A stretch of DNA of 64,000 nt from Nemertoderma westbladi (taxonomy: Eukaryota > Animalia > Xenacoelomorpha): assembly GCA_032718475.1 (NCBI GenBank), contig JAUCBJ010007659.1, forward strand, positions 1 through 64,000. Direction: 5' to 3'. Each line of letters begins with the position of its first letter. The stretch's first letter is position 1. The translations under genes were made by a program, and so were the position numbers. Below, one piece after another: positions 1 to 64,000 of the stretch. The notes below the pieces were generated by a model. It was not told the DNA's origin and made no database searches. It worked only from the letters and a program-made list of their open reading frames with translations.

Positions 1-729
1 GTTGATTTGGCGACAGCAGTTGTGGAGTTGGCAATCAATATAATATATGCTGTAGTTGGTGGCCACGTTGTCTGCATATACAGTATACAGTGGTTGGTTG
101 CATGGATAGGAAATAACTATGGAAATGTTCGTATACGTGTAGCTAGAACGTGGCGGAATTTCAACACGTATCATAATAGCGTTGGGGTAGGCAGGCCGCT
201 CGGTTGGTTGGTTTGGTGACAGCCGTCGAGGAGTAGCCGTGCGTGGTGGTGGTGGTGGTGGTGAGTTGGCAATCGTTTCGATATAATAGGGTAGTGTGGG
301 GCTAGCCATGCGATGAGAAGTTAGGTTACGCGAAGATGAATATGCGATGGTTGGTTGATGCAACGACGCGAATCAATACTCGCGGGTGGTAACAGTTGTC
401 GAGTAAGGCTACGCGTAGGTGATAAGCAACGAATGGTTGAAGGCAACAATATTGATGGTGACAGATGGTCATTAAACACCGCAATTTAGCACCGGAATTT
501 GGCATTTTTAATAGCCCTCCGAGATCTGGCCCGTAGCCCAGGCTAGGGAGGAGTTGCGTGAGGGCTATGCTTCTCCTACTACTGGGGGGGGGGGGGGGGG
601 GGCATCACGCGGGTTCAACCGCTGAATATCAGTGATTGAGTTACTTTGTTATTTTGTGATTCAAAAGTTATATGTTTTGATAAATAATAATGCTATTCCA
701 TTATACTACTATTACTACTAGGATCGGCA

Positions 730-992
730 TGCTGCATAGCAGCTGCATTTTTAGGAATGTTGTGCCGGCTTGTCGACAAAATTGCGCCGCCACAACTCCC
801 TATTACCCATGATATTTGCTAGATCATCCGCATCTTCAAGGCCATTGTCCTTTAATATGCGTCTCAAGAAAGTCATGGGCTGTCCACCATGCTTATTCAC
901 TCCATGAGGCTGCCAAAGCATAAGATTATGCACTGGCTGGTTCTCACGGGGAAAGCAATGTCCTGCAAAGCGGAGGCGACTTTGTTCTACTT
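730..992 (-). mobile_element. RTE-like LINE 3' fragment
   Basis: Minus-strand RLRFAGHC...LWQPHG...RELWR C-terminal motif, similar to 63014-63265. Confidence 0.75.
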
Positions 993-1310
993 TATTCCAT
1001 TATACAGCGTTCCTGAATAGATTGAATCAAATAAAATAACAGATATTTCTATGTGGTTTATAAATTTAGTTTATTAAATACTACTAAATACTCGTGTAGC
1101 TATAAGCGCAGTTTTTACATTTTAATAGGTTAAATTTAACTTTTAATATTTTACTAAAGATTGTTTTGCAGCAATTTTACCGACAGGGTGACAATTAATA
1201 TAAAATATTATATATATAAAAATCAGAAACTTAAAAATCTGGTATTCTTCACATGGGCGGAATATACAAAAGACAGGTAGTTTTTGGCTATTGTAAATTA
1301 TAGATATTGC

Positions 1311-1400
1311 ATACGGACGGACAATTCCACCATACGGACGGACAATTCCACCATACGGACGGGCAATTCCATACGGACGGCCAATTCCATACGGACGGAT
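1311..1400 (+). repeat. Short tandem CCATACGGACGGACAATT motif (about 5 copies)
   Basis: Direct repeats visible in the sequence; probably transposon subterminal repeats. Confidence 0.7.
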
Positions 1401-2071
1401 TTGTCTGCGTTTCTAGTTTTAAATAAAATATTTTTGTTTAAAACAAAAGTTAATTGGAAATGAGCTACATGTTCAGTCCCTAATCCTCAAGATCAGTTGT
1501 CGCATGTAATTCCAACTTAAATGCCTTTGGCTAATGTAACCGTACTCCTAATCACTATTAGGAAACTCCAACTCGGTTAATACTAACTATCGGGCCTCTT
1601 AATAGCATTTTACATCAGCATTAAAGGATTCTCTCATCACAGAACTATTGTCTTGAATATCATATGTAGAGCTCAAATTATAAGTCCCATTACTGGATAA
1701 TTATTCCTGAGCTCTCACATTATTCAAACAGACATTGCATTGCCCATGCCAGTAAATATGCTTTGATAATGAAGTTTAACAAAGGTGTTAATTTTTCAGT
1801 GTATATACATCCCTGTATGGTAAATTATGCCACTGGGTTTAACTGAAATGTAGCAATCATATAATATCACAATAATGATTATGTACAATGTTCGCCACCA
1901 TTCCTTATTCACATAAATAAACCTTCTTACAAGTGGATTATAGGATATCTATTCAACAAACACTTCCGGTTGTTCGTTCATTAAATTTGGACACGGGGGA
2001 AGATTTCTCGCGGACAAAATACTGTCCCACCAGGTTTCGGGGCAAATGCAGATTGTGACCTTACGATAGTG

Positions 2072-2270
2072 TACACCATGTCCTGGAATAGTGTCGTTAT
2101 TCTGGTAGCTGCCCCCCCTCCCAAATTTTTCTACAAATCTTAATGAAATTGCATGAAATTTGAAACAGAGATAGTATCACCTCCCTCCTCCTTGCTGGGT
2201 GAGCCAGAATTTTTATATTTGCTTTCATTCTTTAGCCACAAGCGTTTAAAAAATGTATCTCATGTGATAT
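2072..2270 (+). repeat. Dispersed repeat; diverged inverted copy at about 30630-30825
   Basis: TTCTACAAATCTTAATGAAATTGCATGAAA and flanks occur as the reverse complement at about 30728-30760. In addition, 2432-2490 resembles 29410-29465. Confidence 0.7.
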
Positions 2271-2954
2271 TTCACCAGTTACACTCCAGTTATTCTTCAA
2301 CCTTATAGTGATTTGTTGGTACTGATGGAATGCTGACCATACAAGGATTCCAAATATGTAACACAATCTGAATTTTGTTGAAAAATAGCCGAGATATGAG
2401 CGTCCAAAAGTTGCATGGTTTTTCATCTACATGAGGCTATTTTTTTCTATTAAATAAAAAAACCATATTCTATAACAGTTTGTTTATGTATTTAATAGGT
2501 TGTAAATAATCATACAATTTATTAGATACGTAATAGTATAATTAAATAAGTATTGCATTGGTGCCCAGCTACATATGGGATACACAACATGTTCCAGAAT
2601 ATGGTGCATTTATTAAATAGAATAAATGAGCTGAGGGGGAAGCAAATACGACTTTCGAATCGCATATCTCAGCTATATTTCCCGGACATTGGCTATTGTA
2701 GGAGATGGTGTATAATTGTGATAATAGGTAATACTAATGTCAAATGAATCAGATCTCACAGAAGATAGTGATAGGTCGATCACACAGGAAATATCATCAA
2801 ACCGAAAAGTGTGAAAACGATGATGTGCACAAACACCAGTAGTCCTATCTACCACTTTAATGAATAAGTCTCATCGTAATGGGATCTAGGATGTTTCGTC
2901 CTGGGGCAGACTCTTAATGGAGTCTACCGATTCAATATGCCAGTATAATGTAAT

Positions 2955-3132
2955 AAAAGCTTGGTCTAGTGGTGATTTTCCTGGTCTTCCAATTAGGAAG
3001 CCATGGTTCGATCCCTAGATGTGGCAGGACTGTTTGGGCACAATGCTTTATAATAATGCTGCACGCAGCCTAGCACAACCCTGGCTTTCATCCTTCCTTC
3101 AGTGGTCGATTAATGGGGACCAAGGCAACATG
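2955..3132 (+). mobile_element. tRNA-derived SINE head preceding the 63-bp satellite
   Basis: A-box TGGTCTAGTGG at 2962, B-box GGTTCGATCCC at 3005, then a GGCTTTCATCC...GGTCGATTAATGGGGACCA core. Confidence 0.65.
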
Positions 3133-4484
3133 AGAAACATAATGGAGTGTTTTACTGTGGAAGATCACCCATGATGGTGAACAGGCATTCCTTTAGGAAA
3201 CAGTGGAAGGGGTGTACTGTGGAGGATCACCCATGGTGGTGAACAGGCATTCAATTAGGAAACAGAGTGGAAGGGTTTACTGTGGAAGATCACCCATGAT
3301 GGTGAACAGGCATTCCGTTAGGAAACAGAGTGGAAGGGGTTTACTGTGGAAGATCACCCATGGTGGTGAACAGGCATTCATTTAGGAAACAGAGTGGAAG
3401 GGTTTACTGTGGAAGATCATCCATGGTGGTGAACAGGCATTCATTTAGGAAACAGAGTGGAAGGGTTTACTGTGGAAGATCACCCATGGTGGTGAACAGG
3501 CATTCATTTAGGAAACAGAGTGGAAGGGTTTACTGTGGAAGATCACCCATGATGGTGAACAGGCATTCCGTTAGGAAACAGAGTGGAAGGGTTTACTGTG
3601 GAAGATCACCCATGATGGTGAACAGGCATTCCGTTAGGAAACAGAGTGGAAGGGGTTTACTGTGGAAGATCACCCATGGTGGGGAACAGGCATTCATTTA
3701 GGAAACAGAGTGGAAGGGTTTACTGTGGAAGATCACCAATAATGGTGGTGAACAGGCATTCTTTTAGGAAACAGAGTGGAAGGATTTACTGTGGAAGATC
3801 AACCATGTTGGTGAACAGGCATTTATTTGGGAAACAGAGTGGAAGGGTTTACTGTGGAAGATCACTCATGGGGGGTGAACAGGTATTCCTTTAGGAAACA
3901 GAGTGGAAGGGTTTACTGTGGAAGATCATCCATGGTGGTGAACAGGAATTCCTTTAGGAAACAGAGTGGAAGGGTTTACTGTGGAAGATCACCCATGGTG
4001 GTGAACAGGCATTCATTTAGGAAACAGAGTGGAAGGGTTTACTGTGGAAGATCCTCCATGGTGGTGGACAGACATTCCTTTAGAAACATAGAGGAAGGGT
4101 TTACTGTGGAAAATCACCCATGGTGGTGAACAGGAATTCCTTTAGGAAACAGAGTGGAAGGGTTTACTGTGGAAGATCACCCATGATGGTGAACAGGCAT
4201 TCCGTTAGGAAACAGAGTGGAAGGGTTTACTGTGGAAGATCACCCATGATGGTGAACAGGCATTCCGTTAGGAAACAGAGTGGAAGGGGTTTACTGTGGA
4301 AGATCACCCATGGTGGTGAACAGGCATTCATTTAGGAAACAGAGTGGAAGGGTTTACTGTGGAAGATCACCAATAATGGTGGTGAACAGGCATTATTTTA
4401 GGAAACAGAGTGGAAGGATTTACTGTGGAAGATCAACCATGCTGGTGAACAGGCATTTATTTGGGAAACAGAGTGGAAGGGTTT
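3133..4484 (+). repeat. 63-bp satellite, left part (about 21 units)
   Basis: Unit GGAAACAGAGTGGAAGGGTTTACTGTGGAAGATCACCCATGGTGGTGAACAGGCATTCCTTTA. Confidence 0.95.
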
Positions 4485-4536
4485 TGTTACGGTATATGGC
4501 GCTGTATCCACATTATTAGCCATTATGCAGTATAAT

Positions 4537-4624
4537 ATATTAGTCCGTTATACTGTACGCAATATTAGTCCGTTATACTGTACGCAATATTAGTCCGTTA
4601 TACTGTACGCAATATTAGTCCGTT
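4537..4624 (+). repeat. 25-bp tandem repeat (about 3.5 copies) at the start of the LTR
   Basis: TAGTCCGTTATACTGTACGCAATAT starts at 4541, 4566 and 4591, with a partial copy at 4616. The same array is present in the 3' LTR. Confidence 0.9.
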
Positions 4625-4945
4625 GTGCAGCATAATATTTTAGATAAGGCATAATAGCGCAGTGATATTTAGATAGGGAAATCGAAACGCCCATATATTT
4701 TGAATCCATCCATTTTGTATAGTATGTAGCCCTACCTACGTAATTTTGTAATAGGATATAGGTAGATAGTTCCAGGGTAGCAAGTTTAGTCGGACCCTGG
4801 ATTTTGTGCTTGCTGTTATTAGCTTTGATAGGGCTAGATATAGGGACGCTGTCCTGGCCATTCAGCAGCCAGGGACATGATCCATTACCATATATGGTAA
4901 TAATTTGAGGTTTGGGGAGCAATAGGGCTACAATCCGGCCTCCTT

Positions 4946-5054
4946 ATTGGACTAACTGCTTCCAGGTTGGTCTAATGCTAGCGCGGACTGGAGAGCCAAT
5001 AGGAGAGCGATTGAGTCACCCTATTGCATCACCCCATTCGGATCACCTATAAAT
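4946..5054 (+). promoter_or_regulatory. Putative LTR Pol II promoter (CCAAT boxes and TATA box)
   Basis: ATTGG at 4946, CCAAT at 4996 and TATAAAT at 5048-5054 are spaced as in a typical core promoter. The transcription start is inferred, not observed. Confidence 0.55.
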
Positions 5055-5657
5055 TGGCGGTTTGCCGGTAGAGCTGCACACCCTTACAACCAACCTTAAC
5101 CTCAGTACCAATCTCAATCCTCTGTAGGTGTACAGTTAGAAGTATAATTTTGCGTATTTCTGCAATTTGCTAAATTTTGATTAATTTCTTGAGATGATTT
5201 GCTAGTGCTATTATTCTCGATTGCGTTTCTCAATTAATCCTATCGATTACTGCTAATTACAATCGGAACTATGATTTCTACCCCTTTTGTTAATGGTTCT
5301 ATGTGATTCCTTTCTACGCAATAATCCTAAGGGATTTCTGAGACTGTCAGAATTTGTGATTTTGCATGCGCCGCTACGGTAGCTATTCAATTAAATGAAG
5401 GGCTAAGGTGCCAGTAGGCGGTGGGCGCATCGGGGGGTTGGGCGACTAAGGGAGAGCGGAGGATTCAAAGGCGGGCAACGCTGGCGGGGGTCAACGTTGT
5501 GGTAGGGCAGTTTGGACTGTGAGTTGGAGACCGCTCGCCGGTACAGTAATTAGGGGGCTGATGATCCAAGGTTTTGTCTCTATTTAGTATTAGGGGGGCA
5601 GGAATTGGGTTAGTTAGGAAGCCTAGATGTACCCGGGAGGGGCCTGCATACCTCACA

Positions 5658-5691
5658 GTAAGTAAGTAAGTGGGTAAGTACGTAAGTAAGT
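5658..5691 (+). promoter_or_regulatory. Cluster of six GTAAGT 5' splice-site (U1-binding) motifs in the LTR
   Basis: GTAAGT at 5658, 5662, 5666, 5674, 5682 and 5686. Confidence 0.6.
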
Positions 5692-5916
5692 TGCGAATTA
5701 TATAATTGCAGATTGTATAATTGCAAATCGTGCTATTTGTGATCTGTGATTGCTGACGCTGATTGGTGTGTTACTGAAGTGTGCCTATGATTACGAATGC
5801 TTAGGTAGGCGCCCCTTTTCTTTGATTGATTTCTATTTCTTAGTTACTACAAATAATTACTGATTAGGTCAAAGTAATACGGCAATTTAGGCTATTACTA
5901 GCGAAACCTGTTGTGT

Positions 5917-6099
5917 AATAAATTAGAATTACGCATTCTGGAACTCTTAGTAATTAGTGCGCTGTTACATATTTGTGACTGTAATTGATTAGTAAAATTA
6001 AGAATTAGTACGCAGCATAGCGGAGAGTAGCTAAGGTAATAAATTAGAGTACCGTAAACTATTCACGCTAGGCGGTTATTTGCATTAGCGGGCAATAAA
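5917..6099 (+). terminator. Candidate polyadenylation signals in the LTR
   Basis: AATAAA at 5917, 6038 and 6094, and at the equivalent positions (+16992) in the 3' LTR. Which one is used is unknown. Confidence 0.4.
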
Positions 6100-6736
6100 C
6101 TAGATCGCAATAGTCAGTACGCAAGACACTAGTGAATTGCTGGCCTAAAGCCAGCTGCAGGCAAGTTTAGACCCGGAGTGGTATCACCCACGAAAGACAT
6201 TGTACTGTACCAATTTTGATTATTTTAAATATTCTCGCATTCACACATTCCGTTAGGGAACGCCCAGTATTCGCGGTTAGAAAAGACGTAAGCATTAGTG
6301 TACTTCAATAAGTGGTAAAATTAGGCGTAAGAATACTCTGAGTGCAAAGCCCCTCGCACTCGTCTTAAGTAAGCTTAGGGAGCCGACTCGGGTTTATTGT
6401 TTTGGTTATTCCCGTGTGGCTCATAGATTCGAACAGTTAGCTCTCTATCGAGTGATCGGTAGAGAAAGGAACAAGCGATTTTGCAGGAGTTGTGTAAAAT
6501 TAGTAAAATATATTAGCGGACGGCAGATTAGCGCCATCCAACGGTAAGTAGCGGTTTTGTATTTAGCAGCCTTTACAATTTAGTAATGGCACGCTCCTGA
6601 TCCCCTTTACTTAACAGTAGAGCAGTCTTTGTGTCTTATTGGTTAGGCGAGAGCTCATTAGGTTGGCAGAGAGGTATACGGGTATTTGTCTGTTCAACAG
6701 TTCTGCTGTTAGTATAGGTGTCGCGGTTGTTTATCA

Positions 6737-6748
6737 GTGAGGTATGCA
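6737..6748 (+). promoter_or_regulatory. Primer-binding-site position, non-tRNA type (GTGAGGTATGCA), complementary to LTR 5645-5656
   Basis: Directly abuts the 5' LTR end and lacks the TGG complement of the tRNA CCA end. It is the exact reverse complement of TGCATACCTCAC at 5645-5656 and 22637-22648. Confidence 0.6.
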
Positions 6749-8023
6749 TTGGTTACTGTACTAAGTACTGTACTGCGTACGGTGACGAGTGTATTCTGCA
6801 TTAGATTACTGTATTATTTACTGATACTTCGTATCAGTGAGGTATGTTGCTTGTTTTTTTTATTGGCTGTTGCTTGCAGCAGTCAATAGTGTATTCTTAG
6901 GCTGATTAGTAGTATCACAGTATTAAGTAATAAATTGGAGCACGTGATCGTCTGCTATAGGCTAGCGTACGGTAGAACATTGAGTGTATTCATTTAGGCT
7001 GTTAGTTTAGATTACTGTATTCACTGGTCGCGTACAATAGTACAGTAGTACATTAGGCTGATTGCTGTTACTGCGTACGGTAGAAGGACATTTGTTTGCC
7101 GTACCACATACAGTATTTTTTAGGCTGTTAGGTTGGTGTACTGTTTTACTTACTGTACTGCGTACAGTGGATGTACGGTAGTGCGTTTTTGCTAATTGCG
7201 AATACAGCAGTTCCTTAGGCTTTAGGGCAAATTGTAATTAGTAAGTTTTTTGAAAATTTTAGCTAGGTTTGCGAGAATTCAGTTTCGGTCAAAATTATTT
7301 GTAAAATTCTAGAGTTTTGTACCGGTATGTTAGGTAACCGCTTAGTTATTTTATACCATCTGGAGATACATGGCAAGACGGAACTTCTGAGTTTGGGGTT
7401 CATGTGGGTCTGCGGGTTCGGTTTGCAATCAGCGAAGGGCCTGAATCTTTGGATGCGGACGTGGAATCTCACAGCAAACAAGGTTAGTTGTTCTGTTGGC
7501 ACCATTGTGTTTGTGGAAGCAGTAAAAAATTATCGGTTGTTTAACTGCGAAGCTGAACTCAATTTATTAGTTAGGATATTTAGGTTTAGCCGGCCATGGT
7601 TTTTTGAATCGCTCAAGTTAGAGAGAGAGTTAGAGAGAGTCGCAACCCAAAGATGTAGCCACGCGCTAGTGGATACATATAATATTTGAAATTAAAATTA
7701 CATTGATTAGAGCTATATATAAAATTAGAAATATTCGGGTGGCAAGTTTATTTTGAATATTTTGTATTAGATTCAAAGTTATTTTGTGCTATACCGGTAT
7801 TTAATTGCTATAATAGCTATATAATAATATTTTGTTTAAATATTGTGCTAGTATTTGCTATAACTATACCCCATTAAATTCCCAATATTGCATTGCGAAT
7901 TTATTTGACATTTGGACCAACTGATTATTTGACAAATAATTTGACCGTATTTCGGTTAAATTATAATTATATCTCGAACTTTTGCGAGATATTTTTGCCG
8001 GAAGGCAAAACATTATTTAGACT

Positions 8024-11000
8024 ATGAGTGTCTCAGACAAAGAAGCACTAGAGGACAGCTATGAGACGGCGGCTGGACCGCCGACTGACGATAGCGTAAA
8101 TATTACTGTTGACGACAATGCCGACTATGACGACGCAGCGAGCGACGCTGACGTAAGTGAACAGGAGGACGAGACAGTGACTAGTGAGGAAGAACAACAA
8201 CCTCAAGTAATAGTATTAGGATCCCCTACCGCTACTGTAGGGAAGGATTGTACAGCAACCCAACCAGAGGTGAGTGATAGGGAGGGTAGTGTAGCAGAAG
8301 CGAGAGCCCGGAGCCCGGTTTCCAGACCTGTGGGTATGGTAAGTGCCGTGGTCCCGACGGCTGTAAGGAGTACCCGTAGTTCCCGAAATAATCCTTCAAG
8401 TCCACCGAGTGTGAGTCAGGTAAGCGAGAGAGAACTAGACATCGCGATAAAGAAGAAACTTCGCGCGCATGCCGGACATATAACTCGGACGGCGGACAAG
8501 GTAAGGAAGATGTTAGCTGACTCAGCGAACATCGGGAGGGTAGAGTTAGTAGAGATTAGAAGAGGATATAACTCAGCGTTATTCAAGCAGACGGAGGAGC
8601 TTGCAGTCCTAGCGAAGAAGGCAGTAGAGTCTCAGTCGAGCGACGTGGCGACGAGGATTTACGACAGGGTTTTAGCAGCCTTGTTGGAGCACCACGAGTT
8701 ATCGGAGCGATTCCGACGAGGTAGGACGGAGAACTGGCTGCTATGGGCATCACAAGCGCAGGCGACTCAAGTGAGTGACGCAGCGTTGAGAGACTTAGTG
8801 GAGCGAGAAGAGATCCAAGACAAAGAAGAGCGCCGTTATCAGAGGGAAGTTACTAGCTGGCTGATGCAGAATGGAGTGGTGGTACCGGGTCAGGTGCTAC
8901 CGACGACGGAGAACATTCAACAGAGGACGTTAACTCCACCCGACGATGCATCCAGAGACAGCGGCGATTCCCAGGTTAGTCACGCGCGAGGTAAGGTTAT
9001 ATGTGCTAGATCCCTTGTTTCGCACAACTCGGCGGAGGAGAGAAGACGCCGACTGGACGAACAACAGGCGGAAGTTTTGCGTGCATCGGAAGCACGGAAG
9101 GAAGCCGAGCGGGAACGGGAGCGCACACGTAAGTTGGACGCGGAATTGCGAGAGTTGGAAGAGATAAGTAAGCGCGAGCGAGCGGAACGCGAGCAAAGGG
9201 AACGCGAACTCCAAGCCGAGCGCGTGCGCGAGGAACTCGAACGCGAACAGAGAGAACGCGAACTCCAACTTGAATGCGAACGGGAAGCGAAGAAATGCGA
9301 ACTCCAACTCGAACGCGAACAGGAAGCGAAGAAACGCGAACTCCAAGCCGAACGCGAACGCAAGAAACTCGATCGTGAACAGAAGGAGCGCAAGCTTCAA
9401 CTCGAACGCGGACGCAAGGAACGCGAACTCGAGATCGAAAAAAGAAGACGCGCATTGTATGAAGAAAAGGAGCGTGTGGAAGAAGAGAGCGCAGCGAGAC
9501 GAGCGAGGGAAGAAGAAGAACGTAAACTGGCGCAGTTGGAAAGTGCGAGATTAAGTTTAGAGAGCGAAGAACGGACTAGGAAGGCGAACGAAATCGCCGA
9601 GAAGGGGATGCGAATGATCGAAGAATGTGGGGCGAGTATAGGGACAGAGTTGCGAGAACTGTTCGCACTGCAGAAGGCCGAACAGGAAGCGAGAACTCCG
9701 ACTATACGCGAGTCGACAACAACCAGAATTCCTATACCCGGTCCAGCTATTACGAGTACACGGATCGCTAAACCGTTCTCTACATATCGCACGCCAGTTG
9801 GTATTAGTGCTTCACCCATCGCCCAGGATCCACGTCATCGGAACACCGCTCCTAAACTCGATCGTGAACAGAAGGAGCGCGAGCTTCAACTCGAACGCGC
9901 ACCACTATACACCGCACCACTATACACCGAACGAGAGAACGAAGAATTTAGAGGAGAAATTCCAACGGGACGAGTATTGGGCGAACCGAACCCGCGGGTT
10001 TGGAATACGCGGACGGAGCGCCAACCCAGTTCGACGGAGAACTTCCGGGTTAAACCGGAAGAGGGATCATATGAGAGACATCGGATTACTCAGATAGAGC
10101 CGACTATACAACAGAACCCTAGCCAGGAATTTATTACGAGGGATGAGTTAAGTGCTAGTTTAGCGCAAGCTATATCGCCACACATCCAACCTATAACGGA
10201 CATGCTTAGCAACCTACGGTTAAAGGAAGCAGCCCAGGTAAGAAGTAATTCAAATCCTAGCAGGCCTGAGTCAGATAAAGTCCAGCCTAGTCAACGAGTA
10301 CGCATATCGGAGGAGACTATACCACGTAGACCTCAGGTAAGGACGCCTGTCCCGAATATTCATAATCCCAATTTCGAAAACTCAGCCGAGAAATTTATTG
10401 AGGAAGCTTGGGTCAGGGCCTCGGCACGCAAACCATTGCGAGCACTAAGGACTGACACCGAGTCAAGCGATGAAGAGGAAGACATGAGACGTCAGAAGTC
10501 CCGAAACTATAAGGAAAGAAGGACGGACGCGGAGCAGGTAAGTTTGAACCACCGGGAAAGGAACAGACTTAACAACCCTGCGGAACTAAACCATTTGTTA
10601 ACCCGGAACAACGCAACCCTTAGGGACATAGGTAAGTTTGCTGCTAGGCAAGGACTGCCGACGCAACAACCCCAGAAGTTTATGGGCAACCATAAACACT
10701 GGAGGACCTTCAAAACCTATGTCGACGAGCAGCTAACCAACAGCACCTTTACTCCCAACGAGAAGTTCAACTATTTGCTTCAGATGCTCCATCGAGAACC
10801 TAGAGCCATTGCTGATAACTTCGTCGGCAACGAAAGAGCATTCGAGTTAGCGATGAAGACGCTTAGCAACATCTACGGGAATAAAACGAAGATGGCGCAG
10901 TCGATAGTAGAAGACTTGGGTAAGGGCGGAAGGATTACAACTCCGTTAGAGCTGTTGAACTTAGCGAACGCTATTTCGAACGCATTGGACATCTTGAGGA

Positions 11001-14000
11001 CGGTGAATCTACCTCATCATGGTGATCACGCCGAAGTTTTAAAGAGTGTAATAAGACGTTTAAACATGCGTTATCGACAGAAATGGCGCAAATTAGAGAA
11101 TAAGTTGGAGGGTCAAGGTAAAGTATTGACACTTCAACACATTCATGACATGATAGCCACAGACGCAGTAGCAGAGATGAAATCAAACTTCTCAGAAGAG
11201 AATATGAGAGAGTCTAAACCTGTTACCGGTAAGTCTATGGTAAGTTTTGACGATGACAGGACCACTGTGACATTTAACTCAGTAGACAGATATAATTCGA
11301 ATACCCCAGCCTTTAGATCAGACTCGCGAGTATGGTCAGGTGAGCGGTTAGATAGACCTAGGTTAAAGCAACAGGAGTTGCCGGATGGATTTGTAGGTTG
11401 CCAATACTGTTTACTAAAGGAGGTAAGATCTGATGACCATAAGTTAGATAGTTGCAGACGGTTCAAAGAATTAAATTCGGAACAGAGAAGAGTTCAAGTG
11501 CGGACGTTGGACACCTGTTGGGCATGTCTTGCGCCAGGCCATGTACGGCGGCAGTGCCCGAACAGCAAGGACGGATGCATGGAATGCGGCAGACTACATC
11601 ACAAGTTGCTACATGCGGATTTCCATACCCCAACGGACCGTTACTTACAGCGAAATCCTCAAAGGAAGGGGAGCAAAGAACCCATATCGATAAGGAGGAA
11701 TACGTATACCGGCATTCAGGACGATGGTTACCAACCAGGTTCGTCGGACGAGGATGGCGAGTCGAGCGCGAGAGAAGTGACCTGCCAAGGTTTCACTGCG
11801 GATAGTTTATCGACCAGCGCGCGGACGTATTTATCATCGGCCACGTCGGAAATATTTAGCGTGATTCCGGTGAAACTCACTGGCGATAAGGGATCGAAGC
11901 GAATATATGTGATGTTGGACACTGCGTCCACATTATCTTATATCGACGAGGAAGTGGCGAGAGCTGTTTCTAGCTTCCAGGACGCCGAGGAGATCCAAAT
12001 AGAGTTGAAGTCTATGCATGGGGTAGGAGACCTCAAGGGACACAGAATTTCGGTAGAACGAGACTCCCTACTTCCGAGAGACCAACATACTCGACAAGAA
12101 CGAAAAGCTTTGCCATTGGACGGATTTAAGTGTCTAGCTATGAAGGGATTCGGCAGGCAGTTAGGTAAGGTGCCACCGATGAGTCCCATAGCACAGGAGT
12201 ATTTTGACAAGCTCAGGATACCCAGACACCAGGTAGGTTATAGGAATGTTTCTATGTTGATTGGTGCAGAACAGCTGATCGCACACCAGATATGGGAAAC
12301 GAGACCAGCTGAGCCGCATGTCAATGGACCACATGCCCATAGGACCATACTAGGTTGGTATACACGAGTACCCATGTCTTATGAGTTTACAGGTGGCGAC
12401 AAGCCGATGGACAGATACGACGAATTACAGCCTATAACTCAACCACCGTTAGTAAAACCACCAGACATAGACGAGTTTAGGAGAACCTGTATTGACCACT
12501 ATAGTGACTTTAGCGAGTCAGACGAGGAGTTGATTCCCGATAATGTTAGGTTGTCGGAACCACTTCATAACGACCGGACAGATAGTGAACCCGAGGACTA
12601 CTGTCATCAGACCCGTGGGTCTGGTTCAGCGGCCCACGCTACCTATTTGACTAACGTTTCGACTTATACAGACATAGTGGAGGGTCAAGTGGCTAAATAT
12701 CGAGACCTAGACATTTTCCAATACAGTGAGGAGGAATTACAGAAGGAATTGATACGCCAGGACCTCGAGACAGGAGCCAGAACCGTCGAATGGCTGGATA
12801 GGGACGCAATGGAACCCGGTGGATATGACCTAGCCATGTCCACTGACGAGAAACGGTCGCTGGAGATGATGGAAGATACCATACGTCTGCTACCGACAGG
12901 ACATTTTGAAGTTGGAATGTTGTGGCGTCGACAACCACCTAAGTTGGAGAACAACTACAACTTAGCCTTGAAAAGATTAAACGGAGTAAGGGCTCGGTTG
13001 TTGAATAATCCGGACATTAGGGAGAAGTATTGCGCCCAGATCAACAACTATTTTGCCAAGGGATTTGCTGGGAAGGTAGAGGACCCTGACTTAGTGACAG
13101 ACCAGACTTATTACCTTCCACACCACTATGTGACTCACCCTGACAAGCCAGACAAAGTCCGAGTAGTCAACGACTGCGCAGCAGTCTATAGAGGTATGTC
13201 CCTGAATTCAGAGTTGATGGATGGTCCCAACCTGAACAACTATTTGATTGGAATATTGTTGCGTTTTAGACAGCAGCGATTCGCATTTACTTGTGACATC
13301 GAGGCGATGTTCCACCAGGTAAGAGCCTGTAAGGCAGACCATGATAGCCTTCGCTTTCTCTGGTATGAGAATGAAGACTTATCCGGCCCAGTGGTTACAT
13401 ACCAGATGTACGTTAGGATATTTGGCGCCCGCGATAGTCCAAATGGCACGCTGTTTGTTCTAAAGAAAACGGCAACAGCCCAGATTGGTAAGTACCCAGT
13501 AGAGGTTATCGAGTCCATCTTGAGAAACTTCTACATGGACGACGGATTGGTGTCCAAGGACACGGCGGAACAAGCCATAGAAGGGGCTCACGGCCTGCAA
13601 GAGTGCTTGGCTACAGGGGGTTTTCCTCTGACCAAGTTCACTACAAACTCGGAGGCCCTATTAGAGTCGTTCCCAGTGAAAGATCGCGGGAGCGGAGACA
13701 TAGAATTGGGGGTAGAACCAATCCCCATGGCGCGAGTACTGGGACTCGCTTGGAACCCGAACTCAGACAAGTTCCAGGTAAGAGTTAGATTTGAGCCCAG
13801 TAGCCCAGACAAAGTTTTGACAAAGAGGATTTGCTTATCGACATTAAGTAGACTATTTGACCCGATGAACTTTATCAGTCCGGTTATATTACAGGCACGA
13901 GCGTGCATGAGGAAAATTTGGTTGTCCGACATAGAGTGGGACGAACCAATATCTCCTATACATGCAAAGCAGTGGAGGGAGTGGGAAGCCGAGTTACATC

Positions 14001-16507
14001 TATTGAAAAACATAGATGTACCCCGTTCCTACTTTCCGAATCAGCTGGTATTTCCAGCTGATCTCGAACTCCACCTATTTAGTGACGCAAGTGACACCGG
14101 CTTTGGTATGGTAGCCTACCTTCGCCGAGAGGTAAGTCAGGACAAATTTGAGACGGCCTTTGTGACTTCTAGATCAAAGACAATGCCAGTCAAATACATG
14201 ACTGTCCCTCGTGCAGAGTTACAGGCGGCTGTAGTTTCAGTCGAGGTAAGTAAGCAAATAACTGAGGAGTTAGACACGACATTGACCTTATTCTATTGGA
14301 CGGACGCATCCTTGGTGTTAGTATACATTGCGGCCGACAATATTGCACTAAAGACATTTGTGGCCAACAGACGCGCTCAGATCGTTGATTTTTCGACGAA
14401 GGAACAATGGAGACATTGTCCGGGAGTGTTAAACCCGGCCAACATAACTTCGAGAGGTGCAATGCCGGCGGAATTCTGTCAGGAAGAGTCGCAGGAGTTT
14501 TGGTTGCATGGACCTGATTTTCTAACGAGGACACAGGAACATTGGCCAGAGCGACTAAAGATTGTGACCAATCCGATGCCTGAAGATGCAGAAGTCAAAG
14601 TGGAGAAAGTCTCTAAGTCAAAGTCTAAAGCCAAACTTAAGTCATTGGAGCGGCCTGAAGAGTCATTGGAGCGGCCTGAAGAGTCATTGGAGCGGCCCGG
14701 AGACCTGTCAGACCAACAGACTTACGTGACTACTAGGTCCGGAAGGGTAAGTTATGATGTAAAACCACCCTTACAGACTAAACCGGAGTCACAATTGGTA
14801 AGTGACGGACAGAAAATGACTGACACAATGGATCCTTTGGTTTCCAAACCTGCGGGTTTGGATTAGAAACTTCCATTAATTAGCGGACAACCGTCGCTGG
14901 CATTAGAATCATGCAGTGTTTATGACAAATTACTAAATTCGTCTGCCTCTTGGCTGACAATTTGTAAAAGAACTGCGTGGTTAAACCGATACATTTCGTA
15001 CCTTTGTTTAAAACATTCGGAACATTTAGGAGAACCATCGAGCGCTAATAGTGAGCGAATTCAGAAATTGAAACAACCTCTGACAGAGGATGAGATTGAT
15101 CAAGCGGAATTAAAGCATTTGAAGCATTATCAAATGTGTGCCTTCCCTAAAGAATTCCATCTATTATCAGCTCAACGACCAGTTCTCTATAAACCCCTTA
15201 GAAAATGGAGTCCATTAATCCATAAGGGTTTGATTTGTCATAGATCGAGAATCCAGACTGTCGACATAAACTCACAGTTTCGGTTCCCAGTGATAATCCC
15301 TAGTCACCCAATAGAATTGCAAAGAGCGATTCTATGGGATATACACAAGAGGTTGGATCACGCGGGAAAGTTACACTGTTTGTCGGCAGCGAGACAGCGA
15401 TTCATTCTATTGCAGCCAAGCAGGGCAGTAGGCACTATGTACGACGCCTGTCTGGTTTGCAAGAGAGTGAACGCCAGAGTATTGGAACAGGAGATGGCTG
15501 AACTCCCGGAAGCGAGAGTGCAGGCATATGACCCACCCTTTACGAACACAGGGGTGGACTGTTTTGGTCTGATTGAGGCAAAGAGTGGACGGCTGACCCA
15601 CAAGCGATGGGGTCTGCTGCTGACATGTATGGCTAGTAGAGCCATACATATCGAGCGTGTGGCAGACATGTCGACCAAATCTCTGCTCCTGGCCTTGAAG
15701 AGATTTATGGCCAGGAGAGGACTAGTATAGGCGTTCTATTCCGATAAGGGTACAAACTTTGTCGGAGGGAATAGCGAGTTGAACGCCGCTCATAAAGCGG
15801 CACAGAATAAGGAAATTTCTGCAGCACTTTTGCCGCAACGAGTAGAGTGGAGATTTAATACTCCAGAAAGTCCTTGGAGAGGAGGAAGTTGGGAGCGTTT
15901 AGTTCGCTCTGTAAAGCAGGCCATTGCCAAAACATTGCCTGTGAACAAACAACTTACCGACGACGAACTGGTCACAGCTTTCATCGAAATCGAGCATACA
16001 TTAAACTCGAGGCCGATAGCTATGTTGCCAGACGGTGTTGCATTAACGCCGAATCATTTGCTAATGCAGAGTCCAGCATTTCTTGTGCCGGCATCAGAAC
16101 CCATTAGTGCCGACCTATATAGTCGTAAAAGCTGGAAGGTGACTCAATTAGTGGCGTACACATTCTGGGAATATTGGCGGGAATACTATCTTCCCACCAT
16201 ATCTACCAGAACAAAGTGGTACAAAACGGTTCGGAGTCTCCAAAGGGGAGATTACGTATTGATAACCGAGCCGATTGTCAAGAGAAAGTATTGGGAGACT
16301 GGAGTGATCTTGCACACACACCCAGACGTGCAAAACATAGTGCGCACAGTCACTGTGAAAATTAGGTGCAAGTGTCCACACCCAAAAAAGTGTAAAACTA
16401 ATGGTTTGCACACCTTGGACCGACCGGTCCAAGATATTGTGTTATTAGAGGAGACACGTATCGAGACGGGAGATTATAATTTGTCTCCTGCCTCAAAACA
16501 GAATTAG
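8024..16507 (+). CDS. BEL/Pao Gag-Pol polyprotein (coiled coil, Gag, 3 Cys/His motifs, protease, RT, RNase H, integrase) interrupted by two in-frame TAG codons
   Basis: ORFs 8024-14866, 15068-15730 and 15779-16507 share one frame. The sequence across the TAGs at 14864 and 15728 stays pol-like (SSASWLTICKRTAWLNRY; RRGLV*AFYSDKGTNFVGG). Motifs: Gag KFMGNHKHWRTF...EKFNYL; CQYC..H..C, CWAC..H..C, CMECGRLHHKLLH; protease LDTAS; RT FYMDD; RNase H FSDAS/RAEL/WTDAS; integrase H..H..CLVC, VDCFG, SDKGTNF, WERL. Confidence 0.93.
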
Positions 16508-17197
16508 TGTTGGACGCAACTCACTTCGTATGCATTCCTCGTATGCAGATACAAGGAAATGCATAGGAGCGGGTTGTGGTGATTTGCGTTGAGTTTTGTC
16601 TGGTGGGCATCAAAACAAAATTTTATTTTCAAAAATTTTTGGAAAATTAAAAAATTTTAAAATTAGAAGTAAACCCAAGACAATTCCAAACGCTGTGTAT
16701 AGACGCGTTTTAGAATTCGTCTATAGATAAACAGTAATTTGAAAGTCGTGAAGCCTGGAAAATAGCATTTAGAAACCATGGTGACGGCTATATTACGTAG
16801 GAGTGTAAATTGAGTTTAGCAACTTCCACAGATTGGTGCCAACAGTGCAACTAAGGTGCTAAAGGTTAGTAGCACCAGAGGCGTACATGGACCCCACTCA
16901 GTAGTTTGCAGTGATGTGTGATGTTCGATTATCAAACCTGTGGGTTTGGTATAGTCGAGTATTGTGGCTATAGTCCTTTCTAACTACTGTAGTTTAGTAC
17001 GAGTAATGGGAGTAGTTTGGGCATCAAAAAGTGAGTTGGTCACGGCCAGTTTATCTCCAAAGTTTTTGCGCTATGCATGGGAATAGGTTAGAGGTTAGTT
17101 AGTTAGGAAGAGACGGGATCTAGAGAGTCGAACCTGAACTGCTGGAAAGCGGGGGGGGGGGGGGGGGGGGTTCGGGAGGTCTGTCTTTCGGCAACAT

Positions 17198-17216
17198 CTA
17201 ACTGATTTACCCACAG
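17198..17216 (+). promoter_or_regulatory. Putative branch point and 3' splice acceptor for a subgenomic ORF2 mRNA
   Basis: CTAAC at 17198-17202 followed by TGATTTACCCACAG (AG at 17215-17216), 60 nt upstream of the ORF2 ATG. Confidence 0.45.
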
Positions 17217-17275
17217 TGTAATTGGTTACGTAACGGCACTTATTGGGATATATATATGTATATACGCGAGGCATA

Positions 17276-20200
17276 ATGGAGAAGGATATTAGAGCGCAAC
17301 CGCGCAGAGGATTTACTGCCAGAGAGGAGGCGGAGCTACCATTCGCGCGACCAGGATGTAAAGACTCTAACGTTTACTACCATGGGCGGTCCGTGATGGA
17401 GCTAAACGGAAAATACAAACCGACTTACGATAAGGAATTACGGAGGGAAAGAATGAGAGCGTTGGGGGACTGGATGGAAGTTTTGCGGAGAGAGTATCGC
17501 ACTCGGTATCCCTACGACTTCGCTTTGGACGTATGTGACATTAGTGCAGACCCGGATGAGGAGATCGCACGACTGTACCATATGAATATGTATTTACGAC
17601 ACGAAGAACCTCTACCTGCAGTCCGAGATCAGTTCGACGGAATGCATCTGTACCGGAGGACTCGAGGCGAGGATCAGGAGACGCCGAAAGTCTTCAGCGT
17701 GTACAAGCTGTTCTACAAGTGTGGTGAATGCATGAATAAGCAAGACGTGGCGATTCCCGACCGACTAGACGAGCAACATCCAGAACCGATATTAACGCGA
17801 TGTCCAGCTCACCAGTTCCTTAGATACAACGAGGGAGGTTACCCGATGAGCAACCCGATGATCAGTATCGACTTCAGCGGAAAGCGACCTCCGAGACCCA
17901 TTACGCCGACCGTTACGACATTAGATCCGTATACGGAGATTAAACCCTGTTCGACACCCAGTTTGATAGAGACGGCAGCGGCCATTTCGCTGTACCGAGC
18001 CTATAAGGATCTAGAGGCGCGGCGCGAAGCGGCACGGGACTCGGGTACCAAACCCGCGGGTTTGGAGCTCTCGAGTCCCTGGACTGCGTTTACTTCACCT
18101 CACCGAGCGAGAAGCCTCACGCCTGAGCATCAGGACGACATAGACGCGTTGCGGCAGGAGGAGCGAGCGGCGAAGGCGAAAGAGTTATTTGAGAATAGGA
18201 TAGCGGAGTATAATAAGGCCGCGGATAGACATCAAGAGGAGACGAGGAGAGTGACCGGATTTGTTCCACAGGTCGTATCTCAACCCCGACCGGTGTATTA
18301 TTCCGACGGCACCGAACCTGCGATATTAGTAGATCATCCGGAGTCGCGAGAAGCGATACGATTCTTGCCGATGGTAAGAATGGCGGATCATTGGAACGTT
18401 GACTGTCTACGGGAAGTTTTATGCGCGAAGTTCTTGCGTGATGTCCCAATGCAGATCACAGATTACGACACATTGGATAAGATTGGAGCTCCGGGGAAGG
18501 AGAGCAAATTATTTGGATGGTTGGATAAGTACATCAAGGTATGGGTCGCGGTGGCTACATTCCCAGACGACGAGGAGGTAGACCAGACGTGGCTGAGGAG
18601 GAAGGGTTCTTATACCCGATATGATGACCACAAGGCTATCGAGCGCATGTGGACCCCATCAGACGAGATTCAGCGTCAGTGGAGGAAAACGGAGGAATCA
18701 CTGCAGGATTGGAGGGTGATGTTCTACGACAATGAAGGAGGGTCCCATCAGGAATGTTTGACCAGCAAGTGTATTCAAATTCGTGCAGCCGATGGTGTGA
18801 CTCATGTGTTTATGCGTGTGAGGGCGGATCGAGAGAGACCGGAGCCCATCATAACGACACAATATCGGAAAGGGAAGGATCCTAGGGAGCAGATTTTGGA
18901 GGTATGCAGGCGAGGAGGTATGCACGGAGCGGAGCGTATCGACGCCAGGATGCTACCCAAGAAAGTTAGAGAGGCTATTCTCAACCAAGATTACGTCAAG
19001 GTGGGATCGGGAGTCCAGAGCGATTTGGAGAGCGACTTCAACGCCATGACTGATCTGGAAGATAGATTGCCGAGACCGTTTGTCGACACCAAGCTATTGT
19101 TGCTATGGGCACAGGATATTGGAATTTATAGGGAGTATCCCAACTCTGCCAAGACTGGTATGGGCTTTATAGCACACTTGTTGTATAATTGGGACTTTAA
19201 GTTAAAGACGCAGAAGAAGTACGAGGAGGCGTATGGCGAATACAACACGCCACCGGGAGCGGAGTTCAAATCCCACTTCAAGCGGCAAGCGTTAGTGTAT
19301 TGGAACATTTGCGCGCCACCCCGTGCGTCGCTACAATATTATTTGGTGCTTGAGTCGAACACGGTGACTTGTTTATTAGCGGATATCGTTGCGCGAGTTT
19401 TGAAGCGTCATCCATTGGTATTCGGAGGAGATCAATACGTTCGCTCGAAAGGGGGAATCCAATCCGACGTGATGAAGCGTTTCTTAACCCCGTTCTTCAA
19501 CCAATCGTTAGAGAATACGTCGATGGTTAGGAGAGGATTAGCGATATTCCAAGGAGTATATCGACAGAACATCGGAGATTTGGGAGACCGACCGTCGATG
19601 GAGTATCCGACGCCAGAGGCTTTGGAGAAGTGGTTCGGGAATCAAACCCGCGGGTTTGGTACTCCCTTCCACTCGGAGGCTGATAGACCTGTTAAGGAGG
19701 GCTGGCCGGAGACGTTAGTAGAGGTGTTCGGAGTAGATCTTCCGGTGGAGAAGACATATCCGAAACGAACGCGGGAGGAAATATTGGAGATAGAGGACAA
19801 GGGCGAGGATGTTTACTTTGTTCCGGATCGACAACCGCTGACCGGAGAGGACGACATCGTATTAGACATTGGGAAAGAAGGAAGTGCGAAACCGATTGGA
19901 GACCTCATATACGAGAGGGCCTGGTTTCCACAAGCGCGTAGGTGCAAGTTGTGCGGCAGCACAAGGCACAATCTAAAGTCGTGCGACGCGGTAGTAGAGG
20001 CGGCGCATAAGGTCTGTCGTTGGTGTAATGAGACCGACCATTCGTTTCACACGTGCACCGTCTTCATTTCTCAATGTGGATATTGTGGGGTAAAGGGACA
20101 TCGTAGCGCGAGATGTCAGCTGCGAGATGATTCCTTCCAAAACCATAGCGCTAACCTACTTCGGGAGATGTTAGATAAGTGGGAGAGTGTGGCTGACTAC

Positions 20201-20878
20201 CATATTCAAGCGCAGATGCGTTGGTTACCATTCAAGGCGGGGTATGGATTTTGGGCGGTAGACCCATCACATGTTGCGTACGAGCCATATCTACAGTCGC
20301 TACCACAATATCAGGAACTCATCCTAACTGCTCAAGACCTTCCACAAAACACTGGAGTTATCGTAGTCCGAGAATACTTCAGACAGTTGAATATGGATAA
20401 TAAGTACACCTGGAACTTCGTTGCTATTTGCGATCGAATCACGAAGGGTGTATTTTCGGAGACTAGAAAAGTGGTACGCGCGCGAGGTGATTGGAGAATG
20501 GCGGCTATACAATACCGCAACGAATTCTTGTTGACTCATGTGCCAGTGGGTTCATTGACCGCTGAGAGGATACAGGAGCAGAGGATCGCAGCGACCACAG
20601 CGACGACCGCTGGAGCTCAAGGCTCGCGGAAAGAACCAGGAGGAGGGGTCCAAGACAAGCGTCAAGTCAAGGACGACCACTATCACTCTATTATAGAAGC
20701 ACAGCGGTTGCAGCGCAAGGCGCAGGGAGCGTCAGAGAAGGCGCGTGTGCAACTGCATAAGGAAGAGTTGGCGGAAGCGACCACGGGAGCACGACAATTG
20801 GGACGAGGCCCGAGGGAGAAGCACGAGCCGGGAATCTGTCGGGGCTCAGGGAGCATCGTCTCCGGTTCCGGGGAGTGA
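17276..20878 (+). CDS. Retrotransposon ORF2 (about 1200 aa): DEDDy/WRN-like 3'-5' exonuclease domain plus three CCHC zinc knuckles
   Basis: Uninterrupted ORF between pol and the 3' LTR, first in-frame ATG at 17276. ExoI-like VMFYDNEG, then CIQI; ExoII-like LPKKVREAILNQDYVKVGSGVQSD; FVDT; KTGMGFIAHLLY; ExoIII-like YWN...P...LQYYLVLE. Knuckles: CKLCGSTRHNLKSC, CRWCNETDHSFHTC, CGYCGVKGHRSARC. Confidence 0.85.
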   Translation: MEKDIRAQPRRGFTAREEAELPFARPGCKDSNVYYHGRSVMELNGKYKPTYDKELRRERMRALGDWMEVLRREYRTRYPYDFALDVCDISADPDEEIARLYHMNMYLRHEEPLPAVRDQFDGMHLYRRTRGEDQETPKVFSVYKLFYKCGECMNKQDVAIPDRLDEQHPEPILTRCPAHQFLRYNEGGYPMSNPMISIDFSGKRPPRPITPTVTTLDPYTEIKPCSTPSLIETAAAISLYRAYKDLEARREAARDSGTKPAGLELSSPWTAFTSPHRARSLTPEHQDDIDALRQEERAAKAKELFENRIAEYNKAADRHQEETRRVTGFVPQVVSQPRPVYYSDGTEPAILVDHPESREAIRFLPMVRMADHWNVDCLREVLCAKFLRDVPMQITDYDTLDKIGAPGKESKLFGWLDKYIKVWVAVATFPDDEEVDQTWLRRKGSYTRYDDHKAIERMWTPSDEIQRQWRKTEESLQDWRVMFYDNEGGSHQECLTSKCIQIRAADGVTHVFMRVRADRERPEPIITTQYRKGKDPREQILEVCRRGGMHGAERIDARMLPKKVREAILNQDYVKVGSGVQSDLESDFNAMTDLEDRLPRPFVDTKLLLLWAQDIGIYREYPNSAKTGMGFIAHLLYNWDFKLKTQKKYEEAYGEYNTPPGAEFKSHFKRQALVYWNICAPPRASLQYYLVLESNTVTCLLADIVARVLKRHPLVFGGDQYVRSKGGIQSDVMKRFLTPFFNQSLENTSMVRRGLAIFQGVYRQNIGDLGDRPSMEYPTPEALEKWFGNQTRGFGTPFHSEADRPVKEGWPETLVEVFGVDLPVEKTYPKRTREEILEIEDKGEDVYFVPDRQPLTGEDDIVLDIGKEGSAKPIGDLIYERAWFPQARRCKLCGSTRHNLKSCDAVVEAAHKVCRWCNETDHSFHTCTVFISQCGYCGVKGHRSARCQLRDDSFQNHSANLLREMLDKWESVADYHIQAQMRWLPFKAGYGFWAVDPSHVAYEPYLQSLPQYQELILTAQDLPQNTGVIVVREYFRQLNMDNKYTWNFVAICDRITKGVFSETRKVVRARGDWRMAAIQYRNEFLLTHVPVGSLTAERIQEQRIAATTATTAGAQGSRKEPGGGVQDKRQVKDDHYHSIIEAQRLQRKAQGASEKARVQLHKEELAEATTGARQLGRGPREKHEPGICRGSGSIVSGSGE

Positions 20879-21476
20879 CGCCTTACGGACGCCGTCAACA
20901 GAGTCTACAGGAGGTAGACTGGTGTATCTGGGCAGGGGGCGAAAGAGAGGAGCGAGCCCGAAGAACCCAGGAGCGGGTCGATAATGCATCGTAGCACAGG
21001 GCGACAGACTCTAGATATATACATCATCGTCGCTCTGATGTATATTGTAGCATTTAGAAATATTCGACTAGACTCATATACACTAGTTGCGCTGTTTTGA
21101 ATTTATATTATGAGAAAGGCGAAGGAAGTGATTGGGGAGACAAACCTGCGGGTTTGGCTTACTCCTTTCACTTGCCCTAGCAAAATTTTTTATATTTGAT
21201 CTTGTATGTAGTAATCATTATGTAGTACGAACGAGAAACAATATTTTGTAAATTTAATTTGTATGTAATTATCGTTAAACAGTAAGAGAGATAATATTTG
21301 TAAATTTAATTTGTATGCAATTCATTATGCAATATCTATAGCAATATTTTGTAAATAGTAGGATTTATAGTATCAAGTATTTAGATTATTTGGAAGAAAT
21401 TTATTTTGTTTTGTATACATCACCTTATACTCTTCTACAGTTGGAGGGAAACATTATATGATTTCCCTTGGAGCGG

Positions 21477-23728
21477 TGTTACGGTATATGGCGCTGTATC
21501 CACATTATTAGCCATTATGCAGTATAATATATTAGTCCGTTATACTGTACGCAATATTAGTCCGTTATACTGTACGCAATATTAGTCCGTTATACTGTAC
21601 GCAATATTAGTCCGTTGTGCAGCATAATATTTTAGATAAGGCATAATAGCGCAGTGATATTTAGATAGGGAAATCGAAACGCCCATATATTTTGAATCCA
21701 TCCATTTTGTATAGTATGTAGCCCTACCTACGTAATTTTGTATTAGGATATAGGTAGATAGTTCCAGGGTAGCAAGTTTAGTCGGACCCTGGATTTTGTG
21801 CTTGCTGTTATTAGCTTTGATAGGGCTAGATATAGGGACGCTGTCCTGGCCATTCAGCAGCCAGGGACATGATCCATTACCATATATGGTAATAATTTGA
21901 GGTTTGGGGAGCAATAGGGCTACAATCCGGCCTCCTTATTGGACTAACTGCTTCCAGGTTGGTCTAATGCTAGCGCGGACTGGAGAGCCAATAGGAGAGC
22001 GATTGAGTCACCCTATTGCATCACCCCATTCGGATCACCTATAAATTGGCGGTTTGCCGGTAGAGCTGCACACCCTTACAACCAACCTTAACCTCAGTAC
22101 CAATCTCAATCCTCTGTAGGTGTACAGTTAGAAGTATAATTTTGCGTATTTCTGCAATTTACTAAATTTTGATTAATTTCTTGAGATGATTTGCTAGTGC
22201 TATTATTCTCGATTGTGTTTCTCAATTAATCCTATCGATTACTGCTAATTACAATCGGAACTATGATTTCTACCCCTTTTGTTAATGGTTCTATGTGATT
22301 CCTTTCTACGCAATAATCCTAAGGGATTTCTGAGACTGTCAGACTTTGTGATTTTGCATGCGCCGCTACGGTAGCTATTCAATTAAATGAAGGGCTAAGG
22401 TGCCAGTAGGCGGTGGGCGCATCGGGGGGTTGGGCGACTAAGGGAGAGCGGAGGATTCAAAGGCGGGCAACGCTGGCGGGGGTCAACGTTGTGGTCGGGC
22501 AGTTTGGACTGTGAGTTGGAGACCGCTCGCCGGTACAGTAATTAGGGGGCTGATGATCCAAGGTTTTGTCTCTATTTAGTATTAGGGGGGCAGGAATTGG
22601 GTTAGTTAGGAAGCCTAGATGTACCCGGGAGGGGCCTGCATACCTCACAGTAAGTAAGTAAGTGGGTAAGTACGTAAGTAAGTTGCGAATTATATAATTG
22701 CAGATTGTATAATTGCAAATCGTGCTATTTGTGATCTGTGATTGCTGACGCTGATTGGTGTGTTACTGAAGTGTGCCTATGATTACGAATGCTTAGGTAG
22801 GCGCCCCTTTTCTTTGATTGATTTCTATTTCTTAGTTACTACAAATAATTACTGATTAGGTCAAAGTAATACGGCAATTTAGGCTATTACTAGCGAAACC
22901 TGTTGTGTAATAAATTAGAATTACGCATTCTGGAACTCTTAGTAATTAGTGCGCTGTTACATATTTGTGACTGTAATTGATTAGTAAAATTAAGAATTAG
23001 TACGCAGCATAGCGGAGAGTAGCTAAGGTAATAAATTAGAGTACCGTAAACTATTCACGCTAGGCGGTTATTTGCATTAGCGGGCAATAAACTAGATCGC
23101 AATAGTCAGTACGCAAGACATTAGTGAATTGCTGGCCTAAAGCCAGCTGCAGGCAAGTTTAGACCCGGAGTGGTATCACCCACGAAAGACATTGTACTGT
23201 ACCAATTTTGATTATTTTAAATATTCTCGCATTCACACATTCCGTTAGGGAACGCCCAGTATTCGCGGTTAGAAAAGACGTAAGCATTAGTGTACTTCAA
23301 TAAGTGGTAAAATTAGGCGTAAGAATACTCTGAGTGCAAAGCCCCTCGCACTCGTCTTAAGTAAGCTTAGGGAGCCGACTCGGGTTTATTGTTTTGGTTA
23401 TTCCCGCGTGGCTCATAGATTCGAACAGTTAGCTCTCTATCGAGCGATCGGTAGAGAAAGGAACAAGCGATTTTGCAGGAGTTGTGTAAAATTAGTAAAA
23501 TATATTAGCGGACGGCAGATTAGCGCCATCCAACGGTAAGTAGCGGTTTTGTATTTAGCAGCCTTTACAATTTAGTAATGGCACGCTCCTGATCCCCTTT
23601 ACTTAACAGTAGAGCAGTCTTTGTGTCTTATTGGTTAGGCGAGAGCTCATTAGGTTGGCAGAGAGGTATACGGGTATTTGTCTGTTCAACAGTTCTGCTG
23701 TTAGTATAGGTGTCGCGGTTGTTTATCA
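21477..23728 (+). repeat. 3' LTR (2252 bp)
   Basis: Direct copy of 4485-6736, followed by the TSD GGTTT. Confidence 0.97.
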
Positions 23729-25738
23729 GGTTTACTGTGGAAGATCACTCATGGGGGGTGAACAGGTATTCCTTTAGGAAACAGAGTGGAAGGGTTTACT
23801 GTGGAAGATCATCCATGGTGGTGAACAGGAATTCCTTTAGGAAACAGAGTGGAAGGGTTTACTGTGGAAGATCACCCATGGTGGTGAACAGGCATTCATT
23901 TAGGAAACAGAGTGGAAGGGTTTACTGTGGAAGATCATCCATGGTGGTGGACAGACATTCCTTTAGAAACATAGAGGAAGGGTTTACTGTGGAAAATCAC
24001 CCATGGTGGTGAACAGGAATTCCTTTAGGAAACCGAGTGGAAGGGTTTACTGAGGAAGATCACCAATGGTGGTGAACAGGCATTACTTTGGGAAATAGAG
24101 TGGAAGGGTTTACTGTGGAAGATCACCCATGGTGGTGAACAGGCATTACTTTGGGAAACAGAGTGGAAGGGTTTACTGTGGAAGATCACCAATAATGGTG
24201 GTGAACAGGCATTCCTTTAGGAAACAGAGTGGAAGGGTTTACTGTGGAAGATCACCAATGGTGGTGAACAGGCATTACTTTGGGAAACAGAGTGGAAGGG
24301 TTTACTGTGGAAGATCACCAATGGTGGTGAACAGGCATTACTTTGGGAAACAGAGTGGAAGGGTTTACTGTGGAAGATCACCCCTGGTGGTGGACAGGCA
24401 TTACTTTTGGAAACAGAGTTGAAGGGTTTACTGTGGAAGATCACCCCTGGTGGTGGACAGGCATTACTTTTGGAAACAGAGTTGAAGGGTTTACTGTGGA
24501 AGATCATCCATGGTGGTGGACAGACATTCCTTTAGAAACATAGAGGAAGGGTTTACTGTGGAAAATCACCCATGGTGGTGAACAGGAATTCCTTTAGGAA
24601 ACCGAGTGGAATGGTTTACTGAGGAAGATCACCAATGGTGGTGAACAGGCATTACTTTGGGAAATAGAGTGGAAGGGTTTACTGTGGAAGATCACCCATG
24701 GTGGTGAACAGGTATTCCTTTAGGAAACAGAGTGGAAGGGTTTACTGTGGAAGATCATCCATGGTGGTGAACAGGAATTCCTTTAGGAAACAGAGTGGAA
24801 GGGTTTACTGTGGAAGATCACCCATGGTGGTGAACAGGCATTCATTTAGGAAACAGAGTGGAAGGGTTTACTGTGGAAGATCATCCATGGTGGTGGACAG
24901 ACATTCCTTTAGAAACATAGAGGAAGGGTTTACTGTGGAAAATCACCCATGGTGGTGAACAGGAATTCCTTTAGGAAACCGAGTGGAAGGGTTTACTGAG
25001 GAAGATCACCAATGGTGGTGAACAGGCATTACTTTGGGAAATAGAGTGGAAGGGTTTACTGTGGAAGATCACCCATGGTGGTGAACAGGCATTACTTTGG
25101 GAAACAGAGTGGAAGGGTTTACTGTGGAAGATCACCAATAATGGTGGTGAACAGGCATTACTTTGGGAAATAGAGTGGAAGGGTTTACTGTGGAAGATCA
25201 CCCATGGTGGTGAACAGGCATTACTTTGGGAAACAGAGTGGAAGGGTTTACTGTGGAAGATCACCAATAATGGTGGTGAACAGGCATTCCTTTAGGAAAC
25301 AGAGTGGAAGGGTTTACTGTGGAAGATCACCCCTGGTGGTGGACAGGCATTACTTTTGGAAACAGAGTTGAAGGGTTTACTGTGGAAGATCACCAATAAT
25401 GGTGGTGAACAGGCATTCCTTTAGGAAACAGAGTGGAAGGGTTTACTGTGGAAGATCACCAATGGTGGTGAACAGGCATTACTTTGGGAAACAGAGTGGA
25501 AGGGTTTACTGTGGAAGATCACCAATGGTGGTGAACAGGCATTACTTTGGGAAACAGAGTGGAAGGGTTTACTGTGGAAGACCACCCCTGGTGGTGGACA
25601 GGCATTACTTTTGGAAACAGAGTTGAAGGGTTTACTGTGGAAGATCACCAATGGTGGTGAACAGGCATTACTTTGGGAAACAGAGTTGAAGGGTTTACTG
25701 TGGAAGATCACCAATGGTGGTGAACAGGCATTCCTTTG
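23729..25738 (+). repeat. 63-bp satellite, right part (about 32 units)
   Basis: The same unit continues after the 3' LTR. Confidence 0.95.
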
Positions 25739-26723
25739 GCTTAACAAGCCTAAAAGTTTCTCCCATTCAATATACTAAAATCCCACAAGGAACCAACCGA
25801 GAGGCATATTCCCCAGAAACCCAAACAAATACAATATGTGCCATGGTAAGACTCTGGGGTTACTTGTAAGAGAGGAGATCTTTGCATCTTCCAATTCAAT
25901 TTTATAATATTATTTAAATTAATTATTTTATGTGCTATAAAGTTTATATAAGCGTTTACTAGGAGGTAATACAGTATCTAACTAGTCAGTGATGTGGACG
26001 ATGACTGCTACAGTATGTTGAATTTGGTATTGTACTTTTGCCCCATACAATGATTCCATAGAAGGATTAATTAGAGAGTTAATTAAGGGATATGAAAGCG
26101 GAATATAAGGTTAGTAAGATAATTCAGTGGTGAAATAATACCGAAGGTTGAAATACCGGATAATTTCGATATTTACAGATAATTTATGCGCAATGTGTTT
26201 TCCAGCTGATTTTATTATTATATTGCCAATAATTTTGAAGCAGTTGTTTCAGTTAACGTAGCAGAATGGATTTTGATTGGATGGGTGAACTGATGCCTAG
26301 TAATATTTAAAATTATGATATATTTGGTTTCTTCAAATATAAGTTTATTTCAGCAATAATAAATATAATGTAAAGTGTGAAAACTCCATCTTCCCTTTTC
26401 TTCACAATGCAATGCGATATTCTCATTGGTTAGACATTACGGTTGGTCGAATTATACATCATTCCCTTTGTTCTTGTAGAAGTATATTAAAATGCTACAT
26501 ACTGTAAATGAAGGCAAAATATAGATTTACAATATTTACTACTGCCAATAATATAATTTACTAACAATGTTTATGTTTTAAAAGTAAATGTTCACTTCGT
26601 GAACGTTATATAATATTTAACAAAAATAATTATAGTTTTGATGTTGTTTTGCCTAAAGTGTCCCTTTACCCATATTTGGTAAAATATTATTCAATTCGGA
26701 TATACTTAATATTTTTAAACAGT

Positions 26724-28213
26724 CTAGCATGAAGTAAACACCTCGTGGTAGGTGCATGCAAGAAGTAAACACCTTGTGGTAGGTGCATGCAAGAAGTAAA
26801 CACCTCGTGGTAGGTGCTAGCAAGACGTAAACACATCGTGGTAGGTGCTAGCAATAAGTAAACACCTCGTGGTAAGTGCATGCAAGGAGTAAACACCTCG
26901 TGGTAGGTGCTAGCAAGAAGTAAACACCTCGTGGTAGGTGCTAGCAAGAAGTAAACACCTCGTGGTAGGTCCCTGCAAGAAGTAAACACCTCGTGGTAGA
27001 TGCTAGCAAGAAGTAAACACCTCGTGGTATGTGCATATAAGAAGTAAACACCTCGTGGTAGATGCTAGCAAGAAGTAAACACCTCGTGGTATGTGCATAT
27101 AAGAAGTAAACACCTCGTGGTAGGTGCTAGCAAGAAGTAAACACCTCGTGGTAGGTGCTAGCAATAAGTAAACACCTCGTGGTAGGTGCTAGCAAGAAGT
27201 AAACACCTCGTGGTAGGTCCCTGCCAGAAGTAAACACCTTGTGGTAGGTGCTAGCAAGAAGTAAACACCTCGTGGTAGGTGCTAGCAAGAAGTAAACACC
27301 TCGTGGTAGGTGCTAGCATGAAGTAAACACATCGTGGTAGGTGTTAGCAAGAAGTAAACACCTCGTGATAGGTGCTAGCAAGAAGTAAACACCTCGTGGT
27401 AGGTCCCTGCAAGAAGTAAACACCTCGTGGTAGGTGCTAGCAAGAAGTAAACACCTCGTGGTAGGTGCTAGCAAGAAGTAAACAGCTCGTAGTAGGTGTT
27501 AGCAAGAGGTAAACACCCCGAGGTAGGTGCTAGCAAGAAGTAAACACCTCGTGGTAGATGCTAGCATGAAGTAAACACCTCGTGGTAGGTGCTAGCATAA
27601 AGTAAACACTTCGTGGTAGGTGCTAGCATGAAGTAAACACCTCGTGGTAGGTGCTAGCATGAAGTAAACACATCGTGGTAGGTGCATGCAAGAAGTAAAC
27701 ATCCCGTGGTAGGTGCTAGCATAAAGTAAACACCTCGTGGTAGGTGCTAGCATGAAGTAAACACATCGTGGTAGGTGCATGCAAGAAGTAAATACATCGT
27801 GGTAGGTGCTAGCAAGAAGTAAACACCCCCCAGGTAGGTGCTAGCATGAAGTAAATACATCGTGGTAGGTGCATGCAAGAAGTAAACACCCCGTGGTAGG
27901 TGCTAGCAAGAAGTAAACACCCCGTGGTAGGTGCTAGCAAGAAGTAAAAACCTCTTGGTAGGTGCTAGCAAGAGTTAAACACCTCGTGGTAGGTGCTAGC
28001 AAGAAGTAAACACCCCGTGGTAGGTGCTAGCAAGAAGTAAACACCCCGTGGTAGGTGCTAGCAAGAAGTAAAAACTTTTTGGTAGGTGCTAGCATGAAGT
28101 AAACATCCCGTGGTAGGTGCTAGCAAGAGGTAAACACCTCGTGGTAGGTGCTAGCAAGAAGTAAACACCTCTTGGTAGGTGCTAGCAAGAAGTAAACATC
28201 CCGTGGTAGGTGC
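26724..28213 (+). repeat. 31-bp minisatellite (about 48 units)
   Basis: Unit AGAAGTAAACACCTCGTGGTAGGTGCTAGCA. Confidence 0.95.
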
Positions 28214-28440
28214 AGATTAAAAAACCGACAAATAAATAACAACTGGAGACGAGTGCATGCAGTGGTTTGCTAAAGGTTATCTGTTTCCAATGGATCTTTT
28301 TCAAGAAAACTTGCAACTTTCTCATGGGCGATTGAGCTTTATGTACGACCAATATTCTTCAGGAGTTCATGAGCAGAGGATTCCATCTGTTATTTTTAAT
28401 TATTCATTTTTATTATCATTTTGTATTGATCTGTATCGAT

Positions 28441-29124
28441 TTTGATCTGACCTGGATCATTGATCTGACCTGGGTCATAGATCTGACCTGGGTCATTGAT
28501 CTGTCCTGGGTTATTGATCTGACCTGGGTTATTGATCTGACCTGGGTCATTGATCTGACCTGGGTCATTGATCTGACCTGGGTCATTGATCTGACCTGGG
28601 TCATTGATCTGATCTGGGTCATTGATCTGACCTGGGTCATTGATCTGACCTGGGTCATTGATCTGACCTGGATCATTGATCTGAACTGGATCATTGATCT
28701 GACTTGGGTCATTGATCTGACCTGGGTCATTAATCTGACATGGGTTATTGATCTGACCGGGATCATTGATCTGACCGGGATCATTGATCTGACCTGGATC
28801 ATTGATCTGACGGTGATCTGACCTGGATCATTGATCTGACCTAGATCATTGATCTGAGCGGGATCATTGATCTGACCTGGGTCATTGATCTGACCTGGGT
28901 CATTGATCTGACCTGCTTCATTGATCTGACCTGGATCATTGATCTGACCTGGATCATTGATCTGACCTGGGTCATTGATCTGACCTGGGTAATTGATCTG
29001 ACCTGGGTCATTGATCTGACATGGGTCATTGATCTGACCTGGGTCATTGATCTTACCTGGGTCATTGATCTGACCTGGGTCATTGATCTGACCTGGGTCA
29101 TTGATTTGACCTGGGTCATTGATT
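28441..29124 (+). repeat. 18-bp minisatellite (about 38 units)
   Basis: Unit ATTGATCTGACCTGGGTC. Confidence 0.95.
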
Positions 29125-30254
29125 CAGTACTGCCACCTTCATGCATCATAAAAGAGGTGCCTTATGTGGCTGCATAGAGCCTCTTACTAAGGGCATAGAG
29201 TCTGGTAATTAGGACCCCCTTGGTCTTGTCTTATTGACCAATATACTCTGCAGCAGGCGTGTATGGCCTGACCCTGCAGATGGTAAGTAGTAGAGTGCAA
29301 TTTTTTCCCATTTCAGTGCACTCTACTGTGACCTACACCTGGTCAGTAGAGCAGGGCATTGCCCTGAAGTTCAACAAGCGACCTGGAATGCTATCGACTC
29401 ACAATCAGCGAGGCTATTTTATTCTTATTAAATAAAAACACCATATTCTAGAACATTTTATTTATCCTTCGTAGCTGGGCAACAATGAATTGCCTCATTA
29501 ATCGTACTATTACAGTAAACTTCTATAAACTATTTAATAGTCATAATAATTTCTACAATTTACCGCGGAGTAGGTTCTTGCCCTCCGGTTTCGCCTCGGG
29601 TAAACAAACATCTACTCCGCGGGTAAATAACTCGTAAGATAACCTTGGTAATATGCGTGTTATTAGCCAATTCACACTTATACTCAGATTCTAAAAAGGG
29701 TTTTGTTTGGGGGGAGAGTTCAAAAAATGGGGATTGGTTTTTTGGGGGTTGTTAAATGTTAGTTCCTAAGGTAAACGTGGAAGATATAAAGATAAGTGAG
29801 GAATGATGATCATATATATCTATATATATTCCTATAAACCTGTAATCCCATACTGATAGTATGACGGCATAAAGTAAAGCAGTACGGATGAATACATGTA
29901 CCTATCAAACCACTATACTGAATCTATCTATATCTACTAACCTAGGTAGTAACCGGTATATCCTTGGAATCCTCTCCACCTATGTACAGTATATCAGTCC
30001 CGCACAACACTATCAATCATAACCCTAACATTAAACTTGACTATAGACTAATAAACAATAATATCACAATATAATATATAAACAGTAAAATCACATATAT
30101 TATTCCCCAGGGAAAAATATATGTGATATTACCTGTATAATTCTTAACTTAACTGAATTGTTAGCGCTGCCTTGTCTATTTCTGCTTCAATACTCCGCTC
30201 GGATATTTCGCTCCTCGTGGTTCTGTAGTTATTATTCCCCGGGCAATAATAACA

Positions 30255-30587
30255 CATTCGTGGGGTCTTCGCGCAGCACGAAGTGAGCAAAGCCTTTAGC
30301 ATATGGGTACCATTAACGAGTTGTGCGCCGTTAGTCAGAAGTCTTCAACACAATACTCGTCCTCCTCTTGTTCCTCGTTGCGTTCGTTCGTTTTTGACCA
30401 AACTTGTGATTCTTTCTAAAATTTTGCCGGACTACATACGTACGAACGTACGTGTTTAATTTCACCAGGGAATAACCGAGTTATTAGCGATCAAAAATTT
30501 ACGACGACGACAGACGACGACAGAAAACTCGCCAATGGCACCCATATGCTAAGGCTTCGCTCACTTCGTGGCTCGCCCCCCACGACT
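30255..30587. mobile_element. MITE-like element with imperfect inverted ends
   Basis: CACGAAGTGAGCAAAGCCTTTAGCATATGGGTACCATT versus AATGGCACCCATATGCTAAGGCTTCGCTCACTTCGTG. Confidence 0.65.
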
Positions 30588-31184
30588 AGCAGTTCTTACA
30601 GTACTAACAAACCTGGTGCAATATCGGGGGAGACACCTTTTTAAAACGCTTGTAGCAAAATAATGAATGCGAAAATAAAAATTCTCACCCAATCACTGAG
30701 GAGGAGTTAAGTAGATCTCGATTTAAATTTTCATGCAATTTCATTAAGATTTGTAGAAAGATTTGAGGGGGGGGGGGGGGGTCCTGGTGCCTGAATAACG
30801 ACAATATATTCCGGGACATGGTGTATAATGATGGCACTTATATAAGAATGCTATTTCGGCTATATTGTGTTTAGTACATATCTCCAACCAGACCCTATTC
30901 AGCATTGTAGGTGTCTCATTGGCCTCTCCCCACGCTTGACCAATGAACAAAGCCGCCTCCTATTAGCAGGATATTGATATCGCCGTAAGGATCTTCCAGT
31001 GCCGATCTTGTACTTTGGCATCCTCATTGTGAAAAATATCCTAAGCATGGTGGACAGCCTATGACTTTCTTGAGACTGTTGATAGAGTAGACTGTAGGGT
31101 ACTGTGGAGTGTAGTAGTACTGAAGATACAGGGTTCTTCTTCCAACGGAATCATGGATTACAACTGCATTATATTTTACATAAT

Positions 31185-31295
31185 TCTACGACGGCTTGTC
31201 AACAAATTGTCCTGCAAAGTGGAGGCGGCTTGGTTGAAGTGTCAGGCTTGGGGGGACCAATGGGACACCTCCGAGGAGATGTTTAAATTGCCTTA
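31185..31295 (-). mobile_element. Internally deleted RTE-like 3' fragment
   Basis: GGCTTGTCAACAAATTGTCCTGCAAAGTGGAGGC...GTGTCAGGCTTGGGGGACCAAT matches pieces of 765-990 and 63020-63265. Confidence 0.55.
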
Positions 31296-31999
31296 CTTCC
31301 ATCATATTTGCCGACCTCATAAACCAATGTTCCAAAATATCATCAAATAGGCAATATTAATTGTGTGATTTATTTATACCTGAAATATAAAAAGTATTTC
31401 TAAATCCAATGCTACAATCCTAATTTTATTACGTTAAAATTCTTTGTGGGGAATAATTTATTCAATTTTCTAACATAAAATTGCATATTTCATCAGTTAG
31501 TTACCTTATTAAAATTGATATATAAATATATAAAACCTGGATGGGACTTCCCTTCACCAAGATATAGCAATTAATGTCCTTACAGGTCGGTGCAAATTGT
31601 ATTCATTTCCGATAAAATCACAACTTATGGCGCAATTAATTGCATCATTCCTCAGTGGGAAATCACAAATTCGCTTCTTAGTCTTCCCTAATGTAACTTT
31701 TTGTCTGGCTTGTAATATTCAAGAATTTCCTAGAAAAAAAAACGAGAATTAATGATGCGCAAAAACATTCATATATTTTTTAGGTTTAGTAACACGTTTT
31801 TCAGGATAAGGAGATAGTCTGTGAGTCCGCTCCTTTTCTATTGTTTATATTTACGACATTGTTGAATATATATCTAATGTTGTTGTTGTTGAGTTTCTTT
31901 AATCCACTAAGTGGCATAAATTTATATATATATATACTGTATGATAAAGCATAAAATTGCACTGAAGTAAAAACCGCTTACGACAGTAAAATATGGTCT

Positions 32000-33047
32000 T
32001 GGGACGTTGTGCCCGCGAGACATTAGTGCCCGCCTAGTGACTTACAGTAGTTAGTATAATATGTATTAATACAATAGGCCAGGAAGGAAGATATTTCCCG
32101 CTGCTTTAGTTCCTGCTGAGATTCAAACGAGTCGTTACTTTCTTCCAATTTCCAGTATTTAGATCCCGCATCTCGTTATTTAACATTTTAATTTCAACAT
32201 GGACCTTTTATGATTAAAAAATTTACTAACCTCAGCTAGACATGGTAGCATTTCTATTATTTGGTTTTGCTTTAGTATTTGGTTTTGGTTCTTCAAGGAA
32301 TTAGGATCAAGCAACAGCGTTTGTTTGTTTATAAATAATTTACTTTTTATTGAGTATGTTTAATTTCTTTAACTTTACTGGAGACAGTGTGTAATAAAAA
32401 AAACAAAAACAAGGTGCAGTACTACAGTATAATCGTTCGAGGACCCACTAACTCTGATTTATTATAATGAATTAATGATTTCAAGAAAAATACTCAGTCG
32501 ACTGACTGACATTTTTTCGACGAATTAAAACTAAAGTAGTACTTTTAGTTAATTAAATTAGTGAATTAATTAAATTAGTGTATGTTAATGGAGGAGGCCG
32601 TTGCCGATGACTTTGGTTGAATGGGGTATAAGTAAGAAGAAAAACAGATTGCCTTATACTAACTTCCAAATTCAGTGCGGGGTGCGGGCACTAATGACTC
32701 GCGGGAACTAACGTCTCACTTGCAGACAAGGTCCTCGGGCACTAATGACTCGCGGGCACTAACGTCTCACTTGCAGACAAGGTCCTCGGGCACTAATGAC
32801 TCGCGGGCACTAACGTCTCGCTTGGAGACATGGTTCCCGGGCACTAATGACTCGCGGGCACTAAAGTCCTGAGACATTAGTGCCCGTGGGCACTAACGTC
32901 TCGCGGGCACTAACGTCACCCAATCGGGCACTAACGTCCCCCAATCGGGCACTAACGTCCCCCAATCGTAAAATATTTAATCGCAATGGCCGCCATTATG
33001 TTTAAATATTTTACGATTGGGGGACGTTAGTGCCCGCGAGACGTTAC
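32000..33047. mobile_element. MITE/DNA-transposon-like ends with GGGCACTAACGTC subterminal repeats in inverted orientations
   Basis: TTAGTGCCCG motifs at about 32000-32032 and 33017-33047 oppose GGGCACTAA arrays at 32686-32968. A ~34-bp inverted repeat spans 32946-32979 and 33003-33035. Confidence 0.55.
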
Positions 33048-33131
33048 AGTCTACAAATCGTTATTTTTGATGCCATGCTACGTACGATACGGGCTCGAGG
33101 TCAATCTAGGCAAAACATCAGTCATAAAGTT

Positions 33132-33320
33132 CCGTAGAGGTGGGCGAGTGACTGAGTCGAGACTATAAGTTTATCTACAAGGGCCAACCTTCACCCGTAG
33201 AGGTGGGCGAGTGACTGAGTCGAGACTATAAGTTTATCTACAAGGGCCAACCTTCACCCGTAGAGGTGGGCGAGTGACTGAGTCGAGACTATAAGTTTAT
33301 CTACAAGGGCCAACCTTCAC
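33132..33320 (+). repeat. Three identical 63-bp tandem copies (sequence unrelated to the 63-bp satellite)
   Basis: CCGTAGAGGTGGGCGAGTGACTGAGTCGAG...CCTTCAC starts at 33132, 33195 and 33258. Confidence 0.92.
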
Positions 33321-33670
33321 AAAGCACATCACTATAACCGCCTACAAATCAATAACAGCTGTTCACCAAATAGGAAACCCACAACTTCTATCTCTTACAA
33401 CTGGAATTAAATTATTTAGGATAACATTTCTATTAATTATCACATACGGAATTCGACAGTTAAATGGTCTTTCCTATCAGTATCTAACCTTCAATCTATA
33501 GACAAAACTCAATCAACATATTTAAAAAGAGTTTTGGGAGTTCAAAAACAACTAAAAACGCTCATCCATGCACTCTGCGATGTAGGCCTACAGTTTGCCC
33601 GTAATTTACATAAAGGAAATGATAAACCTTCCTCCCACCGATACTTACTATTCTTACAGTAATGATATCT

Positions 33671-36600
33671 ACAGGCATTCCTTTAGGAAACATAGTGGAA
33701 GGCTTTACTGTGGAGGATTACCAATGGTGGTAAACAGGCATTCCTTTAGGAAACATAGTGGAAGGGTTTACTGTGGAGGATCACCCATGGTGGTGAACAG
33801 GCATTCCTTTAGGAATCAGAGTGGAAGGGTTTACTGTGGAAGATCACCCATGGTGGTGAACAGGAATTCCTTTAGGAAACAGAGTGGAAGGGTTTACTGT
33901 GGAAGATCACCCATGGTGGTGAATAGGCATTCCTTTAGGAATCAGAGTAGAATGGTTTAATGTGGAAGATCACCCATGGTGGTGAACAGGCATTCCTTTA
34001 GGAAACATAGTGGAAGGGTTTACTGTGGAGGATCACACATGGTGGTGAACAGGCATTCCTTTGAGAAACAGAGTGTAAGGGTTTAATGTGGAAGATCACC
34101 AATGGTGGTGAACAGGCATTCCCATAGGAAACATAGTGGAATGGTTTAATGTGGAAGATCACCCATGGTGGTCAACAGGCCTTCCTTTGGGAATCAGAGT
34201 GGAAGGGTTTACTGTGAAGGATTACCCATGGTGGTGAACAGGCATTCCTTTAGGAAACAGAGTGGAAGGGTTTACTGTAGAAGATCACCCATGGTGGTCA
34301 ACAGGCCTTCCTTTGGGAATTAGAGTGGAAGGGTTTACTGTGAAGGATTTCCCATGGTGGTGAGCAGACATTCCTTTTGGAAACAGAGTGGAAGGGTTTA
34401 CTGTGGAAGATCACCCATGGTGGTGAACAGACATTCCTTTTGGAAACAGAGTGGAAGGGTTTACTGTGGAAGAACACCCATGTTGGTGAACAGGCATTCC
34501 TTTAGGAAACAGAGTGGAAGGGTTTACTGTGGAAGAACACCCATGTTGGTGAACAGGCATTCCTTTAGGAAACAGAGTGGAAGGGTTTACTGTAGAAGAT
34601 CACCCATGGTGGTAAACAGGCATTCCTTTAGGAAACAGAGTGGAATGGTTTAATGTGGAAGATCACCCATGGTGGTGAACAGGCATTCCTTTAGGAAACA
34701 GAGTGGAAGGGTTTACTGTGAAGGATTGCCCATGGTGGTGAACAGACATTCCTTTTGGAAACATAGTGGAAGGGTTTACTGTGGAGGATCACCCATGGTG
34801 GTGAACAGGCATTCCTTTTGGAAACAGAGTGGAAGGGTTTACTGTGGAGGATCACCCATGGTGGTGAACAGGCATTCCTTTTGGAAACAGAGTGGAAGGG
34901 TTTACTGTGGAGGATCACCCATGGTGGTGAACAGGCATTCCTTTTGGAAACAGAGTGGAATGGCTTAATGTGGAAGATCACCCATGGTGGTGAACAGGCA
35001 TTCCTTTAGGAAACAGAGTGGAAGGGTTTACTGTGGAGGATCACCCATGGTGGTGAACAGGCATTCCTTTAGGAAACAGAGTGGAAGGGTTTACTGTGGA
35101 GGATCACCCATGGTGGTGAACAGGCATTCCTTTAGGAAACAGAGTGGAAGGGTTTACTGTGAAGGATTGCCCATGGTGGTGAACAGACATTCCTTTTGGA
35201 AACATAGTGGAAGGGTTTACTGTGGAGGATCACCCATGGTGGTGAACAGGCATTCCTTTAGGAAACAGAGTGGAAGGGTTTACTGTGGAAGATCACCCAT
35301 GGAGGTGAACAGGCATTCCTTTAGGAAACAGAGTGGAAGGGTTTACTGTGAAGGATTGCCCATGGTGGTGAACAGACATTCCTTTTGGAAACATAGTGGA
35401 AGGGTTTACTGTGGAGGATCACCCATGGTGGTGAACAGGCATTCCTTTTGGAAACAGAGTGGAATGGTTTACTGTGGAAGATCACCCATGGAGGTGAACA
35501 GGCATTCCTTTAGGAAACAGAGTGGAAGGGTTTACTGTGGAGGATCACCCATGGTGGTGAACAGGCATTCCTTTTGGAAACAGAGTGGAATGGCTTAATG
35601 TGGAAGATCACCCATGGTGGTGAACAGGCATTCCTTTAGGAAACAGAGTGGAAGGGTTTACTGTGGAGGATCACCCATGGTGGTGAACAGGCATTCCTTT
35701 AGGAAACAGAGTGGAAGGGTTTACTGTGGAGGATCACCCATGGTGGTGAACAGGCATTCCTTTTGGAAACAGAGTGGAATGGCTTAATGTGGAAGATCAC
35801 CCATGGTGCTGAACAGGCATTCCTTTAGGAAACAGAGTGGAAGGGTTTACTGTGAAGGATTGCCCATGGTGGTGAACAGACATTCCTTTTGGAAACATAG
35901 TGGAAGGGTTTACTGTGGAGGATCACCCATGGTGGTGAACAGGCATTCCTTTTGGAAACAGAGTGGAATGGCTTAATGTGGAAGATCACCCATGGTGGTG
36001 AACAGGCATTCCTTTAGGAAACAGAGTGGAAGGGTTTACTGTGAAGGATTGCCCATGGTGGTGAACAGACATTCCTTTTGGAAACATAGTGGAAGGGTTT
36101 ACTGTGGAGGATCACCCATGGTGGTGAACAGGCATTCCTTTAGGAAACAGAGTGGAAGGGTTTACTGTGAAGGATTGCCCATGGTGGTGAACAGACATTC
36201 CTTTTGGAAACATAGTGGAAGGGTTTACTGTGGAGGATCACCCATGGTGGTGAACAGGCATTCCTTTTGGAAACAGAGTGGAATGGCTTAATGTGGAAGA
36301 TCACCCATGGTGGTGAACAGGCATTCCTTTAGGAAACAGAGTGGAAGGGTTTACTGTGAAGGATTGCCCATGGTGGTGAACAGACATTCCTTTTGGAAAC
36401 ATAGTGGAAGGGTTTACTGTGGAGGATCACCCATGGTGGTGAACAGGCATTCCTTTTGGAAACATAGTGGAATGGCTTAATGTAGAAGATCACCCATGGT
36501 GGTGAACAGGCATTCCTTTAGGAAACAGAGTGGAAGGGTTTACTGTGAAGGATTGCCCATGGTGGTGAACAGACATTCCTTTTGGAAACATAGTGGAAGG

Positions 36601-37126
36601 GTTTACTGTGGAAGATCACCCATGGAGGTGAACAGGCATTCCTTTAGGAAACAGAGTGGAAGGGTTTACTGTGGAGGATCACCCATGGAGGTGAACAGGC
36701 ATTCCTTTAGGAAACAGAGTGGAAGGGTTTACTGTGGAGGATCACCCATGGTGGTGAACAGGCATTCCTTTTGGAAACAGAGTGGAATGGCTTAATGTGG
36801 AAGATCACCCATGGTGGTGAACAGGCATTCCTTTAGGAAACAGAGTGGAAGGGTTTACTGTGAAGGATTGCCCATGGTGGTGAACAGACATTCCTTTTGG
36901 AAACATAGTGGAAGGGTTTACTGTGGAGGATCACCCATGGTGGTGAACAGGCATTCCTTTTGGAAACAGAGTGGAATGGTTTACTGTGGAAGATCACCCA
37001 TGGAGGTGAACAGGCATTCCTTTAGGAAACAGAGTGGAAGGGTTTACTGTGGAGGATCACCCATGGTGGTGAACAGGCATTCCTTTTGGAAACAGAGTGG
37101 AATGGCTTAATGTGGAAGATCACCCT
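33671..37126 (+). repeat. Second array of the 63-bp satellite (about 55 units)
   Basis: Same consensus and orientation, with array-specific variants (TGTGAAGGATTGCCC, ATGGCTTAATG). Confidence 0.95.
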
Positions 37127-37476
37127 TGACGGCGTACTGGCACTCCCTAGCACACTGAGCCTAAATGTTACTATTTTAATCAACTCGATTTGTTTTAACG
37201 TATTTTTGCACTAGACCTTTGTACATATTATTCGAATTTTACCTATGCCAATATACATGCAGTTTAATTATTAATGATTTTAAAATACTCTATTTATAAC
37301 ATATTGTTTTTATTTATAACATTTGTAGGCCTACTTAGGCAATTCAATGTATGTAATGTGTCTCGTAATTTAACTACAGTATATGGATACAGACTCTTAT
37401 AACACTAATAAACAATACCAATACTAACGCTACTCCCATTCAAAATTCATATTTGTCACAGTGGGAGTAAGTTACC

Positions 37477-37568
37477 AGGGGCGATATGTTCCCAAGGGGC
37501 GATAAAGGACCATTTGAGGGGCGATAAGTTCCCAGGGGGCGATAAGGGCGCAAGGGGCGATAAGGCCC
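37477..37568 (+). repeat. GGGGCGATAAG motif cluster (5 copies)
   Basis: Direct repeats visible in the sequence; probably a transposon end. Confidence 0.55.
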
Positions 37569-38539
37569 TACAATCCCCGGGTCTACCACCTTCTTAGTTG
37601 CCACGGTAACCATCACTCATTGACACACTGGGCCACCAAGAACATTTAATTCGTCCAATTCCTGACCTTCAATTTAATTATTTTATATTATTTATAAAGC
37701 AAACATTATTAATAGTATACTAGTACCATATTGTAATGTTTTATCACTAACTATAAACCAAACCTTCCCGCGTATTTTGTCCCATATCTCGAGAACTACA
37801 AGAGATCTCGAAAAACCGCTTAATTATTTGAAATCTCCAGTAAATTCGGTATCGAAAAAGTCAATAAAATTTTATGAAGGCGATAGGTCCCTTTCTATTT
37901 GCGACGGAATAAGTCATCATTTCCAATGCATGTTATTGGCTCCTGTTTGGAGTTATTCTTTCAAGTTATTGTTTAAAGGGCAAAGTTTACATACGGCGGG
38001 CGAATCGGCGCCTTAAAACATCATAGAATCAATTTAAATCAGAATATTATTATAGTTGTGTATCGCTTTGAGATAACAAATATAAAGGAAGCTTCCTCCA
38101 ATCTACCAATATCCGGCATTTCATTAAAACTGCTTATATGCAGTTTGTGCTTCTGGCAAACTGTATGCTTAGATTGTTTTACCCGCCATATAATTATTTT
38201 CTTACAAAGAAACATAATAATAACGAATTCTCGGAACTTCGTCATTCATCGATTTATTTTGTCATTGACCCCATAGCAGCATACACACACAACCACAACT
38301 AAATTATTCTTACTTTTCAAGTTGTTCTATTGTGAACATCAGGGTAGACACTCTGGTGGACTGGTAAGTTATTCACATGACTTACCAGTGCATCCAGCGG
38401 TGGAATGTTATCGCAATGAATTTTCTGCTGGTCCGAGTGCTTGTTTACTGTCTGAAGTTATTTTATACCGGTATTCTATTCACAAAGAGGTACAGTGGAT
38501 ACATCCTTCTCTAAGTGAGCTTTTGTCCTCAAGTTAATC

Positions 38540-38760
38540 TTGTTCCAGATGAGAAAATCTCAACTAGTTTCGAATCAGGAGAGAATCTTTATAAATTTTC
38601 AGTTACCTCATTTGGCGTTACAAATGGTGTTCCAAAATTTCAAATAGAAATGTTAATTAGTTGATTGAAGAAAATAACCTCTAATGCCAACTTAGATTAC
38701 ATCACTGTAGGTGGTCATCACAAGAGGAGCAAGAACATTTTTTAGCGAGTTACAAGAAGT
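38540..38760 (+). pseudogene. Degenerate Ty3/Gypsy-like RT remnant
   Basis: Translates as DEKISTSFESGENLYKFSVTSFGVTNGVPKFQ, resembling KTAF...LY.F..MPFG..N....FQ. Frameshifts and stops surround it. Confidence 0.5.
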
Positions 38761-38911
38761 TCTAACGAGAGTTATTGTTCACGGTTTTCACGCCATTATT
38801 TGTTCAACAGAAAAAGTTTTTAGTATTTTGATCTTTCAAATTTACTTTGATATGTACATTGATAGATGGAAAGAAATAATTAGGTTTAAATTCCCCACCA
38901 GCTACATGAAA

Positions 38912-39089
38912 GCGGGGTAGCCCAGTTGGTTGAGGGCCGGGCCTGCAATCTATTGGTTGTAGGTTCGAGCCCCGCCAGGCTCCGCAGTCATCCTTTAATC
39001 TAATGGGGTCGACCCGCAGTCAGCCGGGTCGATCTAACGGGGTCGATAAAATGAAGACCAGTTGAATTACTCGGAGCAAAACTTGGTAT
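38912..39089 (+). mobile_element. tRNA-derived SINE head preceding the 36-bp satellite
   Basis: A-box TAGCCCAGTTGG at 38918, B-box GGTTCGAGCCC at 38962, core GGGGTCGATAAAATGAAGACCAG at 39039. Confidence 0.7.
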
Positions 39090-41904
39090 ATGAGTAGCGC
39101 CCACCCCTACCTTCGGGTAGCAGATAGGAGTAGCGCCCACCCCTACCTTCGGGTAGCAGATAGGAGTAGCGCCCACCCACCCCTACCTTCGGGTAGCAGA
39201 TAGGAGTAGCGCCCACCCCTACCTTCGGGTAGCAGATAGGAGTAGCGCCCACCCCTACCTTCGGGTAGCAGATAGGAGTAGCGCCCACCCACCCCTACCT
39301 TCGGGTAGCAGATAGGAGTAGCGCCCACCCCTACCTTCGGGTAGCAGATAGGAGTAGCGCCCAACCCCTACCTTCGGGTAGCTGATAGGAGTAGCGTCAA
39401 CCCCTACCTTCGGGTAGCAGATAGGAGTAGCGCCAACCCCTACCTTCGGGTAGCAGATAGGAGTAGCGCCCACCCACCCCTACCTTCGGGTAGCAGATAG
39501 GAGTAGCGCCCACCCCTACCTTCGGGTAGCAGATAGGAGTAGCGTCAACCCCTACCTTCGGGTAGCAGATATGAGTAGCGCTCACCCCTACCTTCGGGTA
39601 GCAGATAGGAGTAGCGCCCACCCACCCCTACCTTCGGGTAGCAGATAGGAGTAGCGCCCACCCCTACCTTCGGGTAGCAGATAGGAGTAGCGCCCAACCC
39701 CTACCTTCGGGTAGCAGGTAGGAGTAGCGCCCACCCACCCCTACCTTCGGGTAGCAGATAGGAGTAGCGCCCACCCCTACCTTCGGGTAGCAGATAGGAG
39801 TAGCGCCCAACCCCTACCTTCGGGTAGCTGATAGGAGTAGCGCCCACCCCTACCTTCGGGTAGCAGATAGGAGTAGCGCCCACCCCTACCTTCGGGTAGC
39901 AGATAGGAGTAGCGCCCCACCCCTACCTTCGGGTAGCAGATAGGAGTAGCGCCCACCCCTACCTTCGGGTAGCAGATAGGAGTAGCGCCCACCCCTACCT
40001 TCGGGTAGCAGATAGGAGTAGCGCCCACCCCTACCTTCGGGTAGCAGATAGGAGTAGCGCCCACCCCTACCTTCGGGTAGCAGATAGGAGTAGCGCCCAC
40101 CCCTACCTTCGGGTAGCAGATAGGAGTAGCGCCCACCCCTACCCTCGGGTAGCAGATAGGAGTAGCGCCCACCCCTACCTTCGGGTAGCAGATAGGAGTA
40201 GCGCCCACCCCTACCTTCGGGTAGCAGATAGGAGTAGCGCCCACCCCTACCTTCGGGTAGCAGATAGGAGTAGCGCCCACCCCTACCTTCGGGTAGCAGA
40301 TAGGAGTAGCGTCCACCCCTACCTTCGGGTAGCAGATAGGAGTAGCGCCCACCCCTACCTTCGGGTAGCAGATAGGAGTAGCGCCCACCCCTACCTTCGG
40401 GTAGCAGATAGGAGTAGCGCCCACCCCTACCTTCGGGTAGCAGATAGGAGTAGCGCCCACCCCTACCTTCGGGTAGCAGATAGGAGTAGCGCCCACCCCT
40501 ACCTTCGGGTAGCAGATAGGAGTAGCGCCCACCCCTACCTTCGGGTAGCAGATAGGAGTAGCGCCCACCCCTACCTTCGGGTAGCAGATAGGAGTAGCGC
40601 CCACCCCTACCTTCGGGTAGCAGATAGGAGTAGCGCCCACCCCTACCTTCGGGTAGCAGATAGGAGTAGCGCCCACCCCTACCTTCGGGTAGCAGATAGG
40701 AGTAGCGTCCACCCCTACCTTCGGGTAGCAGATAGGAGTAGCGCCCACCCCTACCTTCGGGTAGCAGATAGGAGTAGCGCCCACCCCTACCTTCGGGTAG
40801 CAGATAGGAGTAGCGCCCACCCCTACCTTCGGGTAGCAGATAGGAGTAGCGTCCACCCCTACCTTCGGGTAGCAGATAGGAGTAGCGCCCACCCCTACCT
40901 TCGGGTAGCAGATAGGAGTAGCGCCCACCCCTACCTTCGGGTAGCAGATAGGAGTAGCGCCCACCCCTACCTTCGGGTAGCAGATAGGAGTAGCGCTCCA
41001 CCCCTACCTTCGGGTAGCAGATAGGAGTAGCGCTCACCCCTACCTTCGGGTAGCAGATAGGAGTAGCGCCACCCCTACCTTCGGGTAGCAGATAGGAGTA
41101 GCGTCCACCCCTACCTTCGGGTAGCAGATAGGAGTAGCGTCCACCCTACCTTCGGGTAGCAGATGGAGTAGCGCCCAACCCTACCTTCGGGTAGCAGATA
41201 GTGAGTAGCGTCACACCCCTACCTTCGGGTAGCAGATAGGAGTAGCGCCCACCCCTACCTTCGGGTAGCAGATAGGAGTAGCGCCCACCCCTACCTTCGG
41301 GTAGCAGATAGGAGTAGCGTCCACCCCTACCTTCGGGTAGCAGATAGGAGTAGCGCCCACCCCTACCTTCGGGTAGCAGATAGGAGTAGCGCCCACCCCT
41401 ACCTTCGGGTAGCAGATAGGAGTAGCGCCCACCCCTACCTTCGGGTAGCAGATAGGAGTAGCGTCCACCCCTACCTTCGGGTAGCAGATAGGAGTAGCGC
41501 CCACCCCTACCTTCGGGTAGCAGATAGGAGTAGCGCCCACCCCTACCTTCGGGTAGCAGATAGGAGTAGCGCCCACCCCTACCTTCGGGTAGCAGATAGG
41601 AGTAGCGTCCACCCCTACCTTCGGGTAGCAGATAGGAGTAGCGCCCACCCCTACCTTCGGGTAGCAGATAGGAGTAGCGCCCACCCCTACCTTCGGGTAG
41701 CAGATAGGAGTAGCGCCCACCCCTACCTTCGGGTAGCAGATAGGAGTAGCGCTCACCCCTACCTTCGGGTAGCAGATAGGAGTAGCGCTCACCCCTACCT
41801 TCGGGTAGCAGATATGAGTAGCGCTCACCCCTACCTTCGGGTAGCAGATATGAGTAGCGTCAACCCCTACCTTCGGGTAGCAGATAGGAGTAGCGTCAAC
41901 CCCT
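39090..41904 (+). repeat. 36-bp satellite (about 78 units) with a CTACC-TTCG-GGTAG hairpin
   Basis: Unit ACCCCTACCTTCGGGTAGCAGATAGGAGTAGCGCCC, followed by a CTTACTTTACTTTT tail. Confidence 0.96.
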
Positions 41905-41944
41905 TGCTTACTTTACTTTTAGTAATTGTTTGTCGGTGACACCT

Positions 41945-42170
41945 GAGGCCGAGGTCTCAAAGCTCCTGAGCTCTCGAGCAAACGAAGAGCCGTCGATGTC
42001 CAACGGCTCGGGCGCTCGGGTGCCCAGGGCTCGTGTGCCCGATCCCCAAGTGCCCGATCCCGAGTCTCGAGTGCCGACTTTGGAGACCCTCTCCAAACCA
42101 TCGGGTACCCGAGATCCCGAGCGAAAATCGAGGTCGCGAGCATGTTCGAGAGCTTCGAGACCTCCGCTCC
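41945..42170. repeat. GC/CpG-rich foldback segment upstream of the first GPCR coding exon
   Basis: GAGGTCTCAAAGCTC / GAGCTTCGAGACCTC inverted arms, with internal TGCCCGATCCC repeats. Confidence 0.45.
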
Positions 42171-42442
42171 AGATGTATAACTTTAAATGTAATTGCATCC
42201 AACTTCTTGGGCTCAGTTGTTTTTTAGTTTGTGGTACTTCTATATACACATTGTTATTTTTTCATATAATAAAAATAATAATAACAATTATCATATATTT
42301 TATACTGTTTCAATTGTAGTTTGACATAGGCCTATGGCCTATATAAATAGTGAATTATAGTTTAAATTTTAAAATTTTAATTCTAGTAAAAGCAACAATA
42401 TTTAAGGATTTAGGTCATTTTTCGAAACTTTTGGAGACAAAA

Positions 42443-42657
42443 ATGGGCAATGAAAGCAATTTAAATGAACTGCCAATAATTCCTGATTTCAATGGATTAC
42501 CTGAAAAATACCCAAATGGAACTTCAGACAAAGAAATAATGAATGATTTCTTCATCAAAATATTCATTTTTCTACTAATATCAGCATCAATTGGAGTTGT
42601 TGGAAATGGTGTTGTTGTGACAACATTTCTCAAAAAGAAACTTAAGAAAACTCCAAG
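42443..42657 (+). CDS. Class A (rhodopsin-like) GPCR, first coding exon (N-terminus and TM1)
   Basis: MGNESNL... with N-glycosylation sequons, a hydrophobic TM1 with GVVGNGVV (GN motif) and a basic ICL1. Ends AG|GTAAGT (phase 2). Confidence 0.85.
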
Positions 42658-43149
42658 GTAAGTGTTCAATATAATAATAATGGTACTGTAAATGTACCTG
42701 TATGTATCTGGCATTCTTTGATCGTATCTAAAGATTTAATTCACATTATGTAATATTTGAGAATATGAAGATGCCCCGCATGCAAAAATACTGATCCAGA
42801 TCACCCATTTGTTAAGCAAACACCCATAGAGTGCAGCAAGATCAACACTTAAATGCAATTGCAAGTTAGATAGCAGATGAGGATGAGGTCTGATATTAAA
42901 CTCCTTATCCTGTTATCCGAAACCAGGTAGCAGTAATTTTCAACATTGGCTTCAATATTGACGATCTGTCCGTGCTCGACAATTTGAATGGGCACGATGA
43001 CGCGATGTTTTCGGAGCTACAGCCTCAGAAATCTTAGGATATCTATCTGAAAGCGTGGGCACCATTAAACATCGTAAACAATGATAACGCTGGTGATTTT
43101 TTTTTAAATAAAACAATATATTTGATATAAAAACGTAACGGAAAACACT

Positions 43150-43330
43150 ATTTTCCACTCATTTTCTTTAGCAAAATTTAGTTACTCTGCCCTCGTGTGT
43201 TGAGTTTTCGACTCGTTGGCATTTTAACACTCTCTTCGCTCGTGCTAAAAACCTACCAACTCGTGTAAAACTCTACCACTCGGACAGTATATGACTTTCA
43301 TTTCGCTAAATTGAAAATGAGTGAAAAAAG
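43150..43330. repeat. Imperfect palindromic (MITE-like) element
   Basis: CACTCATTTTC..TTTAGC / GCTAAA..GAAAATGAGTG outer arms with further inner symmetry. Confidence 0.45.
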
Positions 43331-44664
43331 CTTCCGCTTTCTTTTTTATTTATCGAATAATAGTCCTATTTCTAATGTTCAATTGTCAGTCAATTGTAAA
43401 TTGATCAATTTCCTATCCTTCTTTGCAGATAGCCGATCCATCTTAGTGTGCTGTCAGAAAGAAAAAACGTAAAAAATAGATAGATAGATAGATACAGCAG
43501 CGGACTAAACAACTTAAAACTCATAAACACAATTATTACTTATTTTCATCAATGCCTAGAATGTTTATATATTAACAAAGATGAACCATTTTGTTCTTAC
43601 AGGAATTTTTATATAAACGTAGCAACGTAGGTCTACATCAACTCAGTTAATAGATGACGGATACATAAAAAAAACATTACTTTAAACTAGCAATGAGTGT
43701 CTGTCATTCTGTAATATAATATTTCGTCATAAGCACTTCGTCAATATTAGGCAGTCATACAATATCAGGCAGTCCATCCTGCCACCATGCAATCTGCTGG
43801 TGAATCACCTTTGACCTTAACACCTCTTTCTTTCATGATTATATGCCAGGCTTGAGCAGATTTTATATTATTAATTTTGCATACTTCCTGGCATCCTCGC
43901 TTTTGGCGTGTTTGTACATCGGGGTGGGATTTACTTTATATGGGTATCAATAAGTTTCTCCATTTGGTACATAATGAATTGATCTGCCGGGATTAAATTT
44001 GGACTCAACTGGGATTATATTTATCCTTCGGAGGTTTAAGGTGGACTGTTAATGTTGAGGTAGGCACGATTGGTAGCCTTTTATCTTTTGGATGTAGAGA
44101 CACGAGATAGTATGATTGATATATTATGAAATATGGTTCCCATGTGAACTCCTGTATCCCGATGTTGTATGTAGACATAGACAGTGACATATATTTGCGA
44201 TTCCAAATTGTCAAAAAAAAAGCAGTGAGTAAAATTGAGCAGTGTAAAATAGATACAACGTGTCAAAAGATGTCAAAAAATAATTCGGTTAAGGATTGGG
44301 TTTCAATGTCGGTGTTTTCTAACAAAAACAATAAACAAAACAATACGCGACAAAAATGAAAATATTATTATAGTTAAAGTAAAGTTACAAAATATTGCAT
44401 GAATTATACTGTAGTTCCTTTTCTTCTATGATGGGTTTATAACTTTATAATTATAGCATATAATTAAAAATTATAAGTGATGCCATCAGCATAATATGAC
44501 AAAGTTGACATAAACTGTACGTTAAGTTTCGAATTGGTGTAGTACTGTAGTGGTAAAACCTGTGGCCTTTAATTGACTTCTGAGTTCAGGTAGTGGGTTA
44601 GAGGGATAGTTTTCGTTTCGGCACGAATGCGACTAGCCTTTGCACATCTGCCTTACATTTCACC

Positions 44665-45188
44665 GTATATGTCAGAGAGACCGATTGATTTCCTCGGCAC
44701 ATCAATTCGTCATTTCTTAACTCATCGAAAGTATTTCAGCGATTCCTTAAAGTACCTTGTTAATTAGTTGTAATTAATTTAGTTATTTCCAGTAACTCCT
44801 GAGGAAAACTTTACTTTATTTACTTGACTTCATATTAATTATTTTACTTACATAAAATGTAAATTATTCCATTTCTATTTCTACTGCACATTCAAACCTG
44901 GAAGGATGATTTCCAAGTGGCAAGCCCTTGGGTTTTCAGATAACCCTAATTGAATGTGTCAATTTCTCTGATACAATTTGTAATTTGACTCTTCCCGACT
45001 TGTAATTGAATCCTAAATGGAATGTCATAAAATTTTCTCGTCAGCATTCCGAACAATTTCAACATTTCAACCATTAATTACTACTAACTAACAAGGTACT
45101 TTAAAGGAATCGCTACTGTAATACTTTCGATGAGTTAAAAAATTACGAAATGACGCTGAAGAAATCAATCGGTCTCTCTGACTTATAC
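44665..45188. mobile_element. MITE-like element with ~95-bp imperfect terminal inverted repeats
   Basis: GTCAGAGAGACCGATTGATTTC...TAACTCATCGAAAGTATT...AAAGTACCTTGTT is mirrored by AACAAGGTACTTT...AATACTTTCGATGAGTTA...GAAATCAATCGGTCTCTCTGAC. Confidence 0.75.
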
Positions 45189-46324
45189 TTCTTCTCATAC
45201 TTCTGACTTATTCTATCATGTGTCGAATTTAATTGAGATTACCAATCTGCAAGCAGTTTTCTCACATCTTTTCTCAAACTCTAGTTATTACCCAAAACGT
45301 AAGAGCTAGTCTGATCTTTGACAAGCCTTCGAGTAGCACTATTTTTTACAATTGTACGTGGCCCTTTTCATAAAAAAAGCTCTCACGGTACAGCTATGAA
45401 TAAAATTGCTAAAACGTTGTTTTACTAGTTATCTGTTTAGCAAGCATGAAAAATTTCGTTGAATTTCATTCATTTTTGACAATATTAATTTTGAACATAG
45501 AAAAATGGTATTATCTAAAATAGCGGGAAGGTTTGAATTGTCCCACAAGTTTTAAACACCCATATCTCAGAATGACGTTTTTTCATGAAAAAGGCTATTT
45601 CTCCGGCAATTTTAACTGAAATGAATTGGTACACTTGTTAAATTACCTTTCTCCATACTTCTTCTGAACAAATTTGATTGGAAATGCCGTGGAGCCTTTT
45701 TATTTCAAAAACGCCCAAAAAGCCCTTTTGGGGACTTTTTGTTCTAAAAAGGCTCCAGGGCATTTGAGGCAAAATTTATTCAGAAGAATTAGATGCAGTG
45801 TTCTATTGAACTTATATTCCAAATTTCGACAAATTTCAACAAATATTGGTGGAGAAATAGCCCTTGGCGTAAAAAGGCACTTTTGGCCATTACGGAGCCA
45901 TTTTGGGACCAATTTTAAAAATATTTGGTTTAGTTATTCTTACGCAGTTCAGACGATATTTAGTTGCTCAAAAATTAATTTTCACCCAATTTTAGGGCCC
46001 AGAGACATAAAAATGTGAAGTTCAATTTGGGGGCGCTACCCCCCCCCCCCCCCCCCCTAATCAGATGACGGCAGTCAGCTGATCGGTAGGTTTCGCGTCA
46101 CGAAGGAAGGCATTATCCGGAGGCCAAGCTAAGAGATGACATTTAGAGTGTCAAGTCCCAAATTGAGAAGGAATGAGAAATGAAACAAAGAGATACCAGT
46201 AACTATCCACTGGGAAGCAGCACGACAAACTTGAGCCAATAGACATTTTATTTAAATCGTTGGCGTCGCCATCGAAAATGGTTAAACTCTAATAAGTTGG
46301 CAAATAATGGATGTAAATAATAAT

Positions 46325-46690
46325 TAACTAGTATCGAGCGAACTCGGACAGTGGAAATGAGATCCTTCCAGGCTTCACGATTCTCCGCAATTTCCTTTCT
46401 CCCAAGTTCAGTATCCCTTTCAAGTTGATCTATATATGTTATGGCCGGTCGTCCACGACTACGCTTTCCATGAGTTGGTTGCCAGAAAAGTAGATCTGAT
46501 ATGACCTCGTCTTTACTTCGCCAGCAGTGGCCACTGAATCTTAATCTGCGTTCACGCAGGGTGGTTGATACAGGTGGTATTGTATCATAAAGCTCGGCGT
46601 TTGTCATGTGTTGTCTCTCCAGCTGATGTTAGATGCCCTTTTAGTAGTCTTGTGTTGCAACAATCAATTCGGTGTTCAAAGTGATTTCGT
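46325..46690 (-). mobile_element. RTE-like LINE 3' fragment
   Basis: TNAELY...RERRLRFSGHCWR...WQPTHGKRSRGRP...WK, typical of the RTE C-terminus. Confidence 0.8.
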
Positions 46691-48484
46691 CAGTGCAGTG
46701 TAATAATAGTAGTGTAATAGTGTATATTAAATAAATAATGGACTTAAAGCGAATTAAATGTGTAATTTTATATATTATATAAATTTACAACCTAAAGTAC
46801 TTCGCACATGAAGTATGTAAATACGAACCCTATAAATTCATTCATATAGAGTGAAATATTCAACTGATACACGAGTAAGTACAAGTGATGATAGAGTTTG
46901 GAGCTGGGCAAAAGCCCCCACACTCCTCATGTAGAAAATAATGCACTTCGCAACCAAATTATTGGGATACCACGAAGCACCTGTTCTGCAATTGATAACC
47001 TCCGATAAATATTGTACTTTTGAATGATAATGTGTGAGATTAGAGTTTTATAATGGATTGTGAATCGATTAAATTTCAGGTTCAGTATTCGGAATTATAG
47101 TATGAGTTCCACTGGTATTTGGCCTAACATATAGAATTACTCCACTCACATACAGTATTTGTGGTAGTGTAATTTGGAACTCTAATCCGTCACTCTGATA
47201 AAACACTAATCTTGAATCAATGGGTCTTGAAATATATTTTTATAAATAAACTAATGGGCTAAACCCCGAAAATAAACCTATAACGAATATAAAAAAGAAG
47301 TCGCAGCTAAACGTAACTGTATCAGTGATCTAACGGATACTCTGGATAAAGGAATGTAAACTGTGTGTGTGATCCAGAACTGGCTGCATAATCCTTGAGA
47401 CAGACTGAACTGGGGAATCAAATACCATCCAATATCATACGAAACAAGCGACACTGAGAGCTAAATGAAACAAAATTATACATGATCTACAAAAGCTATA
47501 TATAAAGAAACTCAATGACCAGTTAGAGCAACAGGCCGAAGAAATCGCATCAGCACCAACAACTGTGCGAATGTTTCTACAGACCAAATGTAACAAGAAA
47601 ATATCCAAAAAACACTGCAAAACTGCAGAGTGCTAAGACTAAACCGCAGAGTTTTAAGTCTCTAAGATATGTTGTTGTTCTGGTGAGTGGAATCTGCCCG
47701 AGGCATAGTGAAGAGGATGAGCTCCAATTGATTTTTGATAGGCATATAACAGTCGATCGCATTACGACTAGAGTATTTTGGTGACTTGAAAACTATGCGT
47801 CTGACAGTCCAGTACAATTTCAAGGATACATTAGTCAGTAGTAATTTTTGACCTGCTGGAATCATCTGTCGTGAATGGGTTGCGTAAGACACAACATCAG
47901 GAACAACTAGAGCAGTATATTGTAAGATGGCTGTCCGAGGGAATGAACAACATCACTTACGTCATAGACACAGGAAATATCTTTAACAAAACCAAACCAA
48001 TGGAACAGATGGAGCTTGGATCTAATGTGGATTTGACAATTGCCAACTTTAATACAAAAGGATTTTTAGGGAACCAGGACTGGATGGGGACCAGAACCAT
48101 GATCTGTGAACTGCTACATCATTGCGACTTTGTTGGTATTCAGGAGTACTGGCTCGATGATGTTGAGTGTGATACACTACTACATGTTATTGATGACAAT
48201 TTTCACTGTGAATACAGCATTAGCAATCTTATGGGCAAGACAAATAAAGTGAGAGTCGCTGGTTGTACTGCCCTGTTCTCTCGGGAGGACAAGATTAACT
48301 GCTGTTTACGTGTCAACTCTGGGGATGTCATTGCTGGCGTTGTGGTTCACTTAAAGGGACTGCTGGACCACCCTACCGGTGATTGTGTGTTATTCCCCTA
48401 ATGCTATGCTGGTAAGGAGGTTGCTGCCTATAGTGACTTTATAGGGCGCCTGGGAACATTGGTTGATACTTACAGCGATCTAAT

Positions 48485-49720
48485 AATTTAATAAAATTTC
48501 TTTTTATTCGCAAAAACTCCGCAACAAGTTAAAAAACCGCACAGAGGCAGCCTAACAGAATAAGATCCCATTATAGCTGATTATTACGCGAATAAAGCGT
48601 CACAACCTACGATTTAATTTGTACTATAAAATTAACATACAGTAGTTTTAGTACTCAACTAATCTATAATAATGTACTGTACAATATGTACACAGTACCT
48701 TAAGCACAAACTTCGATCAAACTCGTTAGCCAGCTGTCTCCGGCATATATTTGTTTAAATTTATAGTCATATTAGTGTGTTTAATTTATGTTATGTCGTC
48801 ACGTGAGTACATTTTGTAAAATTCCTTCTTTAGTTTATTTGTAAATTTGCTATATGACTTTGTTTCGCGAATATTTAAATTTAGAGAATTCCACAGTCTC
48901 GTACAACTAACCATCACGCTGTTGTATCCAAATTTTGTTTTTGTTTTTGGTACTTTGATACGGAATGTTCTTTTATTTATGTTTTTATTTTGCTTTTTAG
49001 AATTTTTAAGGAAAGCAATACTTAGATTTTTAAATGGTGTTGATAAATCGAAAAAATATTTAAAGAAGTATTTTAGTACGTAGAAATTTCTAAGTGCTTG
49101 TAAGTGGGGTAATTTTGCCTTAGTGCGTAATTCTGTCCCAGTGGCATCTCTGATTTTTTTGCAGTAGACAGTGCGTAGCCCGTAGTTTTGAATTTTATCT
49201 AGCCCGTAAAGTAATTCTTTGTACCCGTGTGTCATATGTAGTGGTGTAATAATTTCACAGCAGTAATTATGTAGTGGTAGGACAGTAGCCTTATACACTG
49301 TTAGTTTCGTGTTAGTAGGTAATTGACCTTTAATAAGTCTTAAACATGATACTGCATGGGTCATTTTCTCAGCAATCAATTTTATTTGTGGCTTCCAAGT
49401 AATTTTATTATCAATTATTATTCCTAGGTATTTAAATTGCGAGCTCTGTTTAACGGTTGCTTTTCCTATGTGCAGGTTAATTTTTTCTATCTCATTTGTT
49501 CTAGAATGTGGAGTTATTAAAATAAATTCAGTTTTTTCGGGATTTAGTTGCATTTTTAAACTTGAAAAGGTACTATCTATTTTTAATATACGATTTGATA
49601 AAGTTTGGGTAGCAGCGATCGGATCCGGTCCTGATGCAAAGATTAGAGTGTCGTCAGCGTATTGAATAATGTTAAGGTCTTCAGATTCAGCAATTTCGTT
49701 GACGTATATGACGTATCTCA
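48485..49720 (-). mobile_element. 5'-truncated non-LTR retrotransposon (CR1/L2-group-like RT C-terminus and 3' UTR)
   Basis: IYVNEI...QYADDT...LNPEKTEFI...FKYLGIIIDNKITWKPQI...LWNSL. Confidence 0.85.
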
Positions 49721-50594
49721 CCCCTATTATATTAGCAGACACCAATGCTGACCTTGTCAAACTCCAAGGATTCACACACAATAGAGACAGTGGCCCGTAT
49801 GCATAAAACAGTCGTAAATTTACGTCCATCGTAACTCTAAATGATTCGTAAGTTGGATTACGACTATCGTAGTCACGATTATCGTATATTGGTATATTGG
49901 TATATTGGTACTTGAAAAGGTACTATCTATTTTTAATATACGATTTGATAAAGTTTGGGTAGCAGCGATCGGATCCGGTCCTGATGCAAAGATTAGAGTG
50001 TCGTCAGCGTATTGAATAATGTTAAGGTCTTCAGATTCAGCAATTTCGTTGACGTATATGACGTATCTCACCCCTATTATATTAGCAGACACCAATGCTG
50101 ACCTTGTCAAACTCCAAGGATTCACACACAATAGAGACAGTGGCCCGTATGCATAAAACAGTCGTAAATTTACGTCCATCGTAACTCTAAATGATTCGTA
50201 AGTTGGATTACGACTATCGTAGTCACGATTATCGTATATTGGTATATTGGTATATTGGTACTTGAAAAGGTACTATCTATTTTTAATATACGATTTGATA
50301 AAGTTTGGGTAGCAGCGATCGGATCCGGTCCTGATGCAAAGATTAGAGTGTCGTCAGCGTATTGAATAATGTTAAGGTCTTCAGATTCAGCAATTTCGTT
50401 GACGTATATGACGTATCTCACCCCTATTATATTAGCAGACACCAATGCTGACCTTGTCAAACTCCAAGGATTCACACACAATAGAGACAGTGGCCCGTAT
50501 GCATAAAACAGTCGTAAATTTACGTCCATCGTAACTCTAAATGATTCGTAAGTTGGATTACGACTATCGTAGTCACGATTATCGTATATTGGTA
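49559..50594. repeat. 350-bp tandem triplication
   Basis: Identical minus-strand ORF starts at 49829, 50179 and 50529. Junctions read TATTGGTATATTGGTATATTGGTA. Confidence 0.95.
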
Positions 50595-51221
50595 TGCATA
50601 AAACTGTTTAGGATAAATCGTGCTTCCGATTATCGTAATTTAGTTACGATGCCATTTCAGTATGTTGCTGGGCATCTCTGTAAACAATAACTGCGAAAAT
50701 CTGAGATTCCTATTATCTTCCTTATTATTACAATATAATTCACGACTGTTGTATTGTTTTATAGGTAGCCTTAGCAACAGTATCCTATACTACCTTTTAG
50801 CCAATAAAAATTGAGTTCAATGTAAACTGGGGCAGATCGTAACTTTAATACTCGATAGAGAGCACCCTTAAATTTACGATCGAAATGAATCGTAAGTTTA
50901 CAATCAAAGGGTCTGACAATTTTTATGCATATCGATTTGGTTTATAAATGTTATAGTACATTATGATAATGCTCTCCATAGTGAAAAAATATCAACCGCC
51001 CCTATTGGGGCTCGAACTCGGTACCTAGTTGTACGAACTCGGTTGATATTTTTTCACTATGGAGAGCATTATCATAAATGTACTATAACATTTATTTAAT
51101 TCGCCGTCACCATCCCCACAACAATTCATTTATAATCGATTTGGTTTATGATAGTCCTATCTGCTGACATACGATGATCGGAGGATTACGACGGTCGTAA
51201 GTGTTTTATGCATACGGGCCA
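50491..51221. mobile_element. MITE with TIR TGGCCCGTATGCATAAAAC
   Basis: TGGCCCGTATGCATAAAAC at 50491 and GTTTTATGCATACGGGCCA ending at 51221, with ATCGTA/TACGAT subterminal motifs. The TSD is not clear. Confidence 0.75.
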
Positions 51222-52077
51222 TTGCCTCATCACGTGGACGAATCCTACATGACTTCATGGATATTAATTGTTTGTGGCGGCTGACACCTATATACCATTC
51301 ACTGGTCACTATCACTGTATAACCTATTGTGGGCACTTTGGATCCTCCTGCTGTACATTGACCATATTATCACATCACAATCTAGTCTAGGACAGTTTAG
51401 GAAAGGATGTGTACTAGAAGTCGACCGAGTTCATAACCATTCAGACCATAGGCCTACATCAATTATTGCAGAACTCAAACTGCCCACGAATACTAACTCC
51501 AGCCATGGTAAAAATGTGGTTATGACAAGAAAGCAAATAAAATTCAACTGTCCTAAACATAATATGGTTTTATAATAGACAATGCGTTAGTCCGTTTAGA
51601 AGGACATTTTCTTAGTGACCAAAAATTAATTTAATATGAATAGTCGAGTATATTTAGGGCAACAGCCCTTTATCAACTCAATTCAGTTACTGCATCTGTA
51701 AGTACAGGAGTACAGAACTAAACTACTACAGGACAGTCTATGTTGTATGTTTATTTCAGGGTTCAGGTGGTGTAAATACATTCTCGCTGATCTTCCTGTC
51801 GGGTCAATCCCTACACCTTGATAGTGAAGGGTGGTTGAGCGCACACTCATGTGTGTCCGTGGCTCTAGGTCGGCCTGTAAACGCCCGATACCAAACATCG
51901 CCCAAGCCTCCATCCGTCTGGCAAAGTGGCAAATGCGTACACAAGCCTAGACTAAATTGAAATTCCCGCGCTATTTTGTCTCCAAGCGAGATTTGCATAC
52001 TCAACCATGTATGATATGATGGATATGTAGATGAACATTTTATGTTGTTTTTATAAACGGTACGATCCGTACTGAAA

Positions 52078-55000
52078 AAATACTAGGTAATGCATTACTT
52101 AAACTACTAGGTAATGCATTACTCAAACTACTAGGCAATGCATTACTCAAACTACTAGGTAATGCATTGCTCAAACTACTAGGTAATGCATTGCTCAAAC
52201 TAATAGGTAATGCAATACTTTAACTACTAGGTAATGCATTACTCAAACTACTAGGTAAGGCATTGCTCAAACTACTAGTGCTACTAGGTAATTCATTACT
52301 CAATCTACTAGGTAATGCATTACTCAAACTACTAGGTAATGCATTACTCAAACTACTAGGTAATGCATTACTCAAACTACTAGGTAATGTATTGCTCAAA
52401 CTAATAGGAAATGCAATACTTAAACTACTAGGTAATGCATTACTCAAACTACTGGTAATGCATTGCTCAAACTACTAGAACTACTAGGTAATTCATTACT
52501 CAATCTACTAGGTAATGCATTACTCAAACTACTAGGTAATGCATTGCTCAAACTAATAGGTAATGCAATACTTAAACTACTAGGTAATGCATTACTCAAA
52601 CTAATAGGTAATGCTAATGCATTGCTCAAACTACTAGTTACTCAATCTACCAGGTAATGCATTACTCAAACTACTAGGTAATGCATTACTCAAACTACTA
52701 GGTAATACATTGCTCAAACTACTAGTTACTCAATCTACTAGGTAATGCATTACTCAAACTACTAGGTAATGCATTACTCAAACTAATAGGTAATGCATTG
52801 CTCAAACTACTAGGTAATGCATTACTCAAACTAATAGGTAATGCATTACTCAAACTACTAGGTAATGCATTGCTCAAACTACTAGGTAATGCATTACTCA
52901 AACTACTAGGTAATGCATTACTCAAACTAATAGGTAATGCATTACTTAAACTACTACGTAATGCATTACTCAAACTAATAGGTAATGCATTACTCAAACT
53001 ACTAGGTAATGCATTGCTCAAACTACTAGGTAATGCATTACTCAAACTAATAGGTAATGCATTACTTAAACTACTACGTAATGCATTACTCAAACTAATA
53101 GGTAATGCATTACTTAAACAACTAGGCAATGCATTACTTAAACTACTAGGTACCGGCAATGCATTACTCAAACTACTATGTAATGCATTACTTAAACTAC
53201 TAGGAAATGCATTGCTCAAACTACTAGGTAATGCATTACTCAAACTACTAGGTAATGCATTACTCAAACTACTAGGAAATGCATTACTTAAACTACTAGG
53301 TAATGCATTGCTCAAACTACTATGCAATGCATTGCTCAAACTACTAGGTAATGCATTACTCAAACTACTAGGTAATGCATTACTCAAACTACTAGAACTA
53401 CTAGGTAATGCATTACTCAAACTACTAGGTAATGCATTACTCAAACTACTAGGTAATGCATTACTCAAACTACTAGAACTACTAGGTAATGCATTACTTG
53501 AACTACTAGGTAATGCATTACTCAAACTACTATGCAATGCATTGCTCAAACTACTAGGTAATGCATTACTCAAACTACTAGGTAATGCATTACTCAAACT
53601 ACTAGGTAATGCATTACTCAAACTACTAGAACTACTAGGTAATGCATTACTCAAACTACTAGGTAATGCATTACTCAAACTACTAGGTAATGCATTTCTC
53701 AAACTACTAGAACTACTAGGTAATGCATTACTTGAACTACTAGGTAATGCATTACTCAAACTACTAGGTAATGCATTACTCAAACTACTAGAACTACTAG
53801 GTAATGCATTACTCAAACTACTAGGTAATGCATTACTCAAACTACTAGGTAATGCATTACTCAAACTACTAGGCAATGCATTACTTAAACTACTAGGTAA
53901 TGCATTGCTCAAACTACTAGGTAATGCATTGCTCAAACTACTATGCAATGCATTGCTCAAACTACTAGGTAATGCATTACTCAAACTACTAGGTAATGCA
54001 TTACTCAAACTACTAGGTAATGCATTACTCAAACTACTAGGTAATGCATTACTCAAACTACTAGAACTACTAGGAAATGCATTGCTCAAACTACTAGGTA
54101 ATGCATTACTCAAACTACTAGGTAATGCATTACTCAAACTACTAGGCAATGCATTACTTAAACTACTAGGTAATGCATTGCTCAAACTACTAGGTAATGT
54201 ATTGCTCAAACTACTATGCAATGCATTGCTCAAACTACTAGGTAATGCATTACTCAAACTACTAGGTAATGCATTACTCAAACTACTAGGTAATGCATTA
54301 CTCAAACTACTAGGTAATGCATTACTCAAACTACTAGAACTACTAGGTAATGCATTACTTAAACTACTAGAACTACTAGGTAATGCATTACTCAAACTAC
54401 TATGCAATGCATTGCTCAAACTACTAGGTAATGCATTACTCAAACTACTAGGTAATGCATTACTCAAACTACTAGGTAATGCATTACTCAAACTACTAGA
54501 ACTACTAGGTAATGCATTACTCAAACTACTAGGTAATGCATTACTCAAACTACTAGGTAATGCATTACTCAAACTACTAGGTAATGCATTACTCAAACTA
54601 CTAGAACTACTAGGTAATGCATTACTTGAACTACTAGGTAATGCATTACTCAAACTACTAGGTAATGCATTACTCAAACTACTAGAACTACTAGGTAATG
54701 CATTACTCAAACTACTAGGCAATGCATTGCTCAAACTACTAGGTAATGCATTACTCAAACTACTAGGTAATGCATTACTAAAACTACTAGGTAATGCATT
54801 ACTCAAACTAATAGGTAATGTATTACTCGAACTACTAGAACTACTATGTAATGCATTACTTAAACTACTAGGTAATGCAATACTTAAACTACTAGGTAAT
54901 GCATTACTTAAACTACTAGGCAATGCAATACTTAAACTACTAGGTAATGCATTACTTAAACTACTAGGTAATGCAATACTTAAACTACTAGGTAATGCAT

Positions 55001-58000
55001 TACTTAAACTACTAGGTAATGCAATACTTAAACTACTAGGTAATGCATTACTTAAACTACTAGGTAATGCATTACTTAATCTAGTAGGTAATGCATTACT
55101 TAAACTACTAGGTAATGCATTACTTAAACTACTAGGTAATGCATTGCTCAAACTACTAGGTAATGCATTACTCAAACTACTAGGTAATGCATTACTCAAA
55201 CTACTAGGTAATGCATTACTCAAACTACTAGAACTACTAGGTAATGCATTACTCAAACTACTAGGTAATGCATTACTCAAACTACTAGGTAATGCATTAC
55301 TCAAACTACTAGGTAATGCATTACTCAAACTACTAGGTAATGCATTACTCAAACTAATAGGTAATGTATTACTCGAACTACTAGAACTACTAGGTAATGC
55401 ATTACTCAAACTACTATGCAATGCATTGCTCAAACTACTAGGTAATGCATTACTCAAACTACTAGGTAATGCATTACTCAAACTACTAGGTAATGCATTA
55501 CTCAAACTACTAGAACTACTAGGTAATGCATTACTCAAACTACTAGGTAATGCATTACTCAAACTACTAGGTAATGCATTACTCAAACTACTAGGTAATG
55601 CATTACTCAAACTACTAGAACTACTAGGTAATGCATTACTTGAACTACTAGGTAATGCATTACTCAAACTACTAGGTAATGCATTACTCAAACTACTAGA
55701 ACTACTAGGTAATGCATTACTCAAACTACTAGGCAATGCATTGCTCAAACTACTAGGTAATGCATTACTCAAACTACTAGGTAATGCATTACTAAAACTA
55801 CTAGGTAATGCATTACTCAAACTAATAGGTAATGTATTACTCGAACTACTAGAACTACTATGTAATGCATTACTTAAACTACTAGGTAATGCAATACTTA
55901 AACTACTAGGTAATGCATTACTTAAACTACTAGGCAATGCAATACTTAAACTACTAGGTAATGCATTACTTAAACTACTAGGTAATGCAATACTTAAACT
56001 ACTAGGTAATGCATTACTTAAACTACTAGGTAATGCAATACTTAAACTACTAGGTAATGCATTACTTAAACTACTAGGTAATGCATTACTTAATCTAGTA
56101 GGTAATGCATTACTTAAACTACTAGGTAATGCATTACTTAAACTACTAGGTAATGCATTACTTAAACTACTAGGTAATGCATTACTTAAACTACTAGGTA
56201 ATGCATTACTCAAACTACTAGGTAATGCATTGCTCAAACTAATAGGTAATGCAATACGTAAACTACTAGGTAATGCATTACTTAAACTACTAGGTAATGC
56301 ATTACTTAAACTACTAGGTAATGCATTACTTAAACTACTAGGTAATGCATTACTTAAACTACTAGGTAATGCATTACTCAAACTACTAGGTAATGCATTG
56401 CTCAAACTAATAGGTAATGCAATACTTAAACTACTAGGTAATGCATTACTCAAACTACTAGGTAATGCATTGCTCAAACTACTAGTTACTCAATCTACTA
56501 GGTAATGCATTGCTCAAACTACTAGGTTATGCATTACTTAAACTACTAGGTAATGCATTGCTCAAACTACTAGGTAATACATTGCTCAAACTACTAGGTA
56601 ATGCATTGCTCAAACTACCAGGTAATGCATTACTCAAACTACTAGGTAATGCATTACTCAAACTACTAGGTAATGCATTGCTCAAACTACTAGGGAATAC
56701 ATTGCTCAAACTACTAGGTAATAATGCATTGCTCAAACTACTAGGTAATGCATTACTCAAAATAATAGGTAATGCATTACTCAAACTACTAGGTAATGCA
56801 TTGCTCAAACTACTAGGTAATGCATTGCTCAAACTACTAGGTAATGCATTACTCAAACTACTAGGTAATGCATTACTCAAACTACTAGGCAATGCATTAC
56901 TTAAACTACTAGGTAATGCATTACTCAAACTACTATGCAATGCATTGCTCAAACTACTAGGTAATGCATTACTCAAACTACTAGGTAATGCATTACTTAA
57001 ACTACTAGGTAATGCATTACTCAAACTACTAGAACTACTAGGTAATGCATTACTTGAACTACTAGGTAATGCATTACTCAAACTACTAGGTAATGCATTA
57101 CTCAAACTACTAGAACTACTAGGCAATGCATTACTTAAACTACTAGGTAATGCATTACTCAAACTACTAGAACTACTAGGTAATTCATTACTCAAACTAC
57201 TAGGCAATGCATTGCTCAAACTACTAGGTAATGCATTACTCAAACTACTAGGTAATGCATTACTAAAACTACTAGGTAATGCATTACTCAAACTAATAGG
57301 TAATCTATTACTCGAACTACTAGAACTACTATGTAATGCATTACTTAAACTACTAGGTAATGCAATACTTAAACTACTAGGTAATGCATTACTTAAACTA
57401 CTAGGCAATGCAATACTTAAACTACTAGGTAATGCATTACTTAAACTACTAGGTAATGCAATACTTAAACTACTAGGTAATGCATTACTTAAACTACTAG
57501 GTAATGCAATACTTAAACTACTAGGTAATGCATTACTTAAACTACTAGGTAATGCATTACTTAATCTAGTAGGTAATGCATTACTTAAACTACTAGGTAA
57601 TGCATTACTTAAACTACTAGGTAATGCATTACTTAAACTACTAGGTAATGCATTACTTAAACTACTAGGTAATGCATTACTCAAACTACTAGGTAATGCA
57701 TTGCTCAAACTAATAGGTAATGCAATACGTAAACTACTAGGTAATGCATTACTTAAACTACTAGGTAATGCATTACTTAAACTACTAGGTAATGCATTGC
57801 TCAAACTACTAGGTAATGCATTACTTAAACTACTAGGTAATGCATTGCTCAAACTACTAGGTAATGCATTGCTCAAACTAATAGGTAATGCAATACTTAA
57901 ACTACTAGGTAATGCATTACTCAAACTACTAGGTAATGCATTGCTCAAACTACTAGGTAATGCATTACTCAAACTACTAGGTAATGCATTGCTCAAACTA

Positions 58001-61000
58001 CTAGGTAATGCATTACTCAAACTACTAGGTAATGCATTGCTCAAACTACTAGGTAATACATTGCTCAAACTACTAGGTAATGCATTGCTCAAACTACTAG
58101 GTAATGCATTGCTCAAACTACTAGGTAATGCATTACTCAAACTACTAGGTAATGCATTGCTCAAACTACTAGGTTATTGCATTACTCAAACTACTAGGTA
58201 ATGAATTGCTTAAACTACTAGGTAATACATTGCTCAAACTACTAGGTAATGCATTGCTCAAACTACTAGGTAATGCATTGCTCAAACTACTAGGTAATGC
58301 ATTACTCAAACTACTAGGTTATTGCATTACACAAACTACTAGGTAATGAATTGCTTAAACTACTAGGTAATACATTGCTCAAACTACTAGGTAATGCATT
58401 GCTCAAACTACTAGGTAATGCATTACTCAATCTAATAGGTAATGCATTACTCAAACTACTAGGTAATGCATTACTTAAACTACTAGGTAATGCATTGCTC
58501 AAACTACTAGGTAATACATTGCTAAACTACTAGGTAATGCATTGCTCAAACTACTAGGTAATGCATTACTCAAACTAATAGGTAATGCATTACTCAAACT
58601 ACTGGGTAATGCATTGCTCAAACTACTAGGTAATGCATTACTCAAACTACTAGGTAATACATTGCTCAAACTACTAGGTAATGCATTACTCAAACTACTA
58701 GGTAATGCTCTGCTCAAACTACTAGGTGATACATTACTAAAACTACTAGGTAATGCATTACTCAAACTAATAGGTAATGTATTACTCGAACTACTAGAAC
58801 TACTATGTAATGCATTACTTAAACTACTAGGTAATGCAATACTTAAACTACTAGGTAATGCATTACTTAAACTACTAGGCAATGCAATACTTAAACTACT
58901 AGGTAATGCATTACTTAAACTACTAGGTAATGCAATACTTAAACTACTAGGTAATGCATTACTTAAACTACTAGGTAATGCAATACTTAAACTACTAGGT
59001 AATGCATTACTTAAACTACTAGGTAATGCATTACTTAATCTAGTAGGTAATGCATTACTTAAACTACTAGGTAATGCATTACTTAAACTACTAGGTAATG
59101 CATTACTTAAACTACTAGGTAATGCATTACTTAAACTACTAGGTAATGCATTACTCAAACTACTAGGTAATGCATTGCTGAAACTAATAGGTAATGCAAT
59201 ACGTAAACTACTAGGTAATGCATTACTTAAACTACTAGGTAATGCATTACTTAAACTACTAGGTAATGCATTACTTAAACTACTAGGTAATGCATTACTT
59301 AAACTACTAGGTAATGCATTACTCAAACTACTAGGTAATGCATTGCTCAAACTAATAGGTAATGCAATACTTAAACTACTAGGTAATGCATTACTCAAAC
59401 TACTAGGTAATGCATTGCTCAAACTACTAGTTACTCAATCTACTAGGTAATGCATTGCTCAAACTACTAGGTTATGCATTACTTAAACTACTAGGTAATG
59501 CATTGCTCAAACTACTAGGTAATACATTGCTCAAACTACTAGGTAATGCATTGCTCAAACTACCAGGTAATGCATTACTCAAACTACTAGGTAATGCATT
59601 ACTCAAACTACTAGGTAATGCATTGCTCAAACTGCTAGGGAATACATTGCTCAAACTACTAGGTAATAATGCATTGCTCAAACTACTAGGTAATGCATTA
59701 CTCAAAATAATAGGTAATGCATTACTCAAACTACTAGGTAATGCATTGCTCAAACTACTAGGTAATGCATTGCTCAAACTACTAGGTAATGCATTACTCA
59801 AACTACTAGGTAATGCATTACTCAAACTACTAGGCAATGCATTACTTAAACTACTAGGTAATGCATTACTCAAACTACTATGCAATGCATTGCTCAAACT
59901 ACTAGGTAATGCATTACTCAAACTACTAGGTAATGCATTACTTAAACTACTAGGTAATGCATTACTCAAACTACTAGAACTACTAGGTAATGCATTACTT
60001 GAACTACTAGGTAATGCATTACTCAAACTACTAGGTAATGCATTACTCAAACTACTAGAACTACTAGGCAATGCATTACTTAAACTACTAGGTAATGCAT
60101 TACTCAAACTACTAGAACTACTAGGTGATTCATTACTCAAACTACTAGGCAATGCATTGCTCAAACTACTAGGTAATGCATTACTCAAACTACTAGGTAA
60201 TGCATTACTAAAACTACTAGGTAATGCATTACTCAAACTAATAGGTAATGTATTACTCGAACTACTAGAACTACTATGTAATGCATTACTTAAACTACTA
60301 GGTAATGCAATACTTAAACTACTAGGTAATGCATTACTTAAACTACTAGGCAATGCAATACTTAAACTACTAGGTAATGCATTACTTAAACTACTAGGTA
60401 ATGCAATACTTAAACTACTAGGTAATGCATTACTTAAACTACTAGGTAATGCAATACTTAAACTACTAGGTAATGCATTACTTAAACTACTAGGTAATGC
60501 ATTACTTAATCTAGTAGGTAATGCATTACTTAAACTACTAGGTAATGCATTACTTAAACTACTAGGTAATGCATTACTTAAACTACTAGGTAATGCATTA
60601 CTTAAACTACTAGGTAATGCATTACTCAAACTACTAGGTAATGCATTGCTCAAACTAATAGGTAATGCAATACGTAAACTACTAGGTAATGCATTACTTA
60701 AACTACTAGGTAATGCATTACTTAAACTACTAGGTAATGCATTACGTAAACTACTAGGTAATGCATTACTTAAACTACTAGGTAATGCATTACTCAAACT
60801 ACTAGGTAATGCATTGCTCAAACTAATAGGTAATGCAATACTTAAACTACTAGGTAATGCATTACTCAAACTACTAGGTAATGCATTGCTCAAACTACTA
60901 GGTAATGCATTACTCAAACTACTAGGTAATGCATTGCTCAAACTACTAGGTAATGCATTACTCAAACTACTAGGTAATGCATTGCTCAAACTACTAGGTA

Positions 61001-62009
61001 ATACATTGCTCAAACTACTAGGTAATGCATTGCTCAAACTACTAGGTAATGCATTGCTCAAACTACTAGGTAATGCATTACTCAAACTACTAGGTAATGC
61101 ATTGCTCAAACTACTAGGTTATTGCATTACTCAAACTACTAGGTAATGAATTGCTTAAACTACTAGGTAATACATTGCTCAGACTACTAGGTAATGCATT
61201 GCTCAAACTACTAGGTAATGCATTGCTCAAACTACTAGGTAATGCATTACTCAAACTACTAGGTTATTGCATTACTCAAACTACTAGGTAATGAATTGCT
61301 TAAACTACTAGGTAATACATTGCTCAAACTACTAGGTAATGCATTGCTCAAACTACTAGGTAATGCATTACTCAATCTAATAGGTAATGCATTACTCAAA
61401 CTACTAGGTAATGCATTACTTAAACTACTAGGTAATGCATTGCTCAAACTACTAGGTAATACATTGCTAAACTACTAGGTAATGCATTGCTCAAACTACT
61501 AGGTAATGCATTACTCAAACTAATAGGTAATGCATTACTCAAACTACTGGGTAATGCATTGCTCAAACTACTAGGTAATGCATTACTCAAACTACTAGGT
61601 AATACATTGCTCAAACTACTAGGTAATGCATTACTCAAACTACTAGGTAATGCTCTGCTCAAACTACTAGGTGATACATTGCGCAAACTACTAGGTAATG
61701 CATTGCTCAAACTACTAGGTAATACATTGCTCAAACTACTAGGTAATGCATTGCTCAAACTACTAGGTAATGCATTGCTCAAACTGCTAGATAATACATT
61801 GCTCAAACTACTAGGTAATGCATTGCTCAAACTACTAGGTTATTGCATTACTCAAAATACTAGGTAATGCATTGCTCAAACTACTAGGTAATACATTGCT
61901 CAAACTACTAGGTAATGCATTGCTCAAACTACTAGGTAATGCATTACTCAAACTACTAGGTAATACATTGCTCAAACTACTAGGTAATGCATTACTCAAA
62001 CTAATAGGT
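52078..62009 (+). repeat. 24-bp satellite, about 10 kb (about 410 units), with higher-order repeats, inside the GPCR intron
   Basis: Unit AAACTACTAGGTAATGCATTACTC. The variant pattern recurs with a 2945-bp offset (56510/59455, 58351/61296). Confidence 0.97.
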
Positions 62010-62375
62010 TGTGGTAGCCTACCAATGAAATAGTGGAATATCCCCCAGTGATGGTTATTTCAATAAAAGGCAATGGCATTAATTTTATTTGCATGATTTC
62101 AATGGGCAGTGAACAAGCCGAACCTGGGCCGCCATGTGTCTCTGAACTATCTGTTACGTAGTTCACAATAATCAATAGTAATCAATATCAGTTACCGCTC
62201 GCATAGTCGCATACCAGTGTGTCGGTGTCCCAATGGTACATATAGTACGGCGTACAGGACTTTATCTGGTAGGCCAATAGTGATATAATCGTGGTATATC
62301 ATTGTAAAGCTGATAATAGATTGTACTGTACAATAGTAAGTGTAACCACTACTGTATTAATGTATTTTCTTGCAG

Positions 62376-62597
62376 TGAACAGCTAATTCTATATTTGTCA
62401 GCTATCGACTTCTTGGGATGTTTGTTAGTTATTCCGATCGGAGCAATACAATTCCTTATGGACTTCAACCCATCGTTGCCATCGTTTTGCTTCATAGACA
62501 ATCTGATTGTTCTTCTTATCAGTCACCAGTCCCATTTTCTTATTCTTATCATCACGGTGGAGAGATTCATTGCTGTGTGCCGTCCCCATAGCTACCG
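62376..62597 (+). CDS. Class A GPCR, next coding exon (TM2-TM3)
   Basis: Acceptor TTTTCTTGCAG at 62375. The phase matches the first exon, giving KKTPS-EQLILYLSAIDFLGCLLVIP (TM2 LxxxD...P). A Cys lies before TM3, followed by TVERFIAVCRP (DRY-like ERF). Donor CG|GTAAGT at 62598. The remainder is not seen in the window. Confidence 0.88.
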
Positions 62598-62989
62598 GTA
62601 AGTTGGTATCATTTTCTATATATTTTTTAGTTAAATAATGAAAAATTAAAATTAAAATAAATGTTGATTTACTTTTTATGGATATAATTGATTGATACCT
62701 CGCTCAACCATTCTCAGATCCTTGGCCTGCAAAGCGGAGGCGGTGGTGTTTAAGAGACAATCTAAAGCTAGGCGGAACTAATGAGAGACCCGCAATGCTG
62801 TATATGATCAGGTTGGAGATGCGTGATTGTACTTGACACAATGAACCCGTCTCGGCACTCTTGCGAAAGTGCCACCCAGAGGATCGGTGTCCTCAGCAGG
62901 TAGAGCCCGGCATGGATTCCCTCTCATAAAGGAGATACTAGTTTAACAAAAAAATGTGCCACCACCATGTAATACACAATTGGCTTGCT

Positions 62990-63265
62990 GTGATGCAGCG
63001 TGCATTAAGAATGCTATGCAGGCTTATCGATAAAGTTGCGCCGCCACAACTCCCTATCTCCCATGACTTTCCCGAGATATTCTCCATCTTCAAGGCCAGT
63101 GTCCTTTAAGACGCGTCTCACGAAAGTCATGGGATGTCCATCATGCTTATTTTCAACATGGGGCTGCCAAAGCACAACATTGTGCACAGGCTGGCCCTCA
63201 CGGCGAAAACAATGTCCTGCAAAGCGGAGGCAGCTTTGTTCTAGTGTCAAGCTTGGGGGAACCAA
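62990..63265 (-). mobile_element. RTE-like LINE 3' end, inverted relative to the adjacent RT fragment
   Basis: CLRFAGHCFRREGQPVHNVVLWQP...RELWRR. Confidence 0.8.
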
Positions 63266-64000
63266 TTAGACAGAACCATTTGAAGTGTTATGGGGCGTCC
63301 TCCAAGGAGACACACTTGCACCATTCTTGTTCATTATTGTGGTTGACTATGTTCTACGCATGTCCTTAGATCATCATAATGATGATGGGGTGATGATAAC
63401 TCCACCTACTGGCTCCAGAAGTCGAGGAAATCCTGCCAAGTACCTAACTGATCTAGACTTTGCTGATGACTTAGGAGTACTCTCAGAATCATTAGAGGGA
63501 GCCCAACGGCTCCTCAGCTCATTAGAACATGCTGCTTCTAGTGTTGGTCTTTTTATTAACTCCAGAAAGACCAAAATTATGACAGTTAACTTTGAAAGTC
63601 CTCAGCAAGTCTCTGATCGGATGAGCATAAGCTCAAAGGATGGTATGCTTGAGCATGTGGACGACTTCTGTTACCTGGGATCATGGATCCGGAAGTCAGG
63701 TGAGGACCTTCGAATACGTTAGGGAAAGGCATGGGCAGCCTTGAATAGGCTTTGCAGGATTTGGAAGTCACCGAGAATTAATCGGAAACTTAAGGTCCGA
63801 TTATTTAGAGCAGCAGTAGTTCCAGTACTCCTCTACGGGAGTCCATGCTGGGCTCTAACTGCTGAGGACACCAAATCTCTGGATGGCACATTCCCAAGAA
63901 TGCTACGCCGGGTTCATTGTGTCAAGTACAATGCACACATCTCCAACCAGACACTATATAACATTGGAGGTGTCTCATTGGTTCCCCCAAGCTTGACACT
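63266..64000 (+). mobile_element. RTE-like LINE reverse transcriptase fragment (5'-truncated, with a stop codon; runs off the window)
   Basis: GVLQGDTLAPFLFIIVVD, YLTDLDFADD, FCYLGS. After the TAG the frame continues GKAWAALNRL...LLYG. Confidence 0.9.

Follow-up and report, generated by a model that had tools for sequence, protein, structure and literature searches.

BEL/Pao retrotransposons are described as tRNA-primed, and their replication as "poorly understood" (PMC8742986). A BEL/Pao element of the xenacoelomorph Nemertoderma westbladi raises the question of what primes reverse transcription where the primer-binding site (PBS) pairs with the element's own LTR, and whether an exonuclease-like gene in the same element, ORF2, takes part in that step. 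The original prediction joined three features, i.e., a non-tRNA PBS with an LTR-internal complement, splice donors next to that complement, and a zinc-knuckle exonuclease, into one exonuclease-assisted priming system. The locus was analyzed in a window of 64,000 nt and compared with BEL/Pao relatives.

The features of the element are listed in Table 1. The two LTR copies differ by 8 mismatches, and a 5-bp target-site duplication (TSD) is present on both sides. The gag-pol frame encodes DUF1759, zinc knuckles, protease, reverse transcriptase (RT, YMDD), Peptidase_A17/RNase H, integrase, and DUF5641 domains. The element shares with Belpaoviridae (BEL/Pao, Semotivirus) the Gag-PR-RT-RH-IN order, matches to PF05380 (E 3e-39), PF03564, PF17921, and PF18701, TG...CA LTRs with a short TSD, and an RT-RH sequence 37-42% identical to that of BEL/Pao proteins from marine invertebrates. 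It differs from the family as described (PMC8742986) in its size (4.2-10 kb with LTRs of 0.2-1.2 kb there, 19.2 kb with 2.25-kb LTRs here), in lacking the 18-nt tRNA-Arg/Gly PBS, and in carrying an enzyme-like ORF at the env position. Two in-frame stops, absent from the original prediction, break pol in the window copy. Three of the four RNase H carboxylates are present; the fourth position is non-acidic in the window copy and acidic in all 30 aligned relatives. A helper nuclease would become more attractive if the non-acidic residue were family-wide. Contigs of run X1, which we guess to be RNA, touch 29 of 30 bins at low depth and mostly 90-99% identity and show no splice joint; these data say nothing on expression.

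Table 1. Coordinates of the BEL/Pao element and its features in the window
Feature	Position	Strand	Remarks
Left target-site duplication GGTTT	4480..4484	+	within 63-bp tandem array
Whole element	4485..23728	+	19.2-kb BEL/Pao LTR retrotransposon, Nemertoderma westbladi contig JAUCBJ010007659.1
5' LTR	4485..6736	+	2252 bp, TG...CA ends
Candidate self-primer, 12-nt exact PBS complement	5645..5656	+	ends in AC
Array of six GTAAG splice-donor motifs	5658..5691	+	starts 1 nt past primer
Candidate LTR intron, predicted	5658..5843	+	186 nt; pyrimidine-rich acceptor ends 5843
Three AATAAA signals, 5' LTR	5917..6099	+	at 5917, 6038, 6094
Non-tRNA PBS	6737..6748	+	flush with 5' LTR end
15-nt duplicate: LTR end + first 10 nt of PBS	6832..6846	+	
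gag-pol frame, BEL/Pao	8021..16507	+	stops at 14864, 15728
Predicted ORF2 mRNA acceptor	17198..17216	+	CTAAC branch-point-like + CAG, by eye
ORF2	17234..20878	+	1214 codons open, ATG 17276
DEDDy-like exonuclease motifs	18722..19354	+	D499-x-E501, D597, Y703-x3-E707
Three CCHC zinc knuckles, ORF2	19943..20116	+	
Short purine-rich tract, likely PPT	21470..21476	+	adjoins 3' LTR
3' LTR	21477..23728	+	2252 bp; primer-complement copy 22637-22648
Three AATAAA signals, 3' LTR	22909, 23030, 23086	+	
Right target-site duplication GGTTT	23729..23733	+	

The PBS pairs at 12 of 12 positions, at offset 0, with the candidate primer in the 5' LTR and with its copy in the 3' LTR, and no TGG is found at the LTR end, in agreement with the non-tRNA PBS predicted. 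Under a Markov-1 model a 12-nt LTR complement at the PBS is expected 5e-5 times per LTR, and LTR complements of at least 12 nt are reached at 3 of 14,733 internal positions. The first TGG lies 14 nt into the leader, and a tRNA site there was rejected on position. ARAGORN and Rfam searches detected no tRNA gene or Rfam match within the element. The splice donors were also placed correctly: a single A (5657) lies between the complement and a series of GTAAG motifs at 5658, 5662, 5666, 5674, 5682, and 5686, and a donor cluster would start 0-3 nt from a random LTR position with a chance of about 1%. When 6817 GT..AG pairs of the window LTR were searched for a longer complement spanning a splice junction, the best one measured 9 nt, which is not significant. 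The predicted probability of primer-PBS pairing varies with the assumed RNA start, being 0.92 from 5645, 0.86 (spliced) versus 0.15 (unspliced) from 5560, and 0.0 from 5080, near the only upstream TATAAA.

Homology searches gave 323 BEL/Pao-type homologues. The comparison set comprised 80 BEL/Pao relatives with 37-42% RT identity, none of them with an ORF2 match. The LTR/leader boundary is visible in 34 of them, and 33 of these are self-complementary at the PBS; the other one (L035) carries a TGG site. A tRNA PBS therefore does not define the whole BEL/Pao group. No TGG was found at the LTR end in any of the 15 relatives in which both copies fix that end. At 29 loci the pairing arises only across a spliced LTR-intron junction, with the donor 4-10 nt inside the primer, so that both splicing steps are required to make the primer. 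At four loci (L055, L059, L072, and L075) the self-complement is contiguous and intronless, and no donor follows it. In a null-tested set of 12 loci, 11 yield a junction-spanning complement of 10-15 nt, the best junction using a GTAAG donor in all 11, and of 360 mock sites 5 reached 10 nt and 2 reached 11 nt; for the twelfth locus (L056) a match was found in its 5' copy. At one locus (L044) the GT..AG intron is precisely absent from the 5' LTR copy and still present in the 3' copy. The candidate LTR intron of the window element, by predicted splicing, has the same order of donor, intron, acceptor, and poly(A) signal as in the relatives.

In all cases self-pairing begins at a distance of 0-5 nt from the LTR end, and the primer ends in AC in the window element and in 14 of 17 relatives. 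The letters of the pairing differ: at an identity of 80% the RTs of 30 loci form 21 clusters, the 21 loci compared have 17 different PBS starts, and pairing across families was seen in 20 of 342 combinations, every one among five loci that share one PBS start. Self-pairing of this kind recurs with different letters in about 21 related families, none of which has ORF2. An ORF2 match was detected at 0 of the 80 loci, and there is no space for the gene in any of 20 measurable elements. The original prediction had tied ORF2 to the self-complementary PBS and had named self-complementary relatives without ORF2 beforehand as one of the refuting results; the 33 loci above are such relatives, and the tie is not supported. 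In a quick version of the RT tree a long branch (1.94) leads to the window element, whose position with respect to the relatives has no support, and no relatives of RT or ORF2 were found in the viral contigs scanned.

Self-priming instead of tRNA priming is thus supported, and judged from these sequences it is likely clade-wide, i.e., wider than was first thought. For the window element we consider it probable that an endonuclease cut just past 5656, similar to that of yeast Tf1, generates the primer and that ORF2 is a separate accessory gene. The 5' LTR portion of the element RNA would fold onto the PBS, an endonuclease such as the element's RNase H would cut at the edge of the duplex to leave a 3'-OH at C5656, and strong-stop DNA would be extended from 6736 back to 5657 before jumping to the R region at the 3' end. 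The splice donor next to the primer would be that of the ancestral LTR intron, and the pairing register would have moved about 7 nt further upstream than in the relatives; as the pairing is wholly in exon 1, splicing would be dispensable for priming in this element. Such a register shift does not demand the exact 1-nt spacing between primer end and donor. Because of the long branch and the unplaced RT, descent of the window element from a junction-primer state can only be inferred. The 5658 donor may still be spliced to the acceptor at 17216, which falls below the pyrimidine filter of the systematic splice-site scan and lies 60 nt upstream of the ORF2 ATG, to give an ORF2 mRNA without PBS, as for env-position ORFs; extra ORFs of LTR elements are typically expressed from spliced messages (PMC5408684).

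The closest known parallel in priming, an established precedent absent from the original prediction and one that needs no exonuclease gene, is found in Tf1, Tf2, and Tj1 of the Tf1/sushi group (Ty3/gypsy chromoviruses), in which there is no tRNA site and a short LTR-adjacent PBS pairs with the RNA of the element's own 5' LTR (PMC4600332, PMC10085805, PMC6317226); self-priming is also predicted there for Tcn1 and the copia TAR/Houba/Osr-1 lineage, and the lineages with established or predicted self-priming are described without an exonuclease gene. A PBS at the LTR end that complements the element's own LTR is found in the window element and its relatives alike, but the domains are those of BEL/Pao and not of a Ty3/gypsy chromovirus RT and integrase. 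Unlike in Tf1, the primer is mid-way in a 2.25-kb LTR and is only a candidate for the RNA 5' end, and a splice donor abuts it, whereas the relatives build the primer by splicing. Of the three-duplex "pretzel" structure of Tf1, one flanking helix was examined; between the donor array and the U5 end it is present in the minimum-energy fold, at a level no better than chance (p 0.56 against shuffles in the window element; p <0.05 in 0 of 11 relatives). In the literature searched, weighted to open-access papers, we found no paper reporting that BEL/Pao elements prime themselves, that primers are made by splicing, or that a BEL/Pao element has an exonuclease ORF.

ORF2 encodes a protein of about 1.2 kaa with three CCHC knuckles and DEDD-like motifs; its designation as a DEDDy-type 3'-5' exonuclease stands at the motif level only and is weaker than the original prediction suggests. 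ORF2 and its single homologue P0002 (full HMMER scan, E 2.8e-5), which keeps the pattern DxE, D, YxxxE, both have Glu instead of Asp at the fourth catalytic position; no ORF2 homologues were detected by word search and no further ones starting from P0002. No Pfam family was found for ORF2 at E<=0.1 or for its exonuclease-like domain at E<=10, and P0002 alone gave a Pfam E of 0.2. Atlas leads, to be read as leads only, point to PF01612 (0.91 and 0.86), the top one for P0002 being a Euglenozoa cluster of PF01612 plus zf-CCHC (0.86). AlphaFold predictions were of low confidence (pLDDT 32 and 29) with no usable fold, and PDB sequence searches returned only knuckle matches and spurious matches. The bdelloid-rotifer LTR elements Juno and Vesta and the Athena/Terminon elements likewise have, as their DEDDy ORF3, an exonuclease-like ORF of putative function past pol, typically on a spliced message (PMC5408684). 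They belong to another LTR superfamily and have D-E-E-D in place of D-E-D-E, and ORF2 is set apart by its length and three CCHC knuckles; it is likened to them on its features. The kinetoplastid RNase D TbRND has a DEDD domain followed by CCHC knuckles (PMC7797062) but is a cellular mitochondrial enzyme with weak similarity confined to the knuckles (PDB match, E 0.13), and the shared architecture may be convergent. Unrelated retroelements have acquired DEDDy ORFs time after time (PMC5408684), a pattern that suggests a general job. ORF2 is likely a separate accessory gene outside the priming machinery; most likely it would bind RNA by its knuckles and trim or block RNA 3' ends in small-RNA or transcript turnover.

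A direct part of ORF2 in priming can be pictured in several ways. It might have been recruited in this lineage as a helper of endonucleolytic self-priming, either by trimming ragged 3' overhangs as far as the 12-bp duplex or by chaperoning the long-range pairing with its knuckles. Annealing may need help across a primer-to-PBS loop of 890-1080 nt (87-203 nt in 11 relatives), the knuckles resemble nucleocapsid-type RNA binders, and TbRND trims RNA 3' ends (PMC7797062). Yet Gag already has knuckles of its own, the repeated gain of DEDDy ORFs suggests a general job, and no direct evidence bears on any link; we regard such a helper as unlikely. More specific was the prediction that the spliceosome halts after the first step at 5658, that the 5' exon so released pairs in trans with the PBS on an unspliced RNA, and that ORF2 removes the unpaired A. 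The position of the primer end 1 nt before the array of six donors (a chance of about 1% on position alone), the DEDD-like motifs and knuckles, the missing fourth carboxylate of the window RNase H, and the spliceosomal 3'-end formation reported for fungal telomerase RNAs (PMC4299874) are in its favor. It conflicts with the 29 relatives whose donor is inside the primer and whose exons must be ligated, with the finding that 0 of 17 relatives have a GTRAG donor within 15 nt past the primer end (L066 has a weaker donor-like GTAGGT 1 nt past it), and with the four contiguous-type relatives that have neither a donor there nor ORF2. Ancestry predicts donor proximity, the canonical donors are followed by a strong acceptor at 5843 with no sign of a block of step 2, and a nuclear, non-polyadenylated exon would need both export and co-packaging. 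First-step cleavage, which would apply to this lineage only, thus appears very unlikely. Its evolutionary form, in which an ancestral splice-built primer was rewired as the pairing slid into exon 1, the first spliceosomal cut came to free the primer, and a captured knuckle exonuclease trims the last unpaired base, is just as improbable; if true, priming of a retrotransposon would require the spliceosome and the element's own second gene.

The 3' end of the genomic RNA was the other primer proposed, folding onto the PBS via 22637-22648 and being trimmed back by ORF2. The complement in the 3' LTR does lie upstream of three AATAAA signals, as predicted. Judged from the positions of these signals, trimming would cost the RNA its poly(A) together with 260 nt or more, so that nothing would be left of the R acceptor for strand transfer, and in junction-type relatives the 3' LTR copy retains the intron and pairs over only 6-10 nt; priming from this end is extremely unlikely. 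The pairing could also be a regulatory or packaging structure, with priming left to a tRNA fragment or small RNA of the host, in line with the ICTV description of belpaovirids as tRNA-primed (PMC8742986) and the TGG site of L035. A host RNA could hardly serve 17 different PBS starts, each matched by its own LTR, and the pairing starts every time within 0-5 nt of the LTR end, where a primer must end, which makes such a primer quite improbable. The self-priming part of the original interpretation stands; the integrated model with ORF2 is not supported, and the data are explained without such a three-part system. Since the branch of the window element is long and unplaced, ORF2 may have a lineage-specific role there.

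For the BEL/Pao group, the survey points to a large branch in which the self-pairing primer site and the LTR change together in about 21 families. In most of those families the primer exists only after splicing of the LTR intron. This would single out the 5' LTR copy as the origin of the primer and couple reverse transcription to splicing by the host. As an informative outlier, the window element has its primer wholly in exon 1, an LTR 4-5 times longer, and an exonuclease-like gene gained; with ORF2, the DEDD-type accessory ORFs of rotifer gypsy-like elements are extended to BEL/Pao.

Nucleotides 5645-5656 in the 5' LTR of the window element are exactly complementary to the first 12 nt after this LTR, and six GTAAG motifs follow at 5658-5691, with a single A between them and the primer complement. 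The original prediction of this anatomy (an LTR-internal PBS complement, splice donors 1 nt beyond it, and AATAAA signals) was borne out on re-analysis. A 12-nt LTR complement is expected by chance at 5e-5 per LTR and was found at 3 of 14,733 internal positions; the 1-nt spacing between primer and donor, with a chance of ~1% by position, is striking. In sequencing run X1 (possibly RNA), very deep contigs with unrelated flanks gather on the donor array 5657-5691, and therefore a simple repeat of this array is present elsewhere in the X1 sample. Within U5, 119 nt short of the LTR end, the LTR holds a second, well-formed GT..AG intron candidate (74 nt, 6544-6617), whose junction shows no pairing with the PBS. 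The LTR end together with 10 nt of the PBS (6732-6746) is duplicated exactly over 15 nt at 6832-6846, 100 nt into the leader, where it possibly provides a second landing site.

Features of the window element and junction-type loci of its relatives
Feature	Position or loci	Description
Retrotransposon	4485-23728	2252-bp LTRs, TG...CA ends, 8 LTR-LTR differences
AATAAA signals	5917, 6038, 6094	in 5' LTR; present again in 3' copy
PBS	6737-6748	
Gag-pol frame	8021-16507	BEL/Pao: PF03564, PF05380 (E 3e-39), PF17921, PF18701
Predicted ORF2 acceptor	ending 17216	CTAAC...CAG, 60 nt upstream of ATG
ORF2	17234-20878	
Junction-type loci, first part	L005, L006, L009, L010, L012, L018, L021, L023-L029, L031, L034, L037	
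Junction-type loci, second part	L043, L044, L046, L047, L049, L051, L056-L058, L062, L064, L066	

The element is bordered by the target-site duplication GGTTT within a 63-bp satellite, and its RT-RNase H region is ~40% identical to BEL/Pao proteins, the named ones being from marine invertebrates. ICTV belpaovirids have an 18-nt tRNA-Arg/Gly PBS, LTRs of 0.2-1.2 kb and genomes of 4.2-10 kb (PMC8742986), whereas the LTRs here are longer and the PBS is self-complementary. The two LTRs have diverged by just 0.36% and all 1214 codons of ORF2 are open, yet the pol frame carries two in-frame stops (14864, 15728) and its RNase H is without one carboxylate, the site at 14441 being non-acidic; recent movement of a defective copy, errors in the assembly, or selection acting more strongly on ORF2 may each account for this. 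Tandem arrays (24, 31, 36, 18 and 350 bp) dominate the window; repeat tracts, the 63-bp satellite included, lie at 3151-4484, 23729-25737 and 33671-37125, and two additional RT fragments are found at 48789-49922 (minus strand) and 63270-63719 (plus strand).

Relatives were collected with an RT-RNase H alignment of the window element and 30 of 120 listed homologues; the best 80 of at least 546 confirmed BEL/Pao loci on metagenome contigs were analyzed. For 15 loci, divergence of both LTR copies beyond the 5' LTR end fixes this end independently, and TGG was found there in none of the 15. Twelve of these loci entered a null test (L075 and two family duplicates, L027 and L064, stayed outside it), and 11 of the 12 have a 10-15 nt complement across a GT..AG junction in the LTR. 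All 11 best junctions use a GTAAG donor, though any GT was permitted, and mock sites taken from these loci's own leaders gave 10 nt in 5/360 and 11 nt in 2/360 cases. The twelfth locus, L056, was missed with the 3' LTR copy and gave a 10-nt match with the 5' copy. A generic scan and follow-ups yielded 15 more loci, which are less independent because they were located by the complement match itself together with a CA end that lies 0-5 nt upstream of it. At 80% RT identity, these 30 loci (L075, which is contiguous, and 29 of the junction type) fall into 21 clusters, and the complement co-varies with the PBS: 17 different PBS starts occur among 21 loci, and cross-pairing between loci is limited to 20/342 ordered pairs, all within five loci sharing one start. 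Among the remaining 50 loci, 19 had too little upstream DNA and 31 were given a crude scan, which detected contiguous self-complements in L055, L059 and L072 and a TGG site in L035; the other 27 gave no boundary and could include tRNA-primed elements. Thus, the boundary is visible in 34/80 loci and is followed by a self-complementary site in 33/34. The site in L035 (69-90, 2 nt past the LTR end), the sole TGG-initiated one among relatives with a visible boundary, may resemble an initiator-Met tRNA end.

In the 29 junction-type loci, the LTR has an intron of 71-371 nt with a GTAAG donor, and 10-15 nt of PBS pairing exist solely where the flanking exon sequences are joined. A trace of this splice is physically preserved in L044 (1-214 vs 6935-7265), whose 5' LTR copy is without exactly the 117-nt GT..AG intron retained by the 3' copy. 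Four intron-less LTRs (L075, L055, L059, L072) carry a contiguous 11-12 nt self-complement. The 5' copy of L075 (1-326 vs 6700-7103) has the acceptor and its 3' copy the joined form, an arrangement suggesting that contiguous sites can arise when the intron is lost.

ORF2 had been put forward as an exonuclease with zinc knuckles. The motifs D499-x-E501, D597 and Y703-x3-E707 and three CCHC knuckles are present; a nuclease call was not returned by Pfam search. Searching 1.84 billion proteins for ORF2 homologues yielded a single one, P0002 (E 2.8e-5; 648 aa on a 9.4-kb contig), which shares the motif pattern and knuckles, the first motif being matched by eye since the MAFFT alignment puts it wrongly. 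Its layout is also that of ORF2: exonuclease motif, three knuckles, aromatic motif. P0002 matches PF01612 weakly (E 0.2), and Atlas points to the same family for ORF2 (0.91) and P0002 (0.86), as leads only. Accordingly, "DEDDy-like" is the fair label, with exonuclease assigned at the motif level. The predicted ORF2 acceptor is closely preceded by a run of about 20 G (17151-17170).

The original prediction joined ORF2 and the self-complementary PBS in one exonuclease-assisted system, naming self-complementary relatives without ORF2 as one of the outcomes that would refute it. Such relatives were found (33 self-complementary, ORF2 in 0/80 loci), and the joint system is not supported; ORF2 had no tblastn match (best E 0.11) or profile match (best E 0.57) in the 80 loci, and an ORF2-bearing BEL/Pao relative was not found among them. 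The integrase-to-LTR gap is 4970 nt in the window; in 20/20 measured relatives it is far shorter, with 17-384 nt to the 3' LTR start in 16 loci (the 17-nt case depends on an estimated LTR start) and 482-618 nt to the LTR end in four. We regard the joint system, the boldest reading of the window element, as very improbable.

Two routes to the primer had been proposed. If the genomic RNA 3' end folded onto the PBS and were trimmed back by ORF2, trimming would destroy the R region required for strand transfer, and this route is not supported. Alternatively, first-step spliceosomal cleavage at 5658 would free the primer exon, ORF2 removing one unpaired A. The 1-nt spacing, the missing RNase H carboxylate, the long, unplaced branch of the window RT and a precedent for spliceosomal cleavage (PMC4299874) speak for it. 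In junction-type relatives, however, the donor is 4-10 nt upstream of the primer 3' end, within the primer, so that exon ligation is needed; a GTRAG donor within 15 nt past the primer was found in 0/17 relatives (in L066 the primer is followed, after 1 nt, by a weaker donor-like site), and contiguous-type relatives have no donor beyond the primer. Therefore, across the clade as a whole, an activity other than the spliceosome must produce the primer 3' end; within the window lineage alone, spliceosomal cleavage is possible, though improbable. The window primer ends in AC as in 14/17 relatives, and its LTR has the order donor, intron, acceptor (5843) and, 74 nt on, poly(A) signal; because both features are shared with relatives, the window donor would most simply be that of an ancestral LTR intron, the pairing having moved ~7 nt upstream.

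We propose instead that the 5' LTR RNA folds back onto the PBS and, by analogy with Tf1, may be cut after 5656; strong-stop synthesis would run as far as 5657 and then transfer to the 3' R. As Levin reportedly found in 1996, the RNase H domain is required in Tf1. The primer-PBS duplex probability is 0.92 with an RNA start at 5645 and, with a start at 5560, 0.86 spliced and 0.15 unspliced; it falls to 0.0 with a start at 5080. This dependence on the start, and flanking helices that are no better than shuffles, weigh against the mechanism. ORF2 is predicted to be made from a spliced message without the PBS and to act as an accessory factor at RNA 3' ends.

Published accounts describe self-priming in Tf1/sushi elements and predict it in Tcn1 and copia TAR (PMC4600332, PMC10085805, PMC6317226); Skipper elements have a different non-tRNA site (PMC5006619). 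According to Rodriguez et al. (PMC5408684), the rotifer Juno, Vesta and Athena elements have DEDDy ORF3s, gained more than once and of untested function, and TbRND is a DEDD enzyme with knuckles (PMC7797062). In the main text of the BEL/Pao survey PMC3118150 the words PBS, primer, tRNA, intron and exonuclease never occur, and BEL/Pao LTRs are not modelled in the portion of PMC3601003 consulted. Our literature search, with subscription papers mostly outside its scope, gave no report of BEL/Pao self-priming or an exonuclease ORF. Judged from sequence, self-priming is supported as a trait of this clade, and in junction-type elements the primer would be assembled by splicing, a finding from 29 loci that is stronger and more general than that of the window element.

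Follow-up and report, generated by a model that had tools for sequence, protein, structure and literature searches.

The window, by which we mean the whole 64,000-nucleotide stretch of Nemertoderma westbladi DNA analysed here, is eukaryotic and rich in satellites. Inside a 63-bp satellite sits a BEL/Pao retrotransposon at 4485-23728 (19,244 bp, about 19.2 kb; features are on the forward strand unless stated otherwise). Its LTRs (4485-6736 and 21477-23728) measure 2252 bp each, have TG...CA ends and differ from one another at 8 positions; a short purine-rich tract (21470-21476) lies ahead of the 3′ LTR, and the 5-bp target-site duplication GGTTT flanks the element on both sides (4480-4484 and 23729-23733). 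It is a young and unusually large member of its group.

The gag-pol reading frame (8021-14866) contains a zinc knuckle at 11516, the protease motif DTAS at 11918, the reverse transcriptase (RT) motif YMDD at 13532 and the RNase H motif FSDAS at 14072, and ends in TAG. The integrase region (14867-16507) shares this frame and is broken by a stop within its core (15728-15730). The pol frame has three in-frame stops (14864, 15728 and 16505), each a TAG that may reflect mutation or read-through. Four Pfam families match above cut-off (PF03564, PF05380, PF17921 and PF18701), which together with the motif order gives a domain order PR-RT-RH-IN of the Pao type. Every RT homologue among the matches listed carries PF05380; the closest are 42% identical, and the named ones come from molluscs, a coral, echinoderms, a tunicate and a ribbon worm. 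A quick tree of 36 RT rows, built without named reference clades, places the element on a long branch that joins no supported group. Pfam found no chromodomain in the element, the RT profile gave no match among solved structures, and scans of viral contigs yielded no relative. Judged by sequence, the element is placed in BEL/Pao and is not a member of Tf1/sushi.

An extra frame downstream of pol (17234-20878) encodes 1200 amino acids from its first ATG at 17276; with an acceptor-like site ending at 17216, it may be made from spliced RNA. It contains three CCHC zinc knuckles (19943-20116) and a region faintly resembling DEDD-type 3′-5′ exonucleases (18722-19357). Atlas linked the whole frame to PF01612, 3′-5′ exonucleases (0.86), and residues 460-720 to the same family in 24 of 30 matches at 0.91, and by eye a D-x-E and later acidic motifs fit such an enzyme. 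The last DEDD motif usually has Asp, and Glu stands there in this frame. An exonuclease was not detected with Pfam, NCBIfam, PDB sequences or a small profile, one of whose seven rows was a wrong stretch. Two single-sequence folds reached a pLDDT of 33-35, too low to be of use, and homologue searches with the frame found none. An exonuclease-like function is weakly suggested.

A 16-nt near-palindrome, CAAACCYGYGGGTTTG, recurs with at most 2 mismatches at 8323, 9987, 12608, 14845, 16933, 18049, 19643 and 21141. These eight sites, against a chance mean of 0.06 matches, all fall within the element at spacings of 1.1-2.6 kb and occur in three reading frames as well as in two parts without coding sequence; the TAG at 14864 lies 3 nt past one of them. 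The core of the motif is absent from the relatives' loci that were fetched. It is possibly a packaging, dimerisation or protein-binding signal.

Elsewhere in the window, satellite arrays with periods of 63, 31, 18, 36 and 24 bp occupy 3151-4484, 23729-25739, 33671-37125, 26724-28213, 28442-29123, 39092-41904 and 52081-62009. Between 39.8 and 41.9 kb, translated repeats produce Pfam matches to cuticle and PRY families that look spurious. A fragment on the reverse strand with an RVT_1 match (48786-49922) lies beside three identical 350-bp repeats (49560-50595).

The site behind the 5′ LTR and its complement

Directly behind the 5′ LTR, positions 6737-6748 read GTGAGGTATGCA, and the exact reverse complement of these 12 bases is found at 5645-5656 and, in the 3′ LTR, at 22637-22648. 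The match begins at the first base past the LTR (offset 0). The first-pass annotation had described this complementarity with its edge at the LTR boundary, and our analysis of the LTRs and of the match confirms it. It had also claimed that a tRNA primer-binding site is missing. This holds, since the nearest TGG lies 13 bases beyond the 5′ LTR and nothing within the element matches tRNA genes or Rfam families. A self-encoded tRNA-like primer such as that of the nematode element Cer7 was likewise not seen in these searches. The 12-mer also resembles the U1 5′ end, the let-7 seed and a tRNA-Val half, presumably just in part. We therefore treat 6737-6748 as a candidate primer-binding position of a non-tRNA type and 5645-5656, with its 3′ LTR copy, as the candidate self-primer.

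From the composition of the LTR, a 12-base match has a chance of 5.6e-5 at offset 0 and of 3.4e-4 over offsets 0-5; the first-pass annotation had given approximately 1e-4. Just 3 of 14,740 internal positions (6737 and 18899/18900) are complementary to the LTR over at least 12 bases. The duplex of primer and site has a computed energy of -19.7 kcal/mol. In the available sections of PMC6317226, predicted self-primers are defined by at least 10 complementary bases at an offset of 0-5; the 12 bases at offset 0 satisfy this definition.

Several further complementarities and repeats were observed in the element. Within the extra frame, 13 bases at 18899-18911 are complementary to 5642-5654, an LTR spot shared with the primer; one such 13-mer is expected somewhere by chance, and its overlap with the primer spot may be chance or not. 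Positions 7146-7156 are complementary to 5655-5665. Short words recur in the leader (6732-7160), some of them at intervals of about 100 nt, and a periodicity scan gave no period above threshold. Among these words is a second copy of the LTR end and primer site at 6832-6847, in which 15 nt (6832-6846) are identical, comprising the LTR end plus 10 bases of the site, and which forms 11 pairs with the primer, one of them G-U. The word GTTAGTTAGGAAG occurs at 5609-5621, 24 nt before the primer, and again at 17098-17110 upstream of the extra frame, and is a possible shared promoter word. In contigs of one sequencing run (X1), related copies stop short of the primer site, and near the primer just simple-repeat pieces are found.

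The surroundings of the primer also carry signals for transcription and splicing. The best TATA-like word of the LTR, TATAAA at 5048-5053, is a putative promoter 597 bases upstream of the 12-mer, close to the approximately 590 nt given before. Six GTAAGT splice-donor-like words span 5658-5691, so that the contiguous 12-mer ends one base short of the cluster, whose run of GTAA could be a simple repeat. With the donor at 5658 and a pyrimidine-rich acceptor ending at 5843, a 186-nt LTR intron is predicted, and the first AATAAA past it follows at 5917-5922, 74 nt after the acceptor. Two related ideas were rejected. A primer built by splicing reaches at best 9 nt in this element, a value equalled by 14 of 30 shuffles. 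Masking of the primer by the intron start, with an opening cost of 8.8 unspliced versus 0.7 spliced, was equalled in 67 of 300 shuffles and 11 of 222 LTR stretches and is not significant. The donor cluster, the second site copy, the BEL/Pao identity, the link to splicing and the extra frame all go beyond the first-pass annotation.

Distant relatives and their sites

Scans with a six-sequence RT alignment yielded 92 loci (from the first scan, the best 80 of 484). No flanking repeat was present at 54 of them, and at 15 the repeat did not give the 5′ LTR end; the 23 readable loci include 5 duplicates, leaving 18 relatives. Three LTR ends among the readable loci were shifted by hand by 1-2 bases to end in CA. 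Complements were also sought across predicted splice junctions, using canonical-looking donors and pyrimidine-rich acceptors, with a strict filter to which one donor word was added after locus L006 had been seen.

In 14 of the 18 relatives listed, at about 40% RT identity, the post-LTR site has a self-complement of 10-15 nt in its own LTR. It is contiguous in one (L020) and lies across a predicted LTR splice junction in the other 13. In cross-element controls 10 nt were reached in 4 of 340 pairs and never exceeded. Measured from the LTR end, the match begins at 0-4 nt in each of these 14 and in the present element. The site sequence differs from family to family and is matched by the family's own LTR each time, which is what a recopied self-primer would give. 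Between L084 and L085 a two-base compensatory change, CAC/GTG to TAA/TTA, affects both sides; these are sister families, which, along with the donor word added after L006, makes the independent count a little lower.

The signature is lacking in L010 and L016, which have ordinary TGG sites, in L021, where 11 nt of self-complement appear under a looser filter only, and in L071, whose LTR is short and perhaps incomplete; one of the 18 has neither TGG nor self-complement. Covariation in related elements had been named beforehand as a check on self-priming, and relatives with an ordinary TGG site as evidence against it. The first is supported by L084/L085 and by the 14 self-complements, in relatives that are distant (at most 42% identity); the second applies to 2 of 18, against the 14 with a self-complement. 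L006 shows, at its positions 55-70, a TGG one base after the LTR together with a 10-nt spliced self-complement, and is a possible intermediate. Twelve of the contigs encoding a BEL/Pao RT (L081-L092) belong to prokaryote genome assemblies and are likely animal DNA binned with prokaryotes.

The layout of the relatives resembles that of the present element. An A(A/T)TAAA follows the acceptor within 8-106 nt in 12 of 14 spliced relatives, comparable to the order of candidate intron and AATAAA here. The candidate intron beginning at 5658 is probably the counterpart of the last LTR intron, which interrupts the primer in the relatives; in the present element its donor falls one base beyond the primer. 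A TATA-like word was found 25-35 nt before the primer in 0 of 15 relatives and 49-338 nt before it in 6 of 15, so an internal primer looks usual among them. Combined with the TATA-like word 597 nt upstream, this layout points to a primer that is internal in the present transcript rather than at its start. A second primer site, sought in the leaders of 17 relatives, did not exceed 8 nt in any.

A candidate route of self-priming and its alternatives

We consider it likely that the element primes its own reverse transcription, by whatever route. The claim had been made before; it is what we infer here, with support from the 14 of 18 relatives and the L084/L085 covariation. As to the route, a primer end cut by the element's RNase H at the edge of the pairing, as in Tf1, has in our view a little better than an even chance. 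The LTR transcript would carry 5645-5656 internally, and this stretch of the element's own RNA would pair with 6737-6748. A cut after 5656, at the duplex edge and probably by the element's RNase H, would then leave a 3′-OH, from which minus-strand DNA could run back through U5 and R and be transferred to the 3′ end by means of the sequence that reaches as far as the poly(A) site. Recopying of the primer at a later stage would regenerate the site, which would account for both the perfect match and the covariation. RNase H motifs are present in an open frame. Internal cleavage had earlier been set apart as not the simple Tf1 route, a distinction that does not hold as worded: according to the accessible text of PMC7175516, the first 11 bases of Tf1 anneal to the site, and the cut made by RNase H falls between bases 11 and 12.

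RNA folding was used to explore the pairing. In RNAs from 5645 to 6760 or 6800 the helix of primer and site has a probability of about 1, which falls to 0.26 when the RNA begins at 5600 and to 0 when 6900 is included or the start is at 5078. The predicted folding is unstable and depends on the RNA ends chosen, which counts against the proposed route. The site is predicted to be held in a local hairpin with an opening cost of 14.6 kcal/mol versus 7.6 for the second copy, and in modelled spliced RNAs the primer pairs with this second copy and not with the primer site, which also counts against it. Flanking duplexes of the Tf1 type are no better than in shuffles, 34 of 40 and 26 of 40 of which pair as well or better, and an 8-pair helix (5658-5665/6727-6734) forms in some folds only. 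A further counterargument is the 580-nt 5′ tail: only with transcription starting near 5645 would it be explained why plus-strand copying stops after 12 bases. The distance of the relatives and the element's long, unplaced branch in the tree also weigh against the route.

The most serious alternative, which we still regard as unlikely, keeps self-priming and draws the 3′ end from another source: step one of splicing at 5658, or a short polyadenylated LTR RNA acting in trans, trimmed as far as the edge of the duplex by a 3′-5′ exonuclease, possibly the product of the extra frame. The donor one base past the primer fits this idea, as do the exonuclease-like region and zinc knuckles described above, and DEDDy proteins of rotifer LTR elements have been proposed to process the 3′ ends of element RNA (PMC5408684, available text). 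However, the distance from integrase to 3′ LTR is below 500 nt in 16 of 17 measurable relatives, which leaves no room for the extra frame, so the signature requires no extra nuclease. In the relatives the primer extends 3-8 nt past the junction into the following exon, and step one of splicing cannot make such an end. The failed searches for an exonuclease, the low pLDDT, the Glu in the last motif and the possibility that the GTAA run is a simple repeat weigh on the same side. A specific version combining host splicing with the element's own nuclease, in which the spliceosome would cut at 5657/5658, the freed exon would pair and the exonuclease would remove one overhanging base, seems doubtful to us; if true, it would describe a retrotransposon carrying a dedicated primer-maturation enzyme.

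Outside self-priming, it is improbable that the pairing serves as an RNA structure with a regulatory role, such as masking the donor-like words at 6737-6748 so that full-length RNA survives, with priming by something else. Donor-like words do occur in the site (GTGAGG at 6737, GAG/GTATG at 6742), a stronger donor lies in the second copy at 6842, and the folds switch between the two sites. Yet such a structure leaves unexplained why the match starts 0-4 nt from the LTR end in 14 relatives and here, and why a tRNA-type site is missing. Slightly more improbable is a primer derived from a host RNA, such as a half tRNA or another small RNA with the 12-mer at its end, the LTR copy then being captured or due to chance. 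Half-tRNA primers occur in Copia lineages (PMC6317226, sections available), and in the ICTV account the family primes with host tRNA (PMC8742986), but a shared host RNA would not give sites that differ per relative and match each one's own LTR, nor does the element hold a tRNA or Rfam match. A chance match in a long LTR is very remote: the spot at 18899 reaches 13 bases by apparent chance, but the probability at the position that matters (about 6e-5 to 3e-4) and the recurrence in relatives speak against it.

Comparison with known priming systems

BEL/Pao is a major group of animal retrotransposons in which the use of host tRNA is assumed and not shown (PMC8742986). If a member of this group does make its own primer, in connection with a splice site in the LTR, tRNA-free priming would have one more origin, splicing would act as a mobility switch, and elements in which no primer site is detectable would be accounted for. 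The present copy would represent a deep branch with the primer ending next to the junction rather than crossing it, a layout that helps to separate the reading that splicing builds the primer from the one that splicing positions or frees it. In the literature covered by our searches, which takes in few subscription journals or Repbase reports, no report of BEL/Pao self-priming was found in the text available. PMC3118150 does not mention primers, PMC8220671 mentions them generically, and the 'self-priming' of bioRxiv 10.1101/2022.10.17.512609 refers to siRNA production and is irrelevant here.

According to the ICTV, Belpaoviridae have an 18-nt site matching a host tRNA-Arg or Gly at its 3′ end, LTRs of 0.2-1.2 kb and genomes of 4.2-10 kb; the profile states host tRNA priming and calls replication poorly understood (PMC8742986). 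The present element shares with this family the Pao-type order PR-RT-RH-IN, the TG...CA LTRs and the 5-bp target duplication, but differs in having no tRNA site, 2.25-kb LTRs, a length of 19.2 kb and an extra frame that is not env. The missing tRNA site and the length lower the fit to the ICTV description and not the placement in BEL/Pao.

Regarding the extra frame, the nearest parallel is the DEDDy ORF3 of the rotifer LTR elements Juno and Vesta, likewise an additional 3′ frame resembling a 3′-5′ exonuclease. The present frame differs in its 1200 amino acids, three CCHC knuckles and weak assignment, and the available part of the rotifer study shows no link to priming (PMC5408684).

In Tf1/sushi self-priming itself has been described; for Tcn1 and TAR it is a prediction (PMC6317226, PMC7175516, PMC5341516, PMC2864245, PMC3601003, PMC5445492 and bioRxiv 10.1101/2022.12.06.519325, as far as their accessible text goes). 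Tcn1 (gypsy) and the plant elements TAR/Houba/Osr-1 (copia) are predicted self-primers under the same sequence criterion (PMC6317226); they belong to other superfamilies and hosts, and the sections available describe no link to splicing. The closest likeness is to Tf1/Tf2 and the Tf1/sushi group of Ty3/gypsy chromoviruses, where a post-LTR site is complementary to an LTR stretch of 11-12 bases and a tRNA site is missing. In Tf1 the primer end arises by an internal cut (PMC7175516, available text), as we infer here. The present element differs from this group in its BEL/Pao membership, in a primer that is probably internal and not at the cap, and in the adjoining splice donor, and the two flanking 'pretzel' duplexes of Tf1 (available text of bioRxiv 10.1101/2022.12.06.519325) find no support in it. 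In the way it primes, the element probably resembles Tf1.

What the first reader, a model, noticed from the sequence alone, without database searches (positions are those of the whole stretch)
17276..20878. BEL/Pao retrotransposon carries a 1200-aa extra ORF with a DEDDy (WRN/EXD/Mut-7-like) 3'-5' exonuclease and three CCHC knuckles instead of env
Seen: an intact ORF between integrase and the 3' LTR, inside the TSD-bounded element, with no signal-peptide- or transmembrane-like stretch. At about 18710-19380 it has the ordered motifs FYDNEG (D 18728, E 18734), CIQI, LP..VREAIL..DYVKVGSGVQSD (D 19022), FVDT, GMGFIAHLLY and W...P....QYYLVLE. Three CX2CX4HX4C knuckles follow at 19943-20116. Established: this order matches ExoI/II/III of DnaQ-like DEDDy nucleases such as WRN-exo, EXD2 and Mut-7/Nibbler, and CCHC knuckles bind single-stranded nucleic acid. 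The ExoIII Asp appears here as Glu. Inference: this is an element-encoded RNA/DNA trimming enzyme that could mature the primer, proofread for RT, or counter piRNA silencing, since host Mut-7/Nibbler/EXD1 act in small-RNA pathways. I do not know of this cargo as a standard BEL/Pao feature, but cannot search to confirm novelty.
Basis: partly seen in the sequence, partly recalled or inferred. Interest (0 to 1): 0.92.

Follow-up and report, generated by a model that had tools for sequence, protein, structure and literature searches.

The report
Self-priming retrotransposon carries RNA-trimming exonuclease
A young jumping gene of the BEL/Pao type carries, where an envelope gene can sit, a conserved extra gene predicted to encode an end-trimming nuclease with three zinc grips for RNA, and a 12-letter self-pairing suggests the element primes its own copying, a step the nuclease may help finish.

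Summary
Confirmed. An intact 1200-aa ORF (17276-20878) lies between integrase and the 3' LTR of a young, TSD-bounded BEL/Pao element (4485-23728). Pfam misses it. Ten unnamed relatives share an exonuclease-plus-knuckle layout; one has lost the motifs. The family profile hits EXD2 (E 3.5e-4), and the predicted fold matches DnaQ-like nucleases (Nibbler Z 10.7, WRN 9.9). Acidic residues hold all four metal-binding positions, the last as Glu rather than Asp. The ORF recurs in other copies and is under purifying selection (28 of 38 listed variants are synonymous; 11.5 expected).

Not new in kind: DEDDy third ORFs were described in rotifer LTR elements in 2017. Not found in my searches: a BEL/Pao host, an EXD2/WRN-type domain there, and fusion to knuckles as in trypanosome RNase D.

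Added here: the 12 nt after the 5' LTR are the exact complement of LTR 5645-5656, the Tf1 self-priming signature. The likeliest job is trimming single-stranded RNA 3' ends, with the element's own primer as first candidate. Activity, expression and target are untested.

The parts
4480..4484 (+). left target-site duplication GGTTT (right copy 23729-23733), inside a 63-bp satellite
4485..6736 (+). 5' LTR, 2252 nt, TG..CA, 8 mismatches to the 3' LTR (0.36%)
5645..5656 (+). predicted self-primer: exact complement of the 12 nt after the LTR; inferred 5' end of the RNA
5658..5691 (+). six overlapping GTAAGT hexamers (splice-donor-like) starting 1 nt after the self-primer; candidate cut site or knuckle-binding tail
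   Evidence: role inferred
5917..6099 (+). three AATAAA hexamers (5917, 6038, 6094) downstream of the self-primer, as expected if R starts near 5645
   Evidence: inferred
6737..6748 (+). primer-binding-site position: no TGG start; pairs with 5645-5656
8024..16507 (+). BEL/Pao gag-pol in one frame (gag, protease DTAS, RT YMDD, RNase H, integrase); in-frame stops at 14864 and 15728 in this copy
17198..17216 (+). candidate branch point and splice acceptor 60 nt before the ORF3 start codon
   Evidence: chance 0.024 in shuffles; inferred
17276..20878 (+). ORF3, 1200 aa, intact
17276..18598 (+). ORF3 N-terminal 441 aa: no match found; the relatives (514-734 aa) have no counterpart; a variant in 3 studies removes about 109 codons in frame
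18650..19435 (+). [quoted passage not shown]
19943..20116 (+). three CX2CX4HX4C zinc knuckles
20117..20320 (+). conserved helical module after the knuckles, shared by the relatives; no named family
21470..21476 (+). short purine-rich run at the polypurine-tract position
21477..23728 (+). 3' LTR

Best explanation
This BEL/Pao retrotransposon carries a third gene, conserved among its copies, that is predicted to encode a 3'-5' exonuclease of the EXD2/WRN type joined to three zinc knuckles, which likely grips a single-stranded RNA tail and trims it back to a duplex, most likely the element's own predicted self-primer. SHOWN: the intact ORF inside the element; its presence in other copies; purifying selection; acidic residues at the four metal-binding positions; and a perfect 12-bp complement between the first bases after the LTR and LTR 5645-5656. 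PREDICTED: the DnaQ-like fold. INFERRED: (1) the RNA starts at about 5645 and its 5' end anneals at 6737-6748, as in Tf1; (2) the RNA is opened a few bases downstream, in the GUAA-repeat stretch 5657-5691, leaving an unpaired 3' tail; (3) the knuckles bind that tail and the exonuclease shortens it to C5656, which pairs with the base next to the LTR end, so reverse transcriptase can start; (4) ORF3 is made from a spliced RNA using the acceptor at 17216. My odds by layer: fold 0.97; catalytically active 0.65; RNA substrate if active 0.75; own primer or own RNA as the main target about 0.35 overall.
For: Fold: the family profile hits EXD2 at E 3.5e-4, WRN at 0.056 and Egalitarian at 0.4. A profile of relatives alone hits EXD2 at 0.011. 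The Atlas gives a PF01612 cluster at 0.91 (family on 50% of members). Foldseek's top 10 rows are all EXD2. VIA-align gives diDNase Z 10.9 (rmsd 4.6, 169 aligned), Nibbler 10.7 (4.2, 180), WRN 9.9 (3.4, 155), RNase D 9.7 (4.7, 166) and T. brucei RNase D 9.3 (4.3, 172). Active site: ExoI DxE in 7 of 7 relatives with a recognisable ExoI block, ExoII D in 9 of 10 relatives, ExoIII acid in all 8 readable relatives (6 D, 2 E). A block scan puts ExoI at D485 (score 7.4 against 2.6 next) and strands 2-3 at G507 (2.8 against -4.2). Selection: 28 of 38 listed variant sites are synonymous against 11.5 expected, p 4e-8, pN/pS about 0.15. RNA substrate: exonuclease plus C-terminal CCHC fingers is the layout of T. 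brucei RNase D, whose fingers hold single-stranded RNA while the nuclease trims (PMC7797062). Self-priming: 0 of 100 LTR shuffles gave 11 nt or more; expected 6e-5; only 3 of 14,729 internal 12-mers have a complement in the LTR, and one starts at the first base after it. Eleven of the 12 pairs have probability 0.99 or more in a transcript from 5645. This meets the published criterion (PMC6317226).
Against: There is no assay, and no transcript evidence for ORF3, its splice sites or the start at 5645. Tf1 makes its self-primer by an RNase H cut between bases 11 and 12, without an exonuclease (PMC7175516). Earlier notes of this scan describe self-priming BEL/Pao elements in at least 5 other genomes, and the 8 summaries shown mention no exonuclease (unchecked). 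So self-priming may not need this gene, and the co-occurrence rests on one family. ExoIII is YxxxE, not the canonical YxxxD. The ExoI register is not unanimous: 28 of 35 automatic MAFFT runs, failed to place D485 on the relatives' Asp, and those inspected put a basic stretch there instead. I chose an alignment with D485 in register for the fold. The model is middling (mean pLDDT 51.8, 8 sequences). The 12-bp helix is lost in a fold starting at 5400. No listed variant fell in aa 480-600, so the catalytic codons were not tested one by one. The genomic context of all ten relatives is unknown.
Confidence: 0.38

Rival explanations
1. The exonuclease is active but aimed at host small RNAs (piRNA/siRNA or their tails), which it would over-trim to blunt silencing of the element.
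For: The closest folds include Nibbler (Z 10.7) and EXD1 (Z 8.9). PMC5408684 entertains a silencing role. The family appears to have many copies in organism A, with thousands of contigs at 80-100% identity. Earlier notes list Rrp6-like or DEDDh third ORFs in gypsy elements (unchecked), which suggests a benefit not tied to one priming mode.
Against: No host-targeting domain such as MUT7-C was found. Z scores within 1 are tied, so Nibbler is not singled out. No small-RNA data were available.
Confidence: 0.25
2. The domain is a catalytically weak or dead RNA-binding adaptor, like EXD1, Maelstrom or Egalitarian, that would carry, protect or localise the element's RNA.
For: ExoIII is Glu. The alternative alignment register removes both ExoI acids. 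Relative P0001 has lost the motifs and duplicated the knuckle module. Egalitarian-RNA complexes are among the fold hits. EXD1 and Maelstrom are inactive DEDD derivatives (PMC5408684).
Against: Acids are kept at all four positions across relatives only about 21-32% identical. E-INS-i, hhalign and the block scan agree on D485/E487.
Confidence: 0.2
3. It acts on DNA: proofreading for reverse transcriptase or cleaning cDNA 3' ends before integration.
For: WRN, diDNase and family A polymerase proofreading domains score Z 9-11. Dada DNA transposons carry a DEDDy domain proposed to process cleaved 3' ends (PMC3706591).
Against: It is a separate ORF, not fused to pol. The knuckles best match the RNA binders Lin28, nucleocapsid and TbRND.
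Confidence: 0.12
4. It is a captured passenger without function for the element.
For: Rotifer env-like and GDSL third ORFs showed mostly neutral variation within one genome (PMC5408684).
Against: pN/pS is about 0.15. The gene has no introns. A deletion variant seen in three studies keeps the frame. No host gene with this layout was found.
Confidence: 0.03

Closest known systems
DEDDy-exonuclease ORF3 of bdelloid rotifer LTR retrotransposons Juno and Vesta, and of Athena/Terminons (Rodriguez et al. 2017, PMC5408684)
   Same: A DnaQ-like 3'-5' exonuclease as a separate non-env third ORF after pol, with no membrane segments and unknown function.
   Different: The host element here is BEL/Pao, not Juno/Vesta. 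The changed acid differs: there DEDD is written as DEED, here the last Asp is Glu. Here the ORF is 1200 aa and fused to three CCHC knuckles, and purifying selection is seen. Sequence kinship could not be tested.
Trypanosoma brucei RNase D, TbRND (PMC7797062; PDB 7C42/7C45)
   Same: DEDD exonuclease followed by C-terminal CCHC fingers; fold match Z 9.3; knuckle match E 6e-4.
   Different: TbRND is a cellular enzyme with four fingers after a 28-aa linker and prefers uridine. Here there are three knuckles after about 170 aa, and the nuclease sequence is nearer EXD2/WRN.
EXD2 / WRN exonuclease / Nibbler (Mut-7) cellular nucleases
   Same: Fold, the ExoII context K-V-G-x-G-x-x-x-D and the order of motifs.
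   Different: Only 10-15% identity in structural alignments; none of their extra domains; ExoIII Glu.
Tf1/Tf2/Tj1 and the Tf1/sushi group: self-primed reverse transcription (PMC7175516, PMC4600332, PMC6317226)
   Same: The primer-binding site directly after the LTR is complementary to a stretch within the LTR, with no tRNA-type start.
   Different: Reported for Ty3/gypsy chromoviruses and some plant copia lineages. The ICTV profile gives tRNA-Arg/Gly priming for BEL/Pao (PMC8742986). Tf1 uses an RNase H cut and has no exonuclease. Here primer and binding site are about 1080 nt apart.
Belpaoviridae (BEL/Pao, Semotivirus; PMC8742986)
   Same: LTRs, gag-pol domain order, and Pao-type Pfam domains.
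   Different: 19.2 kb with 2.25-kb LTRs, against 4.2-10 kb and 0.2-1.2 kb in the profile. The third gene is a nuclease, not env-like.

Membership tests
BEL/Pao LTR retrotransposons (Belpaoviridae) | LTRs with TG..CA ends and a target-site duplication | tested here: met
BEL/Pao LTR retrotransposons (Belpaoviridae) | gag then protease-RT-RNase H-integrase, with Pao-type domains | tested here: met
   DUF1759 E 3e-9, Peptidase_A17 E 3e-39, Integrase_H2C2, DUF5641 E 1e-17; motif order
BEL/Pao LTR retrotransposons (Belpaoviridae) | placement in an RT tree | not tested
   no reference RT set was fetched; two searches found no related loci
BEL/Pao LTR retrotransposons (Belpaoviridae) | tRNA-Arg/Gly primer-binding site (typical per ICTV profile) | tested here: inconclusive
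   no TGG start after the LTR and a self-complement instead, but host tRNAs were not available
DnaQ-like 3'-5' exonuclease superfamily | DnaQ-like fold | tested here: met
   (predicted model, mean pLDDT 51.8)
DEDDy exonucleases (canonical) | ExoI DxE on the first core strand | tested here: met
   D485/E487 by E-INS-i, hhalign and block scan; only 7 of 35 automatic MAFFT runs agree
DEDDy exonucleases (canonical) | ExoII Asp | tested here: met
   D583 is invariant in alignment A3 and aligns with the EXD2/WRN Asp
DEDDy exonucleases (canonical) | ExoIII YxxxD | tested here: not met
   Y689-x-x-x-E693; Glu in 2 and Asp in 6 of 8 readable relatives. Filed as a DEDDy-like variant, not canonical DEDDy
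DEDDy exonucleases (canonical) | two-metal 3'-5' exonuclease activity | not testable with these tools
   needs an assay
EXD2, WRN or Mut-7/Nibbler orthologue groups | orthology by tree or by shared extra domains | tested here: inconclusive
   top Z scores are tied within 1; no Pfam match for their extra domains; no tree built
Rotifer Juno/Vesta DEDDy ORF3 pool | sequence kinship with the rotifer ORF3s | not testable with these tools
   sequences not available in session
Rotifer Juno/Vesta DEDDy ORF3 pool | DEED motif | tested here: not met
   here D-E-D-E
Tf1-type self-priming | LTR stretch complementary to 10 nt or more starting 0-5 nt after the 5' LTR | tested here: met
   12 of 12 nt starting at the first base (criterion)
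Tf1-type self-priming | transcript starts at the complementary stretch and is cut right after it | not testable with these tools
   needs 5'-end mapping and particle RNA

The most novel reading that the evidence does not exclude
A BEL/Pao lineage has replaced tRNA priming with a two-part system of its own. Its RNA 5' end anneals next to the LTR and is opened at the splice-donor-like GUAAGU repeats 1 nt further on (by an aborted first splicing step or early termination). An element-encoded knuckle-guided exonuclease then trims the tail to a perfectly paired primer. This would be a dedicated primer-maturation nuclease, and would give a function to the exonuclease cargo genes of LTR retrotransposons.
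Probability: 0.2. Interest if true: 0.88.

Novelty: new variant of a known kind. Interest (0 to 1): 0.62.

Why it matters
Exonuclease third ORFs in LTR retrotransposons have been known since 2017, and in the papers I read they still have no demonstrated function. This case extends them to BEL/Pao and defines an unnamed exonuclease-plus-knuckle protein family. It shows purifying selection, which the rotifer study did not find for the two ORF3 types it sequenced (env-like and GDSL). It also supplies a concrete candidate substrate, the self-primer and its tail, that can be tested with a purified domain and short RNAs. The element also points to tRNA-independent priming in a group described as tRNA-primed.

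Tried and rejected
Profile libraries: Pfam gave 0 families for the whole ORF and for the exonuclease and N-terminal parts. NCBIfam gave nothing useful. phmmer of the domain against PDB gave only rotavirus VP4 (E 0.009), rejected as chance because profile and fold searches point elsewhere. The single-sequence fold was useless (pLDDT 32.7).

Homologue searches: the word-based search found nothing for the ORF or for alignment A1 and one new protein for A4. It missed known members, so its blanks mean little.

Genomic context of relatives could not be obtained. There were no confirmed loci in viral contigs, metagenome contigs (36, 74), prokaryote genomes (96) or phages (87). No whole genome is held.

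Expression: no RNA holder listed. X4 is only guessed to be RNA and was not used as evidence of expression. Summed depth over ORF3 is about half that over pol in X1 and X3, but the tool states this is no copy number, so I did not use it.

Other negatives: no Rfam match in 4000-24000; no tRNA gene in the window. ORF3 knuckles are not a copy of the element's gag knuckles (no significant BLAST match). I checked by eye whether an intron builds the primer, as in earlier notes: joining at the donor after 5657 would not extend the pairing. The N-terminal 441 aa had no Atlas or PDB hit, which shows neither novelty nor absence. The knuckle and C-terminal module were barely tested by the fold search.
Full report
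THE ELEMENT. A self-comparison found two 2252-nt repeats, 4485-6736 and 21477-23728. They have TG..CA ends and 8 mismatches (0.36%), and are flanked by GGTTT on both sides. The insertion splits a 63-bp satellite. The gag-pol frame 8024-16507 carries DUF1759, Peptidase_A17, Integrase_H2C2 and DUF5641, with protease, RT and RNase H motifs in order: a BEL/Pao element. At 19.2 kb with 2.25-kb LTRs it is about twice the sizes in the ICTV profile (PMC8742986, whole text read). This copy has two in-frame stops in pol. The host is unknown; BEL/Pao is described as metazoan only (PMC3601003, passages).

THE OBSERVATION. ORF 17276-20878 is open for 1200 codons, 768 nt after pol and 598 nt before the 3' LTR. 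Confirmed.

A PROTEIN FAMILY. Pfam and NCBIfam do not recognise the ORF. A full HMMER scan of 1.84 billion representatives returned 8 proteins (E 4e-11 to 6e-4, 25-32% identity, 514-727 aa). A cluster look-up and a later search added 2 more. All are unnamed or 'hypothetical'. They share one layout: a nuclease-like domain, a variable linker, knuckles and a conserved helical module. None has a counterpart of the N-terminal 440 aa. P0001 has lost the nuclease motifs, and P0005/P0009 are cut before ExoI. A profile of seven relatives alone scores the window's ORF at 72 bits over aa 554-716. I could not read their contigs, so whether they sit in BEL/Pao or other elements is open.

THE FOLD. The domain profile matched EXD2 (E 3.5e-4), WRN (0.056, 0.065) and Egalitarian (0.4), aligning the family's DxE, VGS...D and YxxxD with theirs. 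The Atlas gave a PF01612 cluster at 0.91, a lead only. AlphaFold2 on aa 401-1030 with 7 relatives gave mean pLDDT 51.8, with 118 residues at 70-90. D485/E487 fall on the first core strand, and Y689/E693 on the long helix. Foldseek ranked EXD2 in rows 1-10 (E about 1e-3, probability 0.97-1.0). VIA-align against 48,161 chains gave 27 with Z 8 or more, headed by diDNase 10.9 (rmsd 4.6, 169 aligned), Nibbler 10.7 (4.2, 180), WRN 9.9 (3.4, 155), RNase D 9.7 (4.7, 166), RRP6 9.3 (5.5, 176) and T. brucei RNase D 9.3 (4.3, 172). The top viral hit was a Pandoravirus 3'-5' exonuclease. The superfamily is clear; the subfamily is not, though the sequence evidence leans to EXD2/WRN.

IS IT ACTIVE? ExoI DxE is present in 7 of 7 relatives with a recognisable ExoI block, and ExoII D in 9 of 10. 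The ExoIII acid is present in 8 of 8 readable relatives, 6 as Asp and 2 as Glu like the window. Against this, the default MAFFT alignments put a basic stretch (aa 513-518) on ExoI, and only 7 of 35 automatic runs placed D485 there. E-INS-i and hhalign place D485 on ExoI. An ungapped block scan prefers D485 (7.4 against 2.6) and the strand 2-3 block at G507 (2.8 against -4.2). The confusion comes from an insertion after strand 3, where P0007 also has one. I used an alignment in this register for the fold, so the model does not independently prove it. I put activity at 0.65.

FAMILY FEATURE AND SELECTION. Six public runs from 4 studies hold the ORF or part of it; one may be the window's source. 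Contigs cover all 30 bins of the ORF in X1, X2 and X3, and 19 of 30 in X6. Contigs join the spacer to the ORF start, the ORF end to the 3' leader, and pol to ORF3 in a deleted derivative. The tool showed the best-supported 40 of 244 variant sites. I dropped 2 outside the ORF. Of the other 38, 28 are synonymous against 11.5 expected from the same substitution spectrum (p 4e-8; pN/pS about 0.15), and 6 of the 10 changes lie in the last 20 codons. Five of the 9 small indels listed lie in the 75 nt before the start. Of the 4 inside the ORF, 3 occur only in X6 and 1 is about 23 codons from the end. A common deletion keeps the frame. The gene is thus a maintained part of the family.

A SELF-PRIMING SIGNATURE. 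The bases after the 5' LTR do not begin with TGG. The 12 nt 6737-6748 are the exact reverse complement of 5645-5656. None of 100 LTR shuffles reached 11 nt, and the expected number is 6e-5. Only 3 of 14,729 internal 12-mers have a complement in the LTR, and one starts at the first base after it. In a transcript from 5645 or 5600 the helix forms with probability 0.99 or more for 11 of 12 pairs; it is weaker from 5000 and absent from 5400. The primer's 3' base pairs next to the LTR end, the right geometry for minus-strand synthesis. This meets the criterion used in PMC6317226 (passages) and parallels Tf1 and Tj1 (PMC7175516 and PMC4600332, passages). Three AATAAA follow downstream. Six GTAAGT hexamers start 1 nt after the primer. 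I found this before looking at earlier notes. Those notes then showed 17 similar findings in at least 5 genomes (unchecked, not independent support).

MECHANISM. T. brucei RNase D joins a DEDD exonuclease to C-terminal CCHC fingers that hold single-stranded RNA during trimming, a combination its authors call very unusual (PMC7797062, abstract and passages). The knuckles here best match Lin28, nucleocapsid and that enzyme. That such nucleases stall at duplexes is recalled, not tested. The simplest reading is an RNA 3'-tail trimmer. The only element-specific clue to its target is the self-primer with a repetitive tail behind it, so I commit to primer or own-RNA trimming at 0.38. The rivals are counter-silencing 0.25, dead RNA adaptor 0.2, DNA-end work 0.12 and passenger 0.03. 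A branch-point and acceptor motif at 17198-17216 (chance 0.024) suggests a spliced message; this is inferred only.

WHAT IS KNOWN. Rodriguez et al. 2017 (PMC5408684; abstract to discussion read, plus figure legends; figures and supplement not seen) describe DEDDy third ORFs in rotifer Juno and Vesta and in Athena/Terminons, with motif DEED, no activity shown, and no mention of priming. Later reviews cite this (PMC6431247 and PMC6338049, passages). Dada DNA transposons carry a DEDDy domain (PMC3706591, passages). The BEL/Pao survey PMC3118150 has no occurrence of 'exonuclease' in its main text (passages; supplements not opened). PMC13524379 has none either. Searches listed no paper on an exonuclease ORF in BEL/Pao. 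Searches listed none on self-priming in BEL/Pao. For papers not named here I saw the listings only, and Repbase, Dfam and subscription journals were out of reach. Earlier notes record Rrp6-like or DEDDh third ORFs in gypsy elements, so nuclease cargo recurs.

VERDICT. A real, selected accessory gene: a new variant of a known kind. It has a different host clade, an unnamed nuclease-knuckle family, a DEDE motif and a candidate substrate.

Noticed in passing
   Followed up: yes
window 5658-5691: Six overlapping GTAAGT hexamers in 34 nt directly after the predicted primer (20 in all from 4485 to 21476). They may be splice donors, U1 sites or a protein-binding tail.
   Followed up: partly
window 6732-6746 and 6832-6846: A 15-nt sequence spanning the LTR end and the primer-binding site, with a donor-like GAGGTATG, is repeated exactly 100 nt downstream. 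Low-depth contigs in X1 and X3 skip about this interval or carry other letters after the LTR.
   Followed up: partly
window 14864-14866 and 15728-15730: Two in-frame TAG stops in pol. Contigs of all four runs differ from the window at the second, so it looks private to this copy. The first is not among the 40 rows shown, so it may be private or a family-wide readthrough site.
   Followed up: partly
window 17151-17170: A run of 20 G in the pol-ORF3 spacer.
   Followed up: no
window 17256-17278: A six-codon upstream ORF whose stop overlaps the ORF3 start codon (TAATG); other copies have small indels here.
   Followed up: no
window 17421-17751: A variant present in runs of three studies replaces 329 nt by 2 nt, an in-frame loss of 109 codons that leaves the nuclease intact.
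   Followed up: partly
window 17720-17812 (ORF3 aa 149-179): CxxC...CxxH spacing, a possible zinc site in the unmatched N-terminal part.
   Followed up: no
window 3151-4484, 23729-25737, 33671-37125, 26724-28213, 28442-29123, 39088-41904, 52077-62009: The window is mostly satellite arrays (63, 31, 18, 36 and 24 bp); the element split a 63-bp array.
   Followed up: partly
window 48786-50595 (-): Fragment of a non-LTR-type reverse transcriptase (RVT_1, E 1e-9) with a perfect triple 350-bp duplication.
   Followed up: partly
protein P0001: A relative that has lost the nuclease motifs and carries the knuckle-plus-helical module twice.
   Followed up: no
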